Origin: Dysgonomonas sp.
Lineage (GTDB): Bacteria; Bacteroidota; Bacteroidia; Bacteroidales; Dysgonomonadaceae
DNA length: 64,000 nt
Direction: 5' to 3'
Assembly: GCA_047972895.1 (NCBI GenBank)
Contig: JBKEBA010000070.1
Location: 50-64,049, forward strand
Shown: positions 1 through 64,000 of the stretch, piece after piece
How the letters are laid out: each line of letters starts with the position of its first letter
How positions within the stretch are numbered: the first letter of the stretch is position 1
Notes under the pieces: generated by a model
What the model was told of the DNA's origin: nothing
The model's input: only the letters and a program-made list of their open reading frames with translations
Database searches by the model: none
Translations under genes and position numbers: made by a program

Positions 1-706
1 TAATATCAGAATGAGAACTCTTAAAGCCACTTTTAATAAGGCTATTAAGGATAATATAGTAAAACAGGATTATTATCCATTCAACAATTATAATGTATCT
101 AAATTGAAAGAAACCACTCCTAAAAGAGCTATATCAAAAGAAGACATATTAAAAATATTGGAATTTGATGTCAGTTTAATATCCAGAAGACCTCAATCTT
201 TATTACAGTTCAGTAAAGACTTGTTCCTATTCAGTTATTTAGGGTGTGGTATAAATATGGTGGATATGGCACATTTAAAAAGGAGTAATATAGTTTCAAC
301 CAGAATAGTCTATAAAAGGCATAAAACAGGAAAACAAATCAGTTTTCTATTACAACCTTATGCTTTAGAAATTATACAGAGATATGAGAATAGTAATAAT
401 GACTATATATTTCCTATTTTGGATGATTCTATACATGCTACAGCAGAACAGCAATTCAGAAGGATAAAGAAAGTAACCTATGTAGCTAATAAGAATCTAA
501 AGAAGATTGGGGAAAGCATTAATCTTTCTATTCCTCTGACTACATATTGTGCAAGACATTCATTTGCAACCATTTTGAAAAGGTCTGGAATTAATGTTGC
601 TATTATAAGTGAGGCTTTAGGGCATTCAGACTTAAAGACCACTCAGATATATTTAGATAGCTTTGAAAATAGTCAAATTGATGAGGCTATGAAGAATTTA
701 TTGTAA
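1..706 (+). CDS. Tyrosine-type site-specific integrase, C-terminal part (gene continues beyond the left edge)
   Basis: The frame is open from nt 2. C-terminal catalytic motifs 'ARHSFATILKRSGINVAIISEALGHSDLKTTQIYLD' (R..H..R/H..Y) are typical of Bacteroidota phage-integrase-family proteins. Confidence 0.85.
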   Translation, partial: NIRMRTLKATFNKAIKDNIVKQDYYPFNNYNVSKLKETTPKRAISKEDILKILEFDVSLISRRPQSLLQFSKDLFLFSYLGCGINMVDMAHLKRSNIVSTRIVYKRHKTGKQISFLLQPYALEIIQRYENSNNDYIFPILDDSIHATAEQQFRRIKKVTYVANKNLKKIGESINLSIPLTTYCARHSFATILKRSGINVAIISEALGHSDLKTTQIYLDSFENSQIDEAMKNLL

Positions 707-748
707 AATGTATTAACTTTGATAAGAATGTTTATAATACAATAATTT

Positions 749-1804
749 ATGGATAACAACTCATTTATTGAACAGCCTATTGATGTACAAAAAGGTTATT
801 TAGCCTTACCTATAGAAAAAGGACAACTTGTAGATTTTATAAAAGGGTTACTAGGATCATCTCAAACTATAAATAAGAAGATAGGGGGTGTTTTTGAAAT
901 ACACATGAATGATTTACAGAATTTTAATGATTTAATTTTACAAAGAGTAACTCAAAATAAATCAGCATTAATAGAATTTTGTGCTACAATATATTTTTCT
1001 GATAATTCTCATGTCAAGGTATTTTCTTTTGAGGAGTTATTAACTTATAATGAAATTAAACCTGTAGTCTCAAATTCAATAAGAATGAATTGGTCTTTTC
1101 TAATAGAATTTCCAGACAAGGAAACGCCAGAGAAGCAAAATATAGAATTATACTTTTGTGCAAAAGAGAAAAAGACTATACCTGATGGTGATAGAACTAA
1201 AACAATAACATTCTCTTATTTTGAATTAGAAATTCAACATACCAATAGGACATGGGGCACAGATATAGAAAATACTCTAAATAATCAAATTAGTTCCATT
1301 TCAAAAAAAACTCGTTCAGAGAAATATGATTTTTTTATAAGCCTTTTTACTTTCTTAGTGGTTCTTATTCTCTTTTTTGGAGCTTACTACAACTCAGCAT
1401 CAAAATTCATAGAAGAGAATAGAAAAGCCAAAGTAGAAGAATTTGAAGCATATGTAAAATCTATAGACAGTGATGACCTTAAAGTTAAAATAGATAATCT
1501 AATAAATGTTATAGTCCATGATGGTATTCCTAATTACAACAAGAAAGTTAGAGAAGTAGATCGCTTATTAATCTATGGAATAGGAGGTTTTATTGCTATT
1601 ACACTAGCTTTTATATGTTCATCACTTGTTTTGGAAAAAAAGGAAAGTCATTTAGTTCTCACTAGAAAAGCTAAATTATTACTAGATCAATATCATAAAA
1701 AGAAAAAGAGAGATTGGTATATGTTAGCTCTATCTATATTTCTGGGGATTCTAGGAAGTATCGTAGCAAGCTATATTTTTTCTATTATATCTCAATTTTC
1801 ATAG
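749..1804 (+). CDS. Hypothetical membrane protein (about 190-aa soluble N-domain plus 3 predicted TM helices)
   Basis: Long ORF directly downstream of the integrase. Hydrophobic segments 'FFISLFTFLVVLILFFGAYY', 'LLIYGIGGFIAITLAFICSSLVL' and 'WYMLALSIFLGILGSIVASYIFSII'. No family recognised. Confidence 0.55.
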   Translation: MDNNSFIEQPIDVQKGYLALPIEKGQLVDFIKGLLGSSQTINKKIGGVFEIHMNDLQNFNDLILQRVTQNKSALIEFCATIYFSDNSHVKVFSFEELLTYNEIKPVVSNSIRMNWSFLIEFPDKETPEKQNIELYFCAKEKKTIPDGDRTKTITFSYFELEIQHTNRTWGTDIENTLNNQISSISKKTRSEKYDFFISLFTFLVVLILFFGAYYNSASKFIEENRKAKVEEFEAYVKSIDSDDLKVKIDNLINVIVHDGIPNYNKKVREVDRLLIYGIGGFIAITLAFICSSLVLEKKESHLVLTRKAKLLLDQYHKKKKRDWYMLALSIFLGILGSIVASYIFSIISQFS

Positions 1805-1821
1805 ATAGAAGATAATCAATT

Positions 1822-1867
1822 TTAGCTCACTTAGATTTGAAATATTGGAGAAAAGTAAGTGAGCTAA
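1822..1867 (+). repeat. Perfect 12-bp-stem hairpin carrying the 'GCTCACTTAGAT' box (copy 1)
   Basis: 'TTAGCTCACTTA' (1822-1833) pairs with 'TAAGTGAGCTAA' (1856-1867). It lies 29 nt upstream of the ATG at 1896. The same box recurs at 5481. Confidence 0.7.
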
Positions 1868-1895
1868 ATGCAGTCTCAGGTGCATAAAAAATAAA

Positions 1896-4094
1896 ATGGC
1901 TAAAACAATAAGCATATTAGATAGTTTAAAAAAGTATGGAGTTGCAAAAGAAGAAGAAAAAATAACTCCTAAAGAGATAATAGAAAATCAAGTCAAGGAT
2001 TTATTTTCAGAAGCAGTCTTAGATACTCTGGCTGGAGCAAATCCAGAAGAAACAATCACTTCCATTCACAAAGGTTATTTTATGACTTGGGGTTCATCTC
2101 AAAGTTTCACAGATGAATACAGGCTATCTAATTTTATTCAAAAACTACCTCATGGAATTGTAGACAAAAAAGCTACAGGAGTAGGTGCAACAACCTTAGA
2201 ACTCAAATCACCCAGACATTCAATAATAGTAGTACCTACAAAGAAACTAGCCTATAGCAAATTTAAATGGGCTGAAAATAATCTGAAACCTAAAAAAGTA
2301 CTATATGTTGGCACTTCCATAGGAGAATTTACAGACAGGGTAAGTAAAGATGAAATCATTAATTATTTGGAGCAAAATACTACTCAGCCTCTAAAGTTTT
2401 TAGTAGTAGCAGACAGCTTAGATTATTTGATGAATATACTAGGGGAAGAAGCCTATAAACATTGCTTCCTAATGGTAGATGAAATAGACCTTCTTCAAGC
2501 AGATAGTAACTACAGACCAAGAATAGAAACAGTAATAGACCACTATTTTAAGTTTGATGTAAAAAACAGGTGTATTGTAACTGCTACAATGGGTGAATTC
2601 TCCAATCCCCTATTCCAAAGTGAGTGCAGATTTGAAATAGAAGAATTATCCCACAAGAAAAGAGATATAAGGCTTATACATATCAATCAGTCTAACAGCA
2701 TCAATCATGCAGTCACAGAGTTGATAAAAAAATATCCAGAAGATAAGATATTGATAGCCTATAATACAGTCTCACAGGTAAAGAATATTATATCTATGAT
2801 GGATGAATCTACACAGAAGGAATGTGCTATCATGTGCAGTGAATCAAGTAGGAATGATGCAGGAGCTTATTATTACCCATTGAAAGATGATTCTACATTA
2901 CCTAAGAGAATCAATTTTATGACTTGCAGCTATTTTTCTGGAATAGATATAAATGATACATACCACCTTATCACTGTTTCTAATGTAAAGTATGCACACC
3001 AAATGCTTACTACAAAAAAGATAACTCAGATTTATGGAAGGTGCAGGGTTAAAGATGGCATATTAAGTGATACTATAATCTATAATACTACAGACTATGA
3101 ACCCAAGTTTAAAAGGACTACAGCAAAATATAGAAATACACTGATAAAGAAGGCTAATAAGGTCTTAGATATAATAAAAGCTGCTGATATTATACAGGAA
3201 AAGGATAAAGATTTGGAAGATTTATTCAAAGTAGTAAAAAATGCTATTTCTGATAAAGCCCTTGAAACCCCATTCAGAGGTCAGCCTATTTCACTTATAA
3301 GACCTACTATAAATGAAGGAAAATATGATATAGCCTACCTTAATATTGATTTTCTGACAGAAAGGGAACAGCTATTCAATGAACTATATATTAGTCAGGA
3401 GAAATTACATAAAGCCCTTGTTTCAGAAGGACATCAGGTCACAGAAATAGAATATGAAGATAATAGGACTGATGAAGAAAAATCAGTAGAAAAGGGAATA
3501 GAGAACCATTTCACAGATAGCAGAAAAGAATTAATAGATTCATTACAGGCTGCTTTGGTTGCAGACTTGAAAGAGAAAGCAGAAAAGCTGCCTACAGGTG
3601 TTCTAAATAAGTATGTTGCTGAGAAACTAAGAACCTGCACCAAAGAAGAGAAACCTATCCTTGAAAGATTTATAGATTTGAACGAATATGTAGAATCTGA
3701 TAAACTATTAGACTACCTCTATGAAATAAGGCATATGAATATTAAAGCTTACAAGGGGTTTATCAATGCTATTATGTTCTGGTGTCTGGCAGAAGACCAC
3801 CCTCTAAGAATAAGTATGAGAGAAGCCTTTGAAACAGGAAAAGGATATACACCAGAAGAAATACATGAGAAGATAGAACCAATAGTCAAATATCATTTCC
3901 ATAAGACTATAAAACCAAGAACCTCTATCAGCCTATTTAAGGCTTATTTTGAGACCTCCAGACCAAGGAATAGCTATGTAGTCATAAAAGAAAACCCTCT
4001 CAATTTTGAAGAGAGAAAGAGCTTTATAGGTAAGATGGAGAATAACCTACTAAAGCATTTCTTCAGCAAGTCAAACAACTGTATATCAATATAA
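1896..4094 (+). CDS. SF2 helicase-like protein with a lysine-less motif I and a roughly 330-aa helical C-terminal extension
   Basis: Motif I 'ATGVGATT', Ia 'IIVVPTKKLA', II 'MVDEID', III 'VTAT', V 'YFSGIDI', VI 'QIYGRCRV', in canonical order and spacing. Confidence 0.6.
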   Translation: MAKTISILDSLKKYGVAKEEEKITPKEIIENQVKDLFSEAVLDTLAGANPEETITSIHKGYFMTWGSSQSFTDEYRLSNFIQKLPHGIVDKKATGVGATTLELKSPRHSIIVVPTKKLAYSKFKWAENNLKPKKVLYVGTSIGEFTDRVSKDEIINYLEQNTTQPLKFLVVADSLDYLMNILGEEAYKHCFLMVDEIDLLQADSNYRPRIETVIDHYFKFDVKNRCIVTATMGEFSNPLFQSECRFEIEELSHKKRDIRLIHINQSNSINHAVTELIKKYPEDKILIAYNTVSQVKNIISMMDESTQKECAIMCSESSRNDAGAYYYPLKDDSTLPKRINFMTCSYFSGIDINDTYHLITVSNVKYAHQMLTTKKITQIYGRCRVKDGILSDTIIYNTTDYEPKFKRTTAKYRNTLIKKANKVLDIIKAADIIQEKDKDLEDLFKVVKNAISDKALETPFRGQPISLIRPTINEGKYDIAYLNIDFLTEREQLFNELYISQEKLHKALVSEGHQVTEIEYEDNRTDEEKSVEKGIENHFTDSRKELIDSLQAALVADLKEKAEKLPTGVLNKYVAEKLRTCTKEEKPILERFIDLNEYVESDKLLDYLYEIRHMNIKAYKGFINAIMFWCLAEDHPLRISMREAFETGKGYTPEEIHEKIEPIVKYHFHKTIKPRTSISLFKAYFETSRPRNSYVVIKENPLNFEERKSFIGKMENNLLKHFFSKSNNCISI

Positions 4095-4108
4095 TAATCA
4101 TTAAAATA

Positions 4109-4140
4109 TTTGCAAAATACAAACATTTTACTTATCTTTG
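4109..4140 (+). promoter_or_regulatory. Bacteroides-type promoter (-33 TTTG, -7 TATCTTTG)
   Basis: 'TTTG' at 4109-4112 and 'TATCTTTG' at 4133-4140, spaced 20 nt apart, match the TTTG/TAnnTTTG consensus. It is upstream of the ORF at 4330. Confidence 0.5.
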
Positions 4141-4246
4141 TGCTTATAAATCAAACAAATAGACTATTCTACAGAAATGCCTCTTTAGTCTAAGAGGAGC
4201 AGATTCAAAAGATTTCATTTAACTAAGGGTATGCAAATTGTATGTC

Positions 4247-4293
4247 ATACTATAATACCTACTATTTAATATAATAAGTAGGTAATATAGTAT
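4247..4293. promoter_or_regulatory. 17-bp inverted repeat (16/17) with a 13-nt spacer; candidate operator or origin
   Basis: 'ATACTATAATACCTACT' (4247-4263) versus the reverse complement of 'AGTAGGTAATATAGTAT' (4277-4293). It lies 36 nt upstream of the ATG at 4330. Confidence 0.6.
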
Positions 4294-4329
4294 AGCATAT
4301 GTTTTGCACACCCTGCAAAAGTAAGAAGA

Positions 4330-4965
4330 ATGAAATCATATACATTGATTCCAAATGAAGTAGGGAAAATATTCAAACCAGAGGACTTATACACTATCAC
4401 TTGTATGTATTTGACAGCTAAGGATGGTTATACTACTGATTCTACAAGGGAACAATTAGCTGAAATTACAGGACTATCCTTTGCCTATATAAAAGATAAA
4501 TTCCTTCCAAGATTAAGGAAATCAAAATTCTGTGAAATAGAAGGATATACAGAATTATCAGATAGTCAGATAAGAAAAAGAAACAAATATATATTACCTA
4601 AACCTGTAACCAATTACAGAATAATAAGTAAAGAAATATTGGAAGATACAAATCTGACTTATACAGAGAAAGGTATAATGATTGGACTGTACTCTTTGAC
4701 TGTAAATAACTCCTTTAATATTGGATTCAATAAAAGTCAAATATCAAAGTATTTAAATATAAGTAGAAACTCATATCTAAAATATGAAAAGTCTTTGATT
4801 GAGAAGGGTTATATAGAACTTCTTTCAAATGATACTACAAATGACAGACATGGAGATTTTAGTGAAGGAATAGTTTTAAATTGCAGTTGGTTAGGAACAG
4901 AAGAATTGAATAGAAAGGTGTATGAATCAACCCATAACAATGCTAATTTTCAAGAATTGGGGTAA
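4330..4965 (+). CDS. Hypothetical winged-helix/HTH protein (possible replication initiator or regulator of the island)
   Basis: HTH-like segment 'KSQISKYLNISRNSYLKYEKSLIEKGYIEL'. Preceded by a promoter and a large palindrome. Confidence 0.45.
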   Translation: MKSYTLIPNEVGKIFKPEDLYTITCMYLTAKDGYTTDSTREQLAEITGLSFAYIKDKFLPRLRKSKFCEIEGYTELSDSQIRKRNKYILPKPVTNYRIISKEILEDTNLTYTEKGIMIGLYSLTVNNSFNIGFNKSQISKYLNISRNSYLKYEKSLIEKGYIELLSNDTTNDRHGDFSEGIVLNCSWLGTEELNRKVYESTHNNANFQELG

Positions 4966-5156
4966 AGGCTTGTATTATCCCCATTAGTATAATATTAACT
5001 ATTCTTACTCTTTGAGAAATTGAAAGAAAAATAATTAAATTTTTTTTTTCAAAAAGTTCTGTATATCCACAAGCACTAGATAATCAAACTACACCCCCTC
5101 CATCTTTTGCAGTGAGGGGATAGTCCCCCTGCACAACAACAATAATATTTGAAATT

Positions 5157-5426
5157 ATGAATGGACTAACATTTTTAGAAAGTTGGAGTGTGAGCCAATT
5201 TAAGCAAAACCACCATGTGGAAAAGATTGAGATTAAGAAAAATGAAGCAACAGGAAAATGCTTCTTTGTCTATGGATTTGAAACAGGGGCTTGCAGTAGT
5301 AAAGTAAAAACAGGGGAATTGAATAATCCTGTAATATCACAAGTCTGTGCATCTGAGACAGGAGAACTGTTCTATCTTCTGCATCAGAAAGGAGAAAGCA
5401 AGGCTATGACTTTAGCTGTATTATAA
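5157..5426 (+). CDS. Hypothetical small protein (89 aa)
   Basis: ORF followed by a strong intrinsic terminator. No family recognised. Confidence 0.45.
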   Translation: MNGLTFLESWSVSQFKQNHHVEKIEIKKNEATGKCFFVYGFETGACSSKVKTGELNNPVISQVCASETGELFYLLHQKGESKAMTLAVL

Positions 5427-5438
5427 TAACCAGATACA

Positions 5439-5468
5439 GGGAAGATGAAGGTCTTCCCTTTTTATTTT
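5439..5468 (+). terminator. Rho-independent terminator
   Basis: 'GGGAAG'-atgaaggt-'CTTCCC' followed by TTTTTATTTT. Confidence 0.75.
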
Positions 5469-5480
5469 ACATAGCATCTT

Positions 5481-5520
5481 GCTCACTTAGATGTATAAAT
5501 AATATAGAAACAAAGTGAGC
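5481..5520 (+). repeat. Hairpin carrying the 'GCTCACTTAGAT' box (copy 2)
   Basis: 'GCTCACTT' (5481-5488) pairs with 'AAGTGAGC' (5513-5520). It lies 32 nt upstream of the ATG at 5552, the same position relative to the gene as copy 1. Confidence 0.65.
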
Positions 5521-5551
5521 GTATTAATCATTAATAAAAAATTTACTCCAT

Positions 5552-6580
5552 ATGGAAACAATGCAATTAGTACCAGTAAAAAGCAATCATAGAGATGTAA
5601 TGATTCCACAATCCCTTCCTCATCAAGATATAATAGAAATTACACATACCTGTGACTACAATCCAAGCCCTTTCATAGAAGCTAATACCAAAGAAGCAAG
5701 TTTACATCATTTAAAGCATGAATGTATTGTACCTGTCTTTTCTAAAGATAATGAGGTTACTATCAGCCATACTAACTTTATAGAAACAGTTTGGGATGCT
5801 GCAAGTAGTTTCTTTCCAAATGAGACTATTTTACAGCCAGATATTAGAGTTTCTCATGTAGTCAAAGGTAGGATTCCAGAAGCTATAAATAAACCTGTCA
5901 GTCAGCTTTTAGAGAGTGATAAGACTATTTACTATGAAAGGATGGCTTTCTGCTTTGAAGTGCCTACAATTTATCAGGATATAGAAGGAAACAGGCTTAA
6001 TCTTTCCATTGGTGGAGTAAGAGCCTTAAACCATGAAAACCTCTATTCTAAAAAGAGTGTTGAGAAATTCAAGATATTTATAGGTTTTAAGAATCTTGTT
6101 TGCACAAATCTATGTGTATCTACAGATGGGTATAAATCAGAATTGAGGGTTATGAGTTTGGAAGAATTATTCAAGCATTCTCTATTACTATTTCAGCAAT
6201 ATAACCCTAACAGGCATTTGCAACTTATGTCTTCTTTTCAGAATTCTTACTTAACAGAACATCAGTTTGCACAGTTGATAGGAAAAAGTAAGCTTTATCA
6301 GTGTTTACCTAATGCACAAAAGAAGTTATTACCTACTATGGAATTTGGAGATACCCATATTAATGCAGTAGCCAAAGCCTATTACAATGATAAGAATTTC
6401 AAGATAGAAGAGGGTGCAGATGCTATTAATCTCTGGAAGGTCTATAATCTCTTTACAGGGGCTAATAAGAACAGTTATATTGACAATCTATTGGATAGGT
6501 CTTTGAATGCAACTGATTTAGTAGAAGGCATTAATAGAGCTTTGCATGGTGATAGGGAGTATAGGTGGTTTATTGAGTGA
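5552..6580 (+). CDS. Hypothetical protein (342 aa); size and context resemble the DUF3871 family found in Bacteroidales mobile elements
   Basis: Long ORF. The family assignment is from memory only and is not verifiable here. Confidence 0.4.
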   Translation: METMQLVPVKSNHRDVMIPQSLPHQDIIEITHTCDYNPSPFIEANTKEASLHHLKHECIVPVFSKDNEVTISHTNFIETVWDAASSFFPNETILQPDIRVSHVVKGRIPEAINKPVSQLLESDKTIYYERMAFCFEVPTIYQDIEGNRLNLSIGGVRALNHENLYSKKSVEKFKIFIGFKNLVCTNLCVSTDGYKSELRVMSLEELFKHSLLLFQQYNPNRHLQLMSSFQNSYLTEHQFAQLIGKSKLYQCLPNAQKKLLPTMEFGDTHINAVAKAYYNDKNFKIEEGADAINLWKVYNLFTGANKNSYIDNLLDRSLNATDLVEGINRALHGDREYRWFIE

Positions 6581-6678
6581 AATTTGGAAATACTGTTGTA
6601 AAGTACATAATTTGCTTCTACAATTATACTCTTTTTCTATACCTTTGAATAATTAATATTCATGAAAACTATAATCAT

Positions 6679-7173
6679 ATGGCTGAAATAATAGAAAAAC
6701 AAGAATTACCTGTTGTCATAACAAAAGTAAAAATAGGAAAAAGAGATTTATCAAAGAGCTTGATAGACCAAATTCCTAAAGGAATATTTATTTGCCATAT
6801 GGGTAAAAGACAGGGAAAAGAAGATATATGTTATGGATTACCTTTGGTTATTGGAGAAAATGGATATGTGAATGAATTATATTATGATTCTTCAAAACCA
6901 TTTAAAACAGATGGTACAATAATTGGCTTTATAGATAGCCCTAAAATTAATTCTAGTGGAGCATATCAATCTTTAGCTTTTTATGCTGATGAAAATTACA
7001 TAAGAAAAGATGTTATGACAAAGAATGGATATGTTGATGAAACCTTTTATAACTTTGGATATCCATATTACTTTATAATATGGTATGATGAAAATAATAA
7101 ATTAAAGAAAGGCTATATTGACAAATGGACAATGGTGCAATTAGATATAAAAATTGAACAAATCATTATATAA
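6679..7173 (+). CDS. Hypothetical protein (164 aa)
   Basis: ORF co-oriented with the island genes. No motif recognised. Confidence 0.4.
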   Translation: MAEIIEKQELPVVITKVKIGKRDLSKSLIDQIPKGIFICHMGKRQGKEDICYGLPLVIGENGYVNELYYDSSKPFKTDGTIIGFIDSPKINSSGAYQSLAFYADENYIRKDVMTKNGYVDETFYNFGYPYYFIIWYDENNKLKKGYIDKWTMVQLDIKIEQIII

Positions 7174-7293
7174 TCTCACTTACATCTATAAAAAATAGAA
7201 ATCTAGATGAGAAATAAAGATAAAGAGAGATAATTTTTGATTGCAGCTATAGCACAATTAGAAATTCATCTCTTTTTTTATTATTGTTGTATT

Positions 7294-7325
7294 AGCCTCA
7301 TTCAGTAATGGATGGGGCTTTTTTA
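7294..7325 (+). terminator. Rho-independent terminator
   Basis: 'AGCCTCAT'-loop-'ATGGGGCT' (one G-U pair) followed by TTTTTT. Confidence 0.65.
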
Positions 7326-7830
7326 ATTATTAATCTTATGGGAACATTTTTACAAATAATAGGTCACATTACTATAGGATATATCATTATGTCTGTAATA
7401 TGCTATGAGGATAGACCTACTAGAAAGAAGAAATAGTAAATAGAGAGAGCTTTGTTTAATGAATTTATTTTTACCCCTAACTACAGCCACACCTATATAT
7501 GAATTGGAAGGACTTAATTCAAAAAGTAGTTGAATATTTGATGTATATCTGTTTAAATCTTGTATTTTTGCAGTATACTAAAAATTAAATAATTGCTAAT
7601 GAATATATAAGTTTAACTAAGACATATTTTTAGAAAGAAGTATTTGCTTTTTGCTTGTGTTATCCTAAAATTACCACTTTTAAATTAACCACAGCAGTAA
7701 TAAGTGAATGCTACATCCTCTAATAGGGTGTGGCTCCTTGTTATGTGGTTGGGGTGTGTGGTAATACCTTGGATACTAATAAGTGATAGTCACACCTTCT
7801 TTTTATGGGTATGCTATAAAAAGAAAAAGT

Positions 7831-8436
7831 ATGAGAAAAATCTTAATTATTACAACCTTAACTATGCTTGTATTCACCCAGTGTGATTATAAACCTTCCA
7901 ATCAGAAAAATACAGAGACTATAATCCAACCAGAAGAACCAGAGCCAGAAGATTTCACAGAAGAAAAACCAGTCTTAGATACAAAGAAATATAAAACTTA
8001 CTCTGTTTCTGGCTTAGGTACATTTACAATTGCATATCCTAAGAAATGGGAAGTTATGGAAAGACCTAATGCACAAGTTTCTGCTATTATGATAGAACCT
8101 GAAAATGGGGATAAATTCAGAAATAATCTGAATATAATTGTAGCATTAAGAGGAGAAGACCTTTCTTCTGCTTTTACAGATAATTCAGAAAGGCAAATGA
8201 GACAGGTATTTCCAGATTACAAAATTCTTTCTAAAGAGATTACAAAACTTAGAGGAAAAAAATGTCTGGAATTACTGACAAGTTGTACTATGCAAGGTTA
8301 TCCTGTAATACAAAACCAATATATATTCAAAAAGGGGAGCATAGCCTATATAATATCCTTCACTATTTCAAATGATAGATATAATCAAGAAAAAGATACA
8401 ATCAAAGACATTATTAACTCAATCACATTTAATTAA
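7831..8436 (+). CDS. Lipoprotein, function unknown
   Basis: Start moved to 'MRKILIITTLTMLVFTQC' (signal peptide with a lipobox Cys). The track's start at 7783 is an alternative-codon extension. Confidence 0.6.
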   Translation: MRKILIITTLTMLVFTQCDYKPSNQKNTETIIQPEEPEPEDFTEEKPVLDTKKYKTYSVSGLGTFTIAYPKKWEVMERPNAQVSAIMIEPENGDKFRNNLNIIVALRGEDLSSAFTDNSERQMRQVFPDYKILSKEITKLRGKKCLELLTSCTMQGYPVIQNQYIFKKGSIAYIISFTISNDRYNQEKDTIKDIINSITFN

Positions 8437-8438
8437 TT

Positions 8439-9194
8439 ATGACACTAACAATACTACTAAAATATTCAAGTGGAGGAGAGGCTGTATTTGTAGGATTATT
8501 GCAAGGCTTACTTATAGCAGGAGTTTTTGGCTTATATTATTGGATAAAAGGCAAGAAGAAAAAGAAAAAAGAGGAAGAAATAATTCCATATTCTAATAAA
8601 ACCCATGTAGCTATAGATATGGAAGCTGAAAAAGAAGAAGAATTAAAAAGGCTTCAAGTTATTGCAAATCAAAAAGAATATGCACAAGATACAGATAGTA
8701 TAATTTCTCAAAAATTAATACAATTAGTAAAAGAACTATCTGATTTGACATCAGAATTAGAAACAGGTAAAAATGAGAAAATGATTACCTGTGAAAGTAA
8801 TATGTTATTTTTTATTCTTGTGTGGTTAGTTTTAGCAGAAGAAACAACTGATAACAGTGAAATACATTCTCTATTTGTACAGAATCTTCCAGATTTTGAA
8901 GATTATATAAAAACTGAATATGAAGGCTTGTTTAGAAGTAATGGTATAGATGCAGATAAATATTTTTCTAATAGAATAGATTTATTTAGGGATGAATTAA
9001 GAAAATATACCCAAAACTCAACCTATGCCTTTCCTAAAGTTACAGCAGCCTTTTATCAAACTCCATTAGAATTGAATCTAAAAGATTACTTTGGAATGGA
9101 AAATCTGTTTATCAGCAACTGTATTCCTGTGTGGAAAGATGCAATGAGGCAACCTGTGAAAATATTATTGGCTTATAAAAACCAAAAAGAATAG
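8439..9194 (+). CDS. Hypothetical single-pass membrane protein with a poly-Lys/Glu juxtamembrane tract
   Basis: TM segment 'AVFVGLLQGLLIAGVFGLYYWI' followed by 'KGKKKKKKEEE'. Starts 3 nt after the lipoprotein stop. Confidence 0.5.
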   Translation: MTLTILLKYSSGGEAVFVGLLQGLLIAGVFGLYYWIKGKKKKKKEEEIIPYSNKTHVAIDMEAEKEEELKRLQVIANQKEYAQDTDSIISQKLIQLVKELSDLTSELETGKNEKMITCESNMLFFILVWLVLAEETTDNSEIHSLFVQNLPDFEDYIKTEYEGLFRSNGIDADKYFSNRIDLFRDELRKYTQNSTYAFPKVTAAFYQTPLELNLKDYFGMENLFISNCIPVWKDAMRQPVKILLAYKNQKE

Positions 9195-9301
9195 AATTTA
9201 TATTCATACAATGAAATAGTAAGTAGTCTTTAATGAAATGTTAAACATTACTTACTATTTTTGTGTAGATAATCAATAGACTAACTGAATATTCTCTGCT
9301 T

Positions 9302-9679
9302 ATGAATTCAGATTTGAAAAAAGATATACTAAAAATTATTTCTGATATTGAATATGATGATACTTCCACATTTGAAAAACTCTATATATATGGCAGTTTA
9401 AATCAAATAATAAAATACTTTGAAAATCTTATTCAGACTAAATATAGAAATAGGTTAAATCGCTATTTAAAAGAATACACAAAAGAGTATTATGTATACA
9501 TAGATGAAATTATTAATCATTATTGCAATGTCTTTAAAGAGAGAGAGTATAAAAACATCTTATTAGAAAAAGAACTAAGGCTTAAAATTATAGATGAAAT
9601 TACACAAGAAATAAAAATAGAGTATATAGGAGAGGATTACTACATAAGTAAAGACTATTATACAAGAAAAAATTATTAA
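9302..9679 (+). CDS. Hypothetical small helical protein (125 aa)
   Basis: Last ORF of the island. Preceded by a bulged hairpin plus T-run at about 9227-9275. Confidence 0.4.
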   Translation: MNSDLKKDILKIISDIEYDDTSTFEKLYIYGSLNQIIKYFENLIQTKYRNRLNRYLKEYTKEYYVYIDEIINHYCNVFKEREYKNILLEKELRLKIIDEITQEIKIEYIGEDYYISKDYYTRKNY

Positions 9680-9804
9680 CCCAACTCCAAATGTTCTCTA
9701 AAATGTTACCAGCCTAAGAAATATTGTTCAAAGCAAGAAGAAATCACCCTGTAAAACACTATTATACAGTCAGATATATTTTTAATAAAATTCAGATTGT
9801 TATT

Positions 9805-9844
9805 CTTTCCAGGCGTGCCTCTTCAACCACTCGAGCACCTTTCC
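9805..9844 (-). pseudogene. 5' half of tRNA-Ser(GGA), truncated immediately after the anticodon loop
   Basis: The minus strand reads 'GGAAAGG TG CTC GAGTGGTTGAA GAG G CACGC CTGGAAA G'. That is the acceptor 5' arm, a 3-bp D-stem with the long Ser-type D-loop, the anticodon stem 5' arm and a loop with anticodon GGA. The next bases ('AATAAC...') cannot close the anticodon stem. Confidence 0.8.
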
Positions 9845-9867
9845 TAGTCCATTGGTTGTAGCGGATG

Positions 9868-9875
9868 CAAAGATA
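9868..9875 (-). promoter_or_regulatory. -7 promoter box TATCTTTG of the (now truncated) tRNA-Ser gene
   Basis: Perfect TAnnTTTG match 23 nt upstream of tRNA position 1 on the minus strand. Confidence 0.5.
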
Positions 9876-9945
9876 AGAGATATTTCGGGATTGACAAGAA
9901 ATAAGAAATAGTATTATTCGGGCATTTCGCCATGAAATTACTAAA

Positions 9946-11178
9946 TCAAGTTTCCTTTGTCAACTTCATTTCACGCTGCCTAATTATGCTTTTACCCAGT
10001 TTTTGGAACGGTTTTTCTATCAATCTATATGTTAAGTAAGATATCCCGACAGTAAGTATAAGAACTATTATATATCTAATTCCCAGATTCAATAAACTCC
10101 CACTTACCGTATCTGTAGATACATAATCTAGAAAATCAAATTTAAATAACCAATGAAGTACAACAAAATGCACTAAATACATACTATAGCTAATTTTCCC
10201 TAAGAACCGGCTTATAAAATTAACAAACAAGACAAATTCCTTTTGAGCTAAAGCATATCCAAGAGCAATGAAGACTATCGAAAATAGGATATGTTGTGAG
10301 TATAATTCACGTCCGGTAGCTATCTGTAATAAAAAACTCAGCGGAAAGAATAAAAGAATCACAGGATGTATTTTCCATTGTTCCTTTGGTGTATAAACAC
10401 TCAAATACTACGGAACAAGTTCCGCAGGTTGAAAGGTAAAAGGATAAATCCTTTTGCGTTAATACCTGTTTGAAAACAGGGGTTTTCTTTTCCCTAACGG
10501 GAAAATTCATCCGATAACTTGAAAAATAAAATATAAAAGGATACCACAAGCAAACACAGGTAGATGGTTAGGCAAGAAATAATACAGATAATCTTTCATC
10601 AAATGGTCGTCACCAAAAGGTATTTCTTTTATTAGAAAAGTGATACTGTGCTGGACTAAGACAGCTATAATAAATGCAATGCAGGCATGATTCAGATTCT
10701 TTATATATTTGAACAGAAACGGAACCATACAATAAAACATCATCTCATTAGTAATAGTCCACCCTCCGGGCACAACAGTATTTATCCAATAAGGACTTAA
10801 GCCATGAAGAAAAAAAGCACTTGAAATCACCGACCATACAGTTACATCAGGATGATAATCCGTCAACAAATATCCTATATACAAACGTTCTATAACATTA
10901 TATGCTATAGCAATATAAAACATAGGAGCAATGCGAAAAAAACGGCGGATAAAGAAATTTGAGTAAACATTGCTCTCTTGCTTAGATCTGTTATCTAGCG
11001 AAAGAAACAATGTAAATGCACTAACAATAAAAAATAATTGAACACCTCGACCACCATTCCCTACAATAGATTGTATAATATCCGGATAGTTATTTGTACC
11101 ATAACCGACACAATGCACCATTAAAACCGCAAGGACAGCAAATCCCCTGAGAGCATCAATATAACCGAGCTTATTCAT
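9946..11178 (-). pseudogene. Acyltransferase family 3 (OafA-like) membrane protein, broken into three frames
   Basis: The N-terminal part (10507-11178, 'MNKLGYIDALRGFAVLAVLMVHC') and the C-terminal part (9946-10404, '...SYSMYLVHFVVLHW') are in different frames. A third frame (10307-10549) bridges them. Confidence 0.6.
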
Positions 11179-11955
11179 TTATGTATCTAACCTGAACAGT
11201 TTCTTTGCGTTTTCCGTAGTAATTTCACCCACTTCCTCTACACTCACATTATATATTTCGGCTAGTTTATCTGCAACTTTTACCGTATATGACGATTCAT
11301 TCCGTTTACCTCTATATGGAACAGGAGCCAGATATGGAGCATCTGTTTCAATAATAATATGTGATAAATCTGTTAGTTTAAGGACGGCCGACAATGTCGA
11401 ATTTTTAAAAGTAACAACACCATTAATACCTAACAAGAAATTATTCAACGATAGAATATCACTTAGTTCCAGTTCCGTTCCACCGAAACTATGGAATACC
11501 CCTCGCAACTTTTCAACACCCACATTTTTTATACATGCTATACATTCCGATATGGCATCGCGCGAATGAATGGCGACAGGTAGATCAAATTCAATACTCC
11601 AACGCAATTGCTCCTCGAAAGCAAGTTTCTGCTCTTTTTCGTATGCCTTATCCCAATATAGGTCTAAACCAACTTCACCAATAGCAATATATTTACGATT
11701 ATTGAATTGTTGTCGAACCAAGTCCAATTGATTAATATAATCACCATCTACACTTGTAGGATGCAGACCCATCATAGGAATACAATAATCATTATACCTA
11801 TCAGACACAGCATGTATCCTCTCTATCGATGCCACATCAATATTAGGCAACAAAATTCTCTCTACGCCGACTCGTTTTGCCCTACCAATAACATCATCCA
11901 GGTCATTTTCGAACTCCTCTGAATAAATATGCGAATGTGTATCAATTATCTTCAC
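11179..11955 (-). CDS. tatD: TatD-family metal-dependent hydrolase/DNase
   Basis: 'IIDTHSHIY', 'GEVGLDLYW', 'PVAIHSRDA' and 'ETDAPYLAP' motifs. Confidence 0.85.
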   Translation of the reverse strand: MKIIDTHSHIYSEEFENDLDDVIGRAKRVGVERILLPNIDVASIERIHAVSDRYNDYCIPMMGLHPTSVDGDYINQLDLVRQQFNNRKYIAIGEVGLDLYWDKAYEKEQKLAFEEQLRWSIEFDLPVAIHSRDAISECIACIKNVGVEKLRGVFHSFGGTELELSDILSLNNFLLGINGVVTFKNSTLSAVLKLTDLSHIIIETDAPYLAPVPYRGKRNESSYTVKVADKLAEIYNVSVEEVGEITTENAKKLFRLDT

Positions 11956-12649
11956 TTTCCAGTTTCTCCCTCTCTTCTTTTCTTAAATAATACACAACGC
12001 CATATTCCTTGCAACGTTCTATTCGCTCTTTATTCGGTAGATTGGCAAACGCAGTTTCTATCTGATTCCAGAGTGTAGCCAAGACATAATCTATATCCTC
12101 ACGCTGCTCACTTAGAACATCCAGCTGGCGTGTAGTCGTATTCTGGTGAGTTTTCTGCGCAAAGTATGCATCTTTGAATTGCGAAAAAGCAACATTTACA
12201 CGTGCTATTGTAGGATTATATATTGGTGCTCCTCCTTGTGCCAGACGAGCCTGCTCTCCTTTTACCATACTATCGCCCCAATAAAGTAGAGAATCATGAC
12301 TAGTAAGATCAGGAACAGTAAAATTTTCAGGTTCGAGATTATACAATTGCTTAAGCTCTTTTTTTATCTCATTACGAACAACGCAAAAGTTTAATACCTG
12401 AATAAAATGAGAGATATATAATCTGGCATTTTTCACAAGTTTCTGAAACTTTCTATTAGCTGAAGCCTGTATATCAAGACTTGAACGATAACGAATCTGG
12501 GCACTCTCAAAATTCCTGAGCATCAACTCGAGTTTAGGTATATCAAACGATATAACATTTTGCCCGAATAGAGAGTTATGTTTCTCTATCGCTGCTCTCA
12601 ACGCCCTTATTCGTGCATTGTCTGTATTAGGTAAACGACGATATGGCAT
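11942..12649 (-). CDS. Conserved hypothetical protein
   Basis: 235-aa ORF overlapping the tatD start by 14 nt, which suggests an operon. No motif recognised. Confidence 0.5.
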   Translation of the reverse strand: MPYRRLPNTDNARIRALRAAIEKHNSLFGQNVISFDIPKLELMLRNFESAQIRYRSSLDIQASANRKFQKLVKNARLYISHFIQVLNFCVVRNEIKKELKQLYNLEPENFTVPDLTSHDSLLYWGDSMVKGEQARLAQGGAPIYNPTIARVNVAFSQFKDAYFAQKTHQNTTTRQLDVLSEQREDIDYVLATLWNQIETAFANLPNKERIERCKEYGVVYYLRKEEREKLESEDN

Positions 12650-12670
12650 AATTATATTTAGTATAAAGGT

Positions 12671-13654
12671 TTAAGATGTACGAGACATCAAATTTACTGC
12701 AAGCTTATACAGTTCTTCTTTTCTTTCATGAGGAACATTCACTTTATCGAGACAACCCACAGCTTTTATATAATAATCATTAATAAGGTCTTCCGACTTC
12801 TTTTTTAAATCCAATTTATTATAGATCTGCGTGACGGCCGCTATTTTCTCTTCCTCCTTTACACCCTCTTTGTTCATCCATGCTATCAATTCATCTCTCG
12901 TTGAATTGTCGGCCAAAGCATTTATCAATAAATATGTTTTTTTATTACAGAGAATATCTCCTCCTATCCTCTTCCCAAAACTGCTACTGTCACCATAAAC
13001 ATCCAGCAAGTCGTCTTTGAGCTGGAAACCTAAGCCTACATTTATACCAAAATCATATAAATTATCAGCATCGGTGGCAGAGGCACCTGCAACAATGGCT
13101 CCTTCTTTCAAAGCGCAGGCCAGCAACACTGCCGTTTTTAATCGGATCATCTCCAAATATTCGGGGATGGTCACATCCAATCGCTCTTCAAATTCCATAT
13201 CGTACTGCTGTCCACAGCAGATTTCAGTCGCCGTTTTAGAAAACAAATCTAAAATTTCCGACAAATATGGAGATTCCGTTTTGGCTATCTCCTTATATGC
13301 TTCTATTAACATCGCATCACCCGAAAGCACAGCTGTATTATCATTCCATTTTATATGAACAGTAGGTTTTCCTCTGCGCATATCCGCTCTGTCCATCAGG
13401 TCATCGTGCAATAATGTGAAATTATGGAATACTTCTATAGCCAATGCAATGGGAATAACCCTATCTACATCGTCTTTATATAAGTTGTGCGACATCAGGA
13501 CGAGCGCAGGACGCACGCGCTTTCCGCCTAAAGAAAGAATATAAGTAATTGGTTCGAAGAGAGAATAAGGTTCTGATTTGTATTCTATTTTGTTAATATT
13601 AGCATTAACTATATCTAATACATTATCAAAAGTATATAATAAATTCATTATCAA
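12671..13654 (-). CDS. Polyprenyl diphosphate synthase (trans-isoprenyl diphosphate synthase family)
   Basis: First and second Asp-rich motifs 'LLHDDLMDRADMRRG' and 'FQLKDDLLDVYGD'. Confidence 0.85.
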   Translation of the reverse strand: MIMNLLYTFDNVLDIVNANINKIEYKSEPYSLFEPITYILSLGGKRVRPALVLMSHNLYKDDVDRVIPIALAIEVFHNFTLLHDDLMDRADMRRGKPTVHIKWNDNTAVLSGDAMLIEAYKEIAKTESPYLSEILDLFSKTATEICCGQQYDMEFEERLDVTIPEYLEMIRLKTAVLLACALKEGAIVAGASATDADNLYDFGINVGLGFQLKDDLLDVYGDSSSFGKRIGGDILCNKKTYLLINALADNSTRDELIAWMNKEGVKEEEKIAAVTQIYNKLDLKKKSEDLINDYYIKAVGCLDKVNVPHERKEELYKLAVNLMSRTS

Positions 13655-13833
13655 GAAGAATTAAAAGTGTTATAACTTTATATAGAACTACGATTTTCGG
13701 CTTACTTACAAATATTCTGTGCGCCTAGCAAAGATAAACTATTCAACACAAAAATCAAAATATTCTAAAATAGAAGATTTTAATTAAAATAATTTCTAAT
13801 TTTATAACCCCTAATGAAAAATTAACTAACGAA

Positions 13834-14823
13834 ATGAGAAACAGTTTTCTAATTATTATTTTTTGCCTGGTGGGATTGCAGGCGTGTGTAACTAAAAAAG
13901 ACACATCCCAAAAACCAATGTCCGGAAACCCTGTATTTGAAGGATGGTATGCCGATCCTGAAGGAATGATTTTCGATAAAAAATACTGGATTTACCCTAC
14001 ATATTCAGCTCTTTATGAAGAACAAGTATATATGGATGCTTATTCTTCTCCTGATCTGGTAAACTGGACAAAACATGAGCATGTGATAGACACTAGCGGT
14101 GTGAAATGGGTAAAAATAGCTATGTGGGCTCCGGCTGTAGTCAAAAAAGATAATAAATACTACATGTTCTTTGGTGGTAATGATATACAAAACAATGATC
14201 AATATGGCGGTATAGGTGTAGCGGTAGCTGACAAACCCGAAGGTCCATTTATAGATCATCTGGGTAAACCGCTTATTGATAAATTTCATAACGGGGCACA
14301 GCCTATCGACCAATATGTATTTCATGACAAGGACGGAAGTTATTATATGTATTACGGTGGATGGAGACATTGTAATGTTGCTAAATTGAATGACGACTTT
14401 ACAGGTTTTGTTCCGTTTGAGGACGGTACAATATTCAAAGAAGTAACTCCTGAAAATTATGTTGAAGGACCATTTATGTTCATCCGTAATGGCAAATACT
14501 ATTTCATGTGGTCAGAAGGAGGCTGGGGAGGCCCAGACTATTCTGTAGCATATGCAATAGCAGATTCTCCATTCGGACCTTTCAAGAGAGTAGGGAAAAT
14601 ATTACAACAAGACGAAAATGTGGCAACTAGCGCAGGCCACCACTCATTAATACACGAACCTAAATCAGATAAGTATTACATCGTGTATCACCGTCGTCCG
14701 TTAGGAGACACAGGACGCGACCATCGTCATACATGTATCGATGAAATGTTCTTCGATGAAGAAGGGTTCATCAAGCCAGTGAAAATAACATTCGAAGGAG
14801 TAGAAGCAAATCCATTAAAATAA
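13834..14823 (+). CDS. Glycoside hydrolase family 43 (xylosidase/arabinofuranosidase-like), lipoprotein
   Basis: 'NPVFEGWYADPEGMIFDKKYWIYPT', 'MWAPAVV' and 'VEGPFMF' are typical GH43 beta-propeller motifs. Signal peptide with Cys. Confidence 0.8.
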   Translation: MRNSFLIIIFCLVGLQACVTKKDTSQKPMSGNPVFEGWYADPEGMIFDKKYWIYPTYSALYEEQVYMDAYSSPDLVNWTKHEHVIDTSGVKWVKIAMWAPAVVKKDNKYYMFFGGNDIQNNDQYGGIGVAVADKPEGPFIDHLGKPLIDKFHNGAQPIDQYVFHDKDGSYYMYYGGWRHCNVAKLNDDFTGFVPFEDGTIFKEVTPENYVEGPFMFIRNGKYYFMWSEGGWGGPDYSVAYAIADSPFGPFKRVGKILQQDENVATSAGHHSLIHEPKSDKYYIVYHRRPLGDTGRDHRHTCIDEMFFDEEGFIKPVKITFEGVEANPLK

Positions 14824-14837
14824 AAATTTATAAAATT

Positions 14838-15980
14838 ATGAAGAAAACCTTTTTTGCAGCGTTAGCTGCATGCCTGATATTCGCTAGTTGCGAAGAAAAG
14901 GCTACTGACAAGCCTACCGAATCGGGTTTGTATAAAAAGAATTTTGAGACGGAATACAAAGGGAAAAAAACTGACCTATATGTATTGACAAACAATGCAG
15001 GTATGGAAGTTTCTATCACAAATCTCGGAGGACGCATCGCATCTATTTTAGTTCCGGATAAAGATGGTAAATTCAGAGATGTAGTAATCGGATTCGATTC
15101 TATACAAGACTACATCAATGTAGAAGGAAACAACTATGGAGCGCTTATCGGCCGCTATGGTAACAGAATAGGACAAGGAACGTTCGAAATTGATGGAGTG
15201 AAATATGACCTACCTAAAAATAATTTCGGACACACACTTCATGGAGGCAACAATGGTTTCCATACTGTAGTTTGGGATGCAAAACAAATTGATGACAATA
15301 TACTTGAGCTTACATATTTGTCGAAGGACGGAGAAGAAGGTTTCCCTGGAAATCTAACTTGTAAGGTAACTTACATTCTTGGAGAGGACAATGCTCTACA
15401 TATAAAATATGAAGCAGAAACTGACAAACCAACTGTTGTAAACTTGACAAACCACTCGTACTTCAACATGGATGGTGATGCTAATCAAAAAAATTCAGAC
15501 TGGTTACTTTATATAAATGCAGATCAATACACTCCTGTTGATTCTACATTTATGACTACAGGCGAAATCCTTACAGTAGAAGGTACAGATATGGACTTCC
15601 GTACTCCTACTGCAATCGGTAAAAGAATTGACAACTATGATTTCGCTCAATTGAAAAACGGTAAAGGTTATGACCACAACTGGGTATTGAATACAGGTGG
15701 AGATATCAGCAAAGTTGCAGCAGTTTTGGAATCACCTAAATCTGGCATTGCTCTTGAAGTATATACTACAGAGCCGGGGGTTCAGTTCTATGCAGGTAAC
15801 TTTATGGATGGAAAAGACACAGGCAAGAAAGGTGTGGCAAACGGTCACCGTGCTGCTGTATGCCTTGAAACTCAAAAATACCCTGACACTCCTAACAAAA
15901 AAGACTGGCCTTCGGCTACGCTTCGTCCGGGAGAAAAATACAATACAGAAACTATCTTCAAATTCGTTGTAAAAAAATAA
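14838..15980 (+). CDS. galM: Aldose 1-epimerase (galactose mutarotase)
   Basis: 'GRYGNRI', 'NNFGHTLHGG' and 'NLTNHSYFN' motifs. Signal peptide/lipobox. Confidence 0.85.
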   Translation: MKKTFFAALAACLIFASCEEKATDKPTESGLYKKNFETEYKGKKTDLYVLTNNAGMEVSITNLGGRIASILVPDKDGKFRDVVIGFDSIQDYINVEGNNYGALIGRYGNRIGQGTFEIDGVKYDLPKNNFGHTLHGGNNGFHTVVWDAKQIDDNILELTYLSKDGEEGFPGNLTCKVTYILGEDNALHIKYEAETDKPTVVNLTNHSYFNMDGDANQKNSDWLLYINADQYTPVDSTFMTTGEILTVEGTDMDFRTPTAIGKRIDNYDFAQLKNGKGYDHNWVLNTGGDISKVAAVLESPKSGIALEVYTTEPGVQFYAGNFMDGKDTGKKGVANGHRAAVCLETQKYPDTPNKKDWPSATLRPGEKYNTETIFKFVVKK

Positions 15981-16049
15981 TAGGAGCATAGTAATGATAA
16001 AAAGAAAGGTATCGAATATTCGATACCTTTCTTTTTATTTCATAGTCGA

Positions 16050-16589
16050 TTAATATTTTGAAGGGGTATACCCTATTAGCTTCTCTAGTTTTTTGACATA
16101 GATATGTAAAAAATATAAAGGTATCAGCCCGAATACACAAAATGAACAATCAATCATCCTCCACCAAAATGGGATGCCGCGTACTGCACCGCAAATCAAC
16201 GCTAATGGCAGCACACCCAAGCAAGCTATGGTACCGAAGTAAATAATCCATTTATTCCTAACCGGCTTTATATAAAGACCAATAAACGCAACTGCAATCA
16301 CCAAATGAGAAAAGGCAAGCCAATCTGTACCATAAGCCATAAAAGGGTAAGCCTCATTTGTATTTACAATAGCATGAGCCACCGTTGCTATCCAGCCATT
16401 GAAACCATTATATGCATCAGACGGCATATCCAAAGAAATACCTAATATCTGACATACAATTCTCACTTCGCTTTCTAACGGAAAAGCTGTCACTCCCCAA
16501 AAGAAAAGGGCAAAAATATAGAAAACAGTCAATGCCCTAATTCTAAATAGTAGCTGGCGTTCTTGTTCTTTATTTTCCATGATTGTCAT
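16050..16589 (-). CDS. Hypothetical integral membrane protein
   Basis: Four or five hydrophobic segments. No family recognised. Confidence 0.5.
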   Translation of the reverse strand: MTIMENKEQERQLLFRIRALTVFYIFALFFWGVTAFPLESEVRIVCQILGISLDMPSDAYNGFNGWIATVAHAIVNTNEAYPFMAYGTDWLAFSHLVIAVAFIGLYIKPVRNKWIIYFGTIACLGVLPLALICGAVRGIPFWWRMIDCSFCVFGLIPLYFLHIYVKKLEKLIGYTPSKY

Positions 16590-17323
16590 TATTTAGTTTT
16601 GGAACCCTTCTTCTTGACTTTTCTCTCTGAATCTGAGTCTTTATTAAAATCGACAGGATTTACTTTGCCCATCAAATCCAGGATTTTGGCTTGCCGACCC
16701 TTTATATATGCAGATGGCCTCGCAGAATTAAATCTTATAGGATTGGGCAAAGTAGCAGCTATCAAAGCACATTCACCTGCAGACAAATTTTTAGCCGATT
16801 TCTTAAAATGCGCTTGTGCCACAGCCTCTGCGCCATAAATATTTTCGCCCATTTCTATCGAATTCAGATAGACCTCCATGATACGTTCTTTACTCCAAAT
16901 CAGCTCTATAAGGAAAGTATAATATACTTCTAACCCCTTTCGTATATATGAACGTCCCGGCCATAAGAACACATTCTTGGCTGTTTGTTGACTAATGGTA
17001 CTGGCTCCACGTTGGCGCCTTCCTCTTTCGGCCTCATCCACTGCCTTCTGAATCTGGTTGAAATCGAATCCCGAATGTTCTAGAAAAAGATTGTCTTCGG
17101 AGGCTACAACAGCCAAAGGGAGCTTTGTGGAAATATCATCTATAGAAACCCATTTATGTTTACATACAACCTTTTTTCCTTCCAACAATTGAGATATATT
17201 ATTCCCGACCATTAGTGGTGTGTAATAAACAGGGATAAATCTGAAAAGAATAACTTGTAAAATACTAAACAGGAATAAAAAGATAATAATTCTCTTTGTC
17301 CACTTCAGAATCTTCTTTATCAT
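16589..17323 (-). CDS. mtgA: Monofunctional biosynthetic peptidoglycan transglycosylase
   Basis: GT51 motifs 'ASEDNLFLEHSGFD', 'GASTISQQTAKN' and 'RKGLEVYYTFLIE'. Confidence 0.85.
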   Translation of the reverse strand: MIKKILKWTKRIIIFLFLFSILQVILFRFIPVYYTPLMVGNNISQLLEGKKVVCKHKWVSIDDISTKLPLAVVASEDNLFLEHSGFDFNQIQKAVDEAERGRRQRGASTISQQTAKNVFLWPGRSYIRKGLEVYYTFLIELIWSKERIMEVYLNSIEMGENIYGAEAVAQAHFKKSAKNLSAGECALIAATLPNPIRFNSARPSAYIKGRQAKILDLMGKVNPVDFNKDSDSERKVKKKGSKTK

Positions 17324-17485
17324 ATATACGTCTTACTTTGAATTACAAAGTTATGAATATAAAATCAATCTATAGTATTTGTAATGCATTAAAATGACGA
17401 GCCGAATCAATTTTATATACCCTCTTATAAAATGCAAAACCGCACTTTACAAGCGCGGTTCTACGTAAGATAAATACGGTAAAGC

Positions 17486-20455
17486 TTATCTCGCTTCCAA
17501 TATCCTCACAGGACCCAATAAACCGGATTTAGACATTGGCGAATCTTTAGTATAACGGCGAGCCGTTGTAAAAGTATATGCGCTGTCAGGTGGCAAACTA
17601 AGATCACCTATAAGCCTATTCACCCAGAGGTTAACCACCTCTATCTTTAGTTTATTTTCTCCTTGTTTTACCTGATTACTTATATTTAGCTGCCATGGGT
17701 GTGTCCATACAGTTCCAATTTCTTTATCATTCAGCCAGACTTTAGCCATTACGTTTACTTCTCCCAAATCAAGATAGATTTTTCCCGACACATTATCCGC
17801 TTCAAATCGCTGTTCGTAAATGGCTGTACCTGAATAATATTTGATACCATCATCTGGTGAAGTAGTCCAGTCCAGGAGCTTATCTAATGTAATCTTTTCG
17901 GGTCCGCCCCATATAGGATCAAACGAGACATCCCACGGTTTATCTAGCATTTGAACAGCAGTAAACGATGCAAAATTATTACCCTGTGATGACGAGCTAC
18001 CATGCTTACGAAATACTACAAAATAACTTTGATCGACATAGAACTGCATCGGGATAATTGTTTGCCCGTCTTGCAAAATATAATGCTCAATTTCCCTGAT
18101 TTCTCCTGTTACAGCATCCCACAATTCAGGGATCATATTACTTATACGGAAAGTACATTCTGTGCTGACTATTTCTCCTGAGCGGTTAGCCACGAAGTAT
18201 ATATCATATCCGTCTGATGTACGGTGAGCATAACGCAGATTACCATCAGCAATAAAGTCTTCGGGAATATTCATTTTAGTAAGGATACGTGCTGTGCAAT
18301 TGTAGTCAGGATAGAGATTATCCTGATTGTTTAGGATTTCTTCTCCCCATATGATTTTTCCTTTACCTATTATGCGTTCTTCCATCCCCTGAGGAATTGA
18401 ACTTTCTCCCCATATTTCTTTTACCAGAGAAGCGATTTCCTCATCGCATTGTGGATAATTCTGTAAGCTCGGCGATTTCTTAGGAGGCATGCCTACGACT
18501 GTTGCCCCATTTACTATCAGTTCCTTTATCTTCCGAAGTATTTCCGGCGTCATAGTCTCCAAGAGAGGAAGTGCAAGCAAATGATATTGAGCTCCACTCG
18601 AGAATACTATCTTTCCGTCTTTTACAGAAGCACTGTATAAGAAGCTCGGAGGACACGCGTCAAAAGCATACCCCTTCTTATCAGGAAGAAATTCACTTCC
18701 TTCATAAGCAGAAACAGGAGCACGGAATACGTGAGGATTACCTTCGGGACAGAAATAAAGAATATCTGAGACTGTCCGCCCTTGTTGCATCATAAACTGA
18801 CTACGCGAAAGGTAAGTGTGATAAGCCTTTCCCATTTCCCACCACGTTTGGTTACGATCCCAATGTACACCATAAGGCCCCATTGTCATTCCGGGACGCA
18901 AACTATCAGCAAGGCATTGATGTTGGAAAGTATGGAACATAAACCTATTTACACCTCCTGCCAATGCCCAATCAGTTTGGTTCTTCATCTTGCCCGGATA
19001 CTGATCCCAACCATCAAACTGTGCGGTAAAACTTTCCGCAGGCACTACCGACTGCCCTTTTAGATGAGCAATTGATGTACCTTCTGCTAAACTGAAAGAG
19101 GTATTAAATCCGTAGCCTTCGCTCCAATATTCACACATAGGAACATCGGCAATAGCAGCAAGTTCTAAATCTGCTGTGGGATTCATATCATATGGTTCTA
19201 TAGATAAGCCCAGCCCAAACTTATGAGCATATTCCCTGATATAAGTAGCATGATTCTTAAGGATCAATTCCTGTACAGTCTTACGTAAATCCCACAGAAA
19301 TCTTTCACTTAATTCTTTACTACCAACTATTACACCGGAATATGCCGGATAATAAGGTTGAGGATCGTATCCTCTGCGTGATTTAAATTCATCTCGAAAT
19401 TTGTCTGTCCAATTCTGCGCCCCCATCTCCCAGCTATCCATATGCAGCATTGTTAGCCCTCCCGAAGGGGATTTTGATGTTCTCTTTTGGAAACCTATAT
19501 GACGGAAAAGCTCACCCACAAAATTATCTAAATGATGAGAAATAGCTATCGTATCCAGCTTATCAGATTCAAATCCTAATCCCGGAGTAGGTGCAGGCCG
19601 TGTGATTGCTCCGTTGTTCCGTACTCCGAATCTCATTATTGTCCATTTGCCGGGAGGGAGTTCACCCTCTATACTTCCATCGGGTTCCATCCATGAAGTA
19701 ATTTCTATTATATCATTTGGATTTACGGCTGCCCCTGTAGCATCGGGGTATGAAGATTGCATTGGCAGAAATTGTTTTACTCCGGGTGCTGAACTATATG
19801 GAGCTCTATAATAAAGTGCTTTTTCGTCAGTATCAGTAATAGTCTCACTTCCCTCACAAGCAGGAAATGCCAACACGGCAACATCTTCATAATATTCCAG
19901 CCATTGCTTGTGAAGTTCGGGCGTAAAACTACCTTCTCCGAAAAAAGGCGCTTTAGGCATAGGTTGAGGTATTACGGTATTTTTCAGTTCCGAACTGTTT
20001 ATTGTAATACTACTTGAGACCAAATGCTTCATCGATTCTTCAGGTTTTACCCAGGGGCCTCCGCTTCCAGTCCAGCCGGGACCTACCCCGAGAGTCATCT
20101 CTACTCCTAGCCTTTCACATTCGCTTACTGCATGTTTAAACATATCTTTCCATTCGGTACTAAGCATATCTACTTTGCCCCGAGGTACACCTACATTCAC
20201 TTCGAGAAAAATGACATGTGAAATTCCTACCCGAACCATAGACTCCAGATCTTTCGTCATGCCTTCCTTTGACATATTGCCATCCATGAAATACCAATAG
20301 ACACCGGATTTTGCAGATACCGGAGGATTTCTAAATCCTTCTTCCAACGATACATCAGCTTGCCCTATATTTCTGTCGCAATTCGACATAAAAAGGATAA
20401 ATATTAGACAAAAGACTAATGTAGAAGCACATATGCGAAAATATCTATAATTCAT
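17486..20455 (-). CDS. Large secreted glycoside hydrolase, GH106-like (putative alpha-L-rhamnosidase)
   Basis: The N-terminus 'FRNPPVSAKSGVYWYFMDGNMSKEGMTKDLESM' resembles Bacteroidales GH106-type enzymes. C-terminal jelly-roll segment 'VWLNDKEIGTVW'. Start set at 'MNYRYF...LFMSNC' (lipobox); the track's start is 20485. Confidence 0.55.
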   Translation of the reverse strand: MNYRYFRICASTLVFCLIFILFMSNCDRNIGQADVSLEEGFRNPPVSAKSGVYWYFMDGNMSKEGMTKDLESMVRVGISHVIFLEVNVGVPRGKVDMLSTEWKDMFKHAVSECERLGVEMTLGVGPGWTGSGGPWVKPEESMKHLVSSSITINSSELKNTVIPQPMPKAPFFGEGSFTPELHKQWLEYYEDVAVLAFPACEGSETITDTDEKALYYRAPYSSAPGVKQFLPMQSSYPDATGAAVNPNDIIEITSWMEPDGSIEGELPPGKWTIMRFGVRNNGAITRPAPTPGLGFESDKLDTIAISHHLDNFVGELFRHIGFQKRTSKSPSGGLTMLHMDSWEMGAQNWTDKFRDEFKSRRGYDPQPYYPAYSGVIVGSKELSERFLWDLRKTVQELILKNHATYIREYAHKFGLGLSIEPYDMNPTADLELAAIADVPMCEYWSEGYGFNTSFSLAEGTSIAHLKGQSVVPAESFTAQFDGWDQYPGKMKNQTDWALAGGVNRFMFHTFQHQCLADSLRPGMTMGPYGVHWDRNQTWWEMGKAYHTYLSRSQFMMQQGRTVSDILYFCPEGNPHVFRAPVSAYEGSEFLPDKKGYAFDACPPSFLYSASVKDGKIVFSSGAQYHLLALPLLETMTPEILRKIKELIVNGATVVGMPPKKSPSLQNYPQCDEEIASLVKEIWGESSIPQGMEERIIGKGKIIWGEEILNNQDNLYPDYNCTARILTKMNIPEDFIADGNLRYAHRTSDGYDIYFVANRSGEIVSTECTFRISNMIPELWDAVTGEIREIEHYILQDGQTIIPMQFYVDQSYFVVFRKHGSSSSQGNNFASFTAVQMLDKPWDVSFDPIWGGPEKITLDKLLDWTTSPDDGIKYYSGTAIYEQRFEADNVSGKIYLDLGEVNVMAKVWLNDKEIGTVWTHPWQLNISNQVKQGENKLKIEVVNLWVNRLIGDLSLPPDSAYTFTTARRYTKDSPMSKSGLLGPVRILEAR

Positions 20456-20690
20456 GCCTGTCAGTATTTTAAGGTTTATAATCATAAATAGGTATTGACA
20501 CCATAAATGGTGATTTCATAAATAGATCAAGGCCTATTATGCAGTTATGCTATGTTTAGCAAAAGTAGCTGTTAATCAGTAAGATTAATTTTCATATTTG
20601 ATATAATAATTAATGAAAATGGGAAAAGTGAGATCATCGCTGTTTTTTGAAATATAGTGAGCCTAGACTATTTATTGATTTGATATTCAA

Positions 20691-20727
20691 TAAAAAAAGC
20701 CCCTTGAATGTCTTAAATTCAAGAGGC
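20691..20727 (-). terminator. Rho-independent terminator of gdhA
   Basis: The minus strand reads 'GCCTCTTGAA'-loop-'TTCAAGGGGC' followed by TTTTTTT. Confidence 0.75.
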
Positions 20728-20748
20728 TCTTCCCGATTGATTAACTAC

Positions 20749-22086
20749 TTACACAACTCCTTGCGCTATCATTGCACGGGCTACTTTCATAAATCCGGCA
20801 ACATTTGCTCCTTTAACGTAGTTGGTATATCCCTTATCGTCTTTGCCAAATTTCAGGCATTGACCATGTATATTTCTCATTATTCCATGAAGGCGCTGAT
20901 CTACTTCTTCGGCGCTCCATTGTATATGCATAGCATTCTGGCTCATTTCTAGCCCTGAAGTAGCTACTCCTCCTGCATTCACAGCTTTACCCGGAGCAAA
21001 TAGCATCTTTTTTTCTATAAATAAATCTACAGCCTCTGCCGTACAGCCCATATTGGAAACTTCGGCAACACAAGTCACACCATTAGCAATCAAAGCCTCG
21101 GCATCCTTTTCATTCAATTCATTCTGAATAGCACAAGGCAAAGCTATATCGACTTTTTCTGCCCATGGCTTCTTCCCTGCATGAAATACCGAATTAGGAT
21201 ATTTATCTGCATATGGAGCCACTATATCATCACCACTGTCACGAAGTTCAAGCATATATTCGATTTTATCGTCCGAAACACCTTCCGCATCATAAATATA
21301 TCCATCCGGTCCAGAAATGGTAACGACTTTAGCTCCTAGTTCCGTCGCTTTCAGTGCGGCACCCCACGCTACATTTCCAAAACCGGAAATAGCAACGGTC
21401 TTACCCTTAATATCTATATTTTTAGCTTTCAGCATTTCATTTACAAAATACAATGCACCAAACCCTGTTGCTTCTGGGCGAACTAACGAACCGCCATATT
21501 CCAATCCTTTTCCAGTAAAAGTTCCTGTATTTTCACGTGCCAATTTCTTGTACATCCCATACAAATAGCCAATCTCGCGTGTACCCACTCCGATATCTCC
21601 CGCCGGAATATCTGTATCTGGCCCTATATTACGCCATAGTTCGAGCATAAATGCTTGACAGAAACGCATAATCTCAGCGTTCGACTTCCCTCTCGGACTA
21701 AAGTCAGAACCACCCTTACCACCGCCCATTGGCAAGGTAGTCAAGGCATTTTTAAATGTTTGCTCAAAACCTAAAAACTTAAGAGAAGAAAGATTTACGG
21801 ATGCGTGAAACCGTAATCCACCCTTATATGGTCCTATAGCATTATTGAATTGTACCCTATAACCTATATTTACTTGTATTTCACCCTTATCGTCGACCCA
21901 CGGAACTTTAAAAGTAAAGATTCTGTCAGGTTCTACAAGACGCTCTATGATACGATTTTTCTCAAATTCAGGATGCTGGTTATATACATCCTCTATCGAT
22001 ATAAGTACCTCTTTTACCGCCTGTAAGAATTCAGACTCTCCCGGATGTTTTGCTTCAAGAGCTGATAAAATGTTATCTATCTTCAT
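20749..22086 (-). CDS. gdhA: NAD(P)-specific glutamate dehydrogenase
   Basis: 'LPMGGGKGGSDF' catalytic Lys region and 'GFGNVAWG' dinucleotide fold. 445 aa, full length. Confidence 0.95.
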   Translation of the reverse strand: MKIDNILSALEAKHPGESEFLQAVKEVLISIEDVYNQHPEFEKNRIIERLVEPDRIFTFKVPWVDDKGEIQVNIGYRVQFNNAIGPYKGGLRFHASVNLSSLKFLGFEQTFKNALTTLPMGGGKGGSDFSPRGKSNAEIMRFCQAFMLELWRNIGPDTDIPAGDIGVGTREIGYLYGMYKKLARENTGTFTGKGLEYGGSLVRPEATGFGALYFVNEMLKAKNIDIKGKTVAISGFGNVAWGAALKATELGAKVVTISGPDGYIYDAEGVSDDKIEYMLELRDSGDDIVAPYADKYPNSVFHAGKKPWAEKVDIALPCAIQNELNEKDAEALIANGVTCVAEVSNMGCTAEAVDLFIEKKMLFAPGKAVNAGGVATSGLEMSQNAMHIQWSAEEVDQRLHGIMRNIHGQCLKFGKDDKGYTNYVKGANVAGFMKVARAMIAQGVV

Positions 22087-22271
22087 GTCTGATACTATTA
22101 AATGGGTTATTCATCTATACAAATGTAAAAATAAAGCCATAATTCCAGACATACTTTCAAAGATTTTTTCAGGGAATATTAGATGATTTAAAACATATCA
22201 TAATTTAGAAGAATCTGTTCTCTTTAGTTTCTGTTTTAATTCTTACATTTGTTGTCCCCAAAGCCAAAGTT

Positions 22272-23090
22272 ATGACTAATATTTACGAAATAGCAAATAA
22301 ATTAAGAGCTGAGTCAAAGCATCTACCTATCAATAGGATGGAACTTGAAGATGCTTTAAATACCCTCATTCACCGTGTACTTTTCCCCATATGCGATCAG
22401 GAGAAATCGAGAGAGAAGAAATTATACTATTTTTATTCCATATTGGTAGAGAACATCTCCGCTCTATTAGACAGGAAAACAGCAGAGGAGATGGTCAATA
22501 AATTCATCACCAAATTGCCGGAATTACAAGACAGGCTATATGATGAAGCATCGGTATATTACGAAAACGATCCTGCTGCAAAGTCGATAGAAGAAGTCAT
22601 CCTGACCTATCCGGGCTTTTTTGCGCAAGTCGTTTATCGTATATCGCACGAGTTCTACAAAATGGAAACACCTATTATACCCCGCCTGTTCTCAGAATAT
22701 GCACATTCTAAAGTCGGAGTGGATATAAATCCGGGTGCAGAAATAGGACACTCCCTGTATATAGACCATGGTACGGGCATTGTTATAGGAGAGACAACAA
22801 TTATCGGTAACAATGTGAAAATATATCAAGGTGTTACTTTAGGTGCACTATTTGTTACAAAAGGATTAGCCAACGAAAAGAGACATCCAACCATCGAAGA
22901 CAATGTCGTAATCTATGCGGGAGCAACTATATTAGGAGGTAAAACCGTGGTTGGACACGATTCTATAATCGGAGGTAATGCATGGCTAACAAAAAGTGTA
23001 GTACCATATTCCCTTGTTCAGCAAAATGCCGAAATAAAGATACACAATACGCTCAGTCCTGGCGATCATATCCTCGATTTTAATATATGA
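22272..23090 (+). CDS. cysE: Serine O-acetyltransferase
   Basis: Left-handed beta-helix hexapeptide repeats 'GVDINPGAEIGHSLYIDHGTGIVIGETTIIGNNVKIYQGVTLG'. Confidence 0.8.
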   Translation: MTNIYEIANKLRAESKHLPINRMELEDALNTLIHRVLFPICDQEKSREKKLYYFYSILVENISALLDRKTAEEMVNKFITKLPELQDRLYDEASVYYENDPAAKSIEEVILTYPGFFAQVVYRISHEFYKMETPIIPRLFSEYAHSKVGVDINPGAEIGHSLYIDHGTGIVIGETTIIGNNVKIYQGVTLGALFVTKGLANEKRHPTIEDNVVIYAGATILGGKTVVGHDSIIGGNAWLTKSVVPYSLVQQNAEIKIHNTLSPGDHILDFNI

Positions 23091-23166
23091 TATACAAAGA
23101 AAAGGGTAAAAAGGGCTAAGAGTCGATATTTTTTATAACTTCGTAAAATTAAACTGAATAGAAAGC

Positions 23167-23616
23167 ATGGGTACAAACAGAAATTCACTTACATTAATCA
23201 AGGAAACCTTTTTACAGGCAATCGATGTTTTGGCAAAGGATTACAAAGGTAGTTCCCTTACCGATATCTTTATCACTGTAGATAAAGAGAGTGGTGAAGT
23301 TTCGTTTTACGATGACGAAGAAAATAAAGTAGCAGAAATTGTTGTTTTCGAATGGGTTAACAAGGTTGACACGCTTAGTGATGATGAAATAGTATCTGCA
23401 TTAAGGGAAGTAACCGAAGACTTGGATAAAAACGAGATGTTTACCGCTCTTGATATATACAAACCTTTTTCAGTCAATTATGCTGATGATAGTTTTATCG
23501 TTATAGAAGAGTTACTCCTTATAAACGAAGATTCTATCATACAGATGGATAATGATTTGATGGAGAAGTTTGACCGTGAGTTCGATGAGTTTCTAGATAA
23601 ACTATTGAAAGAATAA
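23167..23616 (+). CDS. Hypothetical acidic protein (149 aa)
   Basis: ORF only. Asp/Glu-rich. Confidence 0.45.
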   Translation: MGTNRNSLTLIKETFLQAIDVLAKDYKGSSLTDIFITVDKESGEVSFYDDEENKVAEIVVFEWVNKVDTLSDDEIVSALREVTEDLDKNEMFTALDIYKPFSVNYADDSFIVIEELLLINEDSIIQMDNDLMEKFDREFDEFLDKLLKE

Positions 23617-23629
23617 GAATTACTACTTA

Positions 23630-24112
23630 TTATTTCCTCTTATTTTTCCGATACTCGTAAGGAGATATCGGATTTTTCATGCTCCAGATATTCAACTTCT
23701 TATTTCGGGCATCTTTCTCTAACGATTCCAGCCTGGCATCATCTACTGAATAATTGTAATACCATGCAAGACCGTTTCGTACCATCTCTTCATTAATATT
23801 CAAATCTCCAATATAAGCGATCCCCAATGTCCGGCCATATTGATCTGTACCTTTATCTACTATTGAGACTTCTTTACCATAACACAGATCATTGAGGAAC
23901 TGACGTGATTTGCTTCCATAATCCTGCCCTCTCTCCGGTGCATCAATACCATAGAGACGAATCTTGATTCGCTTATTTGCAACCGTTTTGACCGTAAATG
24001 TATCACCATCGGCGACTTTGACTACTTCTCCGACAAACTTGTCGGTTACAGCAGGGTCACAAGAGAGAAGAATAACAGTTAAAAGAAAGAATAGCAATCT
24101 CCTTACAATCAT
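23630..24112 (-). CDS. Thermonuclease (staphylococcal nuclease homologue), lipoprotein
   Basis: 'GDTFTV...IRLYGIDAPERGQ' SNase motif. 'LLSC' lipobox. Confidence 0.8.
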   Translation of the reverse strand: MIVRRLLFFLLTVILLSCDPAVTDKFVGEVVKVADGDTFTVKTVANKRIKIRLYGIDAPERGQDYGSKSRQFLNDLCYGKEVSIVDKGTDQYGRTLGIAYIGDLNINEEMVRNGLAWYYNYSVDDARLESLEKDARNKKLNIWSMKNPISPYEYRKNKRK

Positions 24113-24822
24113 TTGATTTCAGCAGCAATCAGTTTACCTTTCTCAACATAATTCATATCCCCCATAGATTCGACAATAAACTCGTCATTCCGATAAATAA
24201 CCTTACACACGGCGGCATTATCTAACGGTTTTGTAAAAAGCTTATCTCCCCCAAGCCCCAACAGCATAGCTAATATACTCATACCATGAGAGATGACTAA
24301 TACGTTTCCATCTCCGTATTGAATTTCATTTTTAGCTATCTCTTTTAAGCTTTCTTGGGTACGAGCTTCTACCTGGGAAAAACTTTCAGCCATACCCATT
24401 TTATCAAGTAGCTTAACTGCATCCAGAACTTCTCTGTAACTAATTTCCTTTTCCATAATAGCTTTAACCATACTCTCTACAGATGTATGATGCAGATATA
24501 AAGCCGCACTATTCCACATCACATGATTAAAGTCTGCCTCGAAGCTTCCGAAACAAGCTTCACGCAATCCGGGAAGTTCTATTATAGGTATATCATCCTG
24601 ACCTTTTGCCCCCAAGATAATCTGTGTTGTTTGTCTTGTTCGGCGCAGATCGCTACAATAAGCTGTACGAAATGTAACATCTTCTAAACCATAGCCTAAA
24701 TAGCGTGCAGCACTGATACCCTCATTAGTCAGAGGTGAATCGCACCATCCTTGCACCCTGTCGAGGGTGTTCATCATTGTTTTGCCGTGACGGACAATAT
24801 ATAGTGTTATTTTTGAACTCAT
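24109..24822 (-). CDS. Histidine phosphatase (phosphoglycerate mutase) family protein
   Basis: 'LYIVRHGKT' RHG motif and a later 'SHG'. Start moved to 'MSSKITLY'; the track's start is 24894. Confidence 0.75.
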   Translation of the reverse strand: MSSKITLYIVRHGKTMMNTLDRVQGWCDSPLTNEGISAARYLGYGLEDVTFRTAYCSDLRRTRQTTQIILGAKGQDDIPIIELPGLREACFGSFEADFNHVMWNSAALYLHHTSVESMVKAIMEKEISYREVLDAVKLLDKMGMAESFSQVEARTQESLKEIAKNEIQYGDGNVLVISHGMSILAMLLGLGGDKLFTKPLDNAAVCKVIYRNDEFIVESMGDMNYVEKGKLIAAEIK

Positions 24823-24895
24823 ATTTTTATTTATTTTGTTAAAAAGTGACAAAGTAACAGGTTTATGATACTTCATACCTGTTACTACTTCCATA

Positions 24896-25471
24896 TTATT
24901 TATCCTTGATTACTTTTGTTTTAGATAACATATCATGGATTCCATTTCTTGTAAAAAGATAAGAAATACAGTCAAATGGAACTAACCTCATCAAAGTTCT
25001 TATAACTATATCACCGTTACTTGCTTCCTCTCCACTATAATTCACCACTCTTGTTTTCGTGACTATTTTCCCTAATGTCTTTCGCGTTGTAATCTCAAAA
25101 ATGAGATAATAAAGAACATTAGTGATCAACAACAATAAAGATACAAATAACATTTCCATATTATTATTAGCTTTAAAAGGAAGAGTCAATATGGATACAA
25201 TGATTAGCCACGCGAAAGAATCTATAATAAAATTTATAAATCTAATACCTGAACTGACAGTATTATTTTCAATTTGAGTATTTCTCTTTTCTTTTTCAAT
25301 TATATCCTGAGATATGTTATTAATATCAGAAGTTGGAATATTCCTTCTTTTTAATTCATTTTCGGCTGAGACTATTGCTAGCTGTTGATAATTATCACGG
25401 TCAAGAGTTATTATCTTTATCAACTCTTCATTTGTCTTAGAAGACATCACTTTATCAAATTGATTCTCCAT
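24896..25471 (-). CDS. RDD-family membrane protein
   Basis: Two TM segments and an RDD-like 'RKTLGKIVTKTRVV' segment. Confidence 0.5.
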   Translation of the reverse strand: MENQFDKVMSSKTNEELIKIITLDRDNYQQLAIVSAENELKRRNIPTSDINNISQDIIEKEKRNTQIENNTVSSGIRFINFIIDSFAWLIIVSILTLPFKANNNMEMLFVSLLLLITNVLYYLIFEITTRKTLGKIVTKTRVVNYSGEEASNGDIVIRTLMRLVPFDCISYLFTRNGIHDMLSKTKVIKDK

Positions 25472-25477
25472 AATTAA

Positions 25478-25885
25478 TTACTTCCAAGTTATATATTCAG
25501 CAAAAGCCTTATCGAACATCTCCGGCATAGCTATTTTTCCGTTGACCAGACAAACCACCTCTATAACAGCCTTGGCACACAAAGTATTGTCTGAAACACG
25601 TGTGATTTCCTGATAAAAATAATAGCGTAGCCCCTCTCGCACAGCCGCAGCTGTGCAAATAAAATCTTCCGACCCTCGTAAAGAATTACGGTAGCTCACA
25701 TTCACATTACGTACTACAGGCAAGATATTGGCTTCTGTCAAATCTCGTAAACGAAGTCCGCATTCTTCCATCAGCTCGTGGCGTGTGGCTTCAAAGTAGT
25801 GCAAATAATTAGCATTGTTTACGACCCCTTGAGAATCGCATTCGTAGTCACGAACTTTCATCTTATTTTCAAATACAAGTGCCAT
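25478..25885 (-). CDS. Acyl-CoA thioesterase, 4HBT/YbgC-like
   Basis: Hotdog-fold N-terminus 'VRDYECDSQGVVNNANYLHYFEATR'. Confidence 0.75.
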   Translation of the reverse strand: MALVFENKMKVRDYECDSQGVVNNANYLHYFEATRHELMEECGLRLRDLTEANILPVVRNVNVSYRNSLRGSEDFICTAAAVREGLRYYFYQEITRVSDNTLCAKAVIEVVCLVNGKIAMPEMFDKAFAEYITWK

Positions 25886-25900
25886 AATCTTTACCTTTTT

Positions 25901-26326
25901 TTAATCAAGAAATTTAGCAAGTTTATCATCGAATAAGTCAGGTTTACCCACTCTGCCGTTTACCATACAGGCTGTTTCAACTTTTGCTGTCGAACAGACT
26001 TTATTATCTCTCAACCTGATTATTTTTTGATTAAATATATAACGGATTCCTTCTTTTTCGATAGAATCGATAGTACATATAAAATCATTTGCACCACGCA
26101 ACGAATGTTTGTATCGGATATAGACACTAACCACAACTGCATCTATTCCTTCCTCATGCAGCTCATAAAAGTTCAACCCGTATTCCTCTAAAAACTCATG
26201 ACGAGCTACTTCGTAATAGTGTTGATAGTTTGCATTATTCACAATACCCTGTGCATCACACTCATAATCACGCACTTTCATTTTACATTCGAACAAAGAC
26301 TTCTTATTCTCCATATTATCTTTCAA
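25901..26326 (-). CDS. Acyl-CoA thioesterase, 4HBT/YbgC-like (tandem paralogue)
   Basis: 'VRDYECDAQGIVNNANYQHYYEVARHE'. A paralogue of the neighbouring gene. Confidence 0.75.
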   Translation of the reverse strand: MKDNMENKKSLFECKMKVRDYECDAQGIVNNANYQHYYEVARHEFLEEYGLNFYELHEEGIDAVVVSVYIRYKHSLRGANDFICTIDSIEKEGIRYIFNQKIIRLRDNKVCSTAKVETACMVNGRVGKPDLFDDKLAKFLD

Positions 26327-26428
26327 CTAAAAAGTAACAAAGGTGACAGAAAATCAATATACTTTGCTGTCACCTTCATTTTTATCTTAACTATAATATA
26401 AACAGCCAGATATAGATAAATTAAATTC

Positions 26429-29400
26429 TTATTTTTTCACATTCTTCACCCATTCCCTAGCATTCACAAATGCTTCCATCCAAGGGGTAAAATCATCTTT
26501 TCGGTTTTCGAACGGATAGTATGCACATTGCCAAGGGAACAAAGAACGTTCCAAGTGTGGCATAATGGCCAAATGACGACCATCTTTCGACTCCACTCCG
26601 GCAATATCATAATCTGAACCGTTAGGATTGCCCGGATATTCACTGTAGATATATTTCGCTATAACATTATATTCTGATTCTGCTTTCGGCATTGCAAAAC
26701 GACCTTCACCGTGCGCTACCCAAATACCAAGTTTGCTGCCCGAAAGCGAACCGAACATCACCGATTTATTCTGAGGTATTTCGACGCTTACGTAAGTAGA
26801 TTCGAACTTATGAGAAGCATTGTGTTCCATTTTTGGCTTCACATCGTGTTCAGGATATACTAAGCCTAGTTCCATCATCAATTGGCAACCATTACATACA
26901 CCAAGACTCAATGTGTCTTCACGTTGGTAGTATCGACGTAATGTTTCTTTTGCTTTTTCATTATACATAAAGCTACCTGCCCAGCCTTTTGCCGAGCCGA
27001 GCACATCGGAATTAGAGAATCCGCCACAAAAAACAATCAGATTTATGTCGTCCAATGTTTCTCTGCCCGATGCTAGGTCTGTCATATGTACATCCTTCAC
27101 ATCAAATCCGGCTAAGTATAATGAGTAAGCCATTTCGCGCTCTCCGTTTGTACCTTTCTCGCGGATAATAGCCGCTTTTACTCCAGTAGCCTCTCTCCTA
27201 TTCGGATTGATATCATAATGAGCAAAGCGACCAGCAAAGGAAGGATTAAATTTAGATTGAAGCGGTTGTTTTTTATAATTCTCGAAACGTTCAGCAGCAA
27301 GCGCCTCCCCTGTCTGCTTCTTATCAAGAAGATAAGACGGTTCGAACCAAACATCACGTAATTCGTCAACATTGAATTCCTGAACAAACGTATCTTTCTG
27401 AATCACAAATTTCCGATCTTCAATAGGACGTGCTACAATAGCAAAACCGATACCATAATCATCCAAAATCTTTTCTACCAAATGATGATGCTTCACTTGA
27501 AGCAAAACTCCAGGATTTTCAGAAAAGAGGATCTTTATCAAATCGGCATGGTGTAGTTTATCGAGGCGCGCCTCCAAACCACCTTTAGGATTGGCAAAAC
27601 ACATTTCGAGCATTGCCGTCACAATACCTCCTGCCGAGATATCATGCCCCGCAAGAATTAAACCCCTATCTATCAATTCTTGTACAGCTGTGAAAGCATT
27701 CTTAAAGTATTCAGTATCTTGCACTGTTGGTACTTCTTCTCCAAGTTTACTCATTGTTTGAGCAAAAGCAGAACCACCAAGCTTGAATGTATCGAATGAA
27801 AAGTCAATATAATACAGGTAAGTTCCTTTTATATAAGCCAATACAGGCGATACAATCTTACGGATATTCTTAACCTCACCCGCTGCAGAAATAATCACTG
27901 TACCCGGAGAATATACTTTTTCATCTCCATATTTTTGCGTCATTGACAGAGAATCTTTCCCTGTCGGGATATTTACACCCAATTCACAAGCAAATTCAGA
28001 GCAAGCCTCTACAGCTTTGTATAGCCTCGCATCTTCTCCCGGATTCTTACAAGGCCACATCCAGTTAGCACTTAAAGAAATACCTTTCAATCCATCTTCA
28101 ATCGGTGCAAATACAATATTTGTCAACGACTCGGCTATAGCCAATACCGAACCGGCAGCCGGATCGACCATTGCAGCCTGTGGAGCATGACCGATAGATG
28201 TCGCAATACCTACTTTCCCTTTATAATCGAGAGCTACTGCACCCAAGTCACTAAGTGGTAATTGGATTTCTCCCTGCGTTTGTTGACGAGCAACTTTACC
28301 TGTTACCGAACGGTCTACCTTGTTTGTCCACCAATCCTAACAAGCAACAGCCTCAAGTTGAAGTACATTCTTTATATAATCTTCGAGTTTAGATAAATCA
28401 TATTCAGGATTTGCATACAATTCATCTAAAGTATCATCTTGCATAATTGTTTTTGGAGCTTTTCCGAAGAAATCTTCCAGTTTCAAGTCAATCGGACGTT
28501 TTCCGTCAGCTTGCTCAAAAACAAATTTCATATCGTTGGTCGTCTCACCTACTACATACATTGGTGAGCGTTCACGTTCTGCAATGCGTTTTATCCGATC
28601 AGTCGCTTCTTCGGGGATAAGAAGCCCCATACGCTCCTGACTTTCGTTTCCTACAATTTCTTTCGATGACAATGTAGGGTCGCCTATTGGTAATTTAGAT
28701 ACATCTATCTTACCTCCGGTAGCTTCTACCAATTCTGATAAGCAGTTAAGATGTCCTCCTGCACCGTGATCGTGTATAGATACAATCGGGTTATTATCAG
28801 ATTCGGACAATGCACGGATAACATTCGCCGCACGTTTTTGCATCTCAGGATTGGCACGTTGTACGGCATTCAATTCAATACCACTTGAGTATTGGCCTGT
28901 ATCTACAGACGATACGGCACCGCCTCCCATACCGATACGGTAGTTATCTCCTCCGAGGATAACGACTTTCTCTCCGGGTTTTGGTTCGCCTTTCAGAGCA
29001 TCGCGCTTATTTGCATAACCTACACCTCCGGCAAGCATTATTACTTTATCGTAAGCAAATTTCTTTCTATTTTCTTCGTGTTCGAATGTCAGTAAAGAAC
29101 CGCAAATAAGCGGTTGACCATATTTATTTCCGAAATCGGATGCTCCATTCGAAGCTTTTATCAATATTTCCTCAGGAGTTTGATACAACCAAGGTCTTTC
29201 CTGCATAGTTTCTTCCCATTGCTTTCCCGCCTTAGTTCGCGGATAAGAAGTCATATACACAGCTGTTCCTGCAATAGGCAAAGAGGCTTTACCTCCACCC
29301 AGACGGTCACGAATCTCACCTCCCGAGCCTGTTGCAGCACCATTAAACGGCTCCACAGTAGTAGGAAAATTATGTGTTTCTGCTTTCAAAGAAATAACCG

Positions 29401-30118
29401 ACTTAATTGGTTTCACCTGAAAGAAACTAGGTTTTTCTCCATCCAACGGAGCGAATTGCTCTATCTCAGGACCTTGATTAAAAGCTACATTGTCTTTGTA
29501 TGCTGAAACTAATTTATTAGGATTGGTTTGTGATGTTTTCTTTATCAGTTTAAAGAGAGAACTTTCTTTCTCTTCACCGTCTATGATGAACGTTCCATTG
29601 AATATCTTGTGACGACAATGCTCTGAATTTACTTGTGAAAATCCAAAAACTTCACTGTCGGTCAGTTTACGTCCTAATCTTTGGCTAACACTGTCTAAAT
29701 ACTCTATTTCGTCTTCACTAAGAGCCAAACCTTCTTTCTCGTTATATGCTTTGATGTCATCGATTTCGATTATCGGCTCAGGCTGTTTATTTATTGTAAA
29801 AACATCCTGATTTAATCCATCATATATCCTTTGCAGCATTGGGTCGTGCTCTGCATCGTTAGAATTGGCAGAAAAAAACTCTTCTATACGAACAATACCA
29901 TCGATACCCATATTCTGGGTAATTTCTACGGCATTGGTACTCCAAGGTGTAATCATTTCTCTGCGCGGACCAACAAAAAAGCCTGAAATCTTTTCAGTTT
30001 CAAGCAGAGTCGCACCACTAAAAGCCCATGTCAGGCGTTGGATAAAATCATCGTTAAGTCTCGTGTTTGTCTGAACAGCAATAATGCTCTTGGAAGAGGT
30101 CTGAAAGAAAGAAACCAT
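26429..30118 (-). pseudogene. purL: Phosphoribosylformylglycinamidine synthase (large single-chain PurL) with one in-frame TAG
   Basis: The ORFs at 28337-30118 and 26429-28246 are in the same frame. The only interruption is TAG at 28337-28339 ('LEAVAC*DWWTNKVDRSVTGKVA'). The C-terminal glutaminase motif 'GVCNGCQ' is present. Confidence 0.85.
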
Positions 30119-30233
30119 ATTTTATTTCAAGTTAGTAATTGACTTTGTAATAGGCATACAAAGGTAGTGAAAAGAAGTAATATCTAGACAATCAATAATT
30201 GGAAATCTACTTTTATTTTATGTATCAGATTCA

Positions 30234-31163
30234 TTACTTCCAATTACTTTTGATTCTTAGTTTTATAGTCCTTAGATAATCTATTAAATCGAATTTAGGT
30301 TTACCTAATAGCTTTAGTGTAGGTTTTATAAAAGACATGGCTATTCTATTTTGTGCTTTCCAGAATTTCTCAGCTTCGCGCCTTACCTGATCTCTATTTT
30401 TAGGATATTGTGATATTTTCTTTCGAATATCTTCTATCGTATAATCTGTCTCTATTATTCCCGGAATTTTATCTGTATAAAAACCTTTTTCCGAAAATAC
30501 GGCACATCCATTTAACGGTGCATGCCAAAATCGCCCCGAATATGTACAATCGCGCTGAAATGGATACATAAAACCAAATGCAAATTCTGACTGTGCGTAT
30601 ATAAAAGAAACATCATTCAACTCTGCACCGCCATGATATAATTCAGAATTCAAAACACCCTCCCATCTATTCCCCCAAACATCAACTTGCATTACTTTCA
30701 AGGCATTATAAAATAGCCCTTTGAGTGAATCAGATTCTGTTATCGGCTTAAAATGACCTATATGCACGCTTCTGTACTTTATATCTTTGAGCTTTTGCAT
30801 CCAGATAGACGCTTCTACCGGGAGTAGCATTGTGCATATCTGGTTGTTTGGAAAGCCTAGTTCGTGAATAATTCTTTCTCTCCTCTTCTCGGAGGTAGTA
30901 TAAATATATGTTTTAGTCCAATCTACGCCTTTTATAAATTCGTCATATTCACGTCCTAGATAATCATAGATATGGATAAGACTATAATCGTATGACGATA
31001 AATCTATAGAGATATCGGCTGCTCGCGTCATTATCAATAGGTCAGCCGCATCAAGAACAGCCGAAAACCGCACCCGGATACCTAAACGACCATAAAACCT
31101 TACTAAATTGTATGCTATATCCCTATCTATTCCGTCAGGTCCATAAATCAACCCTTGCCACAT
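30234..31163 (-). CDS. Hypothetical protein (possible glycosyltransferase-like fold)
   Basis: 309-aa ORF divergent from ugd. Only a weak resemblance to CgeB/GT1-like C-terminal domains. Confidence 0.35.
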   Translation of the reverse strand: MWQGLIYGPDGIDRDIAYNLVRFYGRLGIRVRFSAVLDAADLLIMTRAADISIDLSSYDYSLIHIYDYLGREYDEFIKGVDWTKTYIYTTSEKRRERIIHELGFPNNQICTMLLPVEASIWMQKLKDIKYRSVHIGHFKPITESDSLKGLFYNALKVMQVDVWGNRWEGVLNSELYHGGAELNDVSFIYAQSEFAFGFMYPFQRDCTYSGRFWHAPLNGCAVFSEKGFYTDKIPGIIETDYTIEDIRKKISQYPKNRDQVRREAEKFWKAQNRIAMSFIKPTLKLLGKPKFDLIDYLRTIKLRIKSNWK

Positions 31164-31410
31164 ATTTGCTATGCTCTTATTTCTAACAATTTATATAATA
31201 CAAAACCATACCATAGAAACAAAGTTAATAAAAAGACAAGCAAAATAATATTTTGAAGTCAACAACTTAAAGAAGCTCATATAACTTATAGTATTGACAC
31301 ATCTATTTTTACTGATTAGGCGAGTTTGGTTAATAGATTTAATATTATATTTGCATTTTGAAAGCAATAACAAACATCTTAACAAATACAAAGAACAAAA
31401 TCATAAAAGA

Positions 31411-32733
31411 ATGAAAATAGCTATTGTTGGTACAGGTTATGTAGGATTAGTTACTGGGACTTGCTTTGCAGAAATGGGTACGGATGTTTACTGTGTGGAT
31501 ATCGATCAAAAGAAAATCGATAACCTAAAGAATGGTATAATCCCTATTTTTGAACCCGGACTCGATGAAATGGTAGAACGCAATTACAAAGCAGGACGAC
31601 TTCATTTCACTACCGATTTAAGCTCTATTCTAAATGAGGTTGATATTGTATTCTCAGCTGTAGGGACTCCTCCGGATGAAGACGGTAGTGCTGATCTAAA
31701 ATATGTATTAGAAGTAGCCCGTACTGTAGGACGCAACCTTAATAAATACATGGTTGTAGTTACAAAAAGTACAGTTCCGGTAGGCACAGCTAAATTAATA
31801 AAGAAAACTATACAAGACGAATTAGATAAAAGAGGTTTATCTGATCTCAAGTTCGATGTTGCTTCAAACCCTGAATTTCTGAAGGAGGGGGCTGCTATTA
31901 CAGACTTTATGCAACCTGACCGCGTTGTAGTCGGTATTGAAACAGAGGAAGCCCGCAAATTGATGGAAAAACTATATAAACCATTTACACTAAATAACTA
32001 TCGCATCATATATACAGATATTTCTTCTGCCGAAATGATAAAATATGCAGCTAACGCTATGCTGGCTACTCGCATTAGCTTTATGAACGATATAGCGAAT
32101 CTCTGTGAAATAGTAGGAGCAGATGTAAATATGGTGCGTAAAGGTATAGGAGCAGATGCCCGTATCGGCTCAAAATTTCTCTATGCAGGATGTGGTTATG
32201 GAGGTAGTTGTTTTCCTAAGGATGTTAAAGCCATTATAAAAACGGCTAAAGATCTAGGGCACAGAATGGAAATACTAGAGGCTGTAGAAAAAGTAAATGA
32301 TAATCAGAAAAATATACTCTTCAACAAATTGATGAAGTATTATAACAATGATATAAAAGGAAAGACTATCGCTATATGGGGACTGGCCTTCAAACCTAAA
32401 ACAGATGATATGCGTGAAGCTCCTGCATTGATACTGATTGACTTAATATTGAAGGCAGGTGCTAAAGTAAGAGTTTATGATCCTGTAGCAATGGAAGAAG
32501 CTAAAAAACATCACTTAGCTGACTCTGTGACTTATGCAAAAGATATATATGATGCTACACTAGATGCCGACGCAATATTGATGGTTACCGAATGGAATGA
32601 ATTCCGCTTACCAACATGGGACGTCATAAAGAAAACAATGGTGAAACCTGTTGTCTTTGATGGAAGAAATATATACAATAAGCAAGAAATGAACGAAATA
32701 GGATTTGACTATTTCGGAATAGGCATAAAGTAA
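31411..32733 (+). CDS. ugd: UDP-glucose 6-dehydrogenase
   Basis: 'MKIAIVGTGYVGLVTG' Rossmann start (the track's start at 31294 is over-extended). Catalytic 'GGSCFPKD'. Confidence 0.9.
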   Translation: MKIAIVGTGYVGLVTGTCFAEMGTDVYCVDIDQKKIDNLKNGIIPIFEPGLDEMVERNYKAGRLHFTTDLSSILNEVDIVFSAVGTPPDEDGSADLKYVLEVARTVGRNLNKYMVVVTKSTVPVGTAKLIKKTIQDELDKRGLSDLKFDVASNPEFLKEGAAITDFMQPDRVVVGIETEEARKLMEKLYKPFTLNNYRIIYTDISSAEMIKYAANAMLATRISFMNDIANLCEIVGADVNMVRKGIGADARIGSKFLYAGCGYGGSCFPKDVKAIIKTAKDLGHRMEILEAVEKVNDNQKNILFNKLMKYYNNDIKGKTIAIWGLAFKPKTDDMREAPALILIDLILKAGAKVRVYDPVAMEEAKKHHLADSVTYAKDIYDATLDADAILMVTEWNEFRLPTWDVIKKTMVKPVVFDGRNIYNKQEMNEIGFDYFGIGIK

Positions 32734-32792
32734 TAGTAAAAACACAGGCTATTCAAAAATTATTTTGAGTAGCCTATTTTATATAATAACAG

Positions 32793-33464
32793 ATGATTAC
32801 AGTAGAAGGGATAACAAAAAGTTTTGGTAGCCTCAACGTATTAAAGGGTATAGATCTACACGTAAAGAAAGGTGAAATAATATCTATCGTGGGTGCCAGT
32901 GGTGCTGGAAAGACTACCCTTCTGCAAATAATCGGAACACTGGACAAGGCTGACAGCGGCTCGGTATATATAAACAATGAAAATCTAAGTAAACTTAATG
33001 ACTCGCGCTTGTCGGACTTCAGAAATAAAAATATCGGATTTGTTTTTCAGTTCCATCAACTATTACCAGAGTTTACTGCTCTTGAAAATGTGATGATTCC
33101 AGCACTGATAGGAAAAACGAAAGAATCTCAAGCTAAAAGTAGAGCTAAAGAACTCTTGGATATGCTTGGCTTGGCAGATCGTATAGAACATAAACCCAAC
33201 GAACTGTCGGGTGGCGAGAAACAACGAGTGGCTGTTGCTCGTTCATTAATCAACAATCCTGCAGTAATTTTAGCAGACGAGCCCTCCGGTAGCCTGGATA
33301 CAGAAAACAAAGAAGAACTGCATCAACTTTTTTTCAAGTTGAGAGATACCCTCGGACAAACATTTGTTATAGTCACGCATGATGAACATTTAGCCTCTAT
33401 CACAGACCGTACAGTCCACATGAGAGACGGACTCATAATAAACAACGAACCTGTTGCCTTGTAA
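32793..33464 (+). CDS. lolD: ABC transporter ATP-binding protein, LolD/MacB-type
   Basis: Walker A 'GASGAGKTT', signature '[13 protein letters not shown]', Walker B 'ILADEP'. Confidence 0.8.
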
Positions 33465-33466
33465 TA

Positions 33467-34237
33467 ATGAATATATCTGCTGATAAACTTCTTTATCAGA
33501 TAGCCCTCACGAAAATACCGGGAGTAGGTGACATCACAGCCCGAAACATACTACAAGTAGTCGGAGATGAAGAAGAAATATTCAAATCGAATAGAAAAAC
33601 ATTATCAAAAATACAGGGACTGGCCTCTAGACTTGTAGATGAAATCCTAAATCCAATAGTTTTAAGAAAGGCCGAAGAGGAATTAGCTTTCATCGAAAAA
33701 AGTAATATATCTACGTTTTTCATCTCCGATAAAAATTATCCTCATCGCCTGAAAGAATGTATAGATGCCCCTATTCTACTCTATTTCAAAGGAAATACAG
33801 ACTTCAATGCCGATAAAGTTATCAGTATTGTAGGTACACGCAACTCGACTACTTACGGAAATAATTTCTGTGACTCTTTTATAGAAAGTGTGTCCTCTAA
33901 CCTACCAGACACACTAATCATCAGTGGATTGGCTTATGGAATCGATATACAGGCACACAAATCTGCATTAAAGTATAATTTACCTACAATCGGAGTGCTT
34001 GCACATGGATTGGACAGAATTTATCCTCCTGTTCATCGGCAGACAGCAAAAGATATGCTCAACAACGGAGGAGTACTTACAGAGTTTCCGAGTAAAACGG
34101 AACCTGATCGTTTCAATTTTGTACGTAGAAACCGTATTGTTGCAGGTATGGCAGATGCTATAATTGTAGTAGAATCAGATAAAAAAGGAGGTTCTCTTAT
34201 TACAGCAGAAATCGCTAATTCTTATTATAAAGCGTAA
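33467..34237 (+). pseudogene. dprA: dprA (smf) 5' fragment: codons 1-253 plus 3 element-derived codons and a stop
   Basis: 'LTKIPGVG' SAM-like domain. Rossmann core 'IVGTRNST.YG', 'SGLAYGID' and 'DKKGGSLITAEIA'. The protein ends prematurely at '...ANSYYKA*'. Confidence 0.9.
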
Positions 34238-34404
34238 AATTATTAGTAGTTCTTTTTTGTGTGTAAATTATTGATAATTATACATTTACACAGGATAAAA
34301 ATATTTATAATAACCTAATAATTAAACAGTTACATATTGTGTATATAAGATATTTTTAGTAACTTCAAGTAATAATTCAGTAAATAACCACTAAATTAAA
34401 AACT

Positions 34405-35301
34405 ATGGAGTTAGTAAATTACAATGATGTATCACAATTAAAGAACAGTATTTTTGATTGTATAGATGTTACCGAGAACACACGGAAAGAGTATCTGACC
34501 CGGATTAAACACTTTATCCATTTTGTAAAACTACACGGAATTAATTCCAATACTTATTTAGAGTATAAACGCTATTTAAGTTCTATCGACACGCTAAGTG
34601 TTTCCACAAAGAATAAGTATCTAATTTCCGCTAAGATTTTTATTGATGGTCTGAATAACTTACAACAATTCCCTTTCCAGATTAATACAAAAGTAAGAGG
34701 ATTTAAACAAAGTAAGCTACACAAGAAAGATGGTCTTTGTGATGAGGATATTTCTAAGATTGTAGATTATTGTTCTTCATTAGAACCAACAATTCAAAAC
34801 CTGCGATTAAAGTCTATTTTATCATTACTAATATTTCAAGGTTTGCGCCAAGTAGAAATAACACGTCTAAATGTAACCGATATTAACATGAAAGATAAGA
34901 CCGCTTTTATTATCGGAAAAGGACAGGACGATAAAGAGCTTATTCATTTGCATCCCTCAACCATTAAAGTATTAAAAGAATATCTACACACAAATAGAAT
35001 AAGAGAGGGGGCAGTATTCCGAAGCGGAAGTAATTTCTCTTCGGGTAGTCGATTAACGACAAAATCCATTCGAGAGATAATCAAAAAAGTTCTAAACGAA
35101 TTAAATATTGACGGAAGTACCCACGGCTTCCGTCATTTTTTTATAACCAAATTAATAAAATCCTATAAAGGTGAATTATTGACCGTTTCTAAATACAGCC
35201 GTCATAGAAGTATTCAGATGTTAGAAGTCTATAATGACGAGATAATAAGAGAACAGGATTTGCCGCGTTTTTACAACGTATTTAGCGATATTACACTATG
35301 A
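34405..35301 (+). CDS. Tyrosine recombinase, XerC/D-like (298 aa)
   Basis: N-terminal SAM-like core-binding region. Catalytic 'GLRQVEITRL', 'HGFRHFFITKL' and 'SRHRSIQMLEVY'. Confidence 0.8.
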   Translation: MELVNYNDVSQLKNSIFDCIDVTENTRKEYLTRIKHFIHFVKLHGINSNTYLEYKRYLSSIDTLSVSTKNKYLISAKIFIDGLNNLQQFPFQINTKVRGFKQSKLHKKDGLCDEDISKIVDYCSSLEPTIQNLRLKSILSLLIFQGLRQVEITRLNVTDINMKDKTAFIIGKGQDDKELIHLHPSTIKVLKEYLHTNRIREGAVFRSGSNFSSGSRLTTKSIREIIKKVLNELNIDGSTHGFRHFFITKLIKSYKGELLTVSKYSRHRSIQMLEVYNDEIIREQDLPRFYNVFSDITL

Positions 35302-35864
35302 GTGATATAAATACATACGACAGAAATATTTATTGTTTAGAGGGTAACTGGAATAAGAATCCACGAAGCCATCAGAGTGTAAAACCGATGTTGGAATTAC
35401 TCCGCACTTTTGCCAATATCAAATATGTATATTATAAATGTGATACTAAAGATGAATTCTTTTACCGCCTGCAACAATTTACAAAAGGAACTTATAAAAA
35501 CTATCCTATACTATATTTAGCGTTTCACGGACGCACAAATCGAATTATTGTAGAAAATCAACATATAGCATTAAAAGAGATCGCAACGGCTTTAGAGGGC
35601 AAATTAGATAACAAAATCGTACATTTTGGAAGTTGTTCTACTTTGCGTACCTCGGAAAAGAATATCCAAAATTTTATAATTGCTACAAATTGCCAGTTTA
35701 TTTCGGGTTATCGAAAATTTGTAGATTATATTGATGCTTGTGCGTTTGAATTACTATATTTTGATTTGTTGCAAAAATATAAGTCTGTAAGGAAAATTGA
35801 TTCTGAAATTTTCAGTTTGTCTTCTCAACTGACAAATAACAAATTGAAATTTGTTATGTATTGA
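35298..35864 (+). CDS. Hypothetical 188-aa protein with a His...Cys dyad in a caspase/CHAT-like strand context
   Basis: An ATGA start/stop overlap with the recombinase indicates translational coupling. 'ILYLAFHGRTN' ... 'KIVHFGSCST'. The fold assignment is inference only. Confidence 0.45.
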   Translation: MSDINTYDRNIYCLEGNWNKNPRSHQSVKPMLELLRTFANIKYVYYKCDTKDEFFYRLQQFTKGTYKNYPILYLAFHGRTNRIIVENQHIALKEIATALEGKLDNKIVHFGSCSTLRTSEKNIQNFIIATNCQFISGYRKFVDYIDACAFELLYFDLLQKYKSVRKIDSEIFSLSSQLTNNKLKFVMY

Positions 35865-35870
35865 AGCAAA

Positions 35871-35897
35871 AACGCCAGTAATTAAAATACTGGCGTT
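35871..35897. terminator. Bidirectional hairpin terminator between convergent genes
   Basis: 'AACGCCAGTA'-attaaaa-'TACTGGCGTT', with T-rich runs on both strands. Confidence 0.7.
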
Positions 35898-35923
35898 CTT
35901 GTTTTTATGTATTTGTCAATATA

Positions 35924-37840
35924 TCAATATCCTGGATTTTGTGTCATTTTAGGGTTAGCATTCATCTCTGATATAGGGATAGGCAATAAAAGTTTATTTT
36001 CCGAAATTCCTAGCACTTGTTTTGCTTTATCGAAACGTTTTAGAGCATAGAAATATGCTCCCTCATTTTTTAAATCTTCTTTCCATTCATTTAATAATGA
36101 ATCTTCAATATTAGAAGAACTGTTAATTGGAGTACGACCGTTTCTTTCTCTAACTTGGTTTAAATAAACAATAGCTTGGTTGGTATTACCTAATTTAAGG
36201 CTCGCTTCCGCAGCCATTAATAAGATTTCGGAATAACGACAAACAGCTATGTTATCCCCTTTTTTAATTAAATCTCGATAAGGAATACTCGAATAGTCAT
36301 CAGAGTTTGGCAATTCTAAAATATTTTCCTTATTATTTCCTGTATATATAGAATTAATATCACTGCTTAGGGAGAACTTGCCACTATTGATTATAATATT
36401 AGTAGCTTCCAATGCTCTATTATATTCTTTGTTTTGCAAGAATGCTCGTACTTGGATAGCTTTTGCAAAATATTTAGAGCATTCAAATTGATAGCTACTT
36501 TCTGGTAAATATTGATAAGCTACCTCTAGTTCATTAATAATAAAATCCAAGACTTCTTTTTGAGAAGTGCGAGCAAAATAAGGGTTATCCATGATGTTTG
36601 AAGATGTAACTAAAGGTATATCCCCCCATAGAGCTACCATATTCAGATACTTATATGCTCGATAAGTTCTTGAATAATATTGATATTTTTTGAACCAATC
36701 TAAATTAGTTTCATTCGATTTCTCTGTAAGTACATTATCATATCTTATCGCCTTATATGAAGAACTCCACAAATTACTTGGTAAAGCCATATAAGATGTA
36801 ATATTATGCTCATAAATTGATTTTAGCTCATAGTAACGGCTAAGATTATCACTACTAACTGTATTTGTATATATTCCGTCAAAAAGATATTGGTTTTGGA
36901 TGAATGTGTATAGTTGAGCCACAGATGCGGTACAGAATTGCTTTACCCGTTCTTCTGATTCAAATACGTTCTCTTCTGTGATAACATCATTCGGTACACT
37001 TTCTTCGTATGAGTCTCCTATTTGCCCATCTCCATCACCATCAATAAACAATTCAAAACTTCCAATTTCGACAGTTTTACCTAATTCTTCATATCTTTTC
37101 TTGATATTTTCTTTTATATTGGAATAACTTAGTCCAAGACTTGATTCTGCAATTTTATTTTTAGTGTCTTGAGTTATCGTTCCATCAGAAAGGTCGTTTC
37201 TGAGCGAACTCATAAATTCTGTAAATTGAGCATCACTTCTTTCATTTAATAAGATAGATGATATTGCTATTAATATATTTGCAGATGTATTATTAGCTGT
37301 TATACTGGTTTCCTCTGGGGTTATTGGTTGATTGGTTATTAGGAAAGCGTTTAACAACTCTTTTTGAGCTTGTTGTTTTGCTTCTTGAAAGTTTTTACCC
37401 GAAGATACGAGATTCATAACACGGGGCATTTCTAAGTGCGTTAATATATTTACATTTACATTGGCTTTATCAACATTGTCAATAGAACTTATTGCCTCTA
37501 AAGAAATCGGAGCATCAGAAAGACGTCCAGTATATTCATTAAAATAAAATCCATTTACTGAAAGCTTAACATATTTAGAGACTAAAGATGTTGATGTATT
37601 TATTGAAAATGCACCTTCATTGTCTGTTTTGGCTTCGAATACACGTCCTGTTGCATTTAGATTATTGTCCAATTCATAGATGCTAACAGAAGACCCTGAA
37701 ACAAAAGGACCTTTTTCAACCAAGCCCTTAACACTACCAATGCTTACACTCCCTGAATTATCATCATCACTGCTACATGAGATAAAACATAAAAGAGAGA
37801 TTATTCCGATTAGTAATGAAAATAATAGATTTTTTTTCAT
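35924..37840 (-). CDS. SusD/RagB-family lipoprotein with a roughly 270-aa N-terminal extension (carboxypeptidase-regulatory-like beta-sandwich)
   Basis: Lipobox 'CFISC'. SusD hallmarks 'ALWGDIPLV', 'RYSEILLMAAEA' and the C-terminus 'LLPIPISEMNANPKMTQNPGY'. There is no adjacent SusC/TonB-dependent transporter gene. Confidence 0.75.
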   Translation of the reverse strand: MKKNLLFSLLIGIISLLCFISCSSDDDNSGSVSIGSVKGLVEKGPFVSGSSVSIYELDNNLNATGRVFEAKTDNEGAFSINTSTSLVSKYVKLSVNGFYFNEYTGRLSDAPISLEAISSIDNVDKANVNVNILTHLEMPRVMNLVSSGKNFQEAKQQAQKELLNAFLITNQPITPEETSITANNTSANILIAISSILLNERSDAQFTEFMSSLRNDLSDGTITQDTKNKIAESSLGLSYSNIKENIKKRYEELGKTVEIGSFELFIDGDGDGQIGDSYEESVPNDVITEENVFESEERVKQFCTASVAQLYTFIQNQYLFDGIYTNTVSSDNLSRYYELKSIYEHNITSYMALPSNLWSSSYKAIRYDNVLTEKSNETNLDWFKKYQYYSRTYRAYKYLNMVALWGDIPLVTSSNIMDNPYFARTSQKEVLDFIINELEVAYQYLPESSYQFECSKYFAKAIQVRAFLQNKEYNRALEATNIIINSGKFSLSSDINSIYTGNNKENILELPNSDDYSSIPYRDLIKKGDNIAVCRYSEILLMAAEASLKLGNTNQAIVYLNQVRERNGRTPINSSSNIEDSLLNEWKEDLKNEGAYFYALKRFDKAKQVLGISENKLLLPIPISEMNANPKMTQNPGY

Positions 37841-37875
37841 GCTGTATTTATTTTTTGAAAGTTTTGGCTCTGTTT

Positions 37876-38169
37876 TTACTCGAAAGACATTTCTATTTTT
37901 TCTATCAATTTCGATGATGGAAAAAGTAAGTCTAATAAAAGTAATAAAGATTCTTCGGAAGTTGGGGTAAGTCCATGATATATTAATTTGCTCCCTTCAA
38001 ATACCAACATATCAACACCTCCTCCAGTATTTACAGATAGTTTATCATGTTTATAATAGAAAATAGAAATGTTATCTTTTTCTACATGATGGCAGGTGTC
38101 TTTTTTTATTTTCTTAAATCCTAAATTTTCAAAACACTTGCTTATATTAAAGTCTGTTTGTATAAACAT
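37876..38169 (-). CDS. Hypothetical small protein (97 aa)
   Basis: ORF between the Rep-like and SusD-like genes, on the same strand. Confidence 0.4.
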   Translation of the reverse strand: MFIQTDFNISKCFENLGFKKIKKDTCHHVEKDNISIFYYKHDKLSVNTGGGVDMLVFEGSKLIYHGLTPTSEESLLLLLDLLFPSSKLIEKIEMSFE

Positions 38170-38275
38170 ATAATTTATTCTGTATTGTAATTTTTATTTC
38201 TATTTACTAATAATATTAATTATTCTTACTTATTAGAGTAGGGAAAAGTTGTGTATTTTTGTATTCTGTGGAATT

Positions 38276-39292
38276 CTATTTACTGTATAATCTTGTATCG
38301 TGAACTATATTTATAGTCTCTGCAAATTTAGATTTTAATTCAAGTACATTTTCAGTTTCTTTTAGCAAATCAAATTCTTTCTCTAAAGATTTCTTTAGTT
38401 TTTTTACAGCTCTGTATTCTTTCACTCCCTCTTTATCGTCGAGTCTGTATTCTTCAATAAAAGAGCGATACAAGTCATAAGTATCAGATGTTACAAATAT
38501 ATAATTTTTTATTTCTTCAAACGATTTTCCTGCATGATTTTTACCTAAATCTCTTAATACAATTTTCTCAAACACATTTCTAAGGATGCGAGCAAATCTC
38601 GAATAGAAGCGAATATGTAATAAATGCTCTGCGGTAAATGTTGAATCTTTTATATTCTTAAACCCCATTGCTGAATATTTTCCTGATTTTAGTTCTACTT
38701 CATAACGCAAAATATTAGAGAGTATCAATGTTTTTTTCTCAACTGAAAGAGGATGTCTTGCTTCAAATGTCTTATCGTAAAATTTAATTATGTAATCCGT
38801 GTATTGACATAATTTACCTCGTAAATGAGGACTATTTTTGAGAGGTCTCATATAAATGAAAGGTCTTTTTTTATAGAGGTGTACCATATTTATATATCGC
38901 ATTGGCTCTTTTGAAACTTCTATATTCACCCCTATTTCAATACTTGTAATTATAATTTTATTTAAAGAAATATCCAACCTTTTCCCCAAATCAGATATCG
39001 CTTGTTGTGCATCATTTGCTGTAAATGTGGAATAGTTTTCTTTTCTTTTAAATTTGTGCAATGAACCATGCCCACTTAATACCCAGCGTTTTTCTTCCTT
39101 ATTTCGCACTTTAACCAATTTGACTTCAATTTCCATTGTTTCATTAAGAGTTGCTCCCCATACAGAAACGCCCCTTTTATCAAGTGCTATAATATCTAAT
39201 TCTTCTTTTGAGGTTTTTGCATATTTCAAAAAAGTCTTTTCTAACTTTTCAACATCTACATCATCTACGTAAAATACTATTTTATCTATCAT
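38276..39292 (-). CDS. Replication-initiator-like protein (resembles the phage/plasmid gene II/X or Rep_trans rolling-circle families)
   Basis: Start set at 'MIDKIVFYV...'. N-terminal 'MID...' and 'LSGHGSLHKFKRKENYSTF' resemble the 'GNPxKFLQGHNxFG' region of gpII-like Reps. This is recalled, not searched. Confidence 0.4.
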   Translation of the reverse strand: MIDKIVFYVDDVDVEKLEKTFLKYAKTSKEELDIIALDKRGVSVWGATLNETMEIEVKLVKVRNKEEKRWVLSGHGSLHKFKRKENYSTFTANDAQQAISDLGKRLDISLNKIIITSIEIGVNIEVSKEPMRYINMVHLYKKRPFIYMRPLKNSPHLRGKLCQYTDYIIKFYDKTFEARHPLSVEKKTLILSNILRYEVELKSGKYSAMGFKNIKDSTFTAEHLLHIRFYSRFARILRNVFEKIVLRDLGKNHAGKSFEEIKNYIFVTSDTYDLYRSFIEEYRLDDKEGVKEYRAVKKLKKSLEKEFDLLKETENVLELKSKFAETINIVHDTRLYSK

Positions 39293-39381
39293 GGCTACGA
39301 TTATAAAGTTCAATAATGATAAATATTTCAAACTTTAATGTAGCTATAAAAATAATACGATGCAAATCGGCTTATTAAGAT

Positions 39382-41655
39382 TTATTGAGCATCAACACAT
39401 TCAAATAAATCTTGTTCTTCATTATATGCCATGATTAAAGTAATATATTCCCGACTATATCCACCAAAACCATTTTTAGCTCGATAATCTACAATACATT
39501 GCCATCCGTTTTTTGTTTTTCCAATACATTTTACTTTTTCAATCTTCAAACTTTCCGGTTCTCGTAGTAATTTATAAAGTAAGGTAGTTGCATTTTCCTT
39601 TGCCCAAAATTCAATATTATCTTTATCTTCACTTCCATAAAGGATAAAGCGAGCATACTGCTTATCATATTTCCGACACGCTTTTTCATACTCTTTTCTT
39701 GATATTGGTAATTTATTGCCTGTGGAGTCAATTTGTTCCATAGTAACCCACCAATTCTCAAATAGAAGTTTTTGAATTTTCTTATGGGATACTTTCCTAT
39801 TGCTAAATACATCTCTTACTTTATCCAATTCCATCAATTCATTATATAAGCTATCAAATTGTGTTTTATATAGATTTGCAAAATCCGAATCGGATAATAC
39901 CTTTTGCGGTTCGGGTTCTCGTGTTTCTACGTAATTATCGGTTATTGCAGAATTAGAGTTATCTAAATTTTTAGTTTCCGATATTGGGGGCAAATTGTGT
40001 CCTGCAATAATAACAAATAAGAAGAACAGGAAAAAGCTAACTCCGAAAATAAATAATCTCTTTCTTTTTATATTCAGCTTTTTCGGTAGTACGTATTGTG
40101 GCTTTATCATTCCTACAATAAAAATTACAGGTTGTCCCAAAGCTAAAAACATCAATATAACAGCAAGTATTTTCATAAAATTGTTTGTTGAACGTTTGAT
40201 AAGTATAATTAAAACCTCTCGAATAAACTGCTTGAACAAATACTCCACCCTACTTATATCATTTCTTGTTTCCTCAATCATTTTCTTTAAATCAATAACA
40301 TTATCAAGCGAAGATTGCTTTAAACTTTCTTTCAAATATTTGATCTCTTTTCTTAATATACCATTTTCTCTTGTAAAATTTTTAATCTCTACATCACACC
40401 TATGTCCTTCTTTCGCTACATGGTCAACTGTATATCCTTTGCGTAGTAATGATACTAAGTCTTCTTTCCATTTTTCCCGTTGATTAATATTCTTTCTATT
40501 TAAAGAGAACAATTCTTGTTTTTCCTCAATTTCTTTCTCTAGACTTTTCTTGTTAGATTTTTGATTAACAATATACCATTCAAAATTCTCTGTCTTCTGT
40601 AAGACATCCCAAACAATCGCATCTGCTCGAAAGTTATTTATATTGATATGCTCATCATAATATAATTTTCTTGAAGCACAAGTAATGCCTTGTAGTTTGC
40701 TTTTACATATTCCACATTTAATAAGAGGTTTTAATGGATAAATGAACTTCCTTGTTCTTCTCCCATATATCTCGCGTTTATCTTCAATAATATTCTCAAC
40801 CTTGTCGAATAAATCTCTTGATATAATTGCAGGAACTGTACCTTGCCATTTTCCGTATTTACGTTCTCCAATATAATTTTTTCTATGCAACAAGCGACCT
40901 ACATTTGAATCCTCCCAGAGTTTACCTAGTGGACTTGGTATTTTTCTACCATTCAAGAAATCGGCAATCTTAGTAAAAGACCATTTTTCATTAACATATT
41001 TGTCAAATATAAGCTTTACTGTTTCTGCTTCAACCTCATTTATCTCAATATAAGATTTGTTTCCTCGTTGTACTACTTTATAGCCATAAACCATTCTACC
41101 TCCAACATATCTATGAGGGTCGTTCTCAAATACATATTTTTTCCCTCTTTGCATTCTTTTTGTAATGTCACTAAGTTCTTGTTCTATATGCACTGATAAA
41201 AATGAGATATGAGTATCTGTGATCTTATCTACTTCTAATGTATCTAAATTTAAAGTAGTTAATTTATGATGAATAAAATGTATAGGTTTTTTTAAAATAT
41301 TGAAAAATTCAAGATGAGTAAACAAAGAAGCTTTTCTTCTGGAAAGACGAGACATTTCCCAAATGAAAATCATTTCAATTTGTTCTCTTGTTTTAGGATT
41401 TTGACAAGCTTCTTTTAGATTTAATAATGATTCGGAATCTTCGACACGAATTAAAGAACCTGTTTCGTTTCCCTCATTATCCAATTCTTTTATAAATTGA
41501 GGTCGATCACCTGATATCTTTTCTCCAAAATAAAATTTATCAGGTATTATATAACCCATTTTTTCAGCAGCTTCTTCAATCGCATTTTTTTGAGATTCTA
41601 AATCTTGTTGATTAGAAGAGACACGGAGTAAGGCAGCTGCAATCTTTTCTTCCAT
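39382..41655 (-). CDS. Large serine recombinase fused in frame to a 2-TM, roughly 265-aa C-terminal domain
   Basis: Start set at 'MEEKIAAALLRVSSNQQD' (catalytic Ser). 'SRLSRR', recombinase domain 'GGRMVYGYKV', zinc ribbon 'CGICKSKLQG' and a coiled coil. From nt 40176 downward: 'MKILAVILMFLALGQPVIFIVG...LFIFGVSFFLFFLFVIIAG' plus a soluble domain. Confidence 0.8.
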   Translation of the reverse strand: MEEKIAAALLRVSSNQQDLESQKNAIEEAAEKMGYIIPDKFYFGEKISGDRPQFIKELDNEGNETGSLIRVEDSESLLNLKEACQNPKTREQIEMIFIWEMSRLSRRKASLFTHLEFFNILKKPIHFIHHKLTTLNLDTLEVDKITDTHISFLSVHIEQELSDITKRMQRGKKYVFENDPHRYVGGRMVYGYKVVQRGNKSYIEINEVEAETVKLIFDKYVNEKWSFTKIADFLNGRKIPSPLGKLWEDSNVGRLLHRKNYIGERKYGKWQGTVPAIISRDLFDKVENIIEDKREIYGRRTRKFIYPLKPLIKCGICKSKLQGITCASRKLYYDEHININNFRADAIVWDVLQKTENFEWYIVNQKSNKKSLEKEIEEKQELFSLNRKNINQREKWKEDLVSLLRKGYTVDHVAKEGHRCDVEIKNFTRENGILRKEIKYLKESLKQSSLDNVIDLKKMIEETRNDISRVEYLFKQFIREVLIILIKRSTNNFMKILAVILMFLALGQPVIFIVGMIKPQYVLPKKLNIKRKRLFIFGVSFFLFFLFVIIAGHNLPPISETKNLDNSNSAITDNYVETREPEPQKVLSDSDFANLYKTQFDSLYNELMELDKVRDVFSNRKVSHKKIQKLLFENWWVTMEQIDSTGNKLPISRKEYEKACRKYDKQYARFILYGSEDKDNIEFWAKENATTLLYKLLREPESLKIEKVKCIGKTKNGWQCIVDYRAKNGFGGYSREYITLIMAYNEEQDLFECVDAQ

Positions 41656-41728
41656 AGTGACTTTTTTATTACTTTTATGAGGATAAAGATAATAAAAAAA
41701 GTACACCGAATAACTTTACGCAATATAA

Positions 41729-42094
41729 TACTGTAAAGATGTCTTTGCCCTTCCAGGAAAGATAAGCGATAAATATTCTCGTGGATGTAATAAACTAATA
41801 GCCTCACACAAAGCAGACCTGTTTCAATCCACAGAATATTTTCTACAACAAATGGGATGGGACAACGAAACAGAGAGAAAAAGAAAGGCTCCGCAACAAC
41901 AGGAACTATTCATCAATCTTACAGATGAGGAACAATCGATAAGAGACAAAGTAAAAGAAAAAGAACCTGTACATATAGACCAATTAGCTCGTGACCTGGA
42001 TTTACCTGCCTATCAATTATTTTCCACATTGCTAGAATTGGAAATGAAAGGTATTATAAAAAATCAGCCGGGAAACCTATATACATTAAACTAA
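41729..42094 (+). pseudogene. dprA: dprA 3' fragment (120 codons, no start codon of its own until 41852)
   Basis: The frame opens right after a stop at 41726-41728: 'YCKDVFALPGKISDKYSRGCNKLIASHKADLF...' through the C-terminal winged helix 'LFSTLLELEMKGIIKNQPGNLYTLN'. Confidence 0.85.
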
Positions 42095-42149
42095 AAAAGA
42101 CGCTGCAAGCACCAGCCTGCAGCATCTACTACCAATCTAAAACCTAAAA

Positions 42150-42503
42150 TTAATCACATATAGGTATATCTTTCAAATCGTACATCTTTCCATACATTTC
42201 AATGCGACGAATATTTACCGTATCTATTTCTAATGTAACTTTATCAGAGGTATAACCTCTGGAAATACCTACGTCAACATGTAAAATATCATCATTATGC
42301 CTTGATGTGCTAATACTGGTTATGTTATATCCGCTATATTTCCACTTAATGTTAAGTGTATCTTTTTTCTCATTACCACATATAACTACATCCTCGGCCG
42401 CCTTCCTTAAAAACCATCCATGACTTCGACCCTCAAACCATACTGCAAAACCTATTGCCAGAATAATCAAAGTCAGTAGTATCGGAGCTAATCCGTTTCT
42501 CAT
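42150..42503 (-). CDS. Hypothetical membrane-anchored protein (117 aa)
   Basis: N-terminal TM segment 'LAPILLTLIILAIGFAVWF'. Downstream of 42516-42953 in an apparent operon. Confidence 0.45.
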   Translation of the reverse strand: MRNGLAPILLTLIILAIGFAVWFEGRSHGWFLRKAAEDVVICGNEKKDTLNIKWKYSGYNITSISTSRHNDDILHVDVGISRGYTSDKVTLEIDTVNIRRIEMYGKMYDLKDIPICD

Positions 42504-42515
42504 CGGTTAAATAGT

Positions 42516-42953
42516 TTAGTCTTCCAGTTTAGATGAATTTTTCTTAGCATCCTTTTTTTCGATAAAATAGGCAATAATCAAACCTATACCTCCGAAAACA
42601 GCAGCACAAGCCGGATATAGAATGTCCACAGTCCTGCGGAAATCGTAATATAAGTTATCATTTGATCCCGTTGGTGCCACAACTGTCAGATCAACTATAG
42701 TCGCTACAACTACGCCTAATCCTACGCCTAACAACAACATTCCGATACGGATAGACCACGAATTGTTAATAAAATCCCTGATAATCGGAATCCTGACAGG
42801 ACTAAACTGATTCTTTAATATCTGTGGGTCTATACCAGCCGATAACTTTTCAATCATTGCCATACGTTCTTTACGACGAGCAAACAATTCAAATAATTTG
42901 TAAGTAGCATATGAAAGTGTCGCTACTATTACCATTGCCATAATTTCTTGCAT
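42516..42953 (-). CDS. Hypothetical membrane protein (145 aa), probable ECF-regulon member
   Basis: Three hydrophobic segments. Preceded by an ECF-type promoter. Confidence 0.5.
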   Translation of the reverse strand: MQEIMAMVIVATLSYATYKLFELFARRKERMAMIEKLSAGIDPQILKNQFSPVRIPIIRDFINNSWSIRIGMLLLGVGLGVVVATIVDLTVVAPTGSNDNLYYDFRRTVDILYPACAAVFGGIGLIIAYFIEKKDAKKNSSKLED

Positions 42954-43000
42954 AATTCTAATTATTTTATGTTAAACATTTTCTGTCTGTTTGCTCATTT

Positions 43001-43030
43001 TGACGCAGCACATTTAAGAAGGTTACAAAA
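43001..43030 (-). promoter_or_regulatory. ECF-type promoter (minus strand): TTTTGTAACCT-N-CTGCGTCA
   Basis: The minus strand reads 'TTTTGTAACCTTCTTAAATGTGCTGCGTCA'. GTAACC and CGTC are 15 nt apart. It lies about 45 nt upstream of the ATG at 42953. Confidence 0.55.
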
Positions 43031-43068
43031 TATGCGAAAATATTTCTCATGAAACTTTTTCAAACTAT

Positions 43069-43097
43069 TTTTGTAACCTATCCAATAACTCTGCGTC
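43069..43097 (+). promoter_or_regulatory. ECF-type promoter (plus strand): TTTTGTAACCT-N-CTGCGTC, autoregulatory
   Basis: 'TTTTGTAACCTATCCAATAACTCTGCGTC', with the same -35 and -10 elements and the same 15-nt spacing. The -10 ends 8 nt before the ATG at 43106, so the mRNA would be leaderless or nearly so. Confidence 0.5.
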
Positions 43098-43105
43098 ATA
43101 CGGGT

Positions 43106-43660
43106 ATGGCTGATTTTGATGACATTTATTATGTACAACAAATTAAAAACGGACACCATGATGCCTTTGTGCACATAGTGCGCCGTTATGAGAGAATGGT
43201 ACTTACTATTGTCAGCAAAATTGTCTCTCGCCGTACGGATGCAGAAGATATTGCACAGGAGGTTTTTATAAAGGTCTATCAGTCTATCGACAAATTCCGC
43301 GAAGAATCAGGATTTGCCACATGGTTGTATCGCATCACATACAATACAACTATATCGGAACTGAGAAAACGCAAACATGAGTTTACAGCCATAGAAGATA
43401 ACTTTGCTAATATACCCGATGATGAAATATCGGATAGAATGGACGAGATAAGTACCGAAGAAAAGCTCTCTTATCTGGATTTAGTTTTGAAAAAACTATC
43501 TCCGGACGATGCCTTGCTTATTACAATGTTTTACATGAATGACCAAAGCATACAGGAAATAAGCACAATCACAGGAAACACTGTAGCAAATGTAAAAGTA
43601 AAGTTGCACAGAATAAGAAAATTTATGAACTTTGAAATAAATAAACTCATCCAGCAATGA
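43106..43660 (+). CDS. ECF (sigma-70 family, group 4) RNA polymerase sigma factor
   Basis: Region 2 'DAEDIAQEVFIKVYQSIDKF...WLYRITYN'. Region 4 'QSIQEISTITGNTVANVKVKLHRIRK'. Start set at 'MADFDD'. Confidence 0.8.
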   Translation: MADFDDIYYVQQIKNGHHDAFVHIVRRYERMVLTIVSKIVSRRTDAEDIAQEVFIKVYQSIDKFREESGFATWLYRITYNTTISELRKRKHEFTAIEDNFANIPDDEISDRMDEISTEEKLSYLDLVLKKLSPDDALLITMFYMNDQSIQEISTITGNTVANVKVKLHRIRKFMNFEINKLIQQ

Positions 43661-44040
43661 AAAAAGAAGAAAACAAAGACAGACTCAAGAGTTTATTTCA
43701 GGAGATGAAATGGGACGAACCGTCAGTTGGCTTCGAAAGCAAGCTGATGCAACGCATACATATAGTAGAACAAAAACGTAGCCGACAAAAAAATCTGAGA
43801 TCTATTCTGGCTATTGCCGGAGGGGTTATAGGTTTATTAGGTATTCCTGTCTTTATTTTTTGGATACTGAAAGTATTTTTGCAGATTGAATTACAACCAA
43901 TAAAGACTGACTTCGATTTGACAATACCAAACGTTCAGATAGATCCATTCATCATATCCATAGCTTTCGTAGCCCTTCTGTTACTGATAGGTGACACTCT
44001 GATACGCAGACGCATCTGGGAAAAAAAACATAAACACTAA
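43657..44040 (+). CDS. Putative anti-sigma factor (small, 2 TM)
   Basis: 4-nt overlap with the sigma gene. TM segments 'ILAIAGGVIGLLGIPVFIFWIL' and 'FIISIAFVALLLLIG'. Confidence 0.5.
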   Translation: MKKEENKDRLKSLFQEMKWDEPSVGFESKLMQRIHIVEQKRSRQKNLRSILAIAGGVIGLLGIPVFIFWILKVFLQIELQPIKTDFDLTIPNVQIDPFIISIAFVALLLLIGDTLIRRRIWEKKHKH

Positions 44041-44583
44041 TTACACATCAAGGGTTCCACCCTTAGCAGCTTTGTATTTTTGTGAAAGCAACCGCAAAAA
44101 TGATGATATCTGCGAAATGGCAGCCTGTGTTTCTCCCGAAATTTCTTTTTTCTGCAACCGTATCAACAGGTATCCATACAAGGCGGCAAAGCAGGTTTCT
44201 AATTCAGGAACGCCTTTGTCTGATGATTTTGTTCTTAATTCTACAATAAAGGGTAATGTCTTATAATAAGCCGTCGAATAATCAGTTTCAGATGAATCTT
44301 TTAATAGACGAAGATGTAATTCCGTCAGTTCTGATATAATATTTTGGTTTATAATCAGATGCCCTTCTTCGGTCACCTCTTCGCGGCGCATCATGTCGAT
44401 TAGATTTTCATACCAATCCCGGATCTCTCTTTTCACATCATCCGCTACTGCGTATTGTGAGATAATTTGCCGGTCTATCTTATCGATATCTAGTGCGTTG
44501 GCACGTATCATGTCTTCTACCTGCCACATATATAGCATGTATTCACTTATATTTTCTTCTTTTAATTTTTTAGCTATAAGCAT
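44041..44583 (-). CDS. Conserved hypothetical protein (possibly DUF4924-like)
   Basis: 180-aa helical ORF. The family is recalled with low certainty. Confidence 0.4.
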   Translation of the reverse strand: MLIAKKLKEENISEYMLYMWQVEDMIRANALDIDKIDRQIISQYAVADDVKREIRDWYENLIDMMRREEVTEEGHLIINQNIISELTELHLRLLKDSSETDYSTAYYKTLPFIVELRTKSSDKGVPELETCFAALYGYLLIRLQKKEISGETQAAISQISSFLRLLSQKYKAAKGGTLDV

Positions 44584-44932
44584 TCGTATAATAAATTACG
44601 GGTAATGAACAGTAACTTTTTATCATTTCGCAAATGTAGTCAATAAAAACAAAGTATTAAAACAGGAATATAACAATCTATATATAAGAAACTTATGATC
44701 ACAAAACAAAATATATCAATCAAAATTTGAACAAAGATATATAATCTTGTGTTCTATAATCAAAACAGGTATCTTACTTTTTTCATAGTGTGTTAGATAG
44801 ATTGTTTAGTTGATTTTTTATTTACCTGTTTTTATCATAGTATATGTTAGTTTTATATTAGTGTTAAGGTCCGAGAAGAGATGGTTGCGAGAACCGTCTC
44901 TTCTTCTTTTATATTATTTGTATCTTAGCCTC

Positions 44933-45754
44933 ATGTTTGAAATAAATATCATAGACAGTGGATATATCATGGCAGATGGTGGAGCCATGTTCGGTGCTAT
45001 ACCTAAACGGGCTTGGCAACGCAAGTACCTTGTGGATAAAGAAAACCTTTGTCCGCTGGCTATGCGATGTGTACTTGCAGTATCTAAAGATCGGAAGATA
45101 CTAATAGATACAGGACTGGGAGATAAACATCTGGATAAGATTTCATACTATCGTCCACACAAGCTTATCAATATGCAGGATGCTATTGCATCTTTCGGCT
45201 ATGCGTCCGACGATATAACAGACGTCATCCTCACACACCTGCATTTCGATCACTGTGGATATGCCACACATACAGATAAGAAAGGAAAAATAGTACCTTC
45301 ATTTCCGAATGCTAAATATTGGTTGAGCCAGAAACAATGGACAAATATGCAGCATCCAAATCGTCTGGAGATAGATTCTATATTTCCGGAGAATATTCTA
45401 CCTGCATATGAGGCAGGACAACTTCAATTGATAGATGATAATATCCAACTATATGATGGCATCAGCATTCGCCTCTTCGATGGGCATAGTGTGGGACAAT
45501 TAGTTCCTTATATCCAGACTATAGACGGAATATATACTTTTCCGGGCGACCTAATACCGACTTCGGCTCATGTATCGCTCGAATGGATTTCAGCTTATGA
45601 TGTCTGTGCATTAACCTCTATAACTGAAAAAGAACGTTTTCTGACTGAGGCCGAGCAAAAAGGATACACACTCATCTACTGCCACGATGCCAAAGTTATT
45701 AAAAGCAAAGTAAAAAGACTGAATGACAATTTTAAAATGAAACCGGATAAATAA
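44933..45754 (+). CDS. MBL-fold metallo-hydrolase
   Basis: 'THLHFDHCG' zinc motif. Start moved to 'MFEINIID'; the track's start at 44810 is over-extended. Confidence 0.75.
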   Translation: MFEINIIDSGYIMADGGAMFGAIPKRAWQRKYLVDKENLCPLAMRCVLAVSKDRKILIDTGLGDKHLDKISYYRPHKLINMQDAIASFGYASDDITDVILTHLHFDHCGYATHTDKKGKIVPSFPNAKYWLSQKQWTNMQHPNRLEIDSIFPENILPAYEAGQLQLIDDNIQLYDGISIRLFDGHSVGQLVPYIQTIDGIYTFPGDLIPTSAHVSLEWISAYDVCALTSITEKERFLTEAEQKGYTLIYCHDAKVIKSKVKRLNDNFKMKPDK

Positions 45755-45839
45755 AAAAGTCCGGAATCGAACGATTCCGGACTTTTTAGCCTGCCTAATT
45801 CGTTATTGTCTCCACAAATCGACCAGCCATTATTTTTAT

Positions 45840-46562
45840 CTAAAATATCATTGGTACGTCTATTAATAAGATGCGAGCATTGTTTGTATCTGCCGTAAAC
45901 GTAATATTATCTGTCTCTGACAAGCCCAATGCATCGCGATGAAGTAATTTCTGCCCATTAACTATAAATTCACCTTCCACAACCATTGCAAATACGCCAT
46001 TACCTTGTTTTTTCACTTTATAGTCTATTTCGGTCCCTTTATCGAACGTACCGATACTAAACCATGCGCTTTGATGTATCCACAATCCATTATTATTCGC
46101 ATCATTTTGGGGACCAACTATCTGAAGCAGTTCATTTTTCTTATTTATATAATCAAATGCTCTCTGATCGTAACGAGGTTTGACATCCTTCATATCAGGA
46201 AACACCCATATCTGAAAAAGATTCACGGGTTTCTCTTTATTTGCATTATATTCGCTATGAGTAATACCTGAACCGGCACTCATCACTTGTACTTCTCCGG
46301 CTTTTATCACCTCGGCATGCCCCATACTGTCTTTATGTTCAAGATCTCCATATAAAGGTATGGTTACTATTTCCATATTATCGTGAGGATGAGTCCCAAA
46401 CCCCTTTCCTCCTGCTATAATATCATCATTAACTACTCGCAGGGCTCCAAAATGAATCCTGTTGGGGTCGTAATAATTGGCAAAGCTAAATGTATGACGG
46501 GCATCTAACCAGCCATGGTTAGCACTACCTCTGGATGAAGCACGGAATAATGTTGTCTTCAT
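45840..46562 (-). CDS. Pirin-family protein
   Basis: 'RGSANHGWLDARHTFSFANYYDP', 'GFGTHPHDNMEIVT' and 'HSE' cupin motifs. Confidence 0.85.
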   Translation of the reverse strand: MKTTLFRASSRGSANHGWLDARHTFSFANYYDPNRIHFGALRVVNDDIIAGGKGFGTHPHDNMEIVTIPLYGDLEHKDSMGHAEVIKAGEVQVMSAGSGITHSEYNANKEKPVNLFQIWVFPDMKDVKPRYDQRAFDYINKKNELLQIVGPQNDANNNGLWIHQSAWFSIGTFDKGTEIDYKVKKQGNGVFAMVVEGEFIVNGQKLLHRDALGLSETDNITFTADTNNARILLIDVPMIF

Positions 46563-46845
46563 AATAATTTTCCTTTCTACACTAATAAATTACATGTTCT
46601 ATAAACATCTCTCACTATCAAAATGTTTTCTTTATTTTCTTTACAAAGTTAATGCTATTATATATATAAAAGAAACAATTTAATTTATACATATCTATCA
46701 ATATATTAATAGATATTACCTAAAGGAAAACACATAAAATCTTATATATAAATACTAAAAGTCCTCACTTTACGAATGGAATTGTTATGAAAATTCACAA
46801 TAAAGTAGTAGCTTTACAGTTGAAGTAATTATAAAAGGAAGAGTT

Positions 46846-47613
46846 ATGAAAAATCTAGTTTTTATATTACTATTAGCGACATCCGCTACAGCCTATAGCC
46901 AAACGGAGAATCCTTTTGACACAATAAAGCCGTTAAAAAAAGAATCGTTCAGACAGAATGAAAAGCTCGATAGGTATCTGGACTTTGATGCTACAAGTAC
47001 CCAAAACAACTTATCAAGTTCGAAAACTACTATTTACGAACCGTTCGACAATACTAAAGAGGTAAAGACCATCGAGCTTAACCTTCCGCCATTGAACATT
47101 TACACAGGTCCGCCTTTAGAGAGCAATACATTTACTCGTAATCCTTTTGCGAACGATTATTCATACTATTCAGGACTTGGCTCATCAAATCGGTTATGGA
47201 TGTCATCATCATCCATACAAAGCACATATCCGACATTGGGTTCTATCAGGATGGTGAGCCTAAACCTTAATTATCAACCTTTCGACTGGCTTATCGTTTC
47301 GGGAGGCTCATATACTGCAAAGTATAATCTGGGAGGGCATTCCTTTAACGACACAGGAATAAACGGAAACCTAAAATTCATCGTTCATGACAGGATACGA
47401 TTCAATGCATATGGACAATACTCTGTTTATGGCAAACAAAACAATACTGGAGGAATGATGGGCATGTTTCCTCAAAGCTACTACGGAGGTTCCATCGAGC
47501 TAAAGATTACGCAAAAATTCGGTGTAGAAGGAGGAGTGATCAGGGAACTAAACCCTTTCAATGGAAAATGGGAAAACAGAACCTTTGTCGCGCCTGTGTT
47601 TTATGCTAAATAG
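46846..47613 (+). CDS. Hypothetical secreted/outer-membrane protein
   Basis: Signal peptide 'MKNLVFILLLATSATAYSQ'. Alternating beta-strand-like C-terminal half. Confidence 0.5.
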   Translation: MKNLVFILLLATSATAYSQTENPFDTIKPLKKESFRQNEKLDRYLDFDATSTQNNLSSSKTTIYEPFDNTKEVKTIELNLPPLNIYTGPPLESNTFTRNPFANDYSYYSGLGSSNRLWMSSSSIQSTYPTLGSIRMVSLNLNYQPFDWLIVSGGSYTAKYNLGGHSFNDTGINGNLKFIVHDRIRFNAYGQYSVYGKQNNTGGMMGMFPQSYYGGSIELKITQKFGVEGGVIRELNPFNGKWENRTFVAPVFYAK

Positions 47614-47980
47614 AGAGATAGTCCACTATCAATTATTATATCCAAATTTATCTATAAGAAAAGCTATAGAATAAAGTTATCTGAACTTAGACCTTTTAAA
47701 TTAGAGAATTCAGGTAATAACCCGTTGTTATTTTTTGTTTGAAGAATCGACAAAGTCAACAAGAGTAGAATATTTGAACAAAGATAAAATTTCAGATTTA
47801 TGTTACTTTTGTTACCTTTTGGGTAAAAAAGATAATAAAACAGAAAGTCTTAAGCTTGACAATAATTTTATAAAAGTAAGAAGCGTTTATTACTATTGAA
47901 AATTTGTAACTTTTGTTACCTTTTCAAATTAATAGGTACGCGGATAACAGTAAAATATACAATAAAAATCGACAAGCAAA

Positions 47981-48973
47981 ATGGCAGGTAAGAGATATAA
48001 GAAAATACTGGTCGCCGGATTAATAATATTTTTGGCTCTGTTTATATTGCTTAATGTTTTTGCCGCGATACATGCGTATAATCTTTCGCATTTCAAAGAC
48101 GGGGTTACAGCACTAACACCGGATTACAAACCTTCATTTACAGAGACTATAAAGATAGCTACTTGCGGACTAGACTTGCCAAGACCATACACAAAAAAAT
48201 ATCCAACAGTTGATTATGACTCACTAAGTATTTCTGCCGGAGAAGGCAAACTATTAGATGCATGGCTATTACACACCGATTCTCTGAAACAAGGATTAAT
48301 CATTGCTTTTCATGGATATATGGATGAGAAATCCTCGATGCTCGACAGAGCCGAAGCATTATTAGACATGGGCTATGATGTATTGCTTGTAAACTTTATG
48401 GGAGCTGGTCATTCATATGGCAATCAAACAACAATGGGTTATCTGGAAGCTGAAAATGTAGTGGCAGCACATAAGTATGCTATAGCGGAACTGGGTGAGG
48501 ACAACATCATTCTATTAGGTTTCTCTATGGGTGCCGCGGCTATTATGAGAGCTCAGAGTGAACACGATTTATTAGTAAAGGCTCTTATATTGGAAGCTCC
48601 ATACGGGACTTTCACCGAAACAGTAAATGCTCGCCTAAAGCATTACAATGTTCCAAGTTTTCCGGTCTGTGATATTTTCACTTTCTGGTTCGGAAAACTA
48701 AATGGATTTGATGGTTTTAACGCTAATCCTCAAAATTATGGAGAAAACATTCATGTACCTGTTTTATTGATGGGTGGAGGACAAGACCAGAATATTCCAG
48801 TAAATGAAACTGAAACTATATACAACATGCTCGCCAGCAAACATAAAGAAATGAAAATATTCGACGAGTCTCCGCATGAATCATATCTAAAAAAATATCC
48901 TGAAGAATGGGCAGAGACGGTAAAGAGATATCTAGCCAACTTGTACGAACTTGATGTATATCATGAACAATAA
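47981..48973 (+). CDS. Alpha/beta hydrolase, membrane-anchored
   Basis: N-terminal TM segment. Nucleophile elbow 'GFSMGAA'. Confidence 0.7.
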   Translation: MAGKRYKKILVAGLIIFLALFILLNVFAAIHAYNLSHFKDGVTALTPDYKPSFTETIKIATCGLDLPRPYTKKYPTVDYDSLSISAGEGKLLDAWLLHTDSLKQGLIIAFHGYMDEKSSMLDRAEALLDMGYDVLLVNFMGAGHSYGNQTTMGYLEAENVVAAHKYAIAELGEDNIILLGFSMGAAAIMRAQSEHDLLVKALILEAPYGTFTETVNARLKHYNVPSFPVCDIFTFWFGKLNGFDGFNANPQNYGENIHVPVLLMGGGQDQNIPVNETETIYNMLASKHKEMKIFDESPHESYLKKYPEEWAETVKRYLANLYELDVYHEQ

Positions 48974-49565
48974 TCAGCTTATAATAAACACACTACGCAC
49001 TACACTTATATTATTCCTTCTCAGCGCCAATGTATATGCTCAGGAACAGGATTTTTACAGTCGCCTTTCCAATGCTGCTATTGAGCTCACAAAAGACAAA
49101 GTCTCTTATGATCCCAATTATTTCACAATACCATACCCTAACGGAGATGTGCCGGCAGATAAAGGTGTATGTACAGATGTAATCATAAGGGCTTACCGCA
49201 AGTTGGGAATAGATCTACAGCAGAAAATACATGAGGATATGAGAGCTAATTTTAGTAAGTATCCAAACAATTGGGGGTTGAAGAAGCCAAATACAAACAT
49301 AGATCACCGCAGAGTCCCCAATCAAGCTAAATTCTTTTCCCGTTTTGGCACTGTACTTAAAACATCGAATAAAGGAGAAGATTATCTGCCGGGAGACATC
49401 GTTACATGGAATCTAGGACGAGGGCTAAATCATATAGGCATAGTAACAGACCACAAGTCACCAAAGAGTAAACGTCCGTTGATCGTTCACAATATAGGAC
49501 GAGGGCAAGTTCTGGAAGATTGTCTTTTCAGTTTTAAGATAACAGGGCATTACCGCTACAAATAG
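48963..49565 (+). CDS. DUF1287 domain-containing protein
   Basis: 'GVCTDVIIRAYRKLGIDLQQKIHEDM', 'NIDHRRVPN', 'GDIVTW' and 'HIGIV' match the DUF1287 pattern as I recall it. Confidence 0.6.
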   Translation: MNNNQLIINTLRTTLILFLLSANVYAQEQDFYSRLSNAAIELTKDKVSYDPNYFTIPYPNGDVPADKGVCTDVIIRAYRKLGIDLQQKIHEDMRANFSKYPNNWGLKKPNTNIDHRRVPNQAKFFSRFGTVLKTSNKGEDYLPGDIVTWNLGRGLNHIGIVTDHKSPKSKRPLIVHNIGRGQVLEDCLFSFKITGHYRYK

Positions 49566-49569
49566 GAAA

Positions 49570-50634
49570 TTACTGTTTTTTTCGGGAAGCAAGTGGCTTC
49601 AGTTTCTGTATAGCATGTCTGGCCACAGCATGTGTATCTAGTTTATCATAAGGATCTAATTTTAAGACTTTCCTGTAATCCTTAATAGCTTCACTATAAT
49701 CAGCCTTACCCTCATAAACTAGTGCCCGCTTAATATAGGCATTAACGTTAACTGAATCAATTGATATAGCAAGGTTACAATCAGCCAATGCCTTATCAAA
49801 TTCTTTTTGTACAACATATGCCCAGGCTCTATTGCAATATACTTTCAGGCTCAATGAATCTATCTGGATTGCTTTGCTATAATCATTTATAGCTTTATCT
49901 ACCACCTCCTTTGCCAAATAAACATTTCCGCGATTGTTGTATATATCACTCACGTATGGAGGATTTAATCGGATAGCCCTACTATAGTCCGACAATGCCG
50001 GATCATACATATCAGCCTCTTCATAGAGTATACCTCTATTATAATAAGCATCTGCATAATCGGGATCCAGCTTAATAGCTAAGCTATAATCACTAATTGC
50101 CAAGCTATCATTATTCATAAGCTGATATACACATCCTCTGTTATAATATCCCTTAGCAAGAGTAGAATCTATCCCAATCATTATATTAGAATAGCTAATA
50201 GCCTTTTTATAATTCTCTGTTTTTAGATATTCATCATAAAGATATGAGTTCGCTTCTATAAGCAAGTTATTCTTCTTCCTTTGTGTTATCAAATAACGAT
50301 CCACATCTATATCTTCAATTATAGACTTGTATGCTTTTACTTTACCCTTATGATTATCCAGACTATCTTGCACCCGACTAAGTTGACGTCTGAACGATGT
50401 TATATGTTGATCCTGCTTTATTTCCTTATCAAACAATCCGCATGAAGCACCAAGTGCAATAATAAAAGGAGCTAAAATGAAAAAGAGAAGTAACCAAGGA
50501 TGCTTTTGCAGTATTGTGCTCTGTTCTACCATATTCATATGATATATAGTTTTTGCTTTACCAATAATTGGCAAAGCAAAGGTATAAAAAATCCCAATAG
50601 GGAGTAGCAGTAAGACCAGAAATAACAAAAACAC
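49570..50634 (-). CDS. Tetratricopeptide-repeat protein
   Basis: Repeated 'A..DY..AI.L.P....AYYNRG' TPR units. The true start may be the internal 'MNMVEQ'. Confidence 0.7.
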   Translation of the reverse strand: MFLLFLVLLLLPIGIFYTFALPIIGKAKTIYHMNMVEQSTILQKHPWLLLFFILAPFIIALGASCGLFDKEIKQDQHITSFRRQLSRVQDSLDNHKGKVKAYKSIIEDIDVDRYLITQRKKNNLLIEANSYLYDEYLKTENYKKAISYSNIMIGIDSTLAKGYYNRGCVYQLMNNDSLAISDYSLAIKLDPDYADAYYNRGILYEEADMYDPALSDYSRAIRLNPPYVSDIYNNRGNVYLAKEVVDKAINDYSKAIQIDSLSLKVYCNRAWAYVVQKEFDKALADCNLAISIDSVNVNAYIKRALVYEGKADYSEAIKDYRKVLKLDPYDKLDTHAVARHAIQKLKPLASRKKQ

Positions 50635-50894
50635 AGAAACAATAAGAATAAAAAAGCGCCTATCCTCTCGGACGGGCGCTTTGGTGTCGTAGTGTCATTT
50701 TTATCTTAAATAAAAAGTAGTATGTCTAAATGAATATTGTTCTATTATAGAGACGGAAGATCAATATAAATGTTACATTTCGACCTATATTTTTATATTT
50801 TTTAAGAATACAAATAATTTCACCAAAAGAAAAGAGCCGACTAAAAGTCGGCTCTTTATATTTCAATCATAGTTTATACAAAACAATAATACAT

Positions 50895-51371
50895 CTATTC
50901 TGCGAACAATCCTCGCCTAAACGTATCTGTAGCCATAGCTTTTACAAGCTTATACTCATCTATATCCAATTCTCTGGCAATCTCCTTTCGCAAATCAGAA
51001 ACAACATAGATAATAGTATCTTCGCGTGCAACAGTCTTCATACCACGCAAATCATCCATTATAAAGTAGTCCTTGTCTATCGGCTTGAATATACCTTTCA
51101 TAGGATCGTCATAATTCTGATAATAATAGTAAGTCCTGTCATTCTTAAACTCATAACTTACCTTATATTCTTTATTTCTATTCGAGATATAATCATCTAC
51201 CATCTTTTTTATGGTAGTATCAGTAACATGTACATCAGCCTTGGTTCCCATATAGACCCAATGCCCCTCCATACTTTGAGAATAGGCACTATCGTCGCCA
51301 TCACACGATGTAAGCAGAAACCCTAAAGTTATTACCGATAAAAGAAGATATGTCAGGTGCTTCATTTTCAT
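50895..51371 (-). CDS. Lipoprotein, unknown function
   Basis: 'LLTSC' lipobox. A terminator hairpin at 50825-50855 follows the gene. Confidence 0.55.
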   Translation of the reverse strand: MKMKHLTYLLLSVITLGFLLTSCDGDDSAYSQSMEGHWVYMGTKADVHVTDTTIKKMVDDYISNRNKEYKVSYEFKNDRTYYYYQNYDDPMKGIFKPIDKDYFIMDDLRGMKTVAREDTIIYVVSDLRKEIARELDIDEYKLVKAMATDTFRRGLFAE

Positions 51372-51537
51372 AACCCAACAAATTAAGTTTAATTCACAAA
51401 ATTATATATATTAAACGGAATAACAAAATGAATATTGCATTTTGTTAAGAAAAACCGGAAGAAAAATCATGAATATCCCTCCGGTTTTTTAACATAACTT
51501 AAATTATTTACCGCCAATATATTATTTATATTCACTT

Positions 51538-53034
51538 TTAAGAGAAGTGTACGAAAGGAGGCCTAAACCAATGATACCTATAAAAATCCCCCCGATGCCT
51601 ATTGAATCTGAATGAAGTTGTATAATAACGCTCCTGCAAAGGCATACCTAGCTCGACATCCTTATCCTTAGGAACCCTTATCGTTATTTTATACATTTCA
51701 AGATTCCACGGATTGTCATTATCATACCACTGAGGATTTAATATAAGCAAAGAGTCTGTAACATTATAGTTAAATTGCATGGCATCAGCTTTCCTTCTTG
51801 CAGAAACACGGTTTTCGCCATAATTCTTTTTATTAATCTCCATTTTGTATTCTGTCAAAGTAGTATCCTTTATTACCGACACATTAGGCAAAACACATAT
51901 ATTTCTATACTTTAGCTTATCGCCTTTATACAAAACAATAGGAACATTTGGTTGTGTATTTGCGTCTAAATACTCACTCCCTAACTGTATATAAAGCTTA
52001 TTACTAGTAGTATTCAGCGAAATCGTATCAGTGACGTTTCCATGCTCCTGGTGGGCATAAACAAACTTAGCTGTTTTATTCCCTAAATAGAATGCGGATC
52101 CCAACCAGATAATCAGTCCCATTATAAAACTGATTAATGTAAATGTAGAAAACGAAGAACGTCGCAGAATCTTTAACATCAAACAAAATAACCCTACTAT
52201 AGGTAATATAGATACCAATATTATAGCAAGCTTGATATTCAAAGTATTATATCCGAACAATACCATATAATTGGCAGTAGCCAATATATCCGTGTCCAGA
52301 TAAAGCCAGACCAAAGAGCCAATAACACCAATCAGTAACAAGAATGTCAAAACAGCAATAAATCCAACTATAATATTCAGTAATACACTAAAGAATGTAG
52401 TCACCCCGCTTCCTCTATACTTTCGAATAGGGCGTAGCGGTCTTTCTTCTATATTTTCTATCGAAGGGTCTGCTCCTGTCATTACCAGTTTCTGATTGAA
52501 TGTTCTTGCTACAGGCATTATCATCCACAAAACAGCATAAATCCCGACAATGATGAGACTTGAGAATCCACTATACTTGAAAAAGAAAAGAAAAAGAAAA
52601 AGTCCGATAAATATGAGACGAATAAGAGTTGAATCTATCCTGAAATAATGCCCAATACCGCTACACACACCGGCTACAACCTTATTATCCATATCGCGAA
52701 ACAGTCTCTTCCCTCTAAAAGAATTATCTACAGTTGACTCTTCGCTTTTCGCCTGAGGCTCTTCTGTAGAGGCATCACCGAAATCTTTCGGATTCCCCAT
52801 TATTTTTATAATTTCAAGTGCATCATCTATCGAAACAGCTCCTTCACTCTTACAAGTTCTCATCTGCAACAATTCACTCATTCGAGATTCTATATCTGCA
52901 ATAATCTCATCCGCTTCCGGATTGCCTTGGAAATGCGTCCTTAATGATTGAAGGTAATCATTCAATACACGATAAGCATCATCTTCCAGATTAAATGCCA
53001 ATCCCCCTATACTTACTTTTACAGTTGGTTTCAT
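51538..53034 (-). CDS. PspC domain-containing membrane protein (498 aa)
   Basis: 'VAGVCSGIGHYFRIDSTLIRLIFI' PspC motif. Multiple TM segments. Confidence 0.75.
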   Translation of the reverse strand: MKPTVKVSIGGLAFNLEDDAYRVLNDYLQSLRTHFQGNPEADEIIADIESRMSELLQMRTCKSEGAVSIDDALEIIKIMGNPKDFGDASTEEPQAKSEESTVDNSFRGKRLFRDMDNKVVAGVCSGIGHYFRIDSTLIRLIFIGLFLFLFFFKYSGFSSLIIVGIYAVLWMIMPVARTFNQKLVMTGADPSIENIEERPLRPIRKYRGSGVTTFFSVLLNIIVGFIAVLTFLLLIGVIGSLVWLYLDTDILATANYMVLFGYNTLNIKLAIILVSILPIVGLFCLMLKILRRSSFSTFTLISFIMGLIIWLGSAFYLGNKTAKFVYAHQEHGNVTDTISLNTTSNKLYIQLGSEYLDANTQPNVPIVLYKGDKLKYRNICVLPNVSVIKDTTLTEYKMEINKKNYGENRVSARRKADAMQFNYNVTDSLLILNPQWYDNDNPWNLEMYKITIRVPKDKDVELGMPLQERYYTTSFRFNRHRGDFYRYHWFRPPFVHFS

Positions 53035-53047
53035 CGTTTTATTGCAT

Positions 53048-53383
53048 TTATTTGTTTCTGATATTATCTATCACTCTCACCAAATCTGCCCATACAACAT
53101 CTAGTTCAGACAGTACCGCCAATCCCCTATCTGTTATTGCATAATATTTCCGCGGAGGTCCCTGAGTTGATTCTTCCCAACGGTAACTAAGTAACCCTTG
53201 ATTCTTTTGGCGTGTAAGTAAAGGATACAATGTCCCTTCCACTACTATCATTTCCGACTCTTTCAATTCACTTATAATAGCTGATACATAAGCATCACCT
53301 TTCGACAAAATGCTGAGAATACAATATTCCAGTATCCCTTTTCGCATCTGAGCCTTTATATTATCTACATTTATCGGTTCCAT
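53048..53383 (-). CDS. PadR-family transcriptional regulator
   Basis: 'LEYCILSIL...GTLYPLLTRQKNQGLLSYRWEES...RKYYAIT'. Start set at 'MEPINV'. Confidence 0.8.
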   Translation of the reverse strand: MEPINVDNIKAQMRKGILEYCILSILSKGDAYVSAIISELKESEMIVVEGTLYPLLTRQKNQGLLSYRWEESTQGPPRKYYAITDRGLAVLSELDVVWADLVRVIDNIRNK

Positions 53384-53384
53384 C

Positions 53385-53969
53385 TCAATTTTGCTTGTAT
53401 TCATAATTATACCTTTTGATATTTTCGGCTGTCGGAGCATATCCGTGCATCCTTAATTTATCCATAACATAACGTGCTTTTGGCATTGCTATCCACAGAA
53501 CGATGTAAAGAAATATTGTCACCCCATAAAAGAAAGCTGTAAAGGCAAACAATATCCTGATTAGTGTGACATCTATACTAAAATAGGCCGCTAATCCGCT
53601 ACACACACCGCCCAATATTTTATGGTCACAATCTCTGTATAGCTTTTTCTCTCCAACAACATATCCCGCCGTATTCTTATATTCTCCTGATGTATTACGT
53701 GCTGACGATGAATTATCTGTTTCAATTTCACCCAAATGATCAATAACAATCTGAACTAACTTCATATCAACCACTTGATTAGAAAATTTCATTTCTTTTT
53801 GAAATATTTCTGCTACACGAGCCTCTACATCTTCCATCACCTCTTTAGCCTCTATTTTGTCCGGAATAGTTTCCTCGAATCGCCGTAAATATCCATTCAA
53901 TCTAGAGTAGGCATCTTCCTCCATCGAGAAAGTGATTCCACCTATACTTACTTCCACAACTTTCTTCAT
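53385..53969 (-). CDS. PspC domain-containing membrane protein (194 aa)
   Basis: 'ILGGVCSGLAAYFSIDVTLIRILF'. Confidence 0.75.
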   Translation of the reverse strand: MKKVVEVSIGGITFSMEEDAYSRLNGYLRRFEETIPDKIEAKEVMEDVEARVAEIFQKEMKFSNQVVDMKLVQIVIDHLGEIETDNSSSARNTSGEYKNTAGYVVGEKKLYRDCDHKILGGVCSGLAAYFSIDVTLIRILFAFTAFFYGVTIFLYIVLWIAMPKARYVMDKLRMHGYAPTAENIKRYNYEYKQN

Positions 53970-54298
53970 AACCTATTATTATTTTATACAATGTTATTTG
54001 TATTGCAAATATATAAATAAATATTAGTACCATGCAATACATAGTAGTATACATAAAAGAGGATTAATAATATATACGTCTAATATACAGACTATTATGC
54101 TTACAAACAAAATAAATATTAACTTTAATTAACTAATACACGTGCTATTTCCACAAGAAATCTTATAGAATCCTCAACCTAAAATTCTTTAATGCCCCAA
54201 TTAAAAAGAAATAGAATAGAGAAATAACAATATATTAGCTATTGCTTTATTCCCCAATAAGGCGAAAATACATGAAGTTTATAAGAAAACATGAAGAA

Positions 54299-55618
54299 TT
54301 AGTTTATCGCCCTGCCTTTAGAATATTTTTGGGGATAGCGAAATACAATAGAGATTGTAGCTGCCAACCCAATCAAAAACGGATAGTAAAGATGTGGAAC
54401 TATCTCGATAGCACTCACTTCTGCCAGTCCGGCAGCAATCAGTAATTGAGCACCATACGGGATCAAACCTTGTACGAAACAAGAAAATGTATCAAGCAAA
54501 CTAGCTATTTTACGGCTGTCAAGATTAAATTTATCACTAATATTTTTTGCTATAGGACCACATATAATCAAGGCAATCGTATTATTAGCAGTACAAAGGT
54601 TTGTAAATGATATTAGACCAGCAATCGAAAATTCAGCGGAGCGTTTCGAGCGAATGTTTCGAGTCATCTTAACTATAAGCCAATCAATACCGCCATTGAA
54701 ACGAATCAGTTCAAACATTCCTCCTGCCATCAGTGATACTATAATCAGTTCGCCCATATCGCCAACAATTCCTTTACTCATAGCCTCTGTCCAGTCCCAG
54801 ATTCCAAATCCACCTGTAAAGAGTCCTATTATACCGGAAAGAACTATGCCTAAAGCCAAAACAGCCATTACATTCATACCTAGCAACGCTGTTATCAATA
54901 CGACTAAATAGGGTAATACCTTTATCCATTCTACTCCATCGACTATCACTTTATCTCCAGCCATTTCAAAACCTTGATAGAGGTATATACCTAGAACAAT
55001 TAGAACCACAGGAAAAACAATCCGAATATTTACCTTAAATTTATCCTGCATATCACAACCCTGTGTGCGAGTAGCCACAATTGTGGTATCGGATATAAAG
55101 GAAAGATTGTCGCCAAACATGGCTCCCCCAACTACTATACCGAGCATCAAGGGTAAATCAATACCAGCCTGCGTGGAAACTCCGACAGCAATAGGTGCTA
55201 ATGCTGCAATAGTACCCATCGATGTGCCCATCGCCATAGAGATAAAGCATGCCGCAATAAAAACGCTTGCCAAAATAGTCTTATGAGGGAGTAAGTATAA
55301 CATCACATTCACAGTAGCATCTACTGCGCCCATAGCCTTTGCTGTTCCTGCAAAAGCCCCGGCCAGAATAAAAATAACCACCATCAGCATGATAGTCTCA
55401 TTTGCTGCACCCCGACAAAACTGAGTTACGCGGTCTGATAGGCTGCCACCTTTAGAATAAAAAATAGCGGTCACAGAGGCTGCCATAAAAGCGACAGACA
55501 CAGGCATCTGATAAAGGTCGCCTGTAAATATGAATGTAAGCAGGTATAAGACAAAGAATACTGCCAGAGGCATCAGTGCCCAGCCTTTAGAATTATACCA
55601 TTTAGTATCTTGGTTCAT
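54299..55618 (-). CDS. nhaC: Na+/H+ antiporter, NhaC family
   Basis: 439 aa, polytopic, with size and hydrophobic pattern typical of NhaC-family antiporters. Confidence 0.7.
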   Translation of the reverse strand: MNQDTKWYNSKGWALMPLAVFFVLYLLTFIFTGDLYQMPVSVAFMAASVTAIFYSKGGSLSDRVTQFCRGAANETIMLMVVIFILAGAFAGTAKAMGAVDATVNVMLYLLPHKTILASVFIAACFISMAMGTSMGTIAALAPIAVGVSTQAGIDLPLMLGIVVGGAMFGDNLSFISDTTIVATRTQGCDMQDKFKVNIRIVFPVVLIVLGIYLYQGFEMAGDKVIVDGVEWIKVLPYLVVLITALLGMNVMAVLALGIVLSGIIGLFTGGFGIWDWTEAMSKGIVGDMGELIIVSLMAGGMFELIRFNGGIDWLIVKMTRNIRSKRSAEFSIAGLISFTNLCTANNTIALIICGPIAKNISDKFNLDSRKIASLLDTFSCFVQGLIPYGAQLLIAAGLAEVSAIEIVPHLYYPFLIGLAATISIVFRYPQKYSKGRAIN

Positions 55619-55738
55619 TGCAAAGTAAAGCGTTTTTGATAATCAGGCGCAAAGGTAATCATTTTGCCGAAACAGAAATAGATATCTTGCACCATAAGAA
55701 CATAGAAAAGGGAGACTTTTACCATCTCCCTAATTAAT

Positions 55739-56943
55739 CTATTTCAATAACTTCATCCCAAAACCTGGAAGCGAAGGCGGTGCAAGCCGTCCTCTGTGCA
55801 ATTTATAACCACTTAAATCTATCCCCTCAGAAAAACAGGTTACACCTTCTACGGTCGGTACATTCCCATATGCTGCTGCATACTGTGCTGCATAAAATGA
55901 TTTTATAGTATCGCCCCATGCATGTGGGGATGCCATCATCCCGATTTCTTTAAGGCGTGGAGCTAATTTCCGCCAACGAGTAAAGCCATAATCTCTTATA
56001 TCTTCGAGATACACATCCAGCAACTTCTCTTGTCCAAGCTCCAATGCCAAATTAAGATCGGGATTTGCCTCACCATCCGCTAACAACGTATTACGTCTAC
56101 TGCTATTCACCAACCATTCCTTAAGTTTTTTATAATCTTCCCGCGTTTCCCTGAATGGTTCCTCAATCCAGAACAAAGGAATATCTTCTATACCTTTCAG
56201 ATATTCTATAAAGTAATCTACAGTAAATGCGTCATTGCCATCCACTAATATATCACAATCAGGGAAATTTTCGTATATCAGCTTTGTAACTGATATATCA
56301 GTCTTAAGCCCTTCTTCTTTCGACATCCATTTACCTCCTCTACCTATTTTAACCTTGAGCTGACGGTAGCCATAATTATAATCATACAAACAATTGTCCA
56401 ATATTTTACTCAATCCGATTGGTTTGTCCTCAGGTTCCATCTCATCGAAATATATCATTCCCGAATAACAGTTGGTAAGAATTGGCTTTTCCGAACCCAA
56501 CATCTGATATACAGGCTTATTCAAAATCACACCTGCTAAATCATGTAAACAAAAATCAAACGCATAATGCTTTTCATCGAGAGTTCCCTCTTCTGGGTTG
56601 AATACCTCCGAAGCTCTCTTTCCCTTTATTAATGGGAAATCATTCTCAGCACGCTTTTGGTCACCTTTTATCAAACCTAACCCTTCTGCGCCTTTATCAG
56701 TTATCAACGTACAAAAGGTAAGACTAGGGCCAGTACCATGAAGCCCTAATCTGGAATTTTTGCCAACTAAACGGGGATATCTGAATCGTACGTCTGCAAA
56801 TTTTATGTCTCTTATGCTATGATAAGATAAATCGGTTGGAAAGCCTTCCTCTTCAAAAAAAGAGATTTGCTACTGGCGGATAAAGGAATTAATGTGGAAG
56901 CCGAGGTCAGAGCCATCGTTTTCAGAAAATGTCTTCTTTTCAT
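55739..56943 (-). pseudogene. Enolase-superfamily (mandelate racemase/muconate lactonizing-like) protein with a Tat-type signal, frameshifted in an A7/T7 run
   Basis: ATG at 56943 gives 'MKRRHFLKTMALTSASTLIPLSASSKSLF', then a frame change at the homopolymer 56854-56860. The -1 frame continues 'FEEEGFPTDLSYHSIRDIKF...' into ORF 55739-56707. One extra T would restore the gene. Confidence 0.65.
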
Positions 56944-57046
56944 GATTTTATGTAGATTTAGGTATAAAATTTAAATTCAAACTAACACTATATATATGAG
57001 ACGTATAAATATACATATTCCCTCAGTGAAAAATAGATGCAGATAC

Positions 57047-57085
57047 AAAAAAGGCTGTAATATTTTAATTAAAAACATTACAGCC
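57047..57085 (-). terminator. Hairpin terminator downstream of the GH88 gene
   Basis: 'GGCTGTAAT'-loop-'ATTACAGCC', flanked by A/T runs on both strands. Confidence 0.7.
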
Positions 57086-57109
57086 TTTTATTTCTAATTA
57101 GCGTATCTA

Positions 57110-58345
57110 CTATTTCTTCAAATTCTTATATCTCAACAATGCTTCGAGGAAATAATAATCGGCATATACTAGCGGTTTATCTATTTCAGATTTATGCGGA
57201 ATACTACCAACACAGTGCATAATAAGGAAATCGGCATTTCCGCCTAATTGAGCACGGTATGTAGGTGAAGCTAAACTATGAAGCATTTTTATGGCTTTTT
57301 CGGTATATGTTTTATTATTAGCCAACTCTCCGAGTTCGAATAAGGCAGAACATACAATTGCTCCTGCGGAAGCATCTCTAAGTTTTTCCTGAAATTCTAC
57401 AGCGCATGAACGTTCACCGGGTACATATCCTTCCATTCCTACATTAAAGTCCCATAGAGGAATAAGATCTTCGGGCAGATTATTTAAGTAATAATCTGCT
57501 GCTTTTGTGGCTACATCCAAGAATCTCGGTTCTTTAGTCTCTCGATAAGTCATTGTATAGCCATATATAGCCCATGCCTGACCGCGCGACCATGTAGAAT
57601 TATCACTGAATCCCTGACCTGTATTTCTGCTCCACACATCGGTACTAATAGTATCATAAGAAACCACGTGATATGTCCCAAAATCTTCTCTAAAATGATT
57701 TTTCATGGTCATATCAGCATGTTTCACGGCTATATCGTAATACTTTTTATCACCAGATATTTTAGAAGCATAGAATAACATTTCTAGATTCATCATATTA
57801 TCAATAATTACAGGATAATCGTATGTAATGGTATCATTATTCATTGGTCTGAATCTGTTCCAAGATTTAATAACTTGTGTCTTTTCACTGAATCGGGTAG
57901 AAAGAGAATTAGCGCTCTCTATCAGGATATCCTTATATTCTGGTTTTGGCGCAAGACGCTCTGCATTTCCATAACTACAATACATCATGAACCCCAAATC
58001 ATGATGTCCTGTAAATGTTTTAAGAGGCTCAAGCGAAACAGTCCATTTCTCAGCCTCGGATTTCCATTTTTCTTCTCCTGTCAGTTCATATAGATACCAC
58101 AGTGAACCAGGAAAGAATCCAGATGTCCATTCATACATTCCGACAGTACGAAGGGTATTGTCATCCTTCATTGTACGCGGATAATTCTTTCCTGTGGGCG
58201 CACCCACACTTCCCAACATTTTTTCGGTTTGTGCACATGCGAACTCTGCATTCTCTGTTATAAACTTCTGTTTTTCTTTGTCCGTACAGGCTGTCGTCAA
58301 GGCTATTGAGGCAACCAACGCGATGAATAATACATTTAGTTTCAT
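57110..58345 (-). CDS. Glycoside hydrolase family 88 (unsaturated glucuronyl hydrolase)
   Basis: 'HHDLGFMMYCSYGNA', 'WSRGQAWAIYG' and 'ADYYFLEALLRY' are typical of GH88. Lipoprotein signal. Confidence 0.8.
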   Translation of the reverse strand: MKLNVLFIALVASIALTTACTDKEKQKFITENAEFACAQTEKMLGSVGAPTGKNYPRTMKDDNTLRTVGMYEWTSGFFPGSLWYLYELTGEEKWKSEAEKWTVSLEPLKTFTGHHDLGFMMYCSYGNAERLAPKPEYKDILIESANSLSTRFSEKTQVIKSWNRFRPMNNDTITYDYPVIIDNMMNLEMLFYASKISGDKKYYDIAVKHADMTMKNHFREDFGTYHVVSYDTISTDVWSRNTGQGFSDNSTWSRGQAWAIYGYTMTYRETKEPRFLDVATKAADYYLNNLPEDLIPLWDFNVGMEGYVPGERSCAVEFQEKLRDASAGAIVCSALFELGELANNKTYTEKAIKMLHSLASPTYRAQLGGNADFLIMHCVGSIPHKSEIDKPLVYADYYFLEALLRYKNLKK

Positions 58346-58378
58346 ATTGGTATAAGATTTAAATAAATTATTTGCTAA

Positions 58379-59629
58379 CTATTTTTTTATCGACTCATGA
58401 TAATCTTTAGGAAAAGTTTTTCCCGCCCATGCTCTCTGAGAAGTCCATTCCTCAGTTGGCGCAGTCCAGAATTCATGATCAACAGGTAATCCCAAAGGTA
58501 AGAATACTAAGGAGGTGAGGTATAAACTTCCATTATTTGTATAAGAATCAGCTAAATCGGGCTGATGACCGGCAAAGCCTAGCTGAAGAAATCCCTCTTT
58601 ACCAAAATTCCCATCTATGGAAAACATCCTTTTCATTACGGAAGTTAAAGCGTTCCTAACCTGTCCGTTTGTTATAGTCTTAGGCAAATCATATTTCCAT
58701 GCTGAAAGAGCTAAAGGCTGGAAGACTCCCATACGGTATGTCATAGAACGCCCGAATACAGGAAAAGTGGCCTCAGGTGAGACTAAACGCTCCAAGAATT
58801 GATTATAGCGTTGCATGCGCCTCAATGCCAAATCAAAACTTATGGCAGACCATTTATTATGTTGCTTCATCACTTCTACAATCTCAACAAGCATAGGTTG
58901 TATGACAAAACTATTGTAATAATCGAACGAAAACTCGGGTCCGTCAGAATACCATCCGTCTCCAAGATACCATTCTTCCATTTTTCTGATAGCTACATCC
59001 AGAGCCACAGCATCGTACTCCTCCCCTATCGACAGCAAGAAAGTTTCAATCATAGCCCGAAATAATAACCAATTGCTATACGCAGCTCTAATACTCCGAA
59101 GGCTCTTAAATTCTTTTATATATCTTTCTTTAGTTATATCATCAAGTAGTTCCCACAATTCTTTGGGCGCCCGAATGAAGCTATTAGCAAGGAATGCAGC
59201 ATCTACCAAAACCTGCCCTTCCCCTTTCCATAATAGATAATCAGGATTGTCGGGATCTACTGCGTTGGCATAACTTAGTAAAGCCCATTCTCGAATCTGT
59301 TTTCTTTTCTTTCCCTCTAACGTTTCATCGTCTGGTAAGGTCAGCCACGGCGCTACACCAGCCATCAGCCTCCCAAAAATTTCCATATATGTAACATCTT
59401 TATTTCGTCCATCCCATGTAGGACTAAGTTCCAATTGCATATTCTTTTTCAGTTCACCTCGACTCATATTACTAAGCACCGGTTCTGAAATTTTATATAA
59501 TAAATCTACCCAATATTCCCTATCGGACTGATTAGATACCTTCGGTTTATTCTCTTGAGGGAACACCTGCAAAAAAACAGACAAGTACAATAATAAAAAT
59601 AAGCAACCTTTCAATGTGTGTGTTTTCAT
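58379..59629 (-). CDS. DUF2264 domain-containing protein
   Basis: Start set at 'MKTHTLKGCLFLLL' (signal peptide). Common partner of GH88 in polysaccharide-utilisation loci (PULs). Family recalled. Confidence 0.55.
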   Translation of the reverse strand: MKTHTLKGCLFLLLYLSVFLQVFPQENKPKVSNQSDREYWVDLLYKISEPVLSNMSRGELKKNMQLELSPTWDGRNKDVTYMEIFGRLMAGVAPWLTLPDDETLEGKKRKQIREWALLSYANAVDPDNPDYLLWKGEGQVLVDAAFLANSFIRAPKELWELLDDITKERYIKEFKSLRSIRAAYSNWLLFRAMIETFLLSIGEEYDAVALDVAIRKMEEWYLGDGWYSDGPEFSFDYYNSFVIQPMLVEIVEVMKQHNKWSAISFDLALRRMQRYNQFLERLVSPEATFPVFGRSMTYRMGVFQPLALSAWKYDLPKTITNGQVRNALTSVMKRMFSIDGNFGKEGFLQLGFAGHQPDLADSYTNNGSLYLTSLVFLPLGLPVDHEFWTAPTEEWTSQRAWAGKTFPKDYHESIKK

Positions 59630-59758
59630 TGTATTATGCTTTTCATTCGATTCAGACAAAGGTAATATTTTCATTTTAATAATTAAGACACAACGACATA
59701 CAATATGGTAATTGTATATCGTTGTATCCATATATTTCAAAAGTTCCAAAAAGGAAGA

Positions 59759-61084
59759 TCACATTGCTCTTCCATTACACTTTTCATCTGTCGCATCTTT
59801 ATACCAATCCACTTTTCTCAATACAAACATTACGATAGCCAAAGCTACAAACAAACCGATGGCTCCAAATAATAATGCCATATTTTCCTGTTGCAGTATA
59901 ATATACAGATATGCATACAATACTGTAAGGAATATGGCCATCATTGTGGTTTGCTTTATGTCCTTAAACATTGTAGTCGAATACGCAGTGATCAGAGCCG
60001 TGGTGGCAAATGCTGCAATCAGATAGGATAACCCGAATGATAAATGCTCCGATATTGCGAGCAAAAGAGTATAAAACAATACGAGTGCACAACTTACCAA
60101 CAAGTATTGTACAGGATGTATTCGTTTTTTACTTAATAATTCAACAAGAAAAAAGACAACAAATGTAAGTACGATGAACATAATAGCGTATTTTACGGAA
60201 CGCATTGTCATCTGATATTTGTCAATAGAGAATTTCAAATCTACACCAAGAGAAGAGGATTGCAACACCGCATTTTCACCTGTCCATGATTGTACATAAT
60301 TACGATTGTAATCGAAAACATCCCATCTGGCGTCGAAACCATTCTTATCGATTGTACGTTCAGAGGGTAAATAATTTCCGTCGAAAGAAACTGTATTCCA
60401 TGCCGATTTCAATTGTATACGATTTGTTTTTCCTATCGGATTTATATAAAACCCTTCACTACCATTCAGTACCATATTAAAATCAAAATCAAAATTTTCG
60501 ACTGCAATATCTAGAGGCGTATTAACCGTCAGACCAGAAGATAATATTGAATTCGGCTTCACTCCGGGCAGTACTTTCTGAGGTACCCCATTCACATTGA
60601 ATTCAATCTTGTTCTTTATCCCCTGCATGAAAGTAACTCCAATCAATACATAAGTATCCTGCCAATGAATTTTTTCAGGATTGATCTCCAATCCTATATA
60701 ATCGGGTAGAGAAAGCTTACCGCTCACTTTCAGATTCGATTGATAAACAAGTGTCTTGAATAGCGTTCTAGAACGTTCTTCTGTAACCAATTCTCCATCA
60801 ACCTGAAAATCATTTGGCAAAACATAGATTTTATCCATATACGGTTTACTATTCTCAGATGTAGCCTCTACTTCGAATGGCAATACAAGTATTGGCCCTG
60901 TAAAATGTTGACTACCTCCCCACTTTTCACTAATATCATCCTGCACATTTTTCTGATTCTCTTCCCGCTCCATAATTAATGATCTAATCATACTTATTGG
61001 AATGATCATGATGAATGCAAGAATACCAACTACAATGACTTTAATAAAAATCATATTCACTTTTGTTCCGAGTCTTATTTCCAT
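59759..61084 (-). CDS. creD: Cell-envelope integrity protein CreD
   Basis: N-terminal TM segment, 'ISEKWGGSQHFTGPILVLPF', and a C-terminal cluster of five TM helices. Confidence 0.75.
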   Translation of the reverse strand: MEIRLGTKVNMIFIKVIVVGILAFIMIIPISMIRSLIMEREENQKNVQDDISEKWGGSQHFTGPILVLPFEVEATSENSKPYMDKIYVLPNDFQVDGELVTEERSRTLFKTLVYQSNLKVSGKLSLPDYIGLEINPEKIHWQDTYVLIGVTFMQGIKNKIEFNVNGVPQKVLPGVKPNSILSSGLTVNTPLDIAVENFDFDFNMVLNGSEGFYINPIGKTNRIQLKSAWNTVSFDGNYLPSERTIDKNGFDARWDVFDYNRNYVQSWTGENAVLQSSSLGVDLKFSIDKYQMTMRSVKYAIMFIVLTFVVFFLVELLSKKRIHPVQYLLVSCALVLFYTLLLAISEHLSFGLSYLIAAFATTALITAYSTTMFKDIKQTTMMAIFLTVLYAYLYIILQQENMALLFGAIGLFVALAIVMFVLRKVDWYKDATDEKCNGRAM

Positions 61085-61139
61085 AATAGCTACATTTAAA
61101 TAAAAGTTCTTTGAATTTCAAAGTAAATAAATAAAAAAA

Positions 61140-61445
61140 TTATGATAAAGGATTAATCAATCGCTCCAATGCATCGATATGTTCTTTAAACAGCTTCTCT
61201 CCTAATGGAGTGACACGGTAAGATGTATTTGGCTTCCGACCAAGAAACTGCTTTTTCACCTCTATTACACTTTCTTTTTCCAATGCTTTCAGATGACTAG
61301 CCAGATTACCATCCGTAACATCGAGTAATTCCTTCATTGTATTGAAGTCAACGCTCTCGTTTACCATCAATACCGACATTATCCCCAGACGTATGCGACT
61401 GTCGAAGACCTTATTCAATCCTGATATAATATCTTTCATAATCAA
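61140..61445 (-). CDS. Winged-helix transcriptional regulator (small, ArsR/PadR-like)
   Basis: 101 aa. 'TMKELLDVTDGNLASHLKALEKESVIEVKKQF'. Directly upstream of creD. Confidence 0.6.
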   Translation of the reverse strand: MIMKDIISGLNKVFDSRIRLGIMSVLMVNESVDFNTMKELLDVTDGNLASHLKALEKESVIEVKKQFLGRKPNTSYRVTPLGEKLFKEHIDALERLINPLS

Positions 61446-62047
61446 CCGTTTTTGTCAGTCTTCATGTCATACTTACAATACATTACTATACCATATACTA
61501 TATGTAAAACACCAAAACCGATAGCCCAGAATAATAAACTATATTGATTAACTGCAATAGCAACAAGACCTAAAATGACCTCGCAAGCTCCCAATATTTT
61601 AATATCGCGATATGTCCGTGCACCTGCATATATCAGACTGATCCCATAAAATATCAGCATAAATGGCAATATTAGATATGATAAATGCTTAAAAACAAAT
61701 ATTAAACAAATCAACCCGCCAATGACCATAGGGATACTAAAGTCTTGCAAAATCTGCCATGTTACAGGCAACCAAAATTTTGATTGACTTTTATGTGCTT
61801 TACGTGCCGAGAAGTAAAATCCTGCGGAAGCGGCACATATTAATACCAAAACCGTAATTAAGATAAGGTCGTAAAGCAATGACCCTGTTATGGATAACTC
61901 ACCTTCAAGTACAAAATATGCAATAATAGTCCCCAACAAAGCTATTATGCCTGCCGAAACTCCCGACATACCACTCAATGACAGAAATTTACTGGAACGT
62001 TCCATCATAGAACGTATGTGCCTTATATCCTCTAGATTTGTATCCAT
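61442..62047 (-). CDS. Hypothetical integral membrane protein
   Basis: Five or six TM segments. 4-nt overlap with the downstream regulator gene. Confidence 0.5.
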   Translation of the reverse strand: MDTNLEDIRHIRSMMERSSKFLSLSGMSGVSAGIIALLGTIIAYFVLEGELSITGSLLYDLILITVLVLICAASAGFYFSARKAHKSQSKFWLPVTWQILQDFSIPMVIGGLICLIFVFKHLSYLILPFMLIFYGISLIYAGARTYRDIKILGACEVILGLVAIAVNQYSLLFWAIGFGVLHIVYGIVMYCKYDMKTDKNG

Positions 62048-62182
62048 AATTTTACACTTTGAAATACAAAGTAAATGTATATATTTGAATTACGCAATAG
62101 ATTTACATTTTTTCGATTTTTACAAAATAAAAAAACGGCAATAAATTTACTGCCGTTCTATTCTAAAACTATTTTATCCTAT

Positions 62183-62755
62183 TTATTCTTCCAACAATTC
62201 ATCATACAAGTCTTTCAGCCGTTCCCTTAAATGCAATACAGCATAGCGTTTACGTGATATTAGTGTATTAACTGTTATCCCAGTCAATGCGGATATTTCT
62301 TTAAAGGAAAAACCCTCTAATTCTGTTTGCTCAAATACTTCACGTTGTTCGATCGGAAGCTCAGACAAGGCTATTTCCAATTCGTCCCAAACTAAAGACC
62401 TAATATACTCTGTTTCGGGAGAAGCATCTTCATCAAACATAAGGCTGGTGATTTCCACCATAAATGATTCCTCATCATTCTTAGCCGAAACGAAAGGCAT
62501 CTCCACCTCTTTACGCTTGCGACTCCGATCTATAATTTGATTATTTGTAACTGAATACAACCATGCCGACATCTGCTCGATGGGTTTTTCCAACAGATCA
62601 ACTTTCATCAGCTGATAAAAAACATTTTGAAGGATATCTTCTCCGTCTTCTTTGGATATAACACGCTTCGAAATAAAGCTTTTCAGCCTTGACTTGTATT
62701 CATTAAATATGTTCGTAACGTTTTGTTCTTTCGGCAAATCAGATGTCATATTCAT
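62183..62755 (-). CDS. ECF RNA polymerase sigma factor
   Basis: Region 2 'GEDILQNVFYQLMK...WLYSVTNN'. Region 4 'FSFKEISALTGITVNTLISRKRYA'. Start set at 'MNMTSD'. Confidence 0.75.
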   Translation of the reverse strand: MNMTSDLPKEQNVTNIFNEYKSRLKSFISKRVISKEDGEDILQNVFYQLMKVDLLEKPIEQMSAWLYSVTNNQIIDRSRKRKEVEMPFVSAKNDEESFMVEITSLMFDEDASPETEYIRSLVWDELEIALSELPIEQREVFEQTELEGFSFKEISALTGITVNTLISRKRYAVLHLRERLKDLYDELLEE

Positions 62756-63158
62756 TCTTTTCCTTATTTTCGGTATGCGGTTTTTCTTCCCTTCCGCAGC
62801 AGTCACCTCCAAATCCAAGGAAATGGTCTCGCATGTGTTTGCGCATATATTCGCGTTTTTCTTCGCGAGACATATCTTTCATACGGTCTCTCAGCTTGTG
62901 CCATTTACGAAAATCTTCACGTTTTTCTCTAAGATGATGATGGTGACCACCTCTAAATTTACCGAATCTTCCGAATCCACCTAGTAGTAAACGAGACAAT
63001 ATCATCAACCCGGCAGCCTGCCAATAGTTAATCGTAGTCCAACCAATAATGGAAGGTATCAATGCATTCCACAATAACATAACAATAGCTATCGCAGCTG
63101 CGAAAACCGCTATAAAGATGAGAACACCCAAGAATCTTTTTTTTCTAAAATTTTTCAT
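62739..63158 (-). CDS. Membrane protein with a basic, His-rich tail ('GGHHHHLREKRED...')
   Basis: Two TM segments followed by a charged tail. Overlaps the sigma gene start, which suggests an operon. Confidence 0.5.
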   Translation of the reverse strand: MKNFRKKRFLGVLIFIAVFAAAIAIVMLLWNALIPSIIGWTTINYWQAAGLMILSRLLLGGFGRFGKFRGGHHHHLREKREDFRKWHKLRDRMKDMSREEKREYMRKHMRDHFLGFGGDCCGREEKPHTENKEKNEYDI

Positions 63159-63547
63159 ATCTATATTATTTATTTTTCTATTACAATTCACCAATCCAGT
63201 AAAAGAGGTATAAAATACTTCCGGCAGATAGCAGCAAAGTTAAAACAATAGCTGCTACAGGTGGAACAACCTCCTCTTTTATTTTCTTCATTATATTGCT
63301 CTTATCCATTTGATTAATTGTATTTCTTATTATCATTTATCTTTTTAAAGATATATATCTATTATCCATGACGAATGGCACGGAATAATATTTTAAAGAT
63401 TTCAGTTTTTCTTTAAATAATTTACATTTATTTATTAACCTATCAGGTAAATGACAAATAAACATTAATAAACTTTATCTGTTTATGTTTTCAGGAGTAG
63501 ATATTCGTTCTATATATTTACTTTTGTCACGAAATAAAACAAGAAAT

Positions 63548-64000
63548 ATGAAGAAGATTTTTATAATTATACTTGCTACTACATTATATTCTGTCAATAG
63601 CCCTGCACAAAAAAGTCCTCACGAAGATGTTGCTATAGCATATGATAGCTTATCCAATTTTCTAGGGAAAAATGCAAAGGGATATACAGGTCAGGAACTA
63701 TACCTTAAAGGTCTTGATAAGAAGTCGCGTAATTATGGTTATAATGGCTTTATCTTGGATTATAAAAAAGATGATGATGTGCTAAATGATGAAAAGAACA
63801 TCTACAAACCGAATGAAAATTATAATTCCAGATATGAAGACCTAGCGGGTAGATACTTCAGTGTTTTAGAAGTTATCAAACATCCTAAAGCGAGCACAAA
63901 TGCAACTGAATACAATAACATCTTTTATCTGAAACTACAGGAGTTATCGAACGGAGATATTCTTTATTATAAATATAATTTAGGCTCTGAGTTTACTTTT
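63548..64000 (+). CDS. Hypothetical secreted protein, 5' part (runs off the right edge)
   Basis: ATG at 63548. Signal peptide 'MKKIFIIILATTLYSVNSPAQ'. The frame is open to the end of the window. Confidence 0.5.
   Translation, partial: MKKIFIIILATTLYSVNSPAQKSPHEDVAIAYDSLSNFLGKNAKGYTGQELYLKGLDKKSRNYGYNGFILDYKKDDDVLNDEKNIYKPNENYNSRYEDLAGRYFSVLEVIKHPKASTNATEYNNIFYLKLQELSNGDILYYKYNLGSEFTF

Follow-up and report, generated by a model that had tools for sequence, protein, structure and literature searches.

The window analyzed here is a 64-kb stretch of a Dysgonomonas sp. contig from a metagenome-assembled genome (MAG), in which population heterogeneity is invisible. Within it, dprA is interrupted at Tyr253 by a 7,506-bp insert, leaving two fragments on the same strand (Table 1). 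The N-terminal reading frame (33467-34237, 256 aa) runs to ...EIANSY, continues with YKA and ends at a TAA inside the element (34235-34237); it is annotated in the MAG as DprA (MFV0419640.1). The 3' frame begins just past a TAA at 41726-41728, reads YCKDVFALPGK... and extends through the winged-helix domain to 42094, a region for which the MAG annotation has only an 80-aa hypothetical protein. Removal of 34225-41730 yields a 373-codon ORF; the coordinates, TAA stops and reading frames of the initial annotation, which had described an in-frame split of dprA, were all reproduced. The G+C content of the insert is about 0.30, compared with about 0.37 in the flanks.

Table 1. Features of the interrupted dprA locus (positions counted from the first base of the window)
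Feature	Position	Strand	Remarks
lolD-like ABC ATPase gene	32793..33464	+	host gene immediately upstream of dprA; ORF
dprA 5' fragment	33467..34224	+	codons 1-252 and TA of Tyr253; Pfam DNA_processg_A, HHH_5
Crossover dinucleotide TA, attL	34223..34224	.	sole attL/attR identity at junction
Inserted island	34225..41730	.	7,506 bp counting one TA copy; deletion restores 373-codon dprA
attP arm P', LSR-distal	34225..34250	+	contains GCGTAAAATTATT; dyad with other arm
Xer-like tyrosine recombinase gene, 298 aa	34405..35301	+	Pfam Phage_integrase; backbone gene
DUF6642 protein gene, 188 aa	35298..35864	+	Pfam DUF6642 E = 3e-35; partner of tyrosine recombinase
SusD/RagB-like lipoprotein gene, 638 aa	35924..37840	-	cargo; ~290-aa N-terminal extension; Pfam SusD_RagB, SusD-like_3
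97-aa protein gene	37876..38169	-	ORF; 96% nt identical in L005
351-aa conserved island protein gene	38276..39331	-	homologs in L005, L019, L023 at 37-47% identity
Two-TM membrane protein gene	39382..40161	-	259 codons from own ATG; read through from truncated LSR
Deletion joint	40207..40215	.	~3.39-kb loss relative to L005-type element; blastn
LSR gene, codons 1-~482 only	40207..41655	-	Pfam Resolvase and Recombinase
attP arm P, LSR-proximal	41703..41728	+	contains TTTACGC
Crossover dinucleotide TA, attR	41729..41730	.	junction comparison
dprA 3' fragment	41731..42094	+	Tyr253 third base to stop; Rossmann fold end and winged helix; DNA_processg_A, DprA_WH

The reconstituted protein has the normal DprA architecture claimed for it, with Pfam matches to HHH_5 N-terminally and to DprA_WH C-terminally. 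The N-fragment matches positions 2-181 of the DNA_processg_A profile and the C-fragment positions 182-207; the two pieces thus adjoin without a gap. The rebuilt junction motif (EIANSYCKDVF) is that of intact Dysgonomonas orthologs: nearly all of the 120 closest read ...ANSYCKDVFA.PG at the matching position, as the initial annotation had predicted for uninterrupted relatives, and 373 aa is the most frequent length among them (range about 353-380). An empty site is present in a related strain with a 90% identical DprA, in the same gene order as in the window (udg-lolD-dprA-117aa-DUF6249-sigma factor), and the lolD-like neighbor is kept at the empty-site loci L001-L004 and at other interrupted loci. 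The nearest empty alleles are 90-92% identical at the protein level and therefore come from other strains. Compared with the nearest intact allele, the dprA halves, both still intact ORFs, have an omega of 0.06-0.08, which fits a recent insertion and equally ongoing selection through excision.

Comparison of the two junctions shows that attL and attR have only the TA in common, with mismatches to either side. The rebuilt attP, a predicted excision product containing ...CGCAATATAATATTATAAAGCG..., is an imperfect palindrome centered on the TA, with 21/27 dyad matches in the window and 19-23/27 in four complete elements (random centers, 7.6 +/- 2.4 matches, maximum 17 in 20,000). Within the window the arm motif is found at the two element ends only, and an identical copy of the P arm adjoins the dprA N-fragment in L007, an element in inverted orientation. 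The rebuilt attB, the product in dprA predicted for precise excision, is GAAATCGCTAATTCTTACTGTAAAGATG. A TA-only overlap with a TA-centered palindromic attP is the signature of a large serine recombinase (LSR), and the short length of the attP (~50 bp) and its central-dinucleotide overlap are typical of this class. We infer the cleavage position, at the TA, as well as the cleavage chemistry.

An LSR gene lies at the right end of the insert, and its ATG (MEEKIAAALLRVSS) at 41655 is indeed 75 bp from the right junction, as initially proposed. The product matches Pfam Resolvase (E = 1e-9) and Recombinase (E = 1.5e-18), and contains the catalytic motifs RVSSxxQ and SRLSRR, of which R11/V12/S13/Q17 and R103/S105/R106 are invariant in the LSR family. 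A profile search matches the gamma-delta and Tn3 resolvases (1e-12 to 1e-13), in keeping with a resolvase-type catalytic domain bearing the serine nucleophile and Arg motifs. It also matches the SPbeta integrase (E = 1e-35), the alignment extending through the DBD2 and coiled coil of the SPbeta and LI integrases, and Foldseek retrieves the SPbeta (1e-17) and Bxb1 (3e-14) integrase structures. The AF2 model of an intact homolog contains long antiparallel helices (369-406 and 410-446), and profile and model together place a recombinase domain (DBD1) before a zinc-ribbon (DBD2) with coiled coil; Pfam Zn_ribbon_recom (PF13408) has no match in close LSR homologs.

The position and identity of this gene stand as originally described, but the gene is not intact: its 3' end was removed by a 3.4-kb deletion. 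The window LSR is 82-89% identical to 596-aa homologs over 62% of the ORF, and retains the catalytic domain, recombinase domain, zinc-ribbon region and coiled coil. Residues ~482-596 (the C-terminal ~114), a region conserved in all homologs, are lost, and the full-length LSR is found in sister elements rather than in the window. The break corresponds approximately to residue 509 of the SPbeta integrase, upstream of F532, a residue important for directionality control; what remains extends, by homology, to about position 442 of the Listeria LI integrase (452 aa), and the truncated LSR might keep some activity.

The extent of the deletion comes from comparison with L005, an intact sister element of 10.9 kb: in blastn, window 39254-40211 corresponds to L005rc 6004-6961 and window 40211-42094 to L005rc 10350-12230. 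Together with the end of the LSR gene it took three neighboring genes (LSR-adjacent L005 genes absent from the window include that of a 132-aa Zn-ribbon protein), and it fused the LSR in frame to the gene of a two-TM membrane protein. In L005 and L019 the latter gene stands alone and encodes 264-268 aa (87-92% aa identity). The fused 757-aa ORF is recorded for this MAG in both NCBI and Logan. Neither a second LSR nor a copy of the missing C-terminus is present within the 64-kb window, and no recombination directionality factor was recognized in any element using Pfam, NCBIfam and PHROGs.

Among the other island genes, the tyrosine recombinase-DUF6642 pair is conserved in L019-L024, and the SusD/RagB-like gene is 92% identical (nt) to its L005 counterpart. 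The 97-aa protein has no family matches. For the 351-aa protein, a match of the L023 homolog to PF05144 (Phage_CRI) at E = 0.034, below cut-off, is a sub-threshold hint of a possible G2P-like replication initiator. In PHROGs the island genes match integrases only, no close relatives were found in phage records or IMG/VR, and the virion structural or packaging genes or phage similarity that would mark a prophage are lacking.

Seven related LSR lineages (L005; L007; L015; L017/L018/L016; L006/L008; L025; L026), 45-83% identical to that of the window, occupy the same dprA TA in other assemblies. Including the window, the LSR adjoins the C-fragment in four elements and the N-fragment in four, and both orientations are expected because the crossover dinucleotide TA is palindromic. 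The hosts include one with a DprA only 36-58% identical. The window element is 83-97% identical (nt) to L005, while the host dprA genes are about 71% identical with saturated synonymous sites, a disparity indicative of horizontal spread. The window island is one of a previously undescribed family always entering the same two bases of dprA, in one direction or the other. The insertion is not a one-off event; the family, the LSR truncation and the tyrosine recombinase had not been mentioned in the initial annotation.

The contig comes out of a metagenome bin, and a split gene in such a sequence could be an assembly artefact, or the pieces could belong to different paralogs. Both are highly improbable given the base-precise junctions and the recurrence of the same architecture in at least seven other samples, each assembled independently. 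The contiguous profile positions and the empty-site synteny of the flanks likewise support the earlier view that the halves derive from one gene, and other dprA-like sequence is absent from the 64-kb window. An equally improbable alternative is that the tyrosine recombinase integrated the island: its gene is situated 180 bp from the left junction and encodes a complete Phage_integrase catalytic domain, but tyrosine recombinases require an identical overlap of 6-8 bp (PMC4111918), compared with 2 bp here. Moreover, the tyrosine recombinase-DUF6642 pair occurs in islands at unrelated loci (beside thiL or among other integrases), and four dprA-inserted elements have no copy of the recombinase; what every dprA insertion has in common is the LSR with its adjacent arm. 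The recombinase is at least 90% identical in many Dysgonomonas and 71% identical in Bacteroides, always beside DUF6642 at island edges. The pair is a backbone module common to other Bacteroidales islands, and did not make the dprA insertion.

We consider it likely that the locus as a whole is explained by a small, deletion-bearing non-phage island that was integrated by its LSR at the Tyr253 TA of dprA and later immobilized. The insertion, TA-only overlap, attP symmetry, family-wide target, two orientations, deletion and horizontal spread are all evident at the sequence level. In the proposed mechanism, the LSR would integrate islands by conservative site-specific recombination at ...ANSY|CKDVF, with one dimer bound to the ~50-bp attP of the circular island and another to attB within dprA. 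Cleavage of all four strands at the central TA, staggered by 2 nt, would be followed by rotation and religation of the half-sites. Since TA reads the same on both strands, the reaction would be without polarity, and the island could enter either way round. Integration would end DprA after 253 residues. The protein would lack the winged helix and the last portion of its Rossmann RecA-loading fold, which makes a DprA-deficient host very probable. A later 3.4-kb loss in this genome took away the LSR C-terminus and three genes, and left the LSR in frame with the membrane-protein gene. To our knowledge there is no report of natural transformation in Dysgonomonas, and natural competence has barely been studied in the phylum. 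In Riemerella, a member of the Bacteroidota, DprA is essential for natural transformation (PMC8459023).

The structural part of the original proposal is borne out: a functional host coding sequence is interrupted by an LSR-type element whose precise excision would restore the 373-aa DprA. The further suggestion that dprA is switchable is doubtful for this copy because of the truncation of the LSR, which is fused to the two-TM protein and has lost its neighboring genes. An active, reversible switch, with the island excising on some cue through the truncated LSR fusion or a second LSR elsewhere in the genome and so rebuilding dprA, in the manner of phi10403S in comK and SPbeta in spsM, would be compatible with the intact dprA halves, their low omega and the reconstituted 373-codon gene, with the domains kept to near the end of the LI integrase, and with the intact LSRs of sister elements. 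It is nevertheless unlikely: 114 conserved C-terminal residues have given way to a two-TM protein, the break lies upstream of the F532 equivalent needed for directionality control, the three deleted LSR-adjacent genes were candidate directionality factors, and the window supplies neither a second LSR nor the missing C-terminus. We therefore favor an immobilized island, which has rather likely lost the ability to excise itself, the dprA knockout probably being fixed unless a recombinase acts in trans. More speculatively, a dedicated LSR-island lineage, often with anti-phage cargo (e.g. ShosTA-like, AbiTii), may exist in Dysgonomonas and related Bacteroidales and home to a single dprA codon via a naturally palindromic TA; integration would be orientation-blind, with in-place inversion possible, and the islands might sabotage DprA-dependent transformation, escaping 'chromosomal curing', or might turn recombination-mediated DNA uptake reversibly on and off.

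The analogy drawn initially to A118/phi10403S-comK and SPbeta-spsM is apt. Like the dprA islands, A118/phi10403S have an LSR, a ~50-bp pseudo-palindromic attP and a 2-bp crossover inside a competence-pathway coding sequence (comK), which precise excision restores ('active lysogeny'; PMC3556126). However, they are complete prophages of Firmicutes that integrate in one orientation only, at a GG core that is not palindromic, whereas the dprA elements are 7.5-11-kb non-phage Bacteroidales islands with a palindromic TA and both orientations, the LSR of the present copy being truncated. In Bacillus subtilis, SPbeta-spsM (SprA/SprB) and skin-sigK (SpoIVCA) are likewise LSR elements that split host genes, and the dprA-island LSR family has its best match, in both structure and sequence, in the SPbeta integrase. 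Sequence identity is 17-18%, and the dprA-island LSRs are predicted to carry about 110 additional C-terminal residues rich in beta structure. For SPbeta and skin, excision is documented to be regulated and its directionality factor is known, while no such factor was recognized in the dprA islands. The LSR is no more than a distant relative of the Listeria phage enzymes: it is at most 27% identical to any phage or plasmid record, and phmmer found no match among PDB sequences.

In the Bxb1 and phiC31 integrases, synapsis is indifferent to orientation and polarity comes solely from the central dinucleotide, as reported for integration by Bxb1 (Ghosh 2003, as cited in PMC3556126); with a non-palindromic center, only half of the synapses are productive (PMC5062993). 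This explains both orientations of the dprA islands. Palindromic or altered cores were engineered in these systems, whereas the TA appears to be the natural core of the whole dprA family. The small Bacteroidales islands L019, L020, L023 and L024 have a backbone in common with the window, comprising the tyrosine recombinase (71-94%), DUF6642, the 351-aa protein (37-40%) and the two-TM protein (92% in L019). With the tyrosine recombinase-DUF6642 pair at one end, they carry an Arm-DNA-bind_5 tyrosine integrase and HTH_17 at the other and occupy other loci, e.g. beside thiL, in contrast to the LSR module and dprA location of the window/L005 type.

Elements carrying LSRs that disrupt competence genes are a known class: in the survey of Durrant et al. 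2022, 'establishment of competence for transformation' was a strongly enriched category among LSR target genes, which included those of ComK, ComG proteins, competence proteins and Mg chelatases, and many distant LSRs used one conserved site in common (PMC10083194). The terms dprA, DNA_processg_A and Smf are absent from the accessible text and supplements of that study (PMC10083194). A literature search found no description of dprA as an LSR-element target, in agreement with the initial annotation. The dprA islands extend this known kind of element to a new host phylum and to a new target gene.

In the window, lolD is followed by an ORF that is DprA-like up to ...GGSLITAEIANSY and then reads YKA before a TAA stop; ∼7.5 kb downstream on that strand, another TAA is immediately followed by an open frame that reads YCKDVFALPGKISDKYSRGCNKLIASHKADLF.... 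Pfam places HHH_5 at the N-terminus and DprA_WH at the C-terminus of the split protein, with positions 2-181 of the DNA_processg_A profile in the N-fragment and 182-207 in the C-fragment, a contiguity that points to a clean cut through a single gene. An origin of the two pieces from different paralogues was rejected, as was an assembly artefact as the source of the split. Removal of the insert results in a 373-codon ORF of normal DprA architecture; the best 120 database relatives are Dysgonomonas DprA, most commonly 373 aa long, and nearly all of these carry ANSYCKDVFA.PG at the exact position of the break. The initial annotation had described the in-frame split, the fused product and a recombinase start codon 75 bp from the right junction, and ORF and Pfam analysis bore these out in every detail. 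An uninterrupted dprA site (AATTCATATTGTAAAGAC) was found in contigs encoding an intact DprA of 90% identity, which share with the window the gene order udg-lolD-dprA-117aa-DUF6249-sigma factor. The insert has a G+C content of ∼30%, compared to ∼37% in the flanks. The window derives from a Dysgonomonas sp. MAG, with proteins MFV0419639-47. In the MAG annotation the N-fragment is called DprA, and an 80-aa hypothetical protein stands in place of the C-fragment.

Coordinates of features in the window (unless another locus is named)
Feature	Position (strand)	Remarks
lolD	32793-33464
dprA N-fragment	33467-34224	broken at Tyr253
TAA ending the N-fragment frame	34235-34237
Island	34225-41730	7,506 bp
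Tyrosine recombinase-DUF6642 pair	34405-35864	also in L019, L020, L021, L023 and L024 (islands at loci other than dprA)
SusD/RagB-like lipoprotein	35924-37840 (-)	92% nt identical in L005 (intact sister element)
302-351-aa protein	38276-39331 (-)	L005:15750-16781, L019:14165-15127, L023:10208-11116
Large serine recombinase (LSR) ORF	39382-41706 (-)	774 codons from the listed GTG (41706), 757 from the real ATG (41655)
Segment left of the deletion	39254-40211	L005 reverse complement 6004-6961
Segment right of the deletion	40211-42094	L005 reverse complement 10350-12230
TAA preceding the C-fragment frame	41726-41728
dprA C-fragment	41731-42094	stop at 42094
G+C-rich hairpin	42098-42127	between dprA end and convergent 117-aa gene
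DprA-HAD fusion	L006:17699-19736	483 aa; GCA_032477155.1, Dysgonomonas MAG
AbiTii abortive-infection gene and small resolvase/invertase (207-211 aa)	L016:7621-8499 and L006:16986-17609	opposite orientation group

The strong hairpin following dprA (13 pairs, T-runs on both sides) is likely a bidirectional terminator. Terminator-like sites are ∼3-fold enriched in the window (10, compared to 3.6 ± 2.3 in shuffles) and add nothing beyond this hairpin, while a sigma-70 promoter scan of the window, ill-suited to Bacteroidota promoters, showed no enrichment relative to shuffles.

Two recombinase genes lie in the insert, one for a 298-aa tyrosine recombinase at its left end and one for the LSR at its right end, and the junctions discriminate between the two enzymes. 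The left junction (attL) reads AATTCT-TA-TTATAAAGCG and the right junction (attR) reads CAATATAA-TA-CTGTAAAG; TA is all that they share, with mismatches directly on either side. Tyrosine recombinases require 6-8 identical bases (PMC4111918), and integration by the tyrosine recombinase was rejected on this ground. The attP rebuilt from both element arms, ACACCGAATAACTTTACGCAATATAA-TA-TTATAAAGCGTAAAATTATTAGTAGT, is an imperfect palindrome centred on TA with 21/27 dyad matches, compared to 7.6 ± 2.4 (maximum 17 in 20,000) for random centres in the element. This is the architecture of serine integrase sites, in which a 2-bp overlap is central in a ∼50-bp pseudo-palindromic attP (PMC3556126, PMC3783163). 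The LSR contains the catalytic motifs RVSSxxQ and SRLSRR and the Pfam Resolvase and Recombinase domains. A single-sequence phmmer search against PDB sequences gave no match; the family profile was needed, and matches SPbeta integrase (E = 1e-35) and Listeria LI/A118 integrase, and the AF2 structure predicted for an intact homologue matches those of SPbeta and Bxb1 integrases. Insertion at the TA was almost certainly made by the LSR. Excision would leave attB as GAAATCGCTAATTCTTACTGTAAAGATGTCTTTGCC and attP as AACTTTACGCAATATAATATTATAAAGCGTAAAATT. Long terminal direct or inverted repeats other than the attP arms were not found by a repeat search, and neither Rfam nor tRNA searches had matches in the window, indicating that the island is not sited at a tRNA.

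Homologues of the LSR are few (596-631 aa, 42-89% identical), almost all from Dysgonomonas-type assemblies, and in every case with flanking sequence the gene adjoins a dprA fragment. In one group, as in the window, the LSR gene lies beside the dprA C-fragment and is divergent from it: L005 (82-83% identical LSR, complete element of 10,929 bp), L025 (47%, complete element of 11,399 bp) and L026 (45%). In the other group it directly follows the N-fragment on the same strand: L007 (83%), L015 (68%), L016, L017 and L018 (65%), and L006/L008, one and the same contig (59-60%, complete element of 9,871 bp). Across all 8 lineages, host sequence extends as far as the TA of this one Tyr codon, where an element arm follows immediately. 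The arm beside the N-fragment in L007 is the exact reverse complement of the window arm adjoining the C-fragment, and the L007 element is therefore inverted relative to dprA. Orientations are split four to four with the window included, and switch between close relatives (L005 and L007), as a palindromic crossover dinucleotide predicts. Serine integrases synapse regardless of orientation, with polarity given by the central dinucleotide alone (Ghosh et al. 2003, via PMC3556126; PMC5062993).

The element arms have diverged along with their recombinases, while the target position is constant. One pair of bases in dprA is the point of convergence for at least eight LSR lineages, with identities as low as 45%, in hosts with a DprA as little as 36-58% identical (in L025, 58% for the N-fragment and 36% for the C-fragment, with different neighbouring genes). 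Such convergence speaks for a selected target rather than an accidental one. Between the window and L005 the elements are 83-97% identical in nucleotide sequence, compared to 71% for dprA, where synonymous sites are saturated; elements far more alike than their hosts show horizontal spread and independent integrations. Representative genomes and JGI metagenomes contained only 4 and 3 loci with LSR relatives, respectively, no close relative was present in the IMG/VR, phage and plasmid collections, and Paludibacter-type relatives (28-29% identical) had no dprA within 10 kb.

The window copy itself is damaged. Only the first ∼482 residues of its LSR ORF match the 596-aa family, and comparison with L005 reveals a single clean deletion of ∼3.39 kb that removed the last ∼114 LSR codons and three downstream genes (encoding a 132-aa Zn-ribbon protein and proteins of 249 and 308 aa). 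By chance, the LSR was joined in frame to the upstream region of a two-TM protein gene, which stands on its own in L005 and L019 (264-268 aa). The resulting chimera comprises LSR residues 1-∼482, 11 linker codons and the complete 259-aa two-TM protein; it is annotated as a 757-aa 'recombinase family protein' in the MAG, and is on record from NCBI and Logan. Nowhere else does the window encode the missing C-terminus. The lost segment, conserved in every homologue, is a β-rich region that starts right after the post-coiled-coil helices in the AF2 model. By alignment, the break falls near residue 509 of SPbeta integrase (545 aa), upstream of F532, a residue important for regulation by the directionality factor; in Listeria LI integrase (452 aa) the corresponding position is near residue 442, and the minimal LSR core is thus kept.

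Both dprA halves are still intact, with ω of 0.06-0.08 relative to the nearest intact allele (L001, an empty-site locus), the only pair for which dN/dS is readable since synonymous sites are saturated between interrupted alleles. Thus, either insertion and deletion are young compared to the divergence of the strains, or the island continues to be excised. On balance, the sequence favours a copy that would no longer be able to excise itself. Of the gene-interrupting LSR element initially proposed, the structure stands, and a switchable dprA is doubtful for this copy given the loss of the LSR C-terminus. An LSR island in dprA, damaged in this copy, is very probably the correct overall explanation; in practical terms, the recombinase annotated in this genome is a truncated fusion, and dprA is probably a fixed knockout.

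Searches of PHROGs, phage records and IMG/VR gave neither genes for virion structure or packaging nor phages related to the island. At its left end, the gene of a Xer-like tyrosine recombinase (298-304 aa across the islands) is in translational coupling with one for a DUF6642 protein. This module is conserved in Bacteroidales (≥90% identical across Dysgonomonas species, 71% in Bacteroides cellulosilyticus) and always borders small islands of variable content, frequently adjacent to thiL. This pair could function in multimer resolution, hotspot marking or as a second integrase. At other loci, for example beside thiL, the opposite edge of such islands encodes an Arm-DNA-bind_5 tyrosine integrase and HTH_17, and the islands also carry homologues of the 351-aa and two-TM proteins of the window. 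The window/L005 type thus has this common backbone, with an LSR module where those islands have the tyrosine integrase.

The window cargo comprises the SusD-like lipoprotein, which is extended at its N-terminus by ∼290 residues with no family match and has no SusC partner within the island, and proteins without assigned function; searches of NCBIfam, PHROGs and PADLOC yielded no functional match for any cargo gene. The conserved 302-351-aa protein contains an invariant KFYDKTFE motif and has no significant family match (one homologue is sub-threshold to the Phage_CRI/G2P replication initiator, E = 0.034). A 4-sequence profile of it has no PDB match, and its single-sequence AF2 model is unusable (pLDDT 37). 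It might replicate the excised island by a rolling-circle mechanism.

The remaining dprA-inserted elements carry cargo unlike that of the window and L005, including a small resolvase, AbiTii and a ShosA-like DprA homologue. The latter, encoded within the dprA-splitting element L006, is fused to a HAD phosphatase domain (PADLOC ShosA 1e-70; Pfam DNA_processg_A 4e-54) and is preceded by a 197-aa gene that could encode its ShosT partner; the island that knocks out dprA thus brings a DprA-homologous defence component. Such cargo suggests that the dprA-inserted family is a vehicle for defence genes.

Disruption of competence genes by LSR elements is a recognised theme, yet to our knowledge dprA is unreported as a target and Bacteroidota examples are lacking. 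A literature search found no dprA-targeting element, its matches for dprA with a serine recombinase being an island that carries a dprA gene and a paper that mentions dprA once. A large survey (PMC10083194 and supplement) reports enrichment of competence genes among LSR targets, and neither it nor two reviews of mobile element-competence conflict mention dprA as a target. Natural transformation in Riemerella (Bacteroidota) requires DprA (PMC8459023). The elements described here offer a concrete handle on whether Bacteroidales use DprA-dependent transformation at all and whether mobile elements fight it.

The window element has the attributes of an LSR element except for a full-length enzyme; gene-family searches recognised no recombination directionality factor in it, and its sequence would not support a claim that it belongs to the conditionally excised elements. 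In function, its nearest parallels are A118/phi10403S, inserted in comK, and SPbeta, inserted in spsM. Compared to these, what is new is the target gene dprA, the host phylum Bacteroidota, and an apparently natural palindromic core dinucleotide with orientation-free integration, which bears on the rules for engineering serine integrases.

Follow-up and report, generated by a model that had tools for sequence, protein, structure and literature searches.

Within the window (the whole 64,000-nucleotide stretch of a Dysgonomonas sp. contig analysed here), the dprA gene is divided by a 7.5-kb island, which raises the questions of what placed the island there, at which base pair the exchange occurred, and whether the island could still leave. 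The divided gene was identified by translation, as the two halves rejoined at a TA dinucleotide encode a 373-aa DprA with 90% full-length identity to intact homologs, including P0001. At present the open reading frame of the N-terminal part continues to a stop codon at 34235-34237 with the tail ...NSYYKA, and DprA is truncated by the insertion after residue 253 of 373. The Pfam match of this part to PF02481 spanned only profile positions 2-181 of 212, and PF17782 (WHD_DprA) was found in DprA homologs. The right flank, read from 41729, restores TAC TGT AAA GAT (YCKD) in frame. The features of the locus are listed in the table.

The left junction at 34205-34249 reads GCAGAAATCGCTAATTCTTATTATAAAGCGTAAAATTATTAGTAG, with a TA at 34223-34224, and the right junction at 41700-41745 reads AGTACACCGAATAACTTTACGCAATATAATACTGTAAAGATGTCTT, with a TA at 41729-41730, in agreement with the junctions and dinucleotides given in the initial annotation. 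Element-specific sequence begins at 34225, placing the island at 34225-41728, and the left flank is collinear through the TA with three empty sites (L001-L003), which read AATTCA-TA-TTGTAAAG (also given as AATTCA-TA-TTGTAAAGAC), carry one TA each, and lie in a matching gene neighbourhood. Because the empty-site genomes belong to other species (DprA at most 90% identical), the ancestral attB of the exact strain is a reconstruction rather than a sequence seen directly. Intact DprA homologs read ANSYCKDVFA around the target, and a motif search revealed the spacing SY-x-x-D in all 105 uninterrupted Dysgonomonas-type DprA, mostly as ANSYCKD, with site variants of the form ANSY-C/N-K/R-D, in which a single Tyr is followed by Cys, rarely by Asn or Asp. 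Since these proteins have one Tyr and then Cys, and the empty-site DNA agrees, the Cys codon must derive from the right flank; its G is present on the right flank only (41733), and the exchange therefore lies to the left of it. In the permitted interval left of the Cys codon, TA 34223-34224 is the sole dinucleotide identical in attL and attR, with attL/attR identity at the window crossover amounting to 2 bp. The shared core is 3-5 bp in L004 and L008 (ATATT, ATA); the assignment to TA is unique in the window alone and was made by parsimony across the elements.

If the crossover were placed at the next TA (34226-34227), or inside the TAAAG that both junctions share in the same register (34228-34232 and 41734-41738), the reading frame would also be restored, as NSYYCKD or NSYYKD, and TAAAG is the longest stretch identical between attL and attR. 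Such an exchange, with AATTCTTATTATAAAGATG as the expected empty site or excision product, is nevertheless highly improbable, given that none of the 105 intact homologs has an extra residue or Tyr-Tyr, that the empty-site DNA reads TA-TTGT, and that the junctions of other clades lack the shared TAAAG while the TA is common to all. The right-flank origin of the Cys codon excludes both positions, and 34226-34227 would in addition add a codon. The earlier preference for TA 34223 over 34226-34227 is thus backed by the spacing in the 105 intact DprA and by the empty sites. Crossovers in other, frame-breaking registers were ruled out by the intact DprA homologs and the empty-site DNA.

Table. Features of the dprA island and its flanks (window positions)
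Feature	Position	Strand	Basis
dprA N-terminal part, 252 codons plus TA of the Tyr-253 codon	33467..34224	+	PF02481, E 8.8e-62
attL: B half-site 34198-34222, TA 34223-34224, P' half-site 34225-34249	34198..34249	.	Flank collinear with empty sites L001-L003
Left crossover TA, first two bases of conserved Tyr codon (ANSY/CKD)	34223..34224	.	Homologs and related elements
P' arm, recombinase-distal end, TTATAAAGCGTAAAATTATTAGTAG	34225..34249	+	17/20 and 19/25 versus reverse-complemented P arm
Xer-like tyrosine recombinase, cargo	34405..35301	+	PF00589, E 1e-19; below all NCBIfam cut-offs
DUF6642 protein, cargo	35298..35864	+	PF20347, E 2.7e-35
SusD-like lipoprotein, 638 aa, cargo	35924..37840	-	PF07980, PF14322; also in L004
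Two ORFs, 97 aa (37876-38169) and 351 aa (38276-39331), cargo	37876..39331	-	Collinear with L004 15750-17228
Foreign C-terminal 275 codons fused to recombinase	39382..40209	-	Alignment to L004
N-terminal 482 codons of a truncated large serine recombinase	40210..41655	-	PF00239, PF07508
Candidate Bacteroidetes-type -7 promoter box TATCTTTA	41684..41691	-	Alignment of upstream regions
P arm, recombinase-proximal end; inward from crossover TTATATTGCGTAAAGTTATTCGGTG	41704..41728	-	Arm comparison with other elements
attR: P half-site, TA, B' half-site 41731-41755	41704..41755	.	Sequence and empty sites
Right crossover TA	41729..41730	.	Sequence; dprA frame restored
dprA C-terminal part, 121 codons: end of Rossmann domain and winged-helix domain	41729..42094	+	Translation

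Joining the element ends at the TA gives, for the window clade, the reconstructed attP AATAACTTTACGCAATATAA-TA-TTATAAAGCGTAAAATTATT. The reverse complement of the arm at 41709-41728 (TTATATTGCGTAAAGTTATT) matched the arm at 34225-34244 (TTATAAAGCGTAAAATTATT) at 17 of 20 positions (19/25 and 23/30 over longer arms), confirming the dyad noted in the initial annotation. Random inverted 20-mer pairs had a mean of 5.4-5.7 matches, and none of 200,000 pairs from the window (maximum 16) or 200,000 from the element (maximum 15) reached 17, i.e., 0/400,000, with a binomial probability of at least 17 matches of 2.7e-7 (about 3e-7) for a 20-nt arm pair. A scan of 15 nt to each side detected no other dyad axis, with high scores confined to the one that passes through the TA centre. 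The symmetric arms were also retained when the ends of homologous elements were compared, as the initial annotation had proposed, with 13-17 of 20 positions matched in all five complete elements (17, 15, 13, 15, and 16). The motif carried on both arms differed among clades (GCGTAAARTTATT for the clade of the window, GTGCGTAATTTAAT for L005, and AAAGATTTTAATT...CTGCTG for L011). Moreover, the P arm of the window was identical to that of L006 and nearly the same in L004, L023, and L024, and its P' arm was homologous to the distal arm of L004, TTATTATGCGTAAAATTATTAGTAG.

The gene encoding the large serine recombinase (LSR) starts with an ATG at 41655 on the minus strand, measured at 74 nt from the TA (about 75 bp inside attR in the initial annotation), and its N-terminus, MEEKIAAALLRVSS, was kept in 12 of 12 homologs. 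Homolog alignment revealed an RVSS motif with the invariant S13, as well as the invariant pair C314/C317. The AlphaFold model comprised an N-terminal domain, the alpha-E helix, a recombinase domain, a zinc ribbon (residues 312-354), a coiled coil (356-446), and a beta-rich domain at residues 477-565. In the Pfam search PF13408 was undetected in the window recombinase clade, and NCBIfam assigned the LSR no name. The profile of the family matched SprA (9dxh, E 4.4e-24), its best solved-structure match, and the C-terminal domain of the A118 integrase (4kis, E 5.6e-11), and no phage or plasmid integrase of the searched collections exceeded 27% identity to the family, which had no relatives in IMG/VR.

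All 11 independent elements with a readable junction, whose LSRs are 45-90% identical, were found at the same TA of the dprA Tyr codon, in at least six host backgrounds, supporting the previously suggested serine-recombinase att sites with a 2-bp TA crossover and a symmetric attP. These elements are the window, L004, L005, L006, L007, L008-10, L011, L013, L022, L023, and L024, and nearly all informative loci were Logan contigs obtained by exact-protein look-ups. The related elements are 7.5-11 kb long, and the LSR, which starts approximately 75-100 bp inside one end, is the sole gene common to all of them. Distant LSRs of approximately 30% identity (L016-L021) did not adjoin dprA, and when genomes and metagenomes were scanned with the LSR alignment, the additional hits were all LSRs of that identity, none of them in dprA.

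The island also encodes an Xer-like tyrosine recombinase (34405-35301), which might instead be the integrase, with the serine recombinase as cargo or an invertase. Its PF00589 gene lies 180 bp inside the left end and reads inward, a position typical of integrases, and it is kept in the same place in L004. This assignment is very improbable, however, as the complete elements L005 and L008 occupy the identical dprA TA without a PF00589 gene, and L011 and L012 have only an interior 195-aa PF00589 fragment. Furthermore, attL and attR share 2 bp, compared with the 6-8 bp overlap used by tyrosine integrases, no longer direct repeat flanks the element, and the 25-bp symmetric arms co-vary with the serine recombinase clade.

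Taken together, we consider with a probability of about 0.88 that 34225-41728 is an LSR-integrated island that entered dprA at the TA by means of a symmetric attP of approximately 50 bp, and that the window copy is most likely stranded. Entry would have proceeded by LSR recombination of this dyad-symmetric attP with an attB in the ...ANSY/CKD... codons, with a 2-bp staggered cut at the TA. By analogy with established systems, one integrase dimer would bind each site, two dimers would synapse, and the four strands would be cut at the central dinucleotide and religated after a 180-degree rotation of a half-complex, which would leave one TA per junction. Excision would rebuild dprA exactly; the LSR systems described so far require a directionality factor for this step. 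Known recombination directionality factors are small and mutually unrelated, and none of the unannotated ORFs of the island could be singled out as a candidate. A search of IMG/VR for the excised circle or attP junction did not recover the attP pattern.

Regarding attB, the initial annotation had seen in its half-sites a weaker version of the attP pattern, which was not borne out, since the arm symmetry of attB (5-9/20) and the identity between B and P arms (1-9/20) were both about the level of chance. A G at position 8 was invariant in 25 of 25 half-sites. At a shift of +5, attB arm positions 11-22 fitted the attP arms best (identity 0.49, the attB sequences not being independent), compared with 0.18-0.37 at 13 other shifts, and this +5 alignment, subject to the same non-independence of the attB sequences, pairs G17 of attB with G22, which is invariant in attP. 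In LSRs, the placement of the zinc-ribbon domain leaves an attB/attP offset of approximately 5 bp, with the motif nearer the centre in attB (PMC3783163). The offset also bears on the reading of the island as a transposon with terminal inverted repeats and TA target duplication (IS630/Tc1-mariner-like), which would leave the same integrated footprint, with inverted-repeat ends between TAs and a single TA in the empty site. Such an origin is exceedingly improbable, as no DDE transposase was detected in the island by Pfam, NCBIfam, or PADLOC, and all 11 elements, from at least six host backgrounds, used one TA although TA is very frequent in the AT-rich genome, and therefore required extended attB recognition. 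In addition, the outer arm of attB fits attP best at +5 bp, which is consistent with zinc-ribbon-domain placement in LSRs (PMC3783163), with the reservation that the attB sequences are not independent.

The recombinase of the integrated copy shared 82-90% identity with homologs of 596 aa, but this similarity was limited to residues 1-483. In the alignment with L004, the window sequence follows 9562-11442 and resumes at 14831 (window 40211-39254 matches L004 14831-15788 with 91% identity), such that approximately 3.4 kb (L004 11443-14830), holding three other genes in L004, are missing, with the deletion breakpoint at about 40211. The block following the breakpoint in homologs, VYNPxKxWV...NRQSK, was common to 12 of 12 homologs of at least 45% identity. 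By these alignments, the recombinase has lost its conserved C-terminal beta domain (115 residues) via the internal 3.4-kb deletion, while the catalytic domain, alpha-E helix, recombinase domain, zinc ribbon, and coiled coil are retained. In place of the lost domain, a foreign C-terminal part is fused in frame, giving an uninterrupted ORF of 757 aa; this part stems from a separate 264-aa membrane ORF plus its leader, which in L004 is a gene of its own (14866-15660).

Judging from the conservation of the lost block, the truncated recombinase is probably nonfunctional. Because its C-terminal 115 residues are deleted, the window copy is most likely stranded, with att sites that are intact and an island that would be immobile unless a related recombinase were given in trans. 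The unbroken in-frame fusion and the preserved catalytic, recombinase, zinc-ribbon, and coiled-coil regions could alternatively suggest an intact and active element, whose recombinase of 757 aa would be a naturally occurring form extended by a membrane-anchored C-terminal domain. We regard this as unlikely, since the architecture occurred in none of 18 database homologs, whose alignments all ended within the first 64% of the protein encoded in the window, L004 carries the fused part as a gene of its own, and the deletion removed 3.4 kb with three genes together with a block conserved in 12 of 12 homologs. The initial annotation had proposed that expression of the recombinase gene could vary with integration state. 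The gene probably carries its own promoter within the element, because a conserved TAnnTTTG-like box sits inside it, approximately 30-40 nt from the crossover. The Bacteroides promoter consensus includes TAnnTTTG, and the aligned block of this candidate box read TTATCTTTG, TTACATTTG, or TTATCTTTA in 11 of 11 recombinase upstream regions.

Among the cargo genes of the island, the Xer-like tyrosine recombinase is present in L004, where the DUF6642 gene adjoins it as well, and absent from the complete elements L005 and L008. The 97-aa and 351-aa ORFs had no match in Pfam, NCBIfam, or PADLOC, and PADLOC detected no defence systems in the window cargo. Searches of Pfam and NCBIfam revealed no capsid, tail, terminase, or lysis genes among the island genes, and a temperate phage was ruled out on the lack of such structural and lysis genes and of an IMG/VR relative of the LSR.

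The dprA island is a further member of the known LSR integrative elements, among which the Listeria A118, U153, and phi10403S LSRs target comK, with a pseudo-palindromic attP of approximately 50 bp and exact gene restoration (PMC3556126; PMC3783163). The dprA elements resemble A118 in having an LSR, a pseudo-palindromic attP of this length, a 2-bp crossover, a weakly symmetric attB, a competence-related coding region as the target, and excision that restores the gene exactly (predicted on the dprA side). They differ in that A118 is a phage in comK of a Firmicute, whereas the dprA elements are 7.5-11 kb islands without phage genes in Bacteroidales, and in that their LSR is only remotely similar to the A118 integrase and has an extra conserved beta-rich C-terminal domain in the AlphaFold model. 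Moreover, the A118 crossover is GG, which is non-palindromic and so permits one orientation, whereas the dprA elements use the palindromic TA and occur in both. SprA (YokA) of SPbeta reportedly splits spsM in Bacillus subtilis and rebuilds the gene on excision. SprA works together with the directionality factor SprB, and its common core is longer, at approximately 16 bp. The dprA LSR similarly splits a host gene but shows low identity to SprA and has another target in another host phylum.

To our knowledge, natural transformation has not been established in Dysgonomonas. Among transformation genes, comYC, comGA, comFA, comEC, ssbB, comM, and comK are described as hit by mobile elements, and such insertions are read as element defence against chromosomal curing (PMC12378983; PMC12637031). 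The dprA islands are alike in their site-specific insertion that inactivates a gene of the transformation pathway. No dprA insertion is named in the section of a 2025 review on targeted integration into competence factors, and dprA would join the genes listed in that section. In addition, the locus resolves attP and attB to the base, with naturally occurring sequence variants from five clades, for an LSR family of Bacteroidales that is so far uncharacterised, in a group for which genetic tools are still limited. The dprA islands leave the understanding of the LSR mechanism unchanged, and the window copy is probably defective.

As for orientation, the recombinase adjoins the dprA C-terminal part in six elements, including the window, and the N-terminal part in five, and the 92% identical recombinases P0124 (L004) and P0123 (L006) belong to elements of opposite orientation. 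Because TA reads identically on both strands and the two sites are symmetric in function, integration would lack polarity, and the family therefore occurs in both orientations at one TA. Published work on Bxb1 and phiC31 with engineered palindromic central dinucleotides predicts both orientations, and the 6:5 ratio fits this prediction. The natural cores of these two systems are asymmetric (GT in Bxb1 and TT in phiC31), and a palindromic core, an artificial mutation there, appears to be the natural state of the whole clade here, offering a natural test, with orientations at about 1:1, of the rule that LSR polarity is determined solely by the central dinucleotide. In-situ inversion, instead of non-polar integration, could in principle also give rise to the two orientations. 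Both routes require a palindromic core.

More speculatively, and doubtful at present, the clade may have given up polarity via the TA, forming dprA islands of either orientation that are perhaps flipped by attL x attR recombination. If so, a recombinase adjoining the dprA N-terminal part would be co-directional with the gene and could receive read-through from the dprA promoter, coupling excision and DprA restoration to dprA-inducing conditions, similar to an 'active lysogeny' switch, and the opposite orientation, as in the window, would represent a locked element. In that case, the family would further represent the first mobile elements on record that insert into dprA so as to prevent chromosomal curing through transformation in Bacteroidales.

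Finally, the Logan contigs (k = 31) carrying L008, L013, and L023 end exactly 30 nt (k-1), counted from the TA, into sequence that they have in common with the predicted empty site. Such contig ends imply that occupied and empty alleles coexist in the respective samples. The L024 contig has a matching 30-nt flank.

The observation underlying the initial annotation, namely the two junctions, their TA dinucleotides, and the dyad, was confirmed, as the quoted junction sequences were found in the window (see the table). Read inward from the TA, the element ends TTATATTGCGTAAAGTTATT and TTATAAAGCGTAAAATTATT are identical at 17/20, 19/25, and 23/30 positions. Inverted 20-mer pairs drawn from the same AT-rich DNA gave a chance level of 5.4–5.7 matches on average, 17 matches were attained by 0/400,000 random pairs, and the binomial probability was 2.7e-7, so that the claimed 17/20 symmetry of attP was borne out far above chance. 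A scan of ±15 nt on either side revealed no rival dyad axis. The 7,504 bp between the junctions had 30% G+C, and the flanks had 36%.

The ORF at 33467-34237 encodes the N-terminal two thirds of DprA, with its PF02481 match (Pfam) stopping at profile position 181 of 212. The product of joining 34224 to 41731 is a DprA of 373 aa with 90% full-length identity to an intact protein, and this length is common to hundreds of DprA proteins of Dysgonomonas or 'Prevotella', indicating that the window derives from a Dysgonomonas-like Bacteroidales genome. The core interpretation, an element integrated by a large serine recombinase (LSR) at a TA of dprA, is supported. Dysgonomonas is not known to be naturally transformable. 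In the clades with GCGTAA-type arms, the conserved arm motif places a TAA stop in frame four codons past the junction, whichever arm lies beside the dprA N-part (window, 34232-34237; related element L005, 9933-9938; the arm of related element L006; tails ...YYKA*, ...YMCA*, and ...YYIA*), and the truncated DprA therefore stops almost at the junction; the clade of related element L011 lacks this near-junction stop.

In the chosen register, attL agrees with attR at TA (34223-34224), T (34226), and TAAAG (34228-34232), and three rejoinings keep the frame, giving NSY-CKD (TA), NSYY-KD (TAAAG), and NSYYCKD (next TA). All 105 intact DprA homologs matched by motif search had one Tyr followed by Cys, rarely Asn or Asp, and Tyr-Tyr or an additional residue occurred in 0/105. 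Moreover, AATTCA-TA-TTGTAAAGAC was the sequence in three contigs that carry the empty site within the same gene neighbourhood. The Cys codon owes its G to the right flank alone, and exchange therefore took place to the left of this base, where the sole dinucleotide common to attL and attR is the TA at 34223-34224. A crossover within TAAAG or at the next TA was ruled out by the homologs, the empty-site DNA, and the Cys-codon G, which provide independent grounds for the TA preferred initially.

Coordinates and sequences of the att sites, recombinase features, contig flanks (L008, L013, and L023 are loci of related elements), and arm motifs
Feature	Coordinates	Strand	Details
Left junction (attL)	TA 34223-34224		GCTAATTCT-TA-TTATAAAGCGTAAAATTATTAG, read from the window sequence
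Right junction (attR)	TA 41729-41730		GAATAACTTTACGCAATATAA-TA-CTGTAAAGATGTC, read from the window sequence
Chimeric recombinase ORF	39382-41655	-	residues 1-482 recombinase; last 275 from a separate membrane ORF
Candidate Bacteroidetes -7 box, TAnnTTTG-like	41684-41691	-	aligned in L004-L013, L022, L023
L008 head	1-30		flank 30 nt; extra bases shared with empty site 0; total 30
L008 tail	9753-9781		flank 29 nt; extra shared 1 (A); total 30
L013 head	1-30		flank 30 nt; extra shared 0; total 30
L023 head	1-28		flank 28 nt; extra shared 2 (TT); total 30
Both-arm clade motif, window, L004, L006			GCGTAAARTTATT
Both-arm clade motif, L005			GTGCGTAATTTAAT
Both-arm clade motif, L008			TGCGTAWAKTTRTTAG
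Both-arm clade motif, L011, L013			AAAGATTTTAATT...CTGCTG

Twelve homologs of the window recombinase (45-90% identical) were found, nearly all in Logan assemblies plus two Dysgonomonas genomes, and 10 homolog loci were recovered. At every readable junction the same Tyr codon provides the TA at which the element meets dprA, amounting to 11 independent elements at that TA with the window counted, and none of the LSRs about 30% identical (Paludibacter, metagenomes) adjoins dprA. The five complete elements ranged from 7.5 kb to ~11 kb (L008, 9,722 bp), with arm symmetries of 17, 15, 13, 15, and 16 of 20. The comparison of homologous element ends, proposed initially as a check, thus favours a recombinase site, the arms being symmetric and both co-varying with the recombinase clade. 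A transposon with TA target duplication would leave the same footprint of inverted-repeat ends with a TA on either side, but this explanation is excluded by the site specificity of the elements (11/11 at one TA) and the lack of a transposase.

Logan assembly uses k = 31 (PMC12424806), and a contig ending at a graph branch therefore holds 30 nt of shared path. Flanks were measured to the TA, with head flanks ending and tail flanks starting with it (see the table), and the contig of a further related element, L024, starts 30 nt ahead of the arm (1-30). As evidence for recent mobility, such breaks are what a mixture of occupied and empty dprA alleles in the L008, L013, L023, and L024 samples would produce, and they locate the divergence at the TA. 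Insertion of mobile elements into competence genes is a recognised theme, with comK, comYC, comGA, comFA, comEC, ssbB, and comM among the reported targets, and the excerpted text of a 2025 review of such insertions names none in dprA (PMC12378983). The present system belongs to the LSR integrative elements and is notable for a crossover that is palindromic by nature, for the natural occurrence of both orientations, and for the dprA target.

Insertion in either orientation is predicted from the palindromic TA core and was seen. The recombinase lies beside the dprA C-part in six elements (window, L004, L011, L013, L022, and L024) and beside the N-part in five (L005, L006, L007, L008-10, and L023), a split consistent with the polarity loss expected of a palindromic crossover dinucleotide. 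The recombinases of L004 (P0124) and L006 (P0123) are 92% identical and the L006 arm is the same as that of the window, yet the elements have opposite orientations. The two orientations may have arisen either from non-polar integration or from in-situ inversion.

The suggestion that attB retains the attP pattern in weaker form was not supported, as the arm symmetry of attB (5-9 of 20) and the B-versus-P identity (1-9 of 20) were indistinguishable from chance. Two more limited patterns held: an invariant G occupied position 8, counted from the crossover, in 15/15 P-type and 10/10 B-type half-sites, and the outer attB segment (positions 11-22) agreed best with the attP arms when shifted by +5 (identity 0.49 vs 0.18-0.37 at other shifts). 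G22 in attP and G17 in attB, both invariant, correspond to each other at this 5-bp offset. A 5-bp offset of the zinc-ribbon-domain motif has been described for the LI/A118 integrase (PMC3783163), and the shift found here is suggestive of the same arrangement.

The recombinase has resolvase and recombinase domains as well as an RVSS serine and a CxxC that are both invariant, and the family profile matched SPbeta SprA (9dxh, 4e-24) and the A118 integrase C-terminal domain (4kis, 6e-11). In the AlphaFold prediction for P0124, a full-length homolog (mean pLDDT 76), the catalytic domain is followed in turn by the alpha-E helix, the recombinase domain, a zinc ribbon, a coiled coil of considerable length (356-446), and, last, a C-terminal domain rich in beta structure (477-565). 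In phage and plasmid collections no sequence exceeded 27% identity to the family, with alignments confined to the N-terminal half, and no relatives were found in IMG/VR; characterised integrases are remote from this family. Alignment of the window with L004 ran through L004 9562-11442 and then jumped to 14831, revealing a 3.39-kb deletion relative to L004 (11443-14830; window breakpoint ~40211) that took the recombinase codons from ~483 on and three downstream genes. The rest of the recombinase was thereby joined in frame to a membrane ORF of 264 aa, which accounts for the unusual product of 757 aa. The block VYNPxKxWV...NRQSK right after the breakpoint position, kept in 12/12 homologs, forms the start of the modelled beta domain, and this conserved domain is lost from the window protein. 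The window copy is thus probably stranded or defective, with intact att sites.

With respect to the initial suggestion that recombinase expression could depend on integration state, 11/11 upstream regions share a conserved block at the recombinase-proximal end, within the element and 30-40 nt away from the crossover. The window clade has TTATCTTTA here, and most of the others have TTATCTTTG or TTACATTTG. This block fits the Bacteroides -7 consensus, TAnnTTTG, and the recombinase gene therefore probably carries its own promoter, overlapping the outer P arm. Such an overlap would allow autoregulation by bound recombinase. In addition, the sequence upstream of the recombinase differs by orientation, with read-through from dprA possible only where the recombinase lies beside the N-part.

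The serine recombinase, always starting ~75-100 bp inside one end, was the sole gene common to the elements, and the cargo varied (including AbiTii, AbiH, protein kinase, NADAR/HAD proteins, LRR protein, small resolvases, and an Xer-like/DUF6642/SusD-like module). The family resembles a vehicle for small, variable islands rather than a phage or conjugative element. Sister cargo (L008, L012, L013, L005, and L011) included many defence-like or abortive-infection genes (AbiTii, AbiH, Ser/Thr kinase, NADAR, and WYL) and was also rich in small resolvase-type or short tyrosine recombinases. A conserved module (window 34405-37840; L004 17266-20690) encodes an Xer-like tyrosine recombinase, a DUF6642 protein, and a convergent 638-aa SusD-like protein without a SusC partner, and no clear inverted repeats marking an invertible segment were found there. 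Furthermore, the dprA-disrupting element L005 carries a gene (18285-19736) encoding a 483-aa fusion of a DprA-like protein (PF02481) and a HAD hydrolase, 29% identical to the host DprA, which may act as a substitute or a decoy, or may be an unrelated SLOG-type effector.
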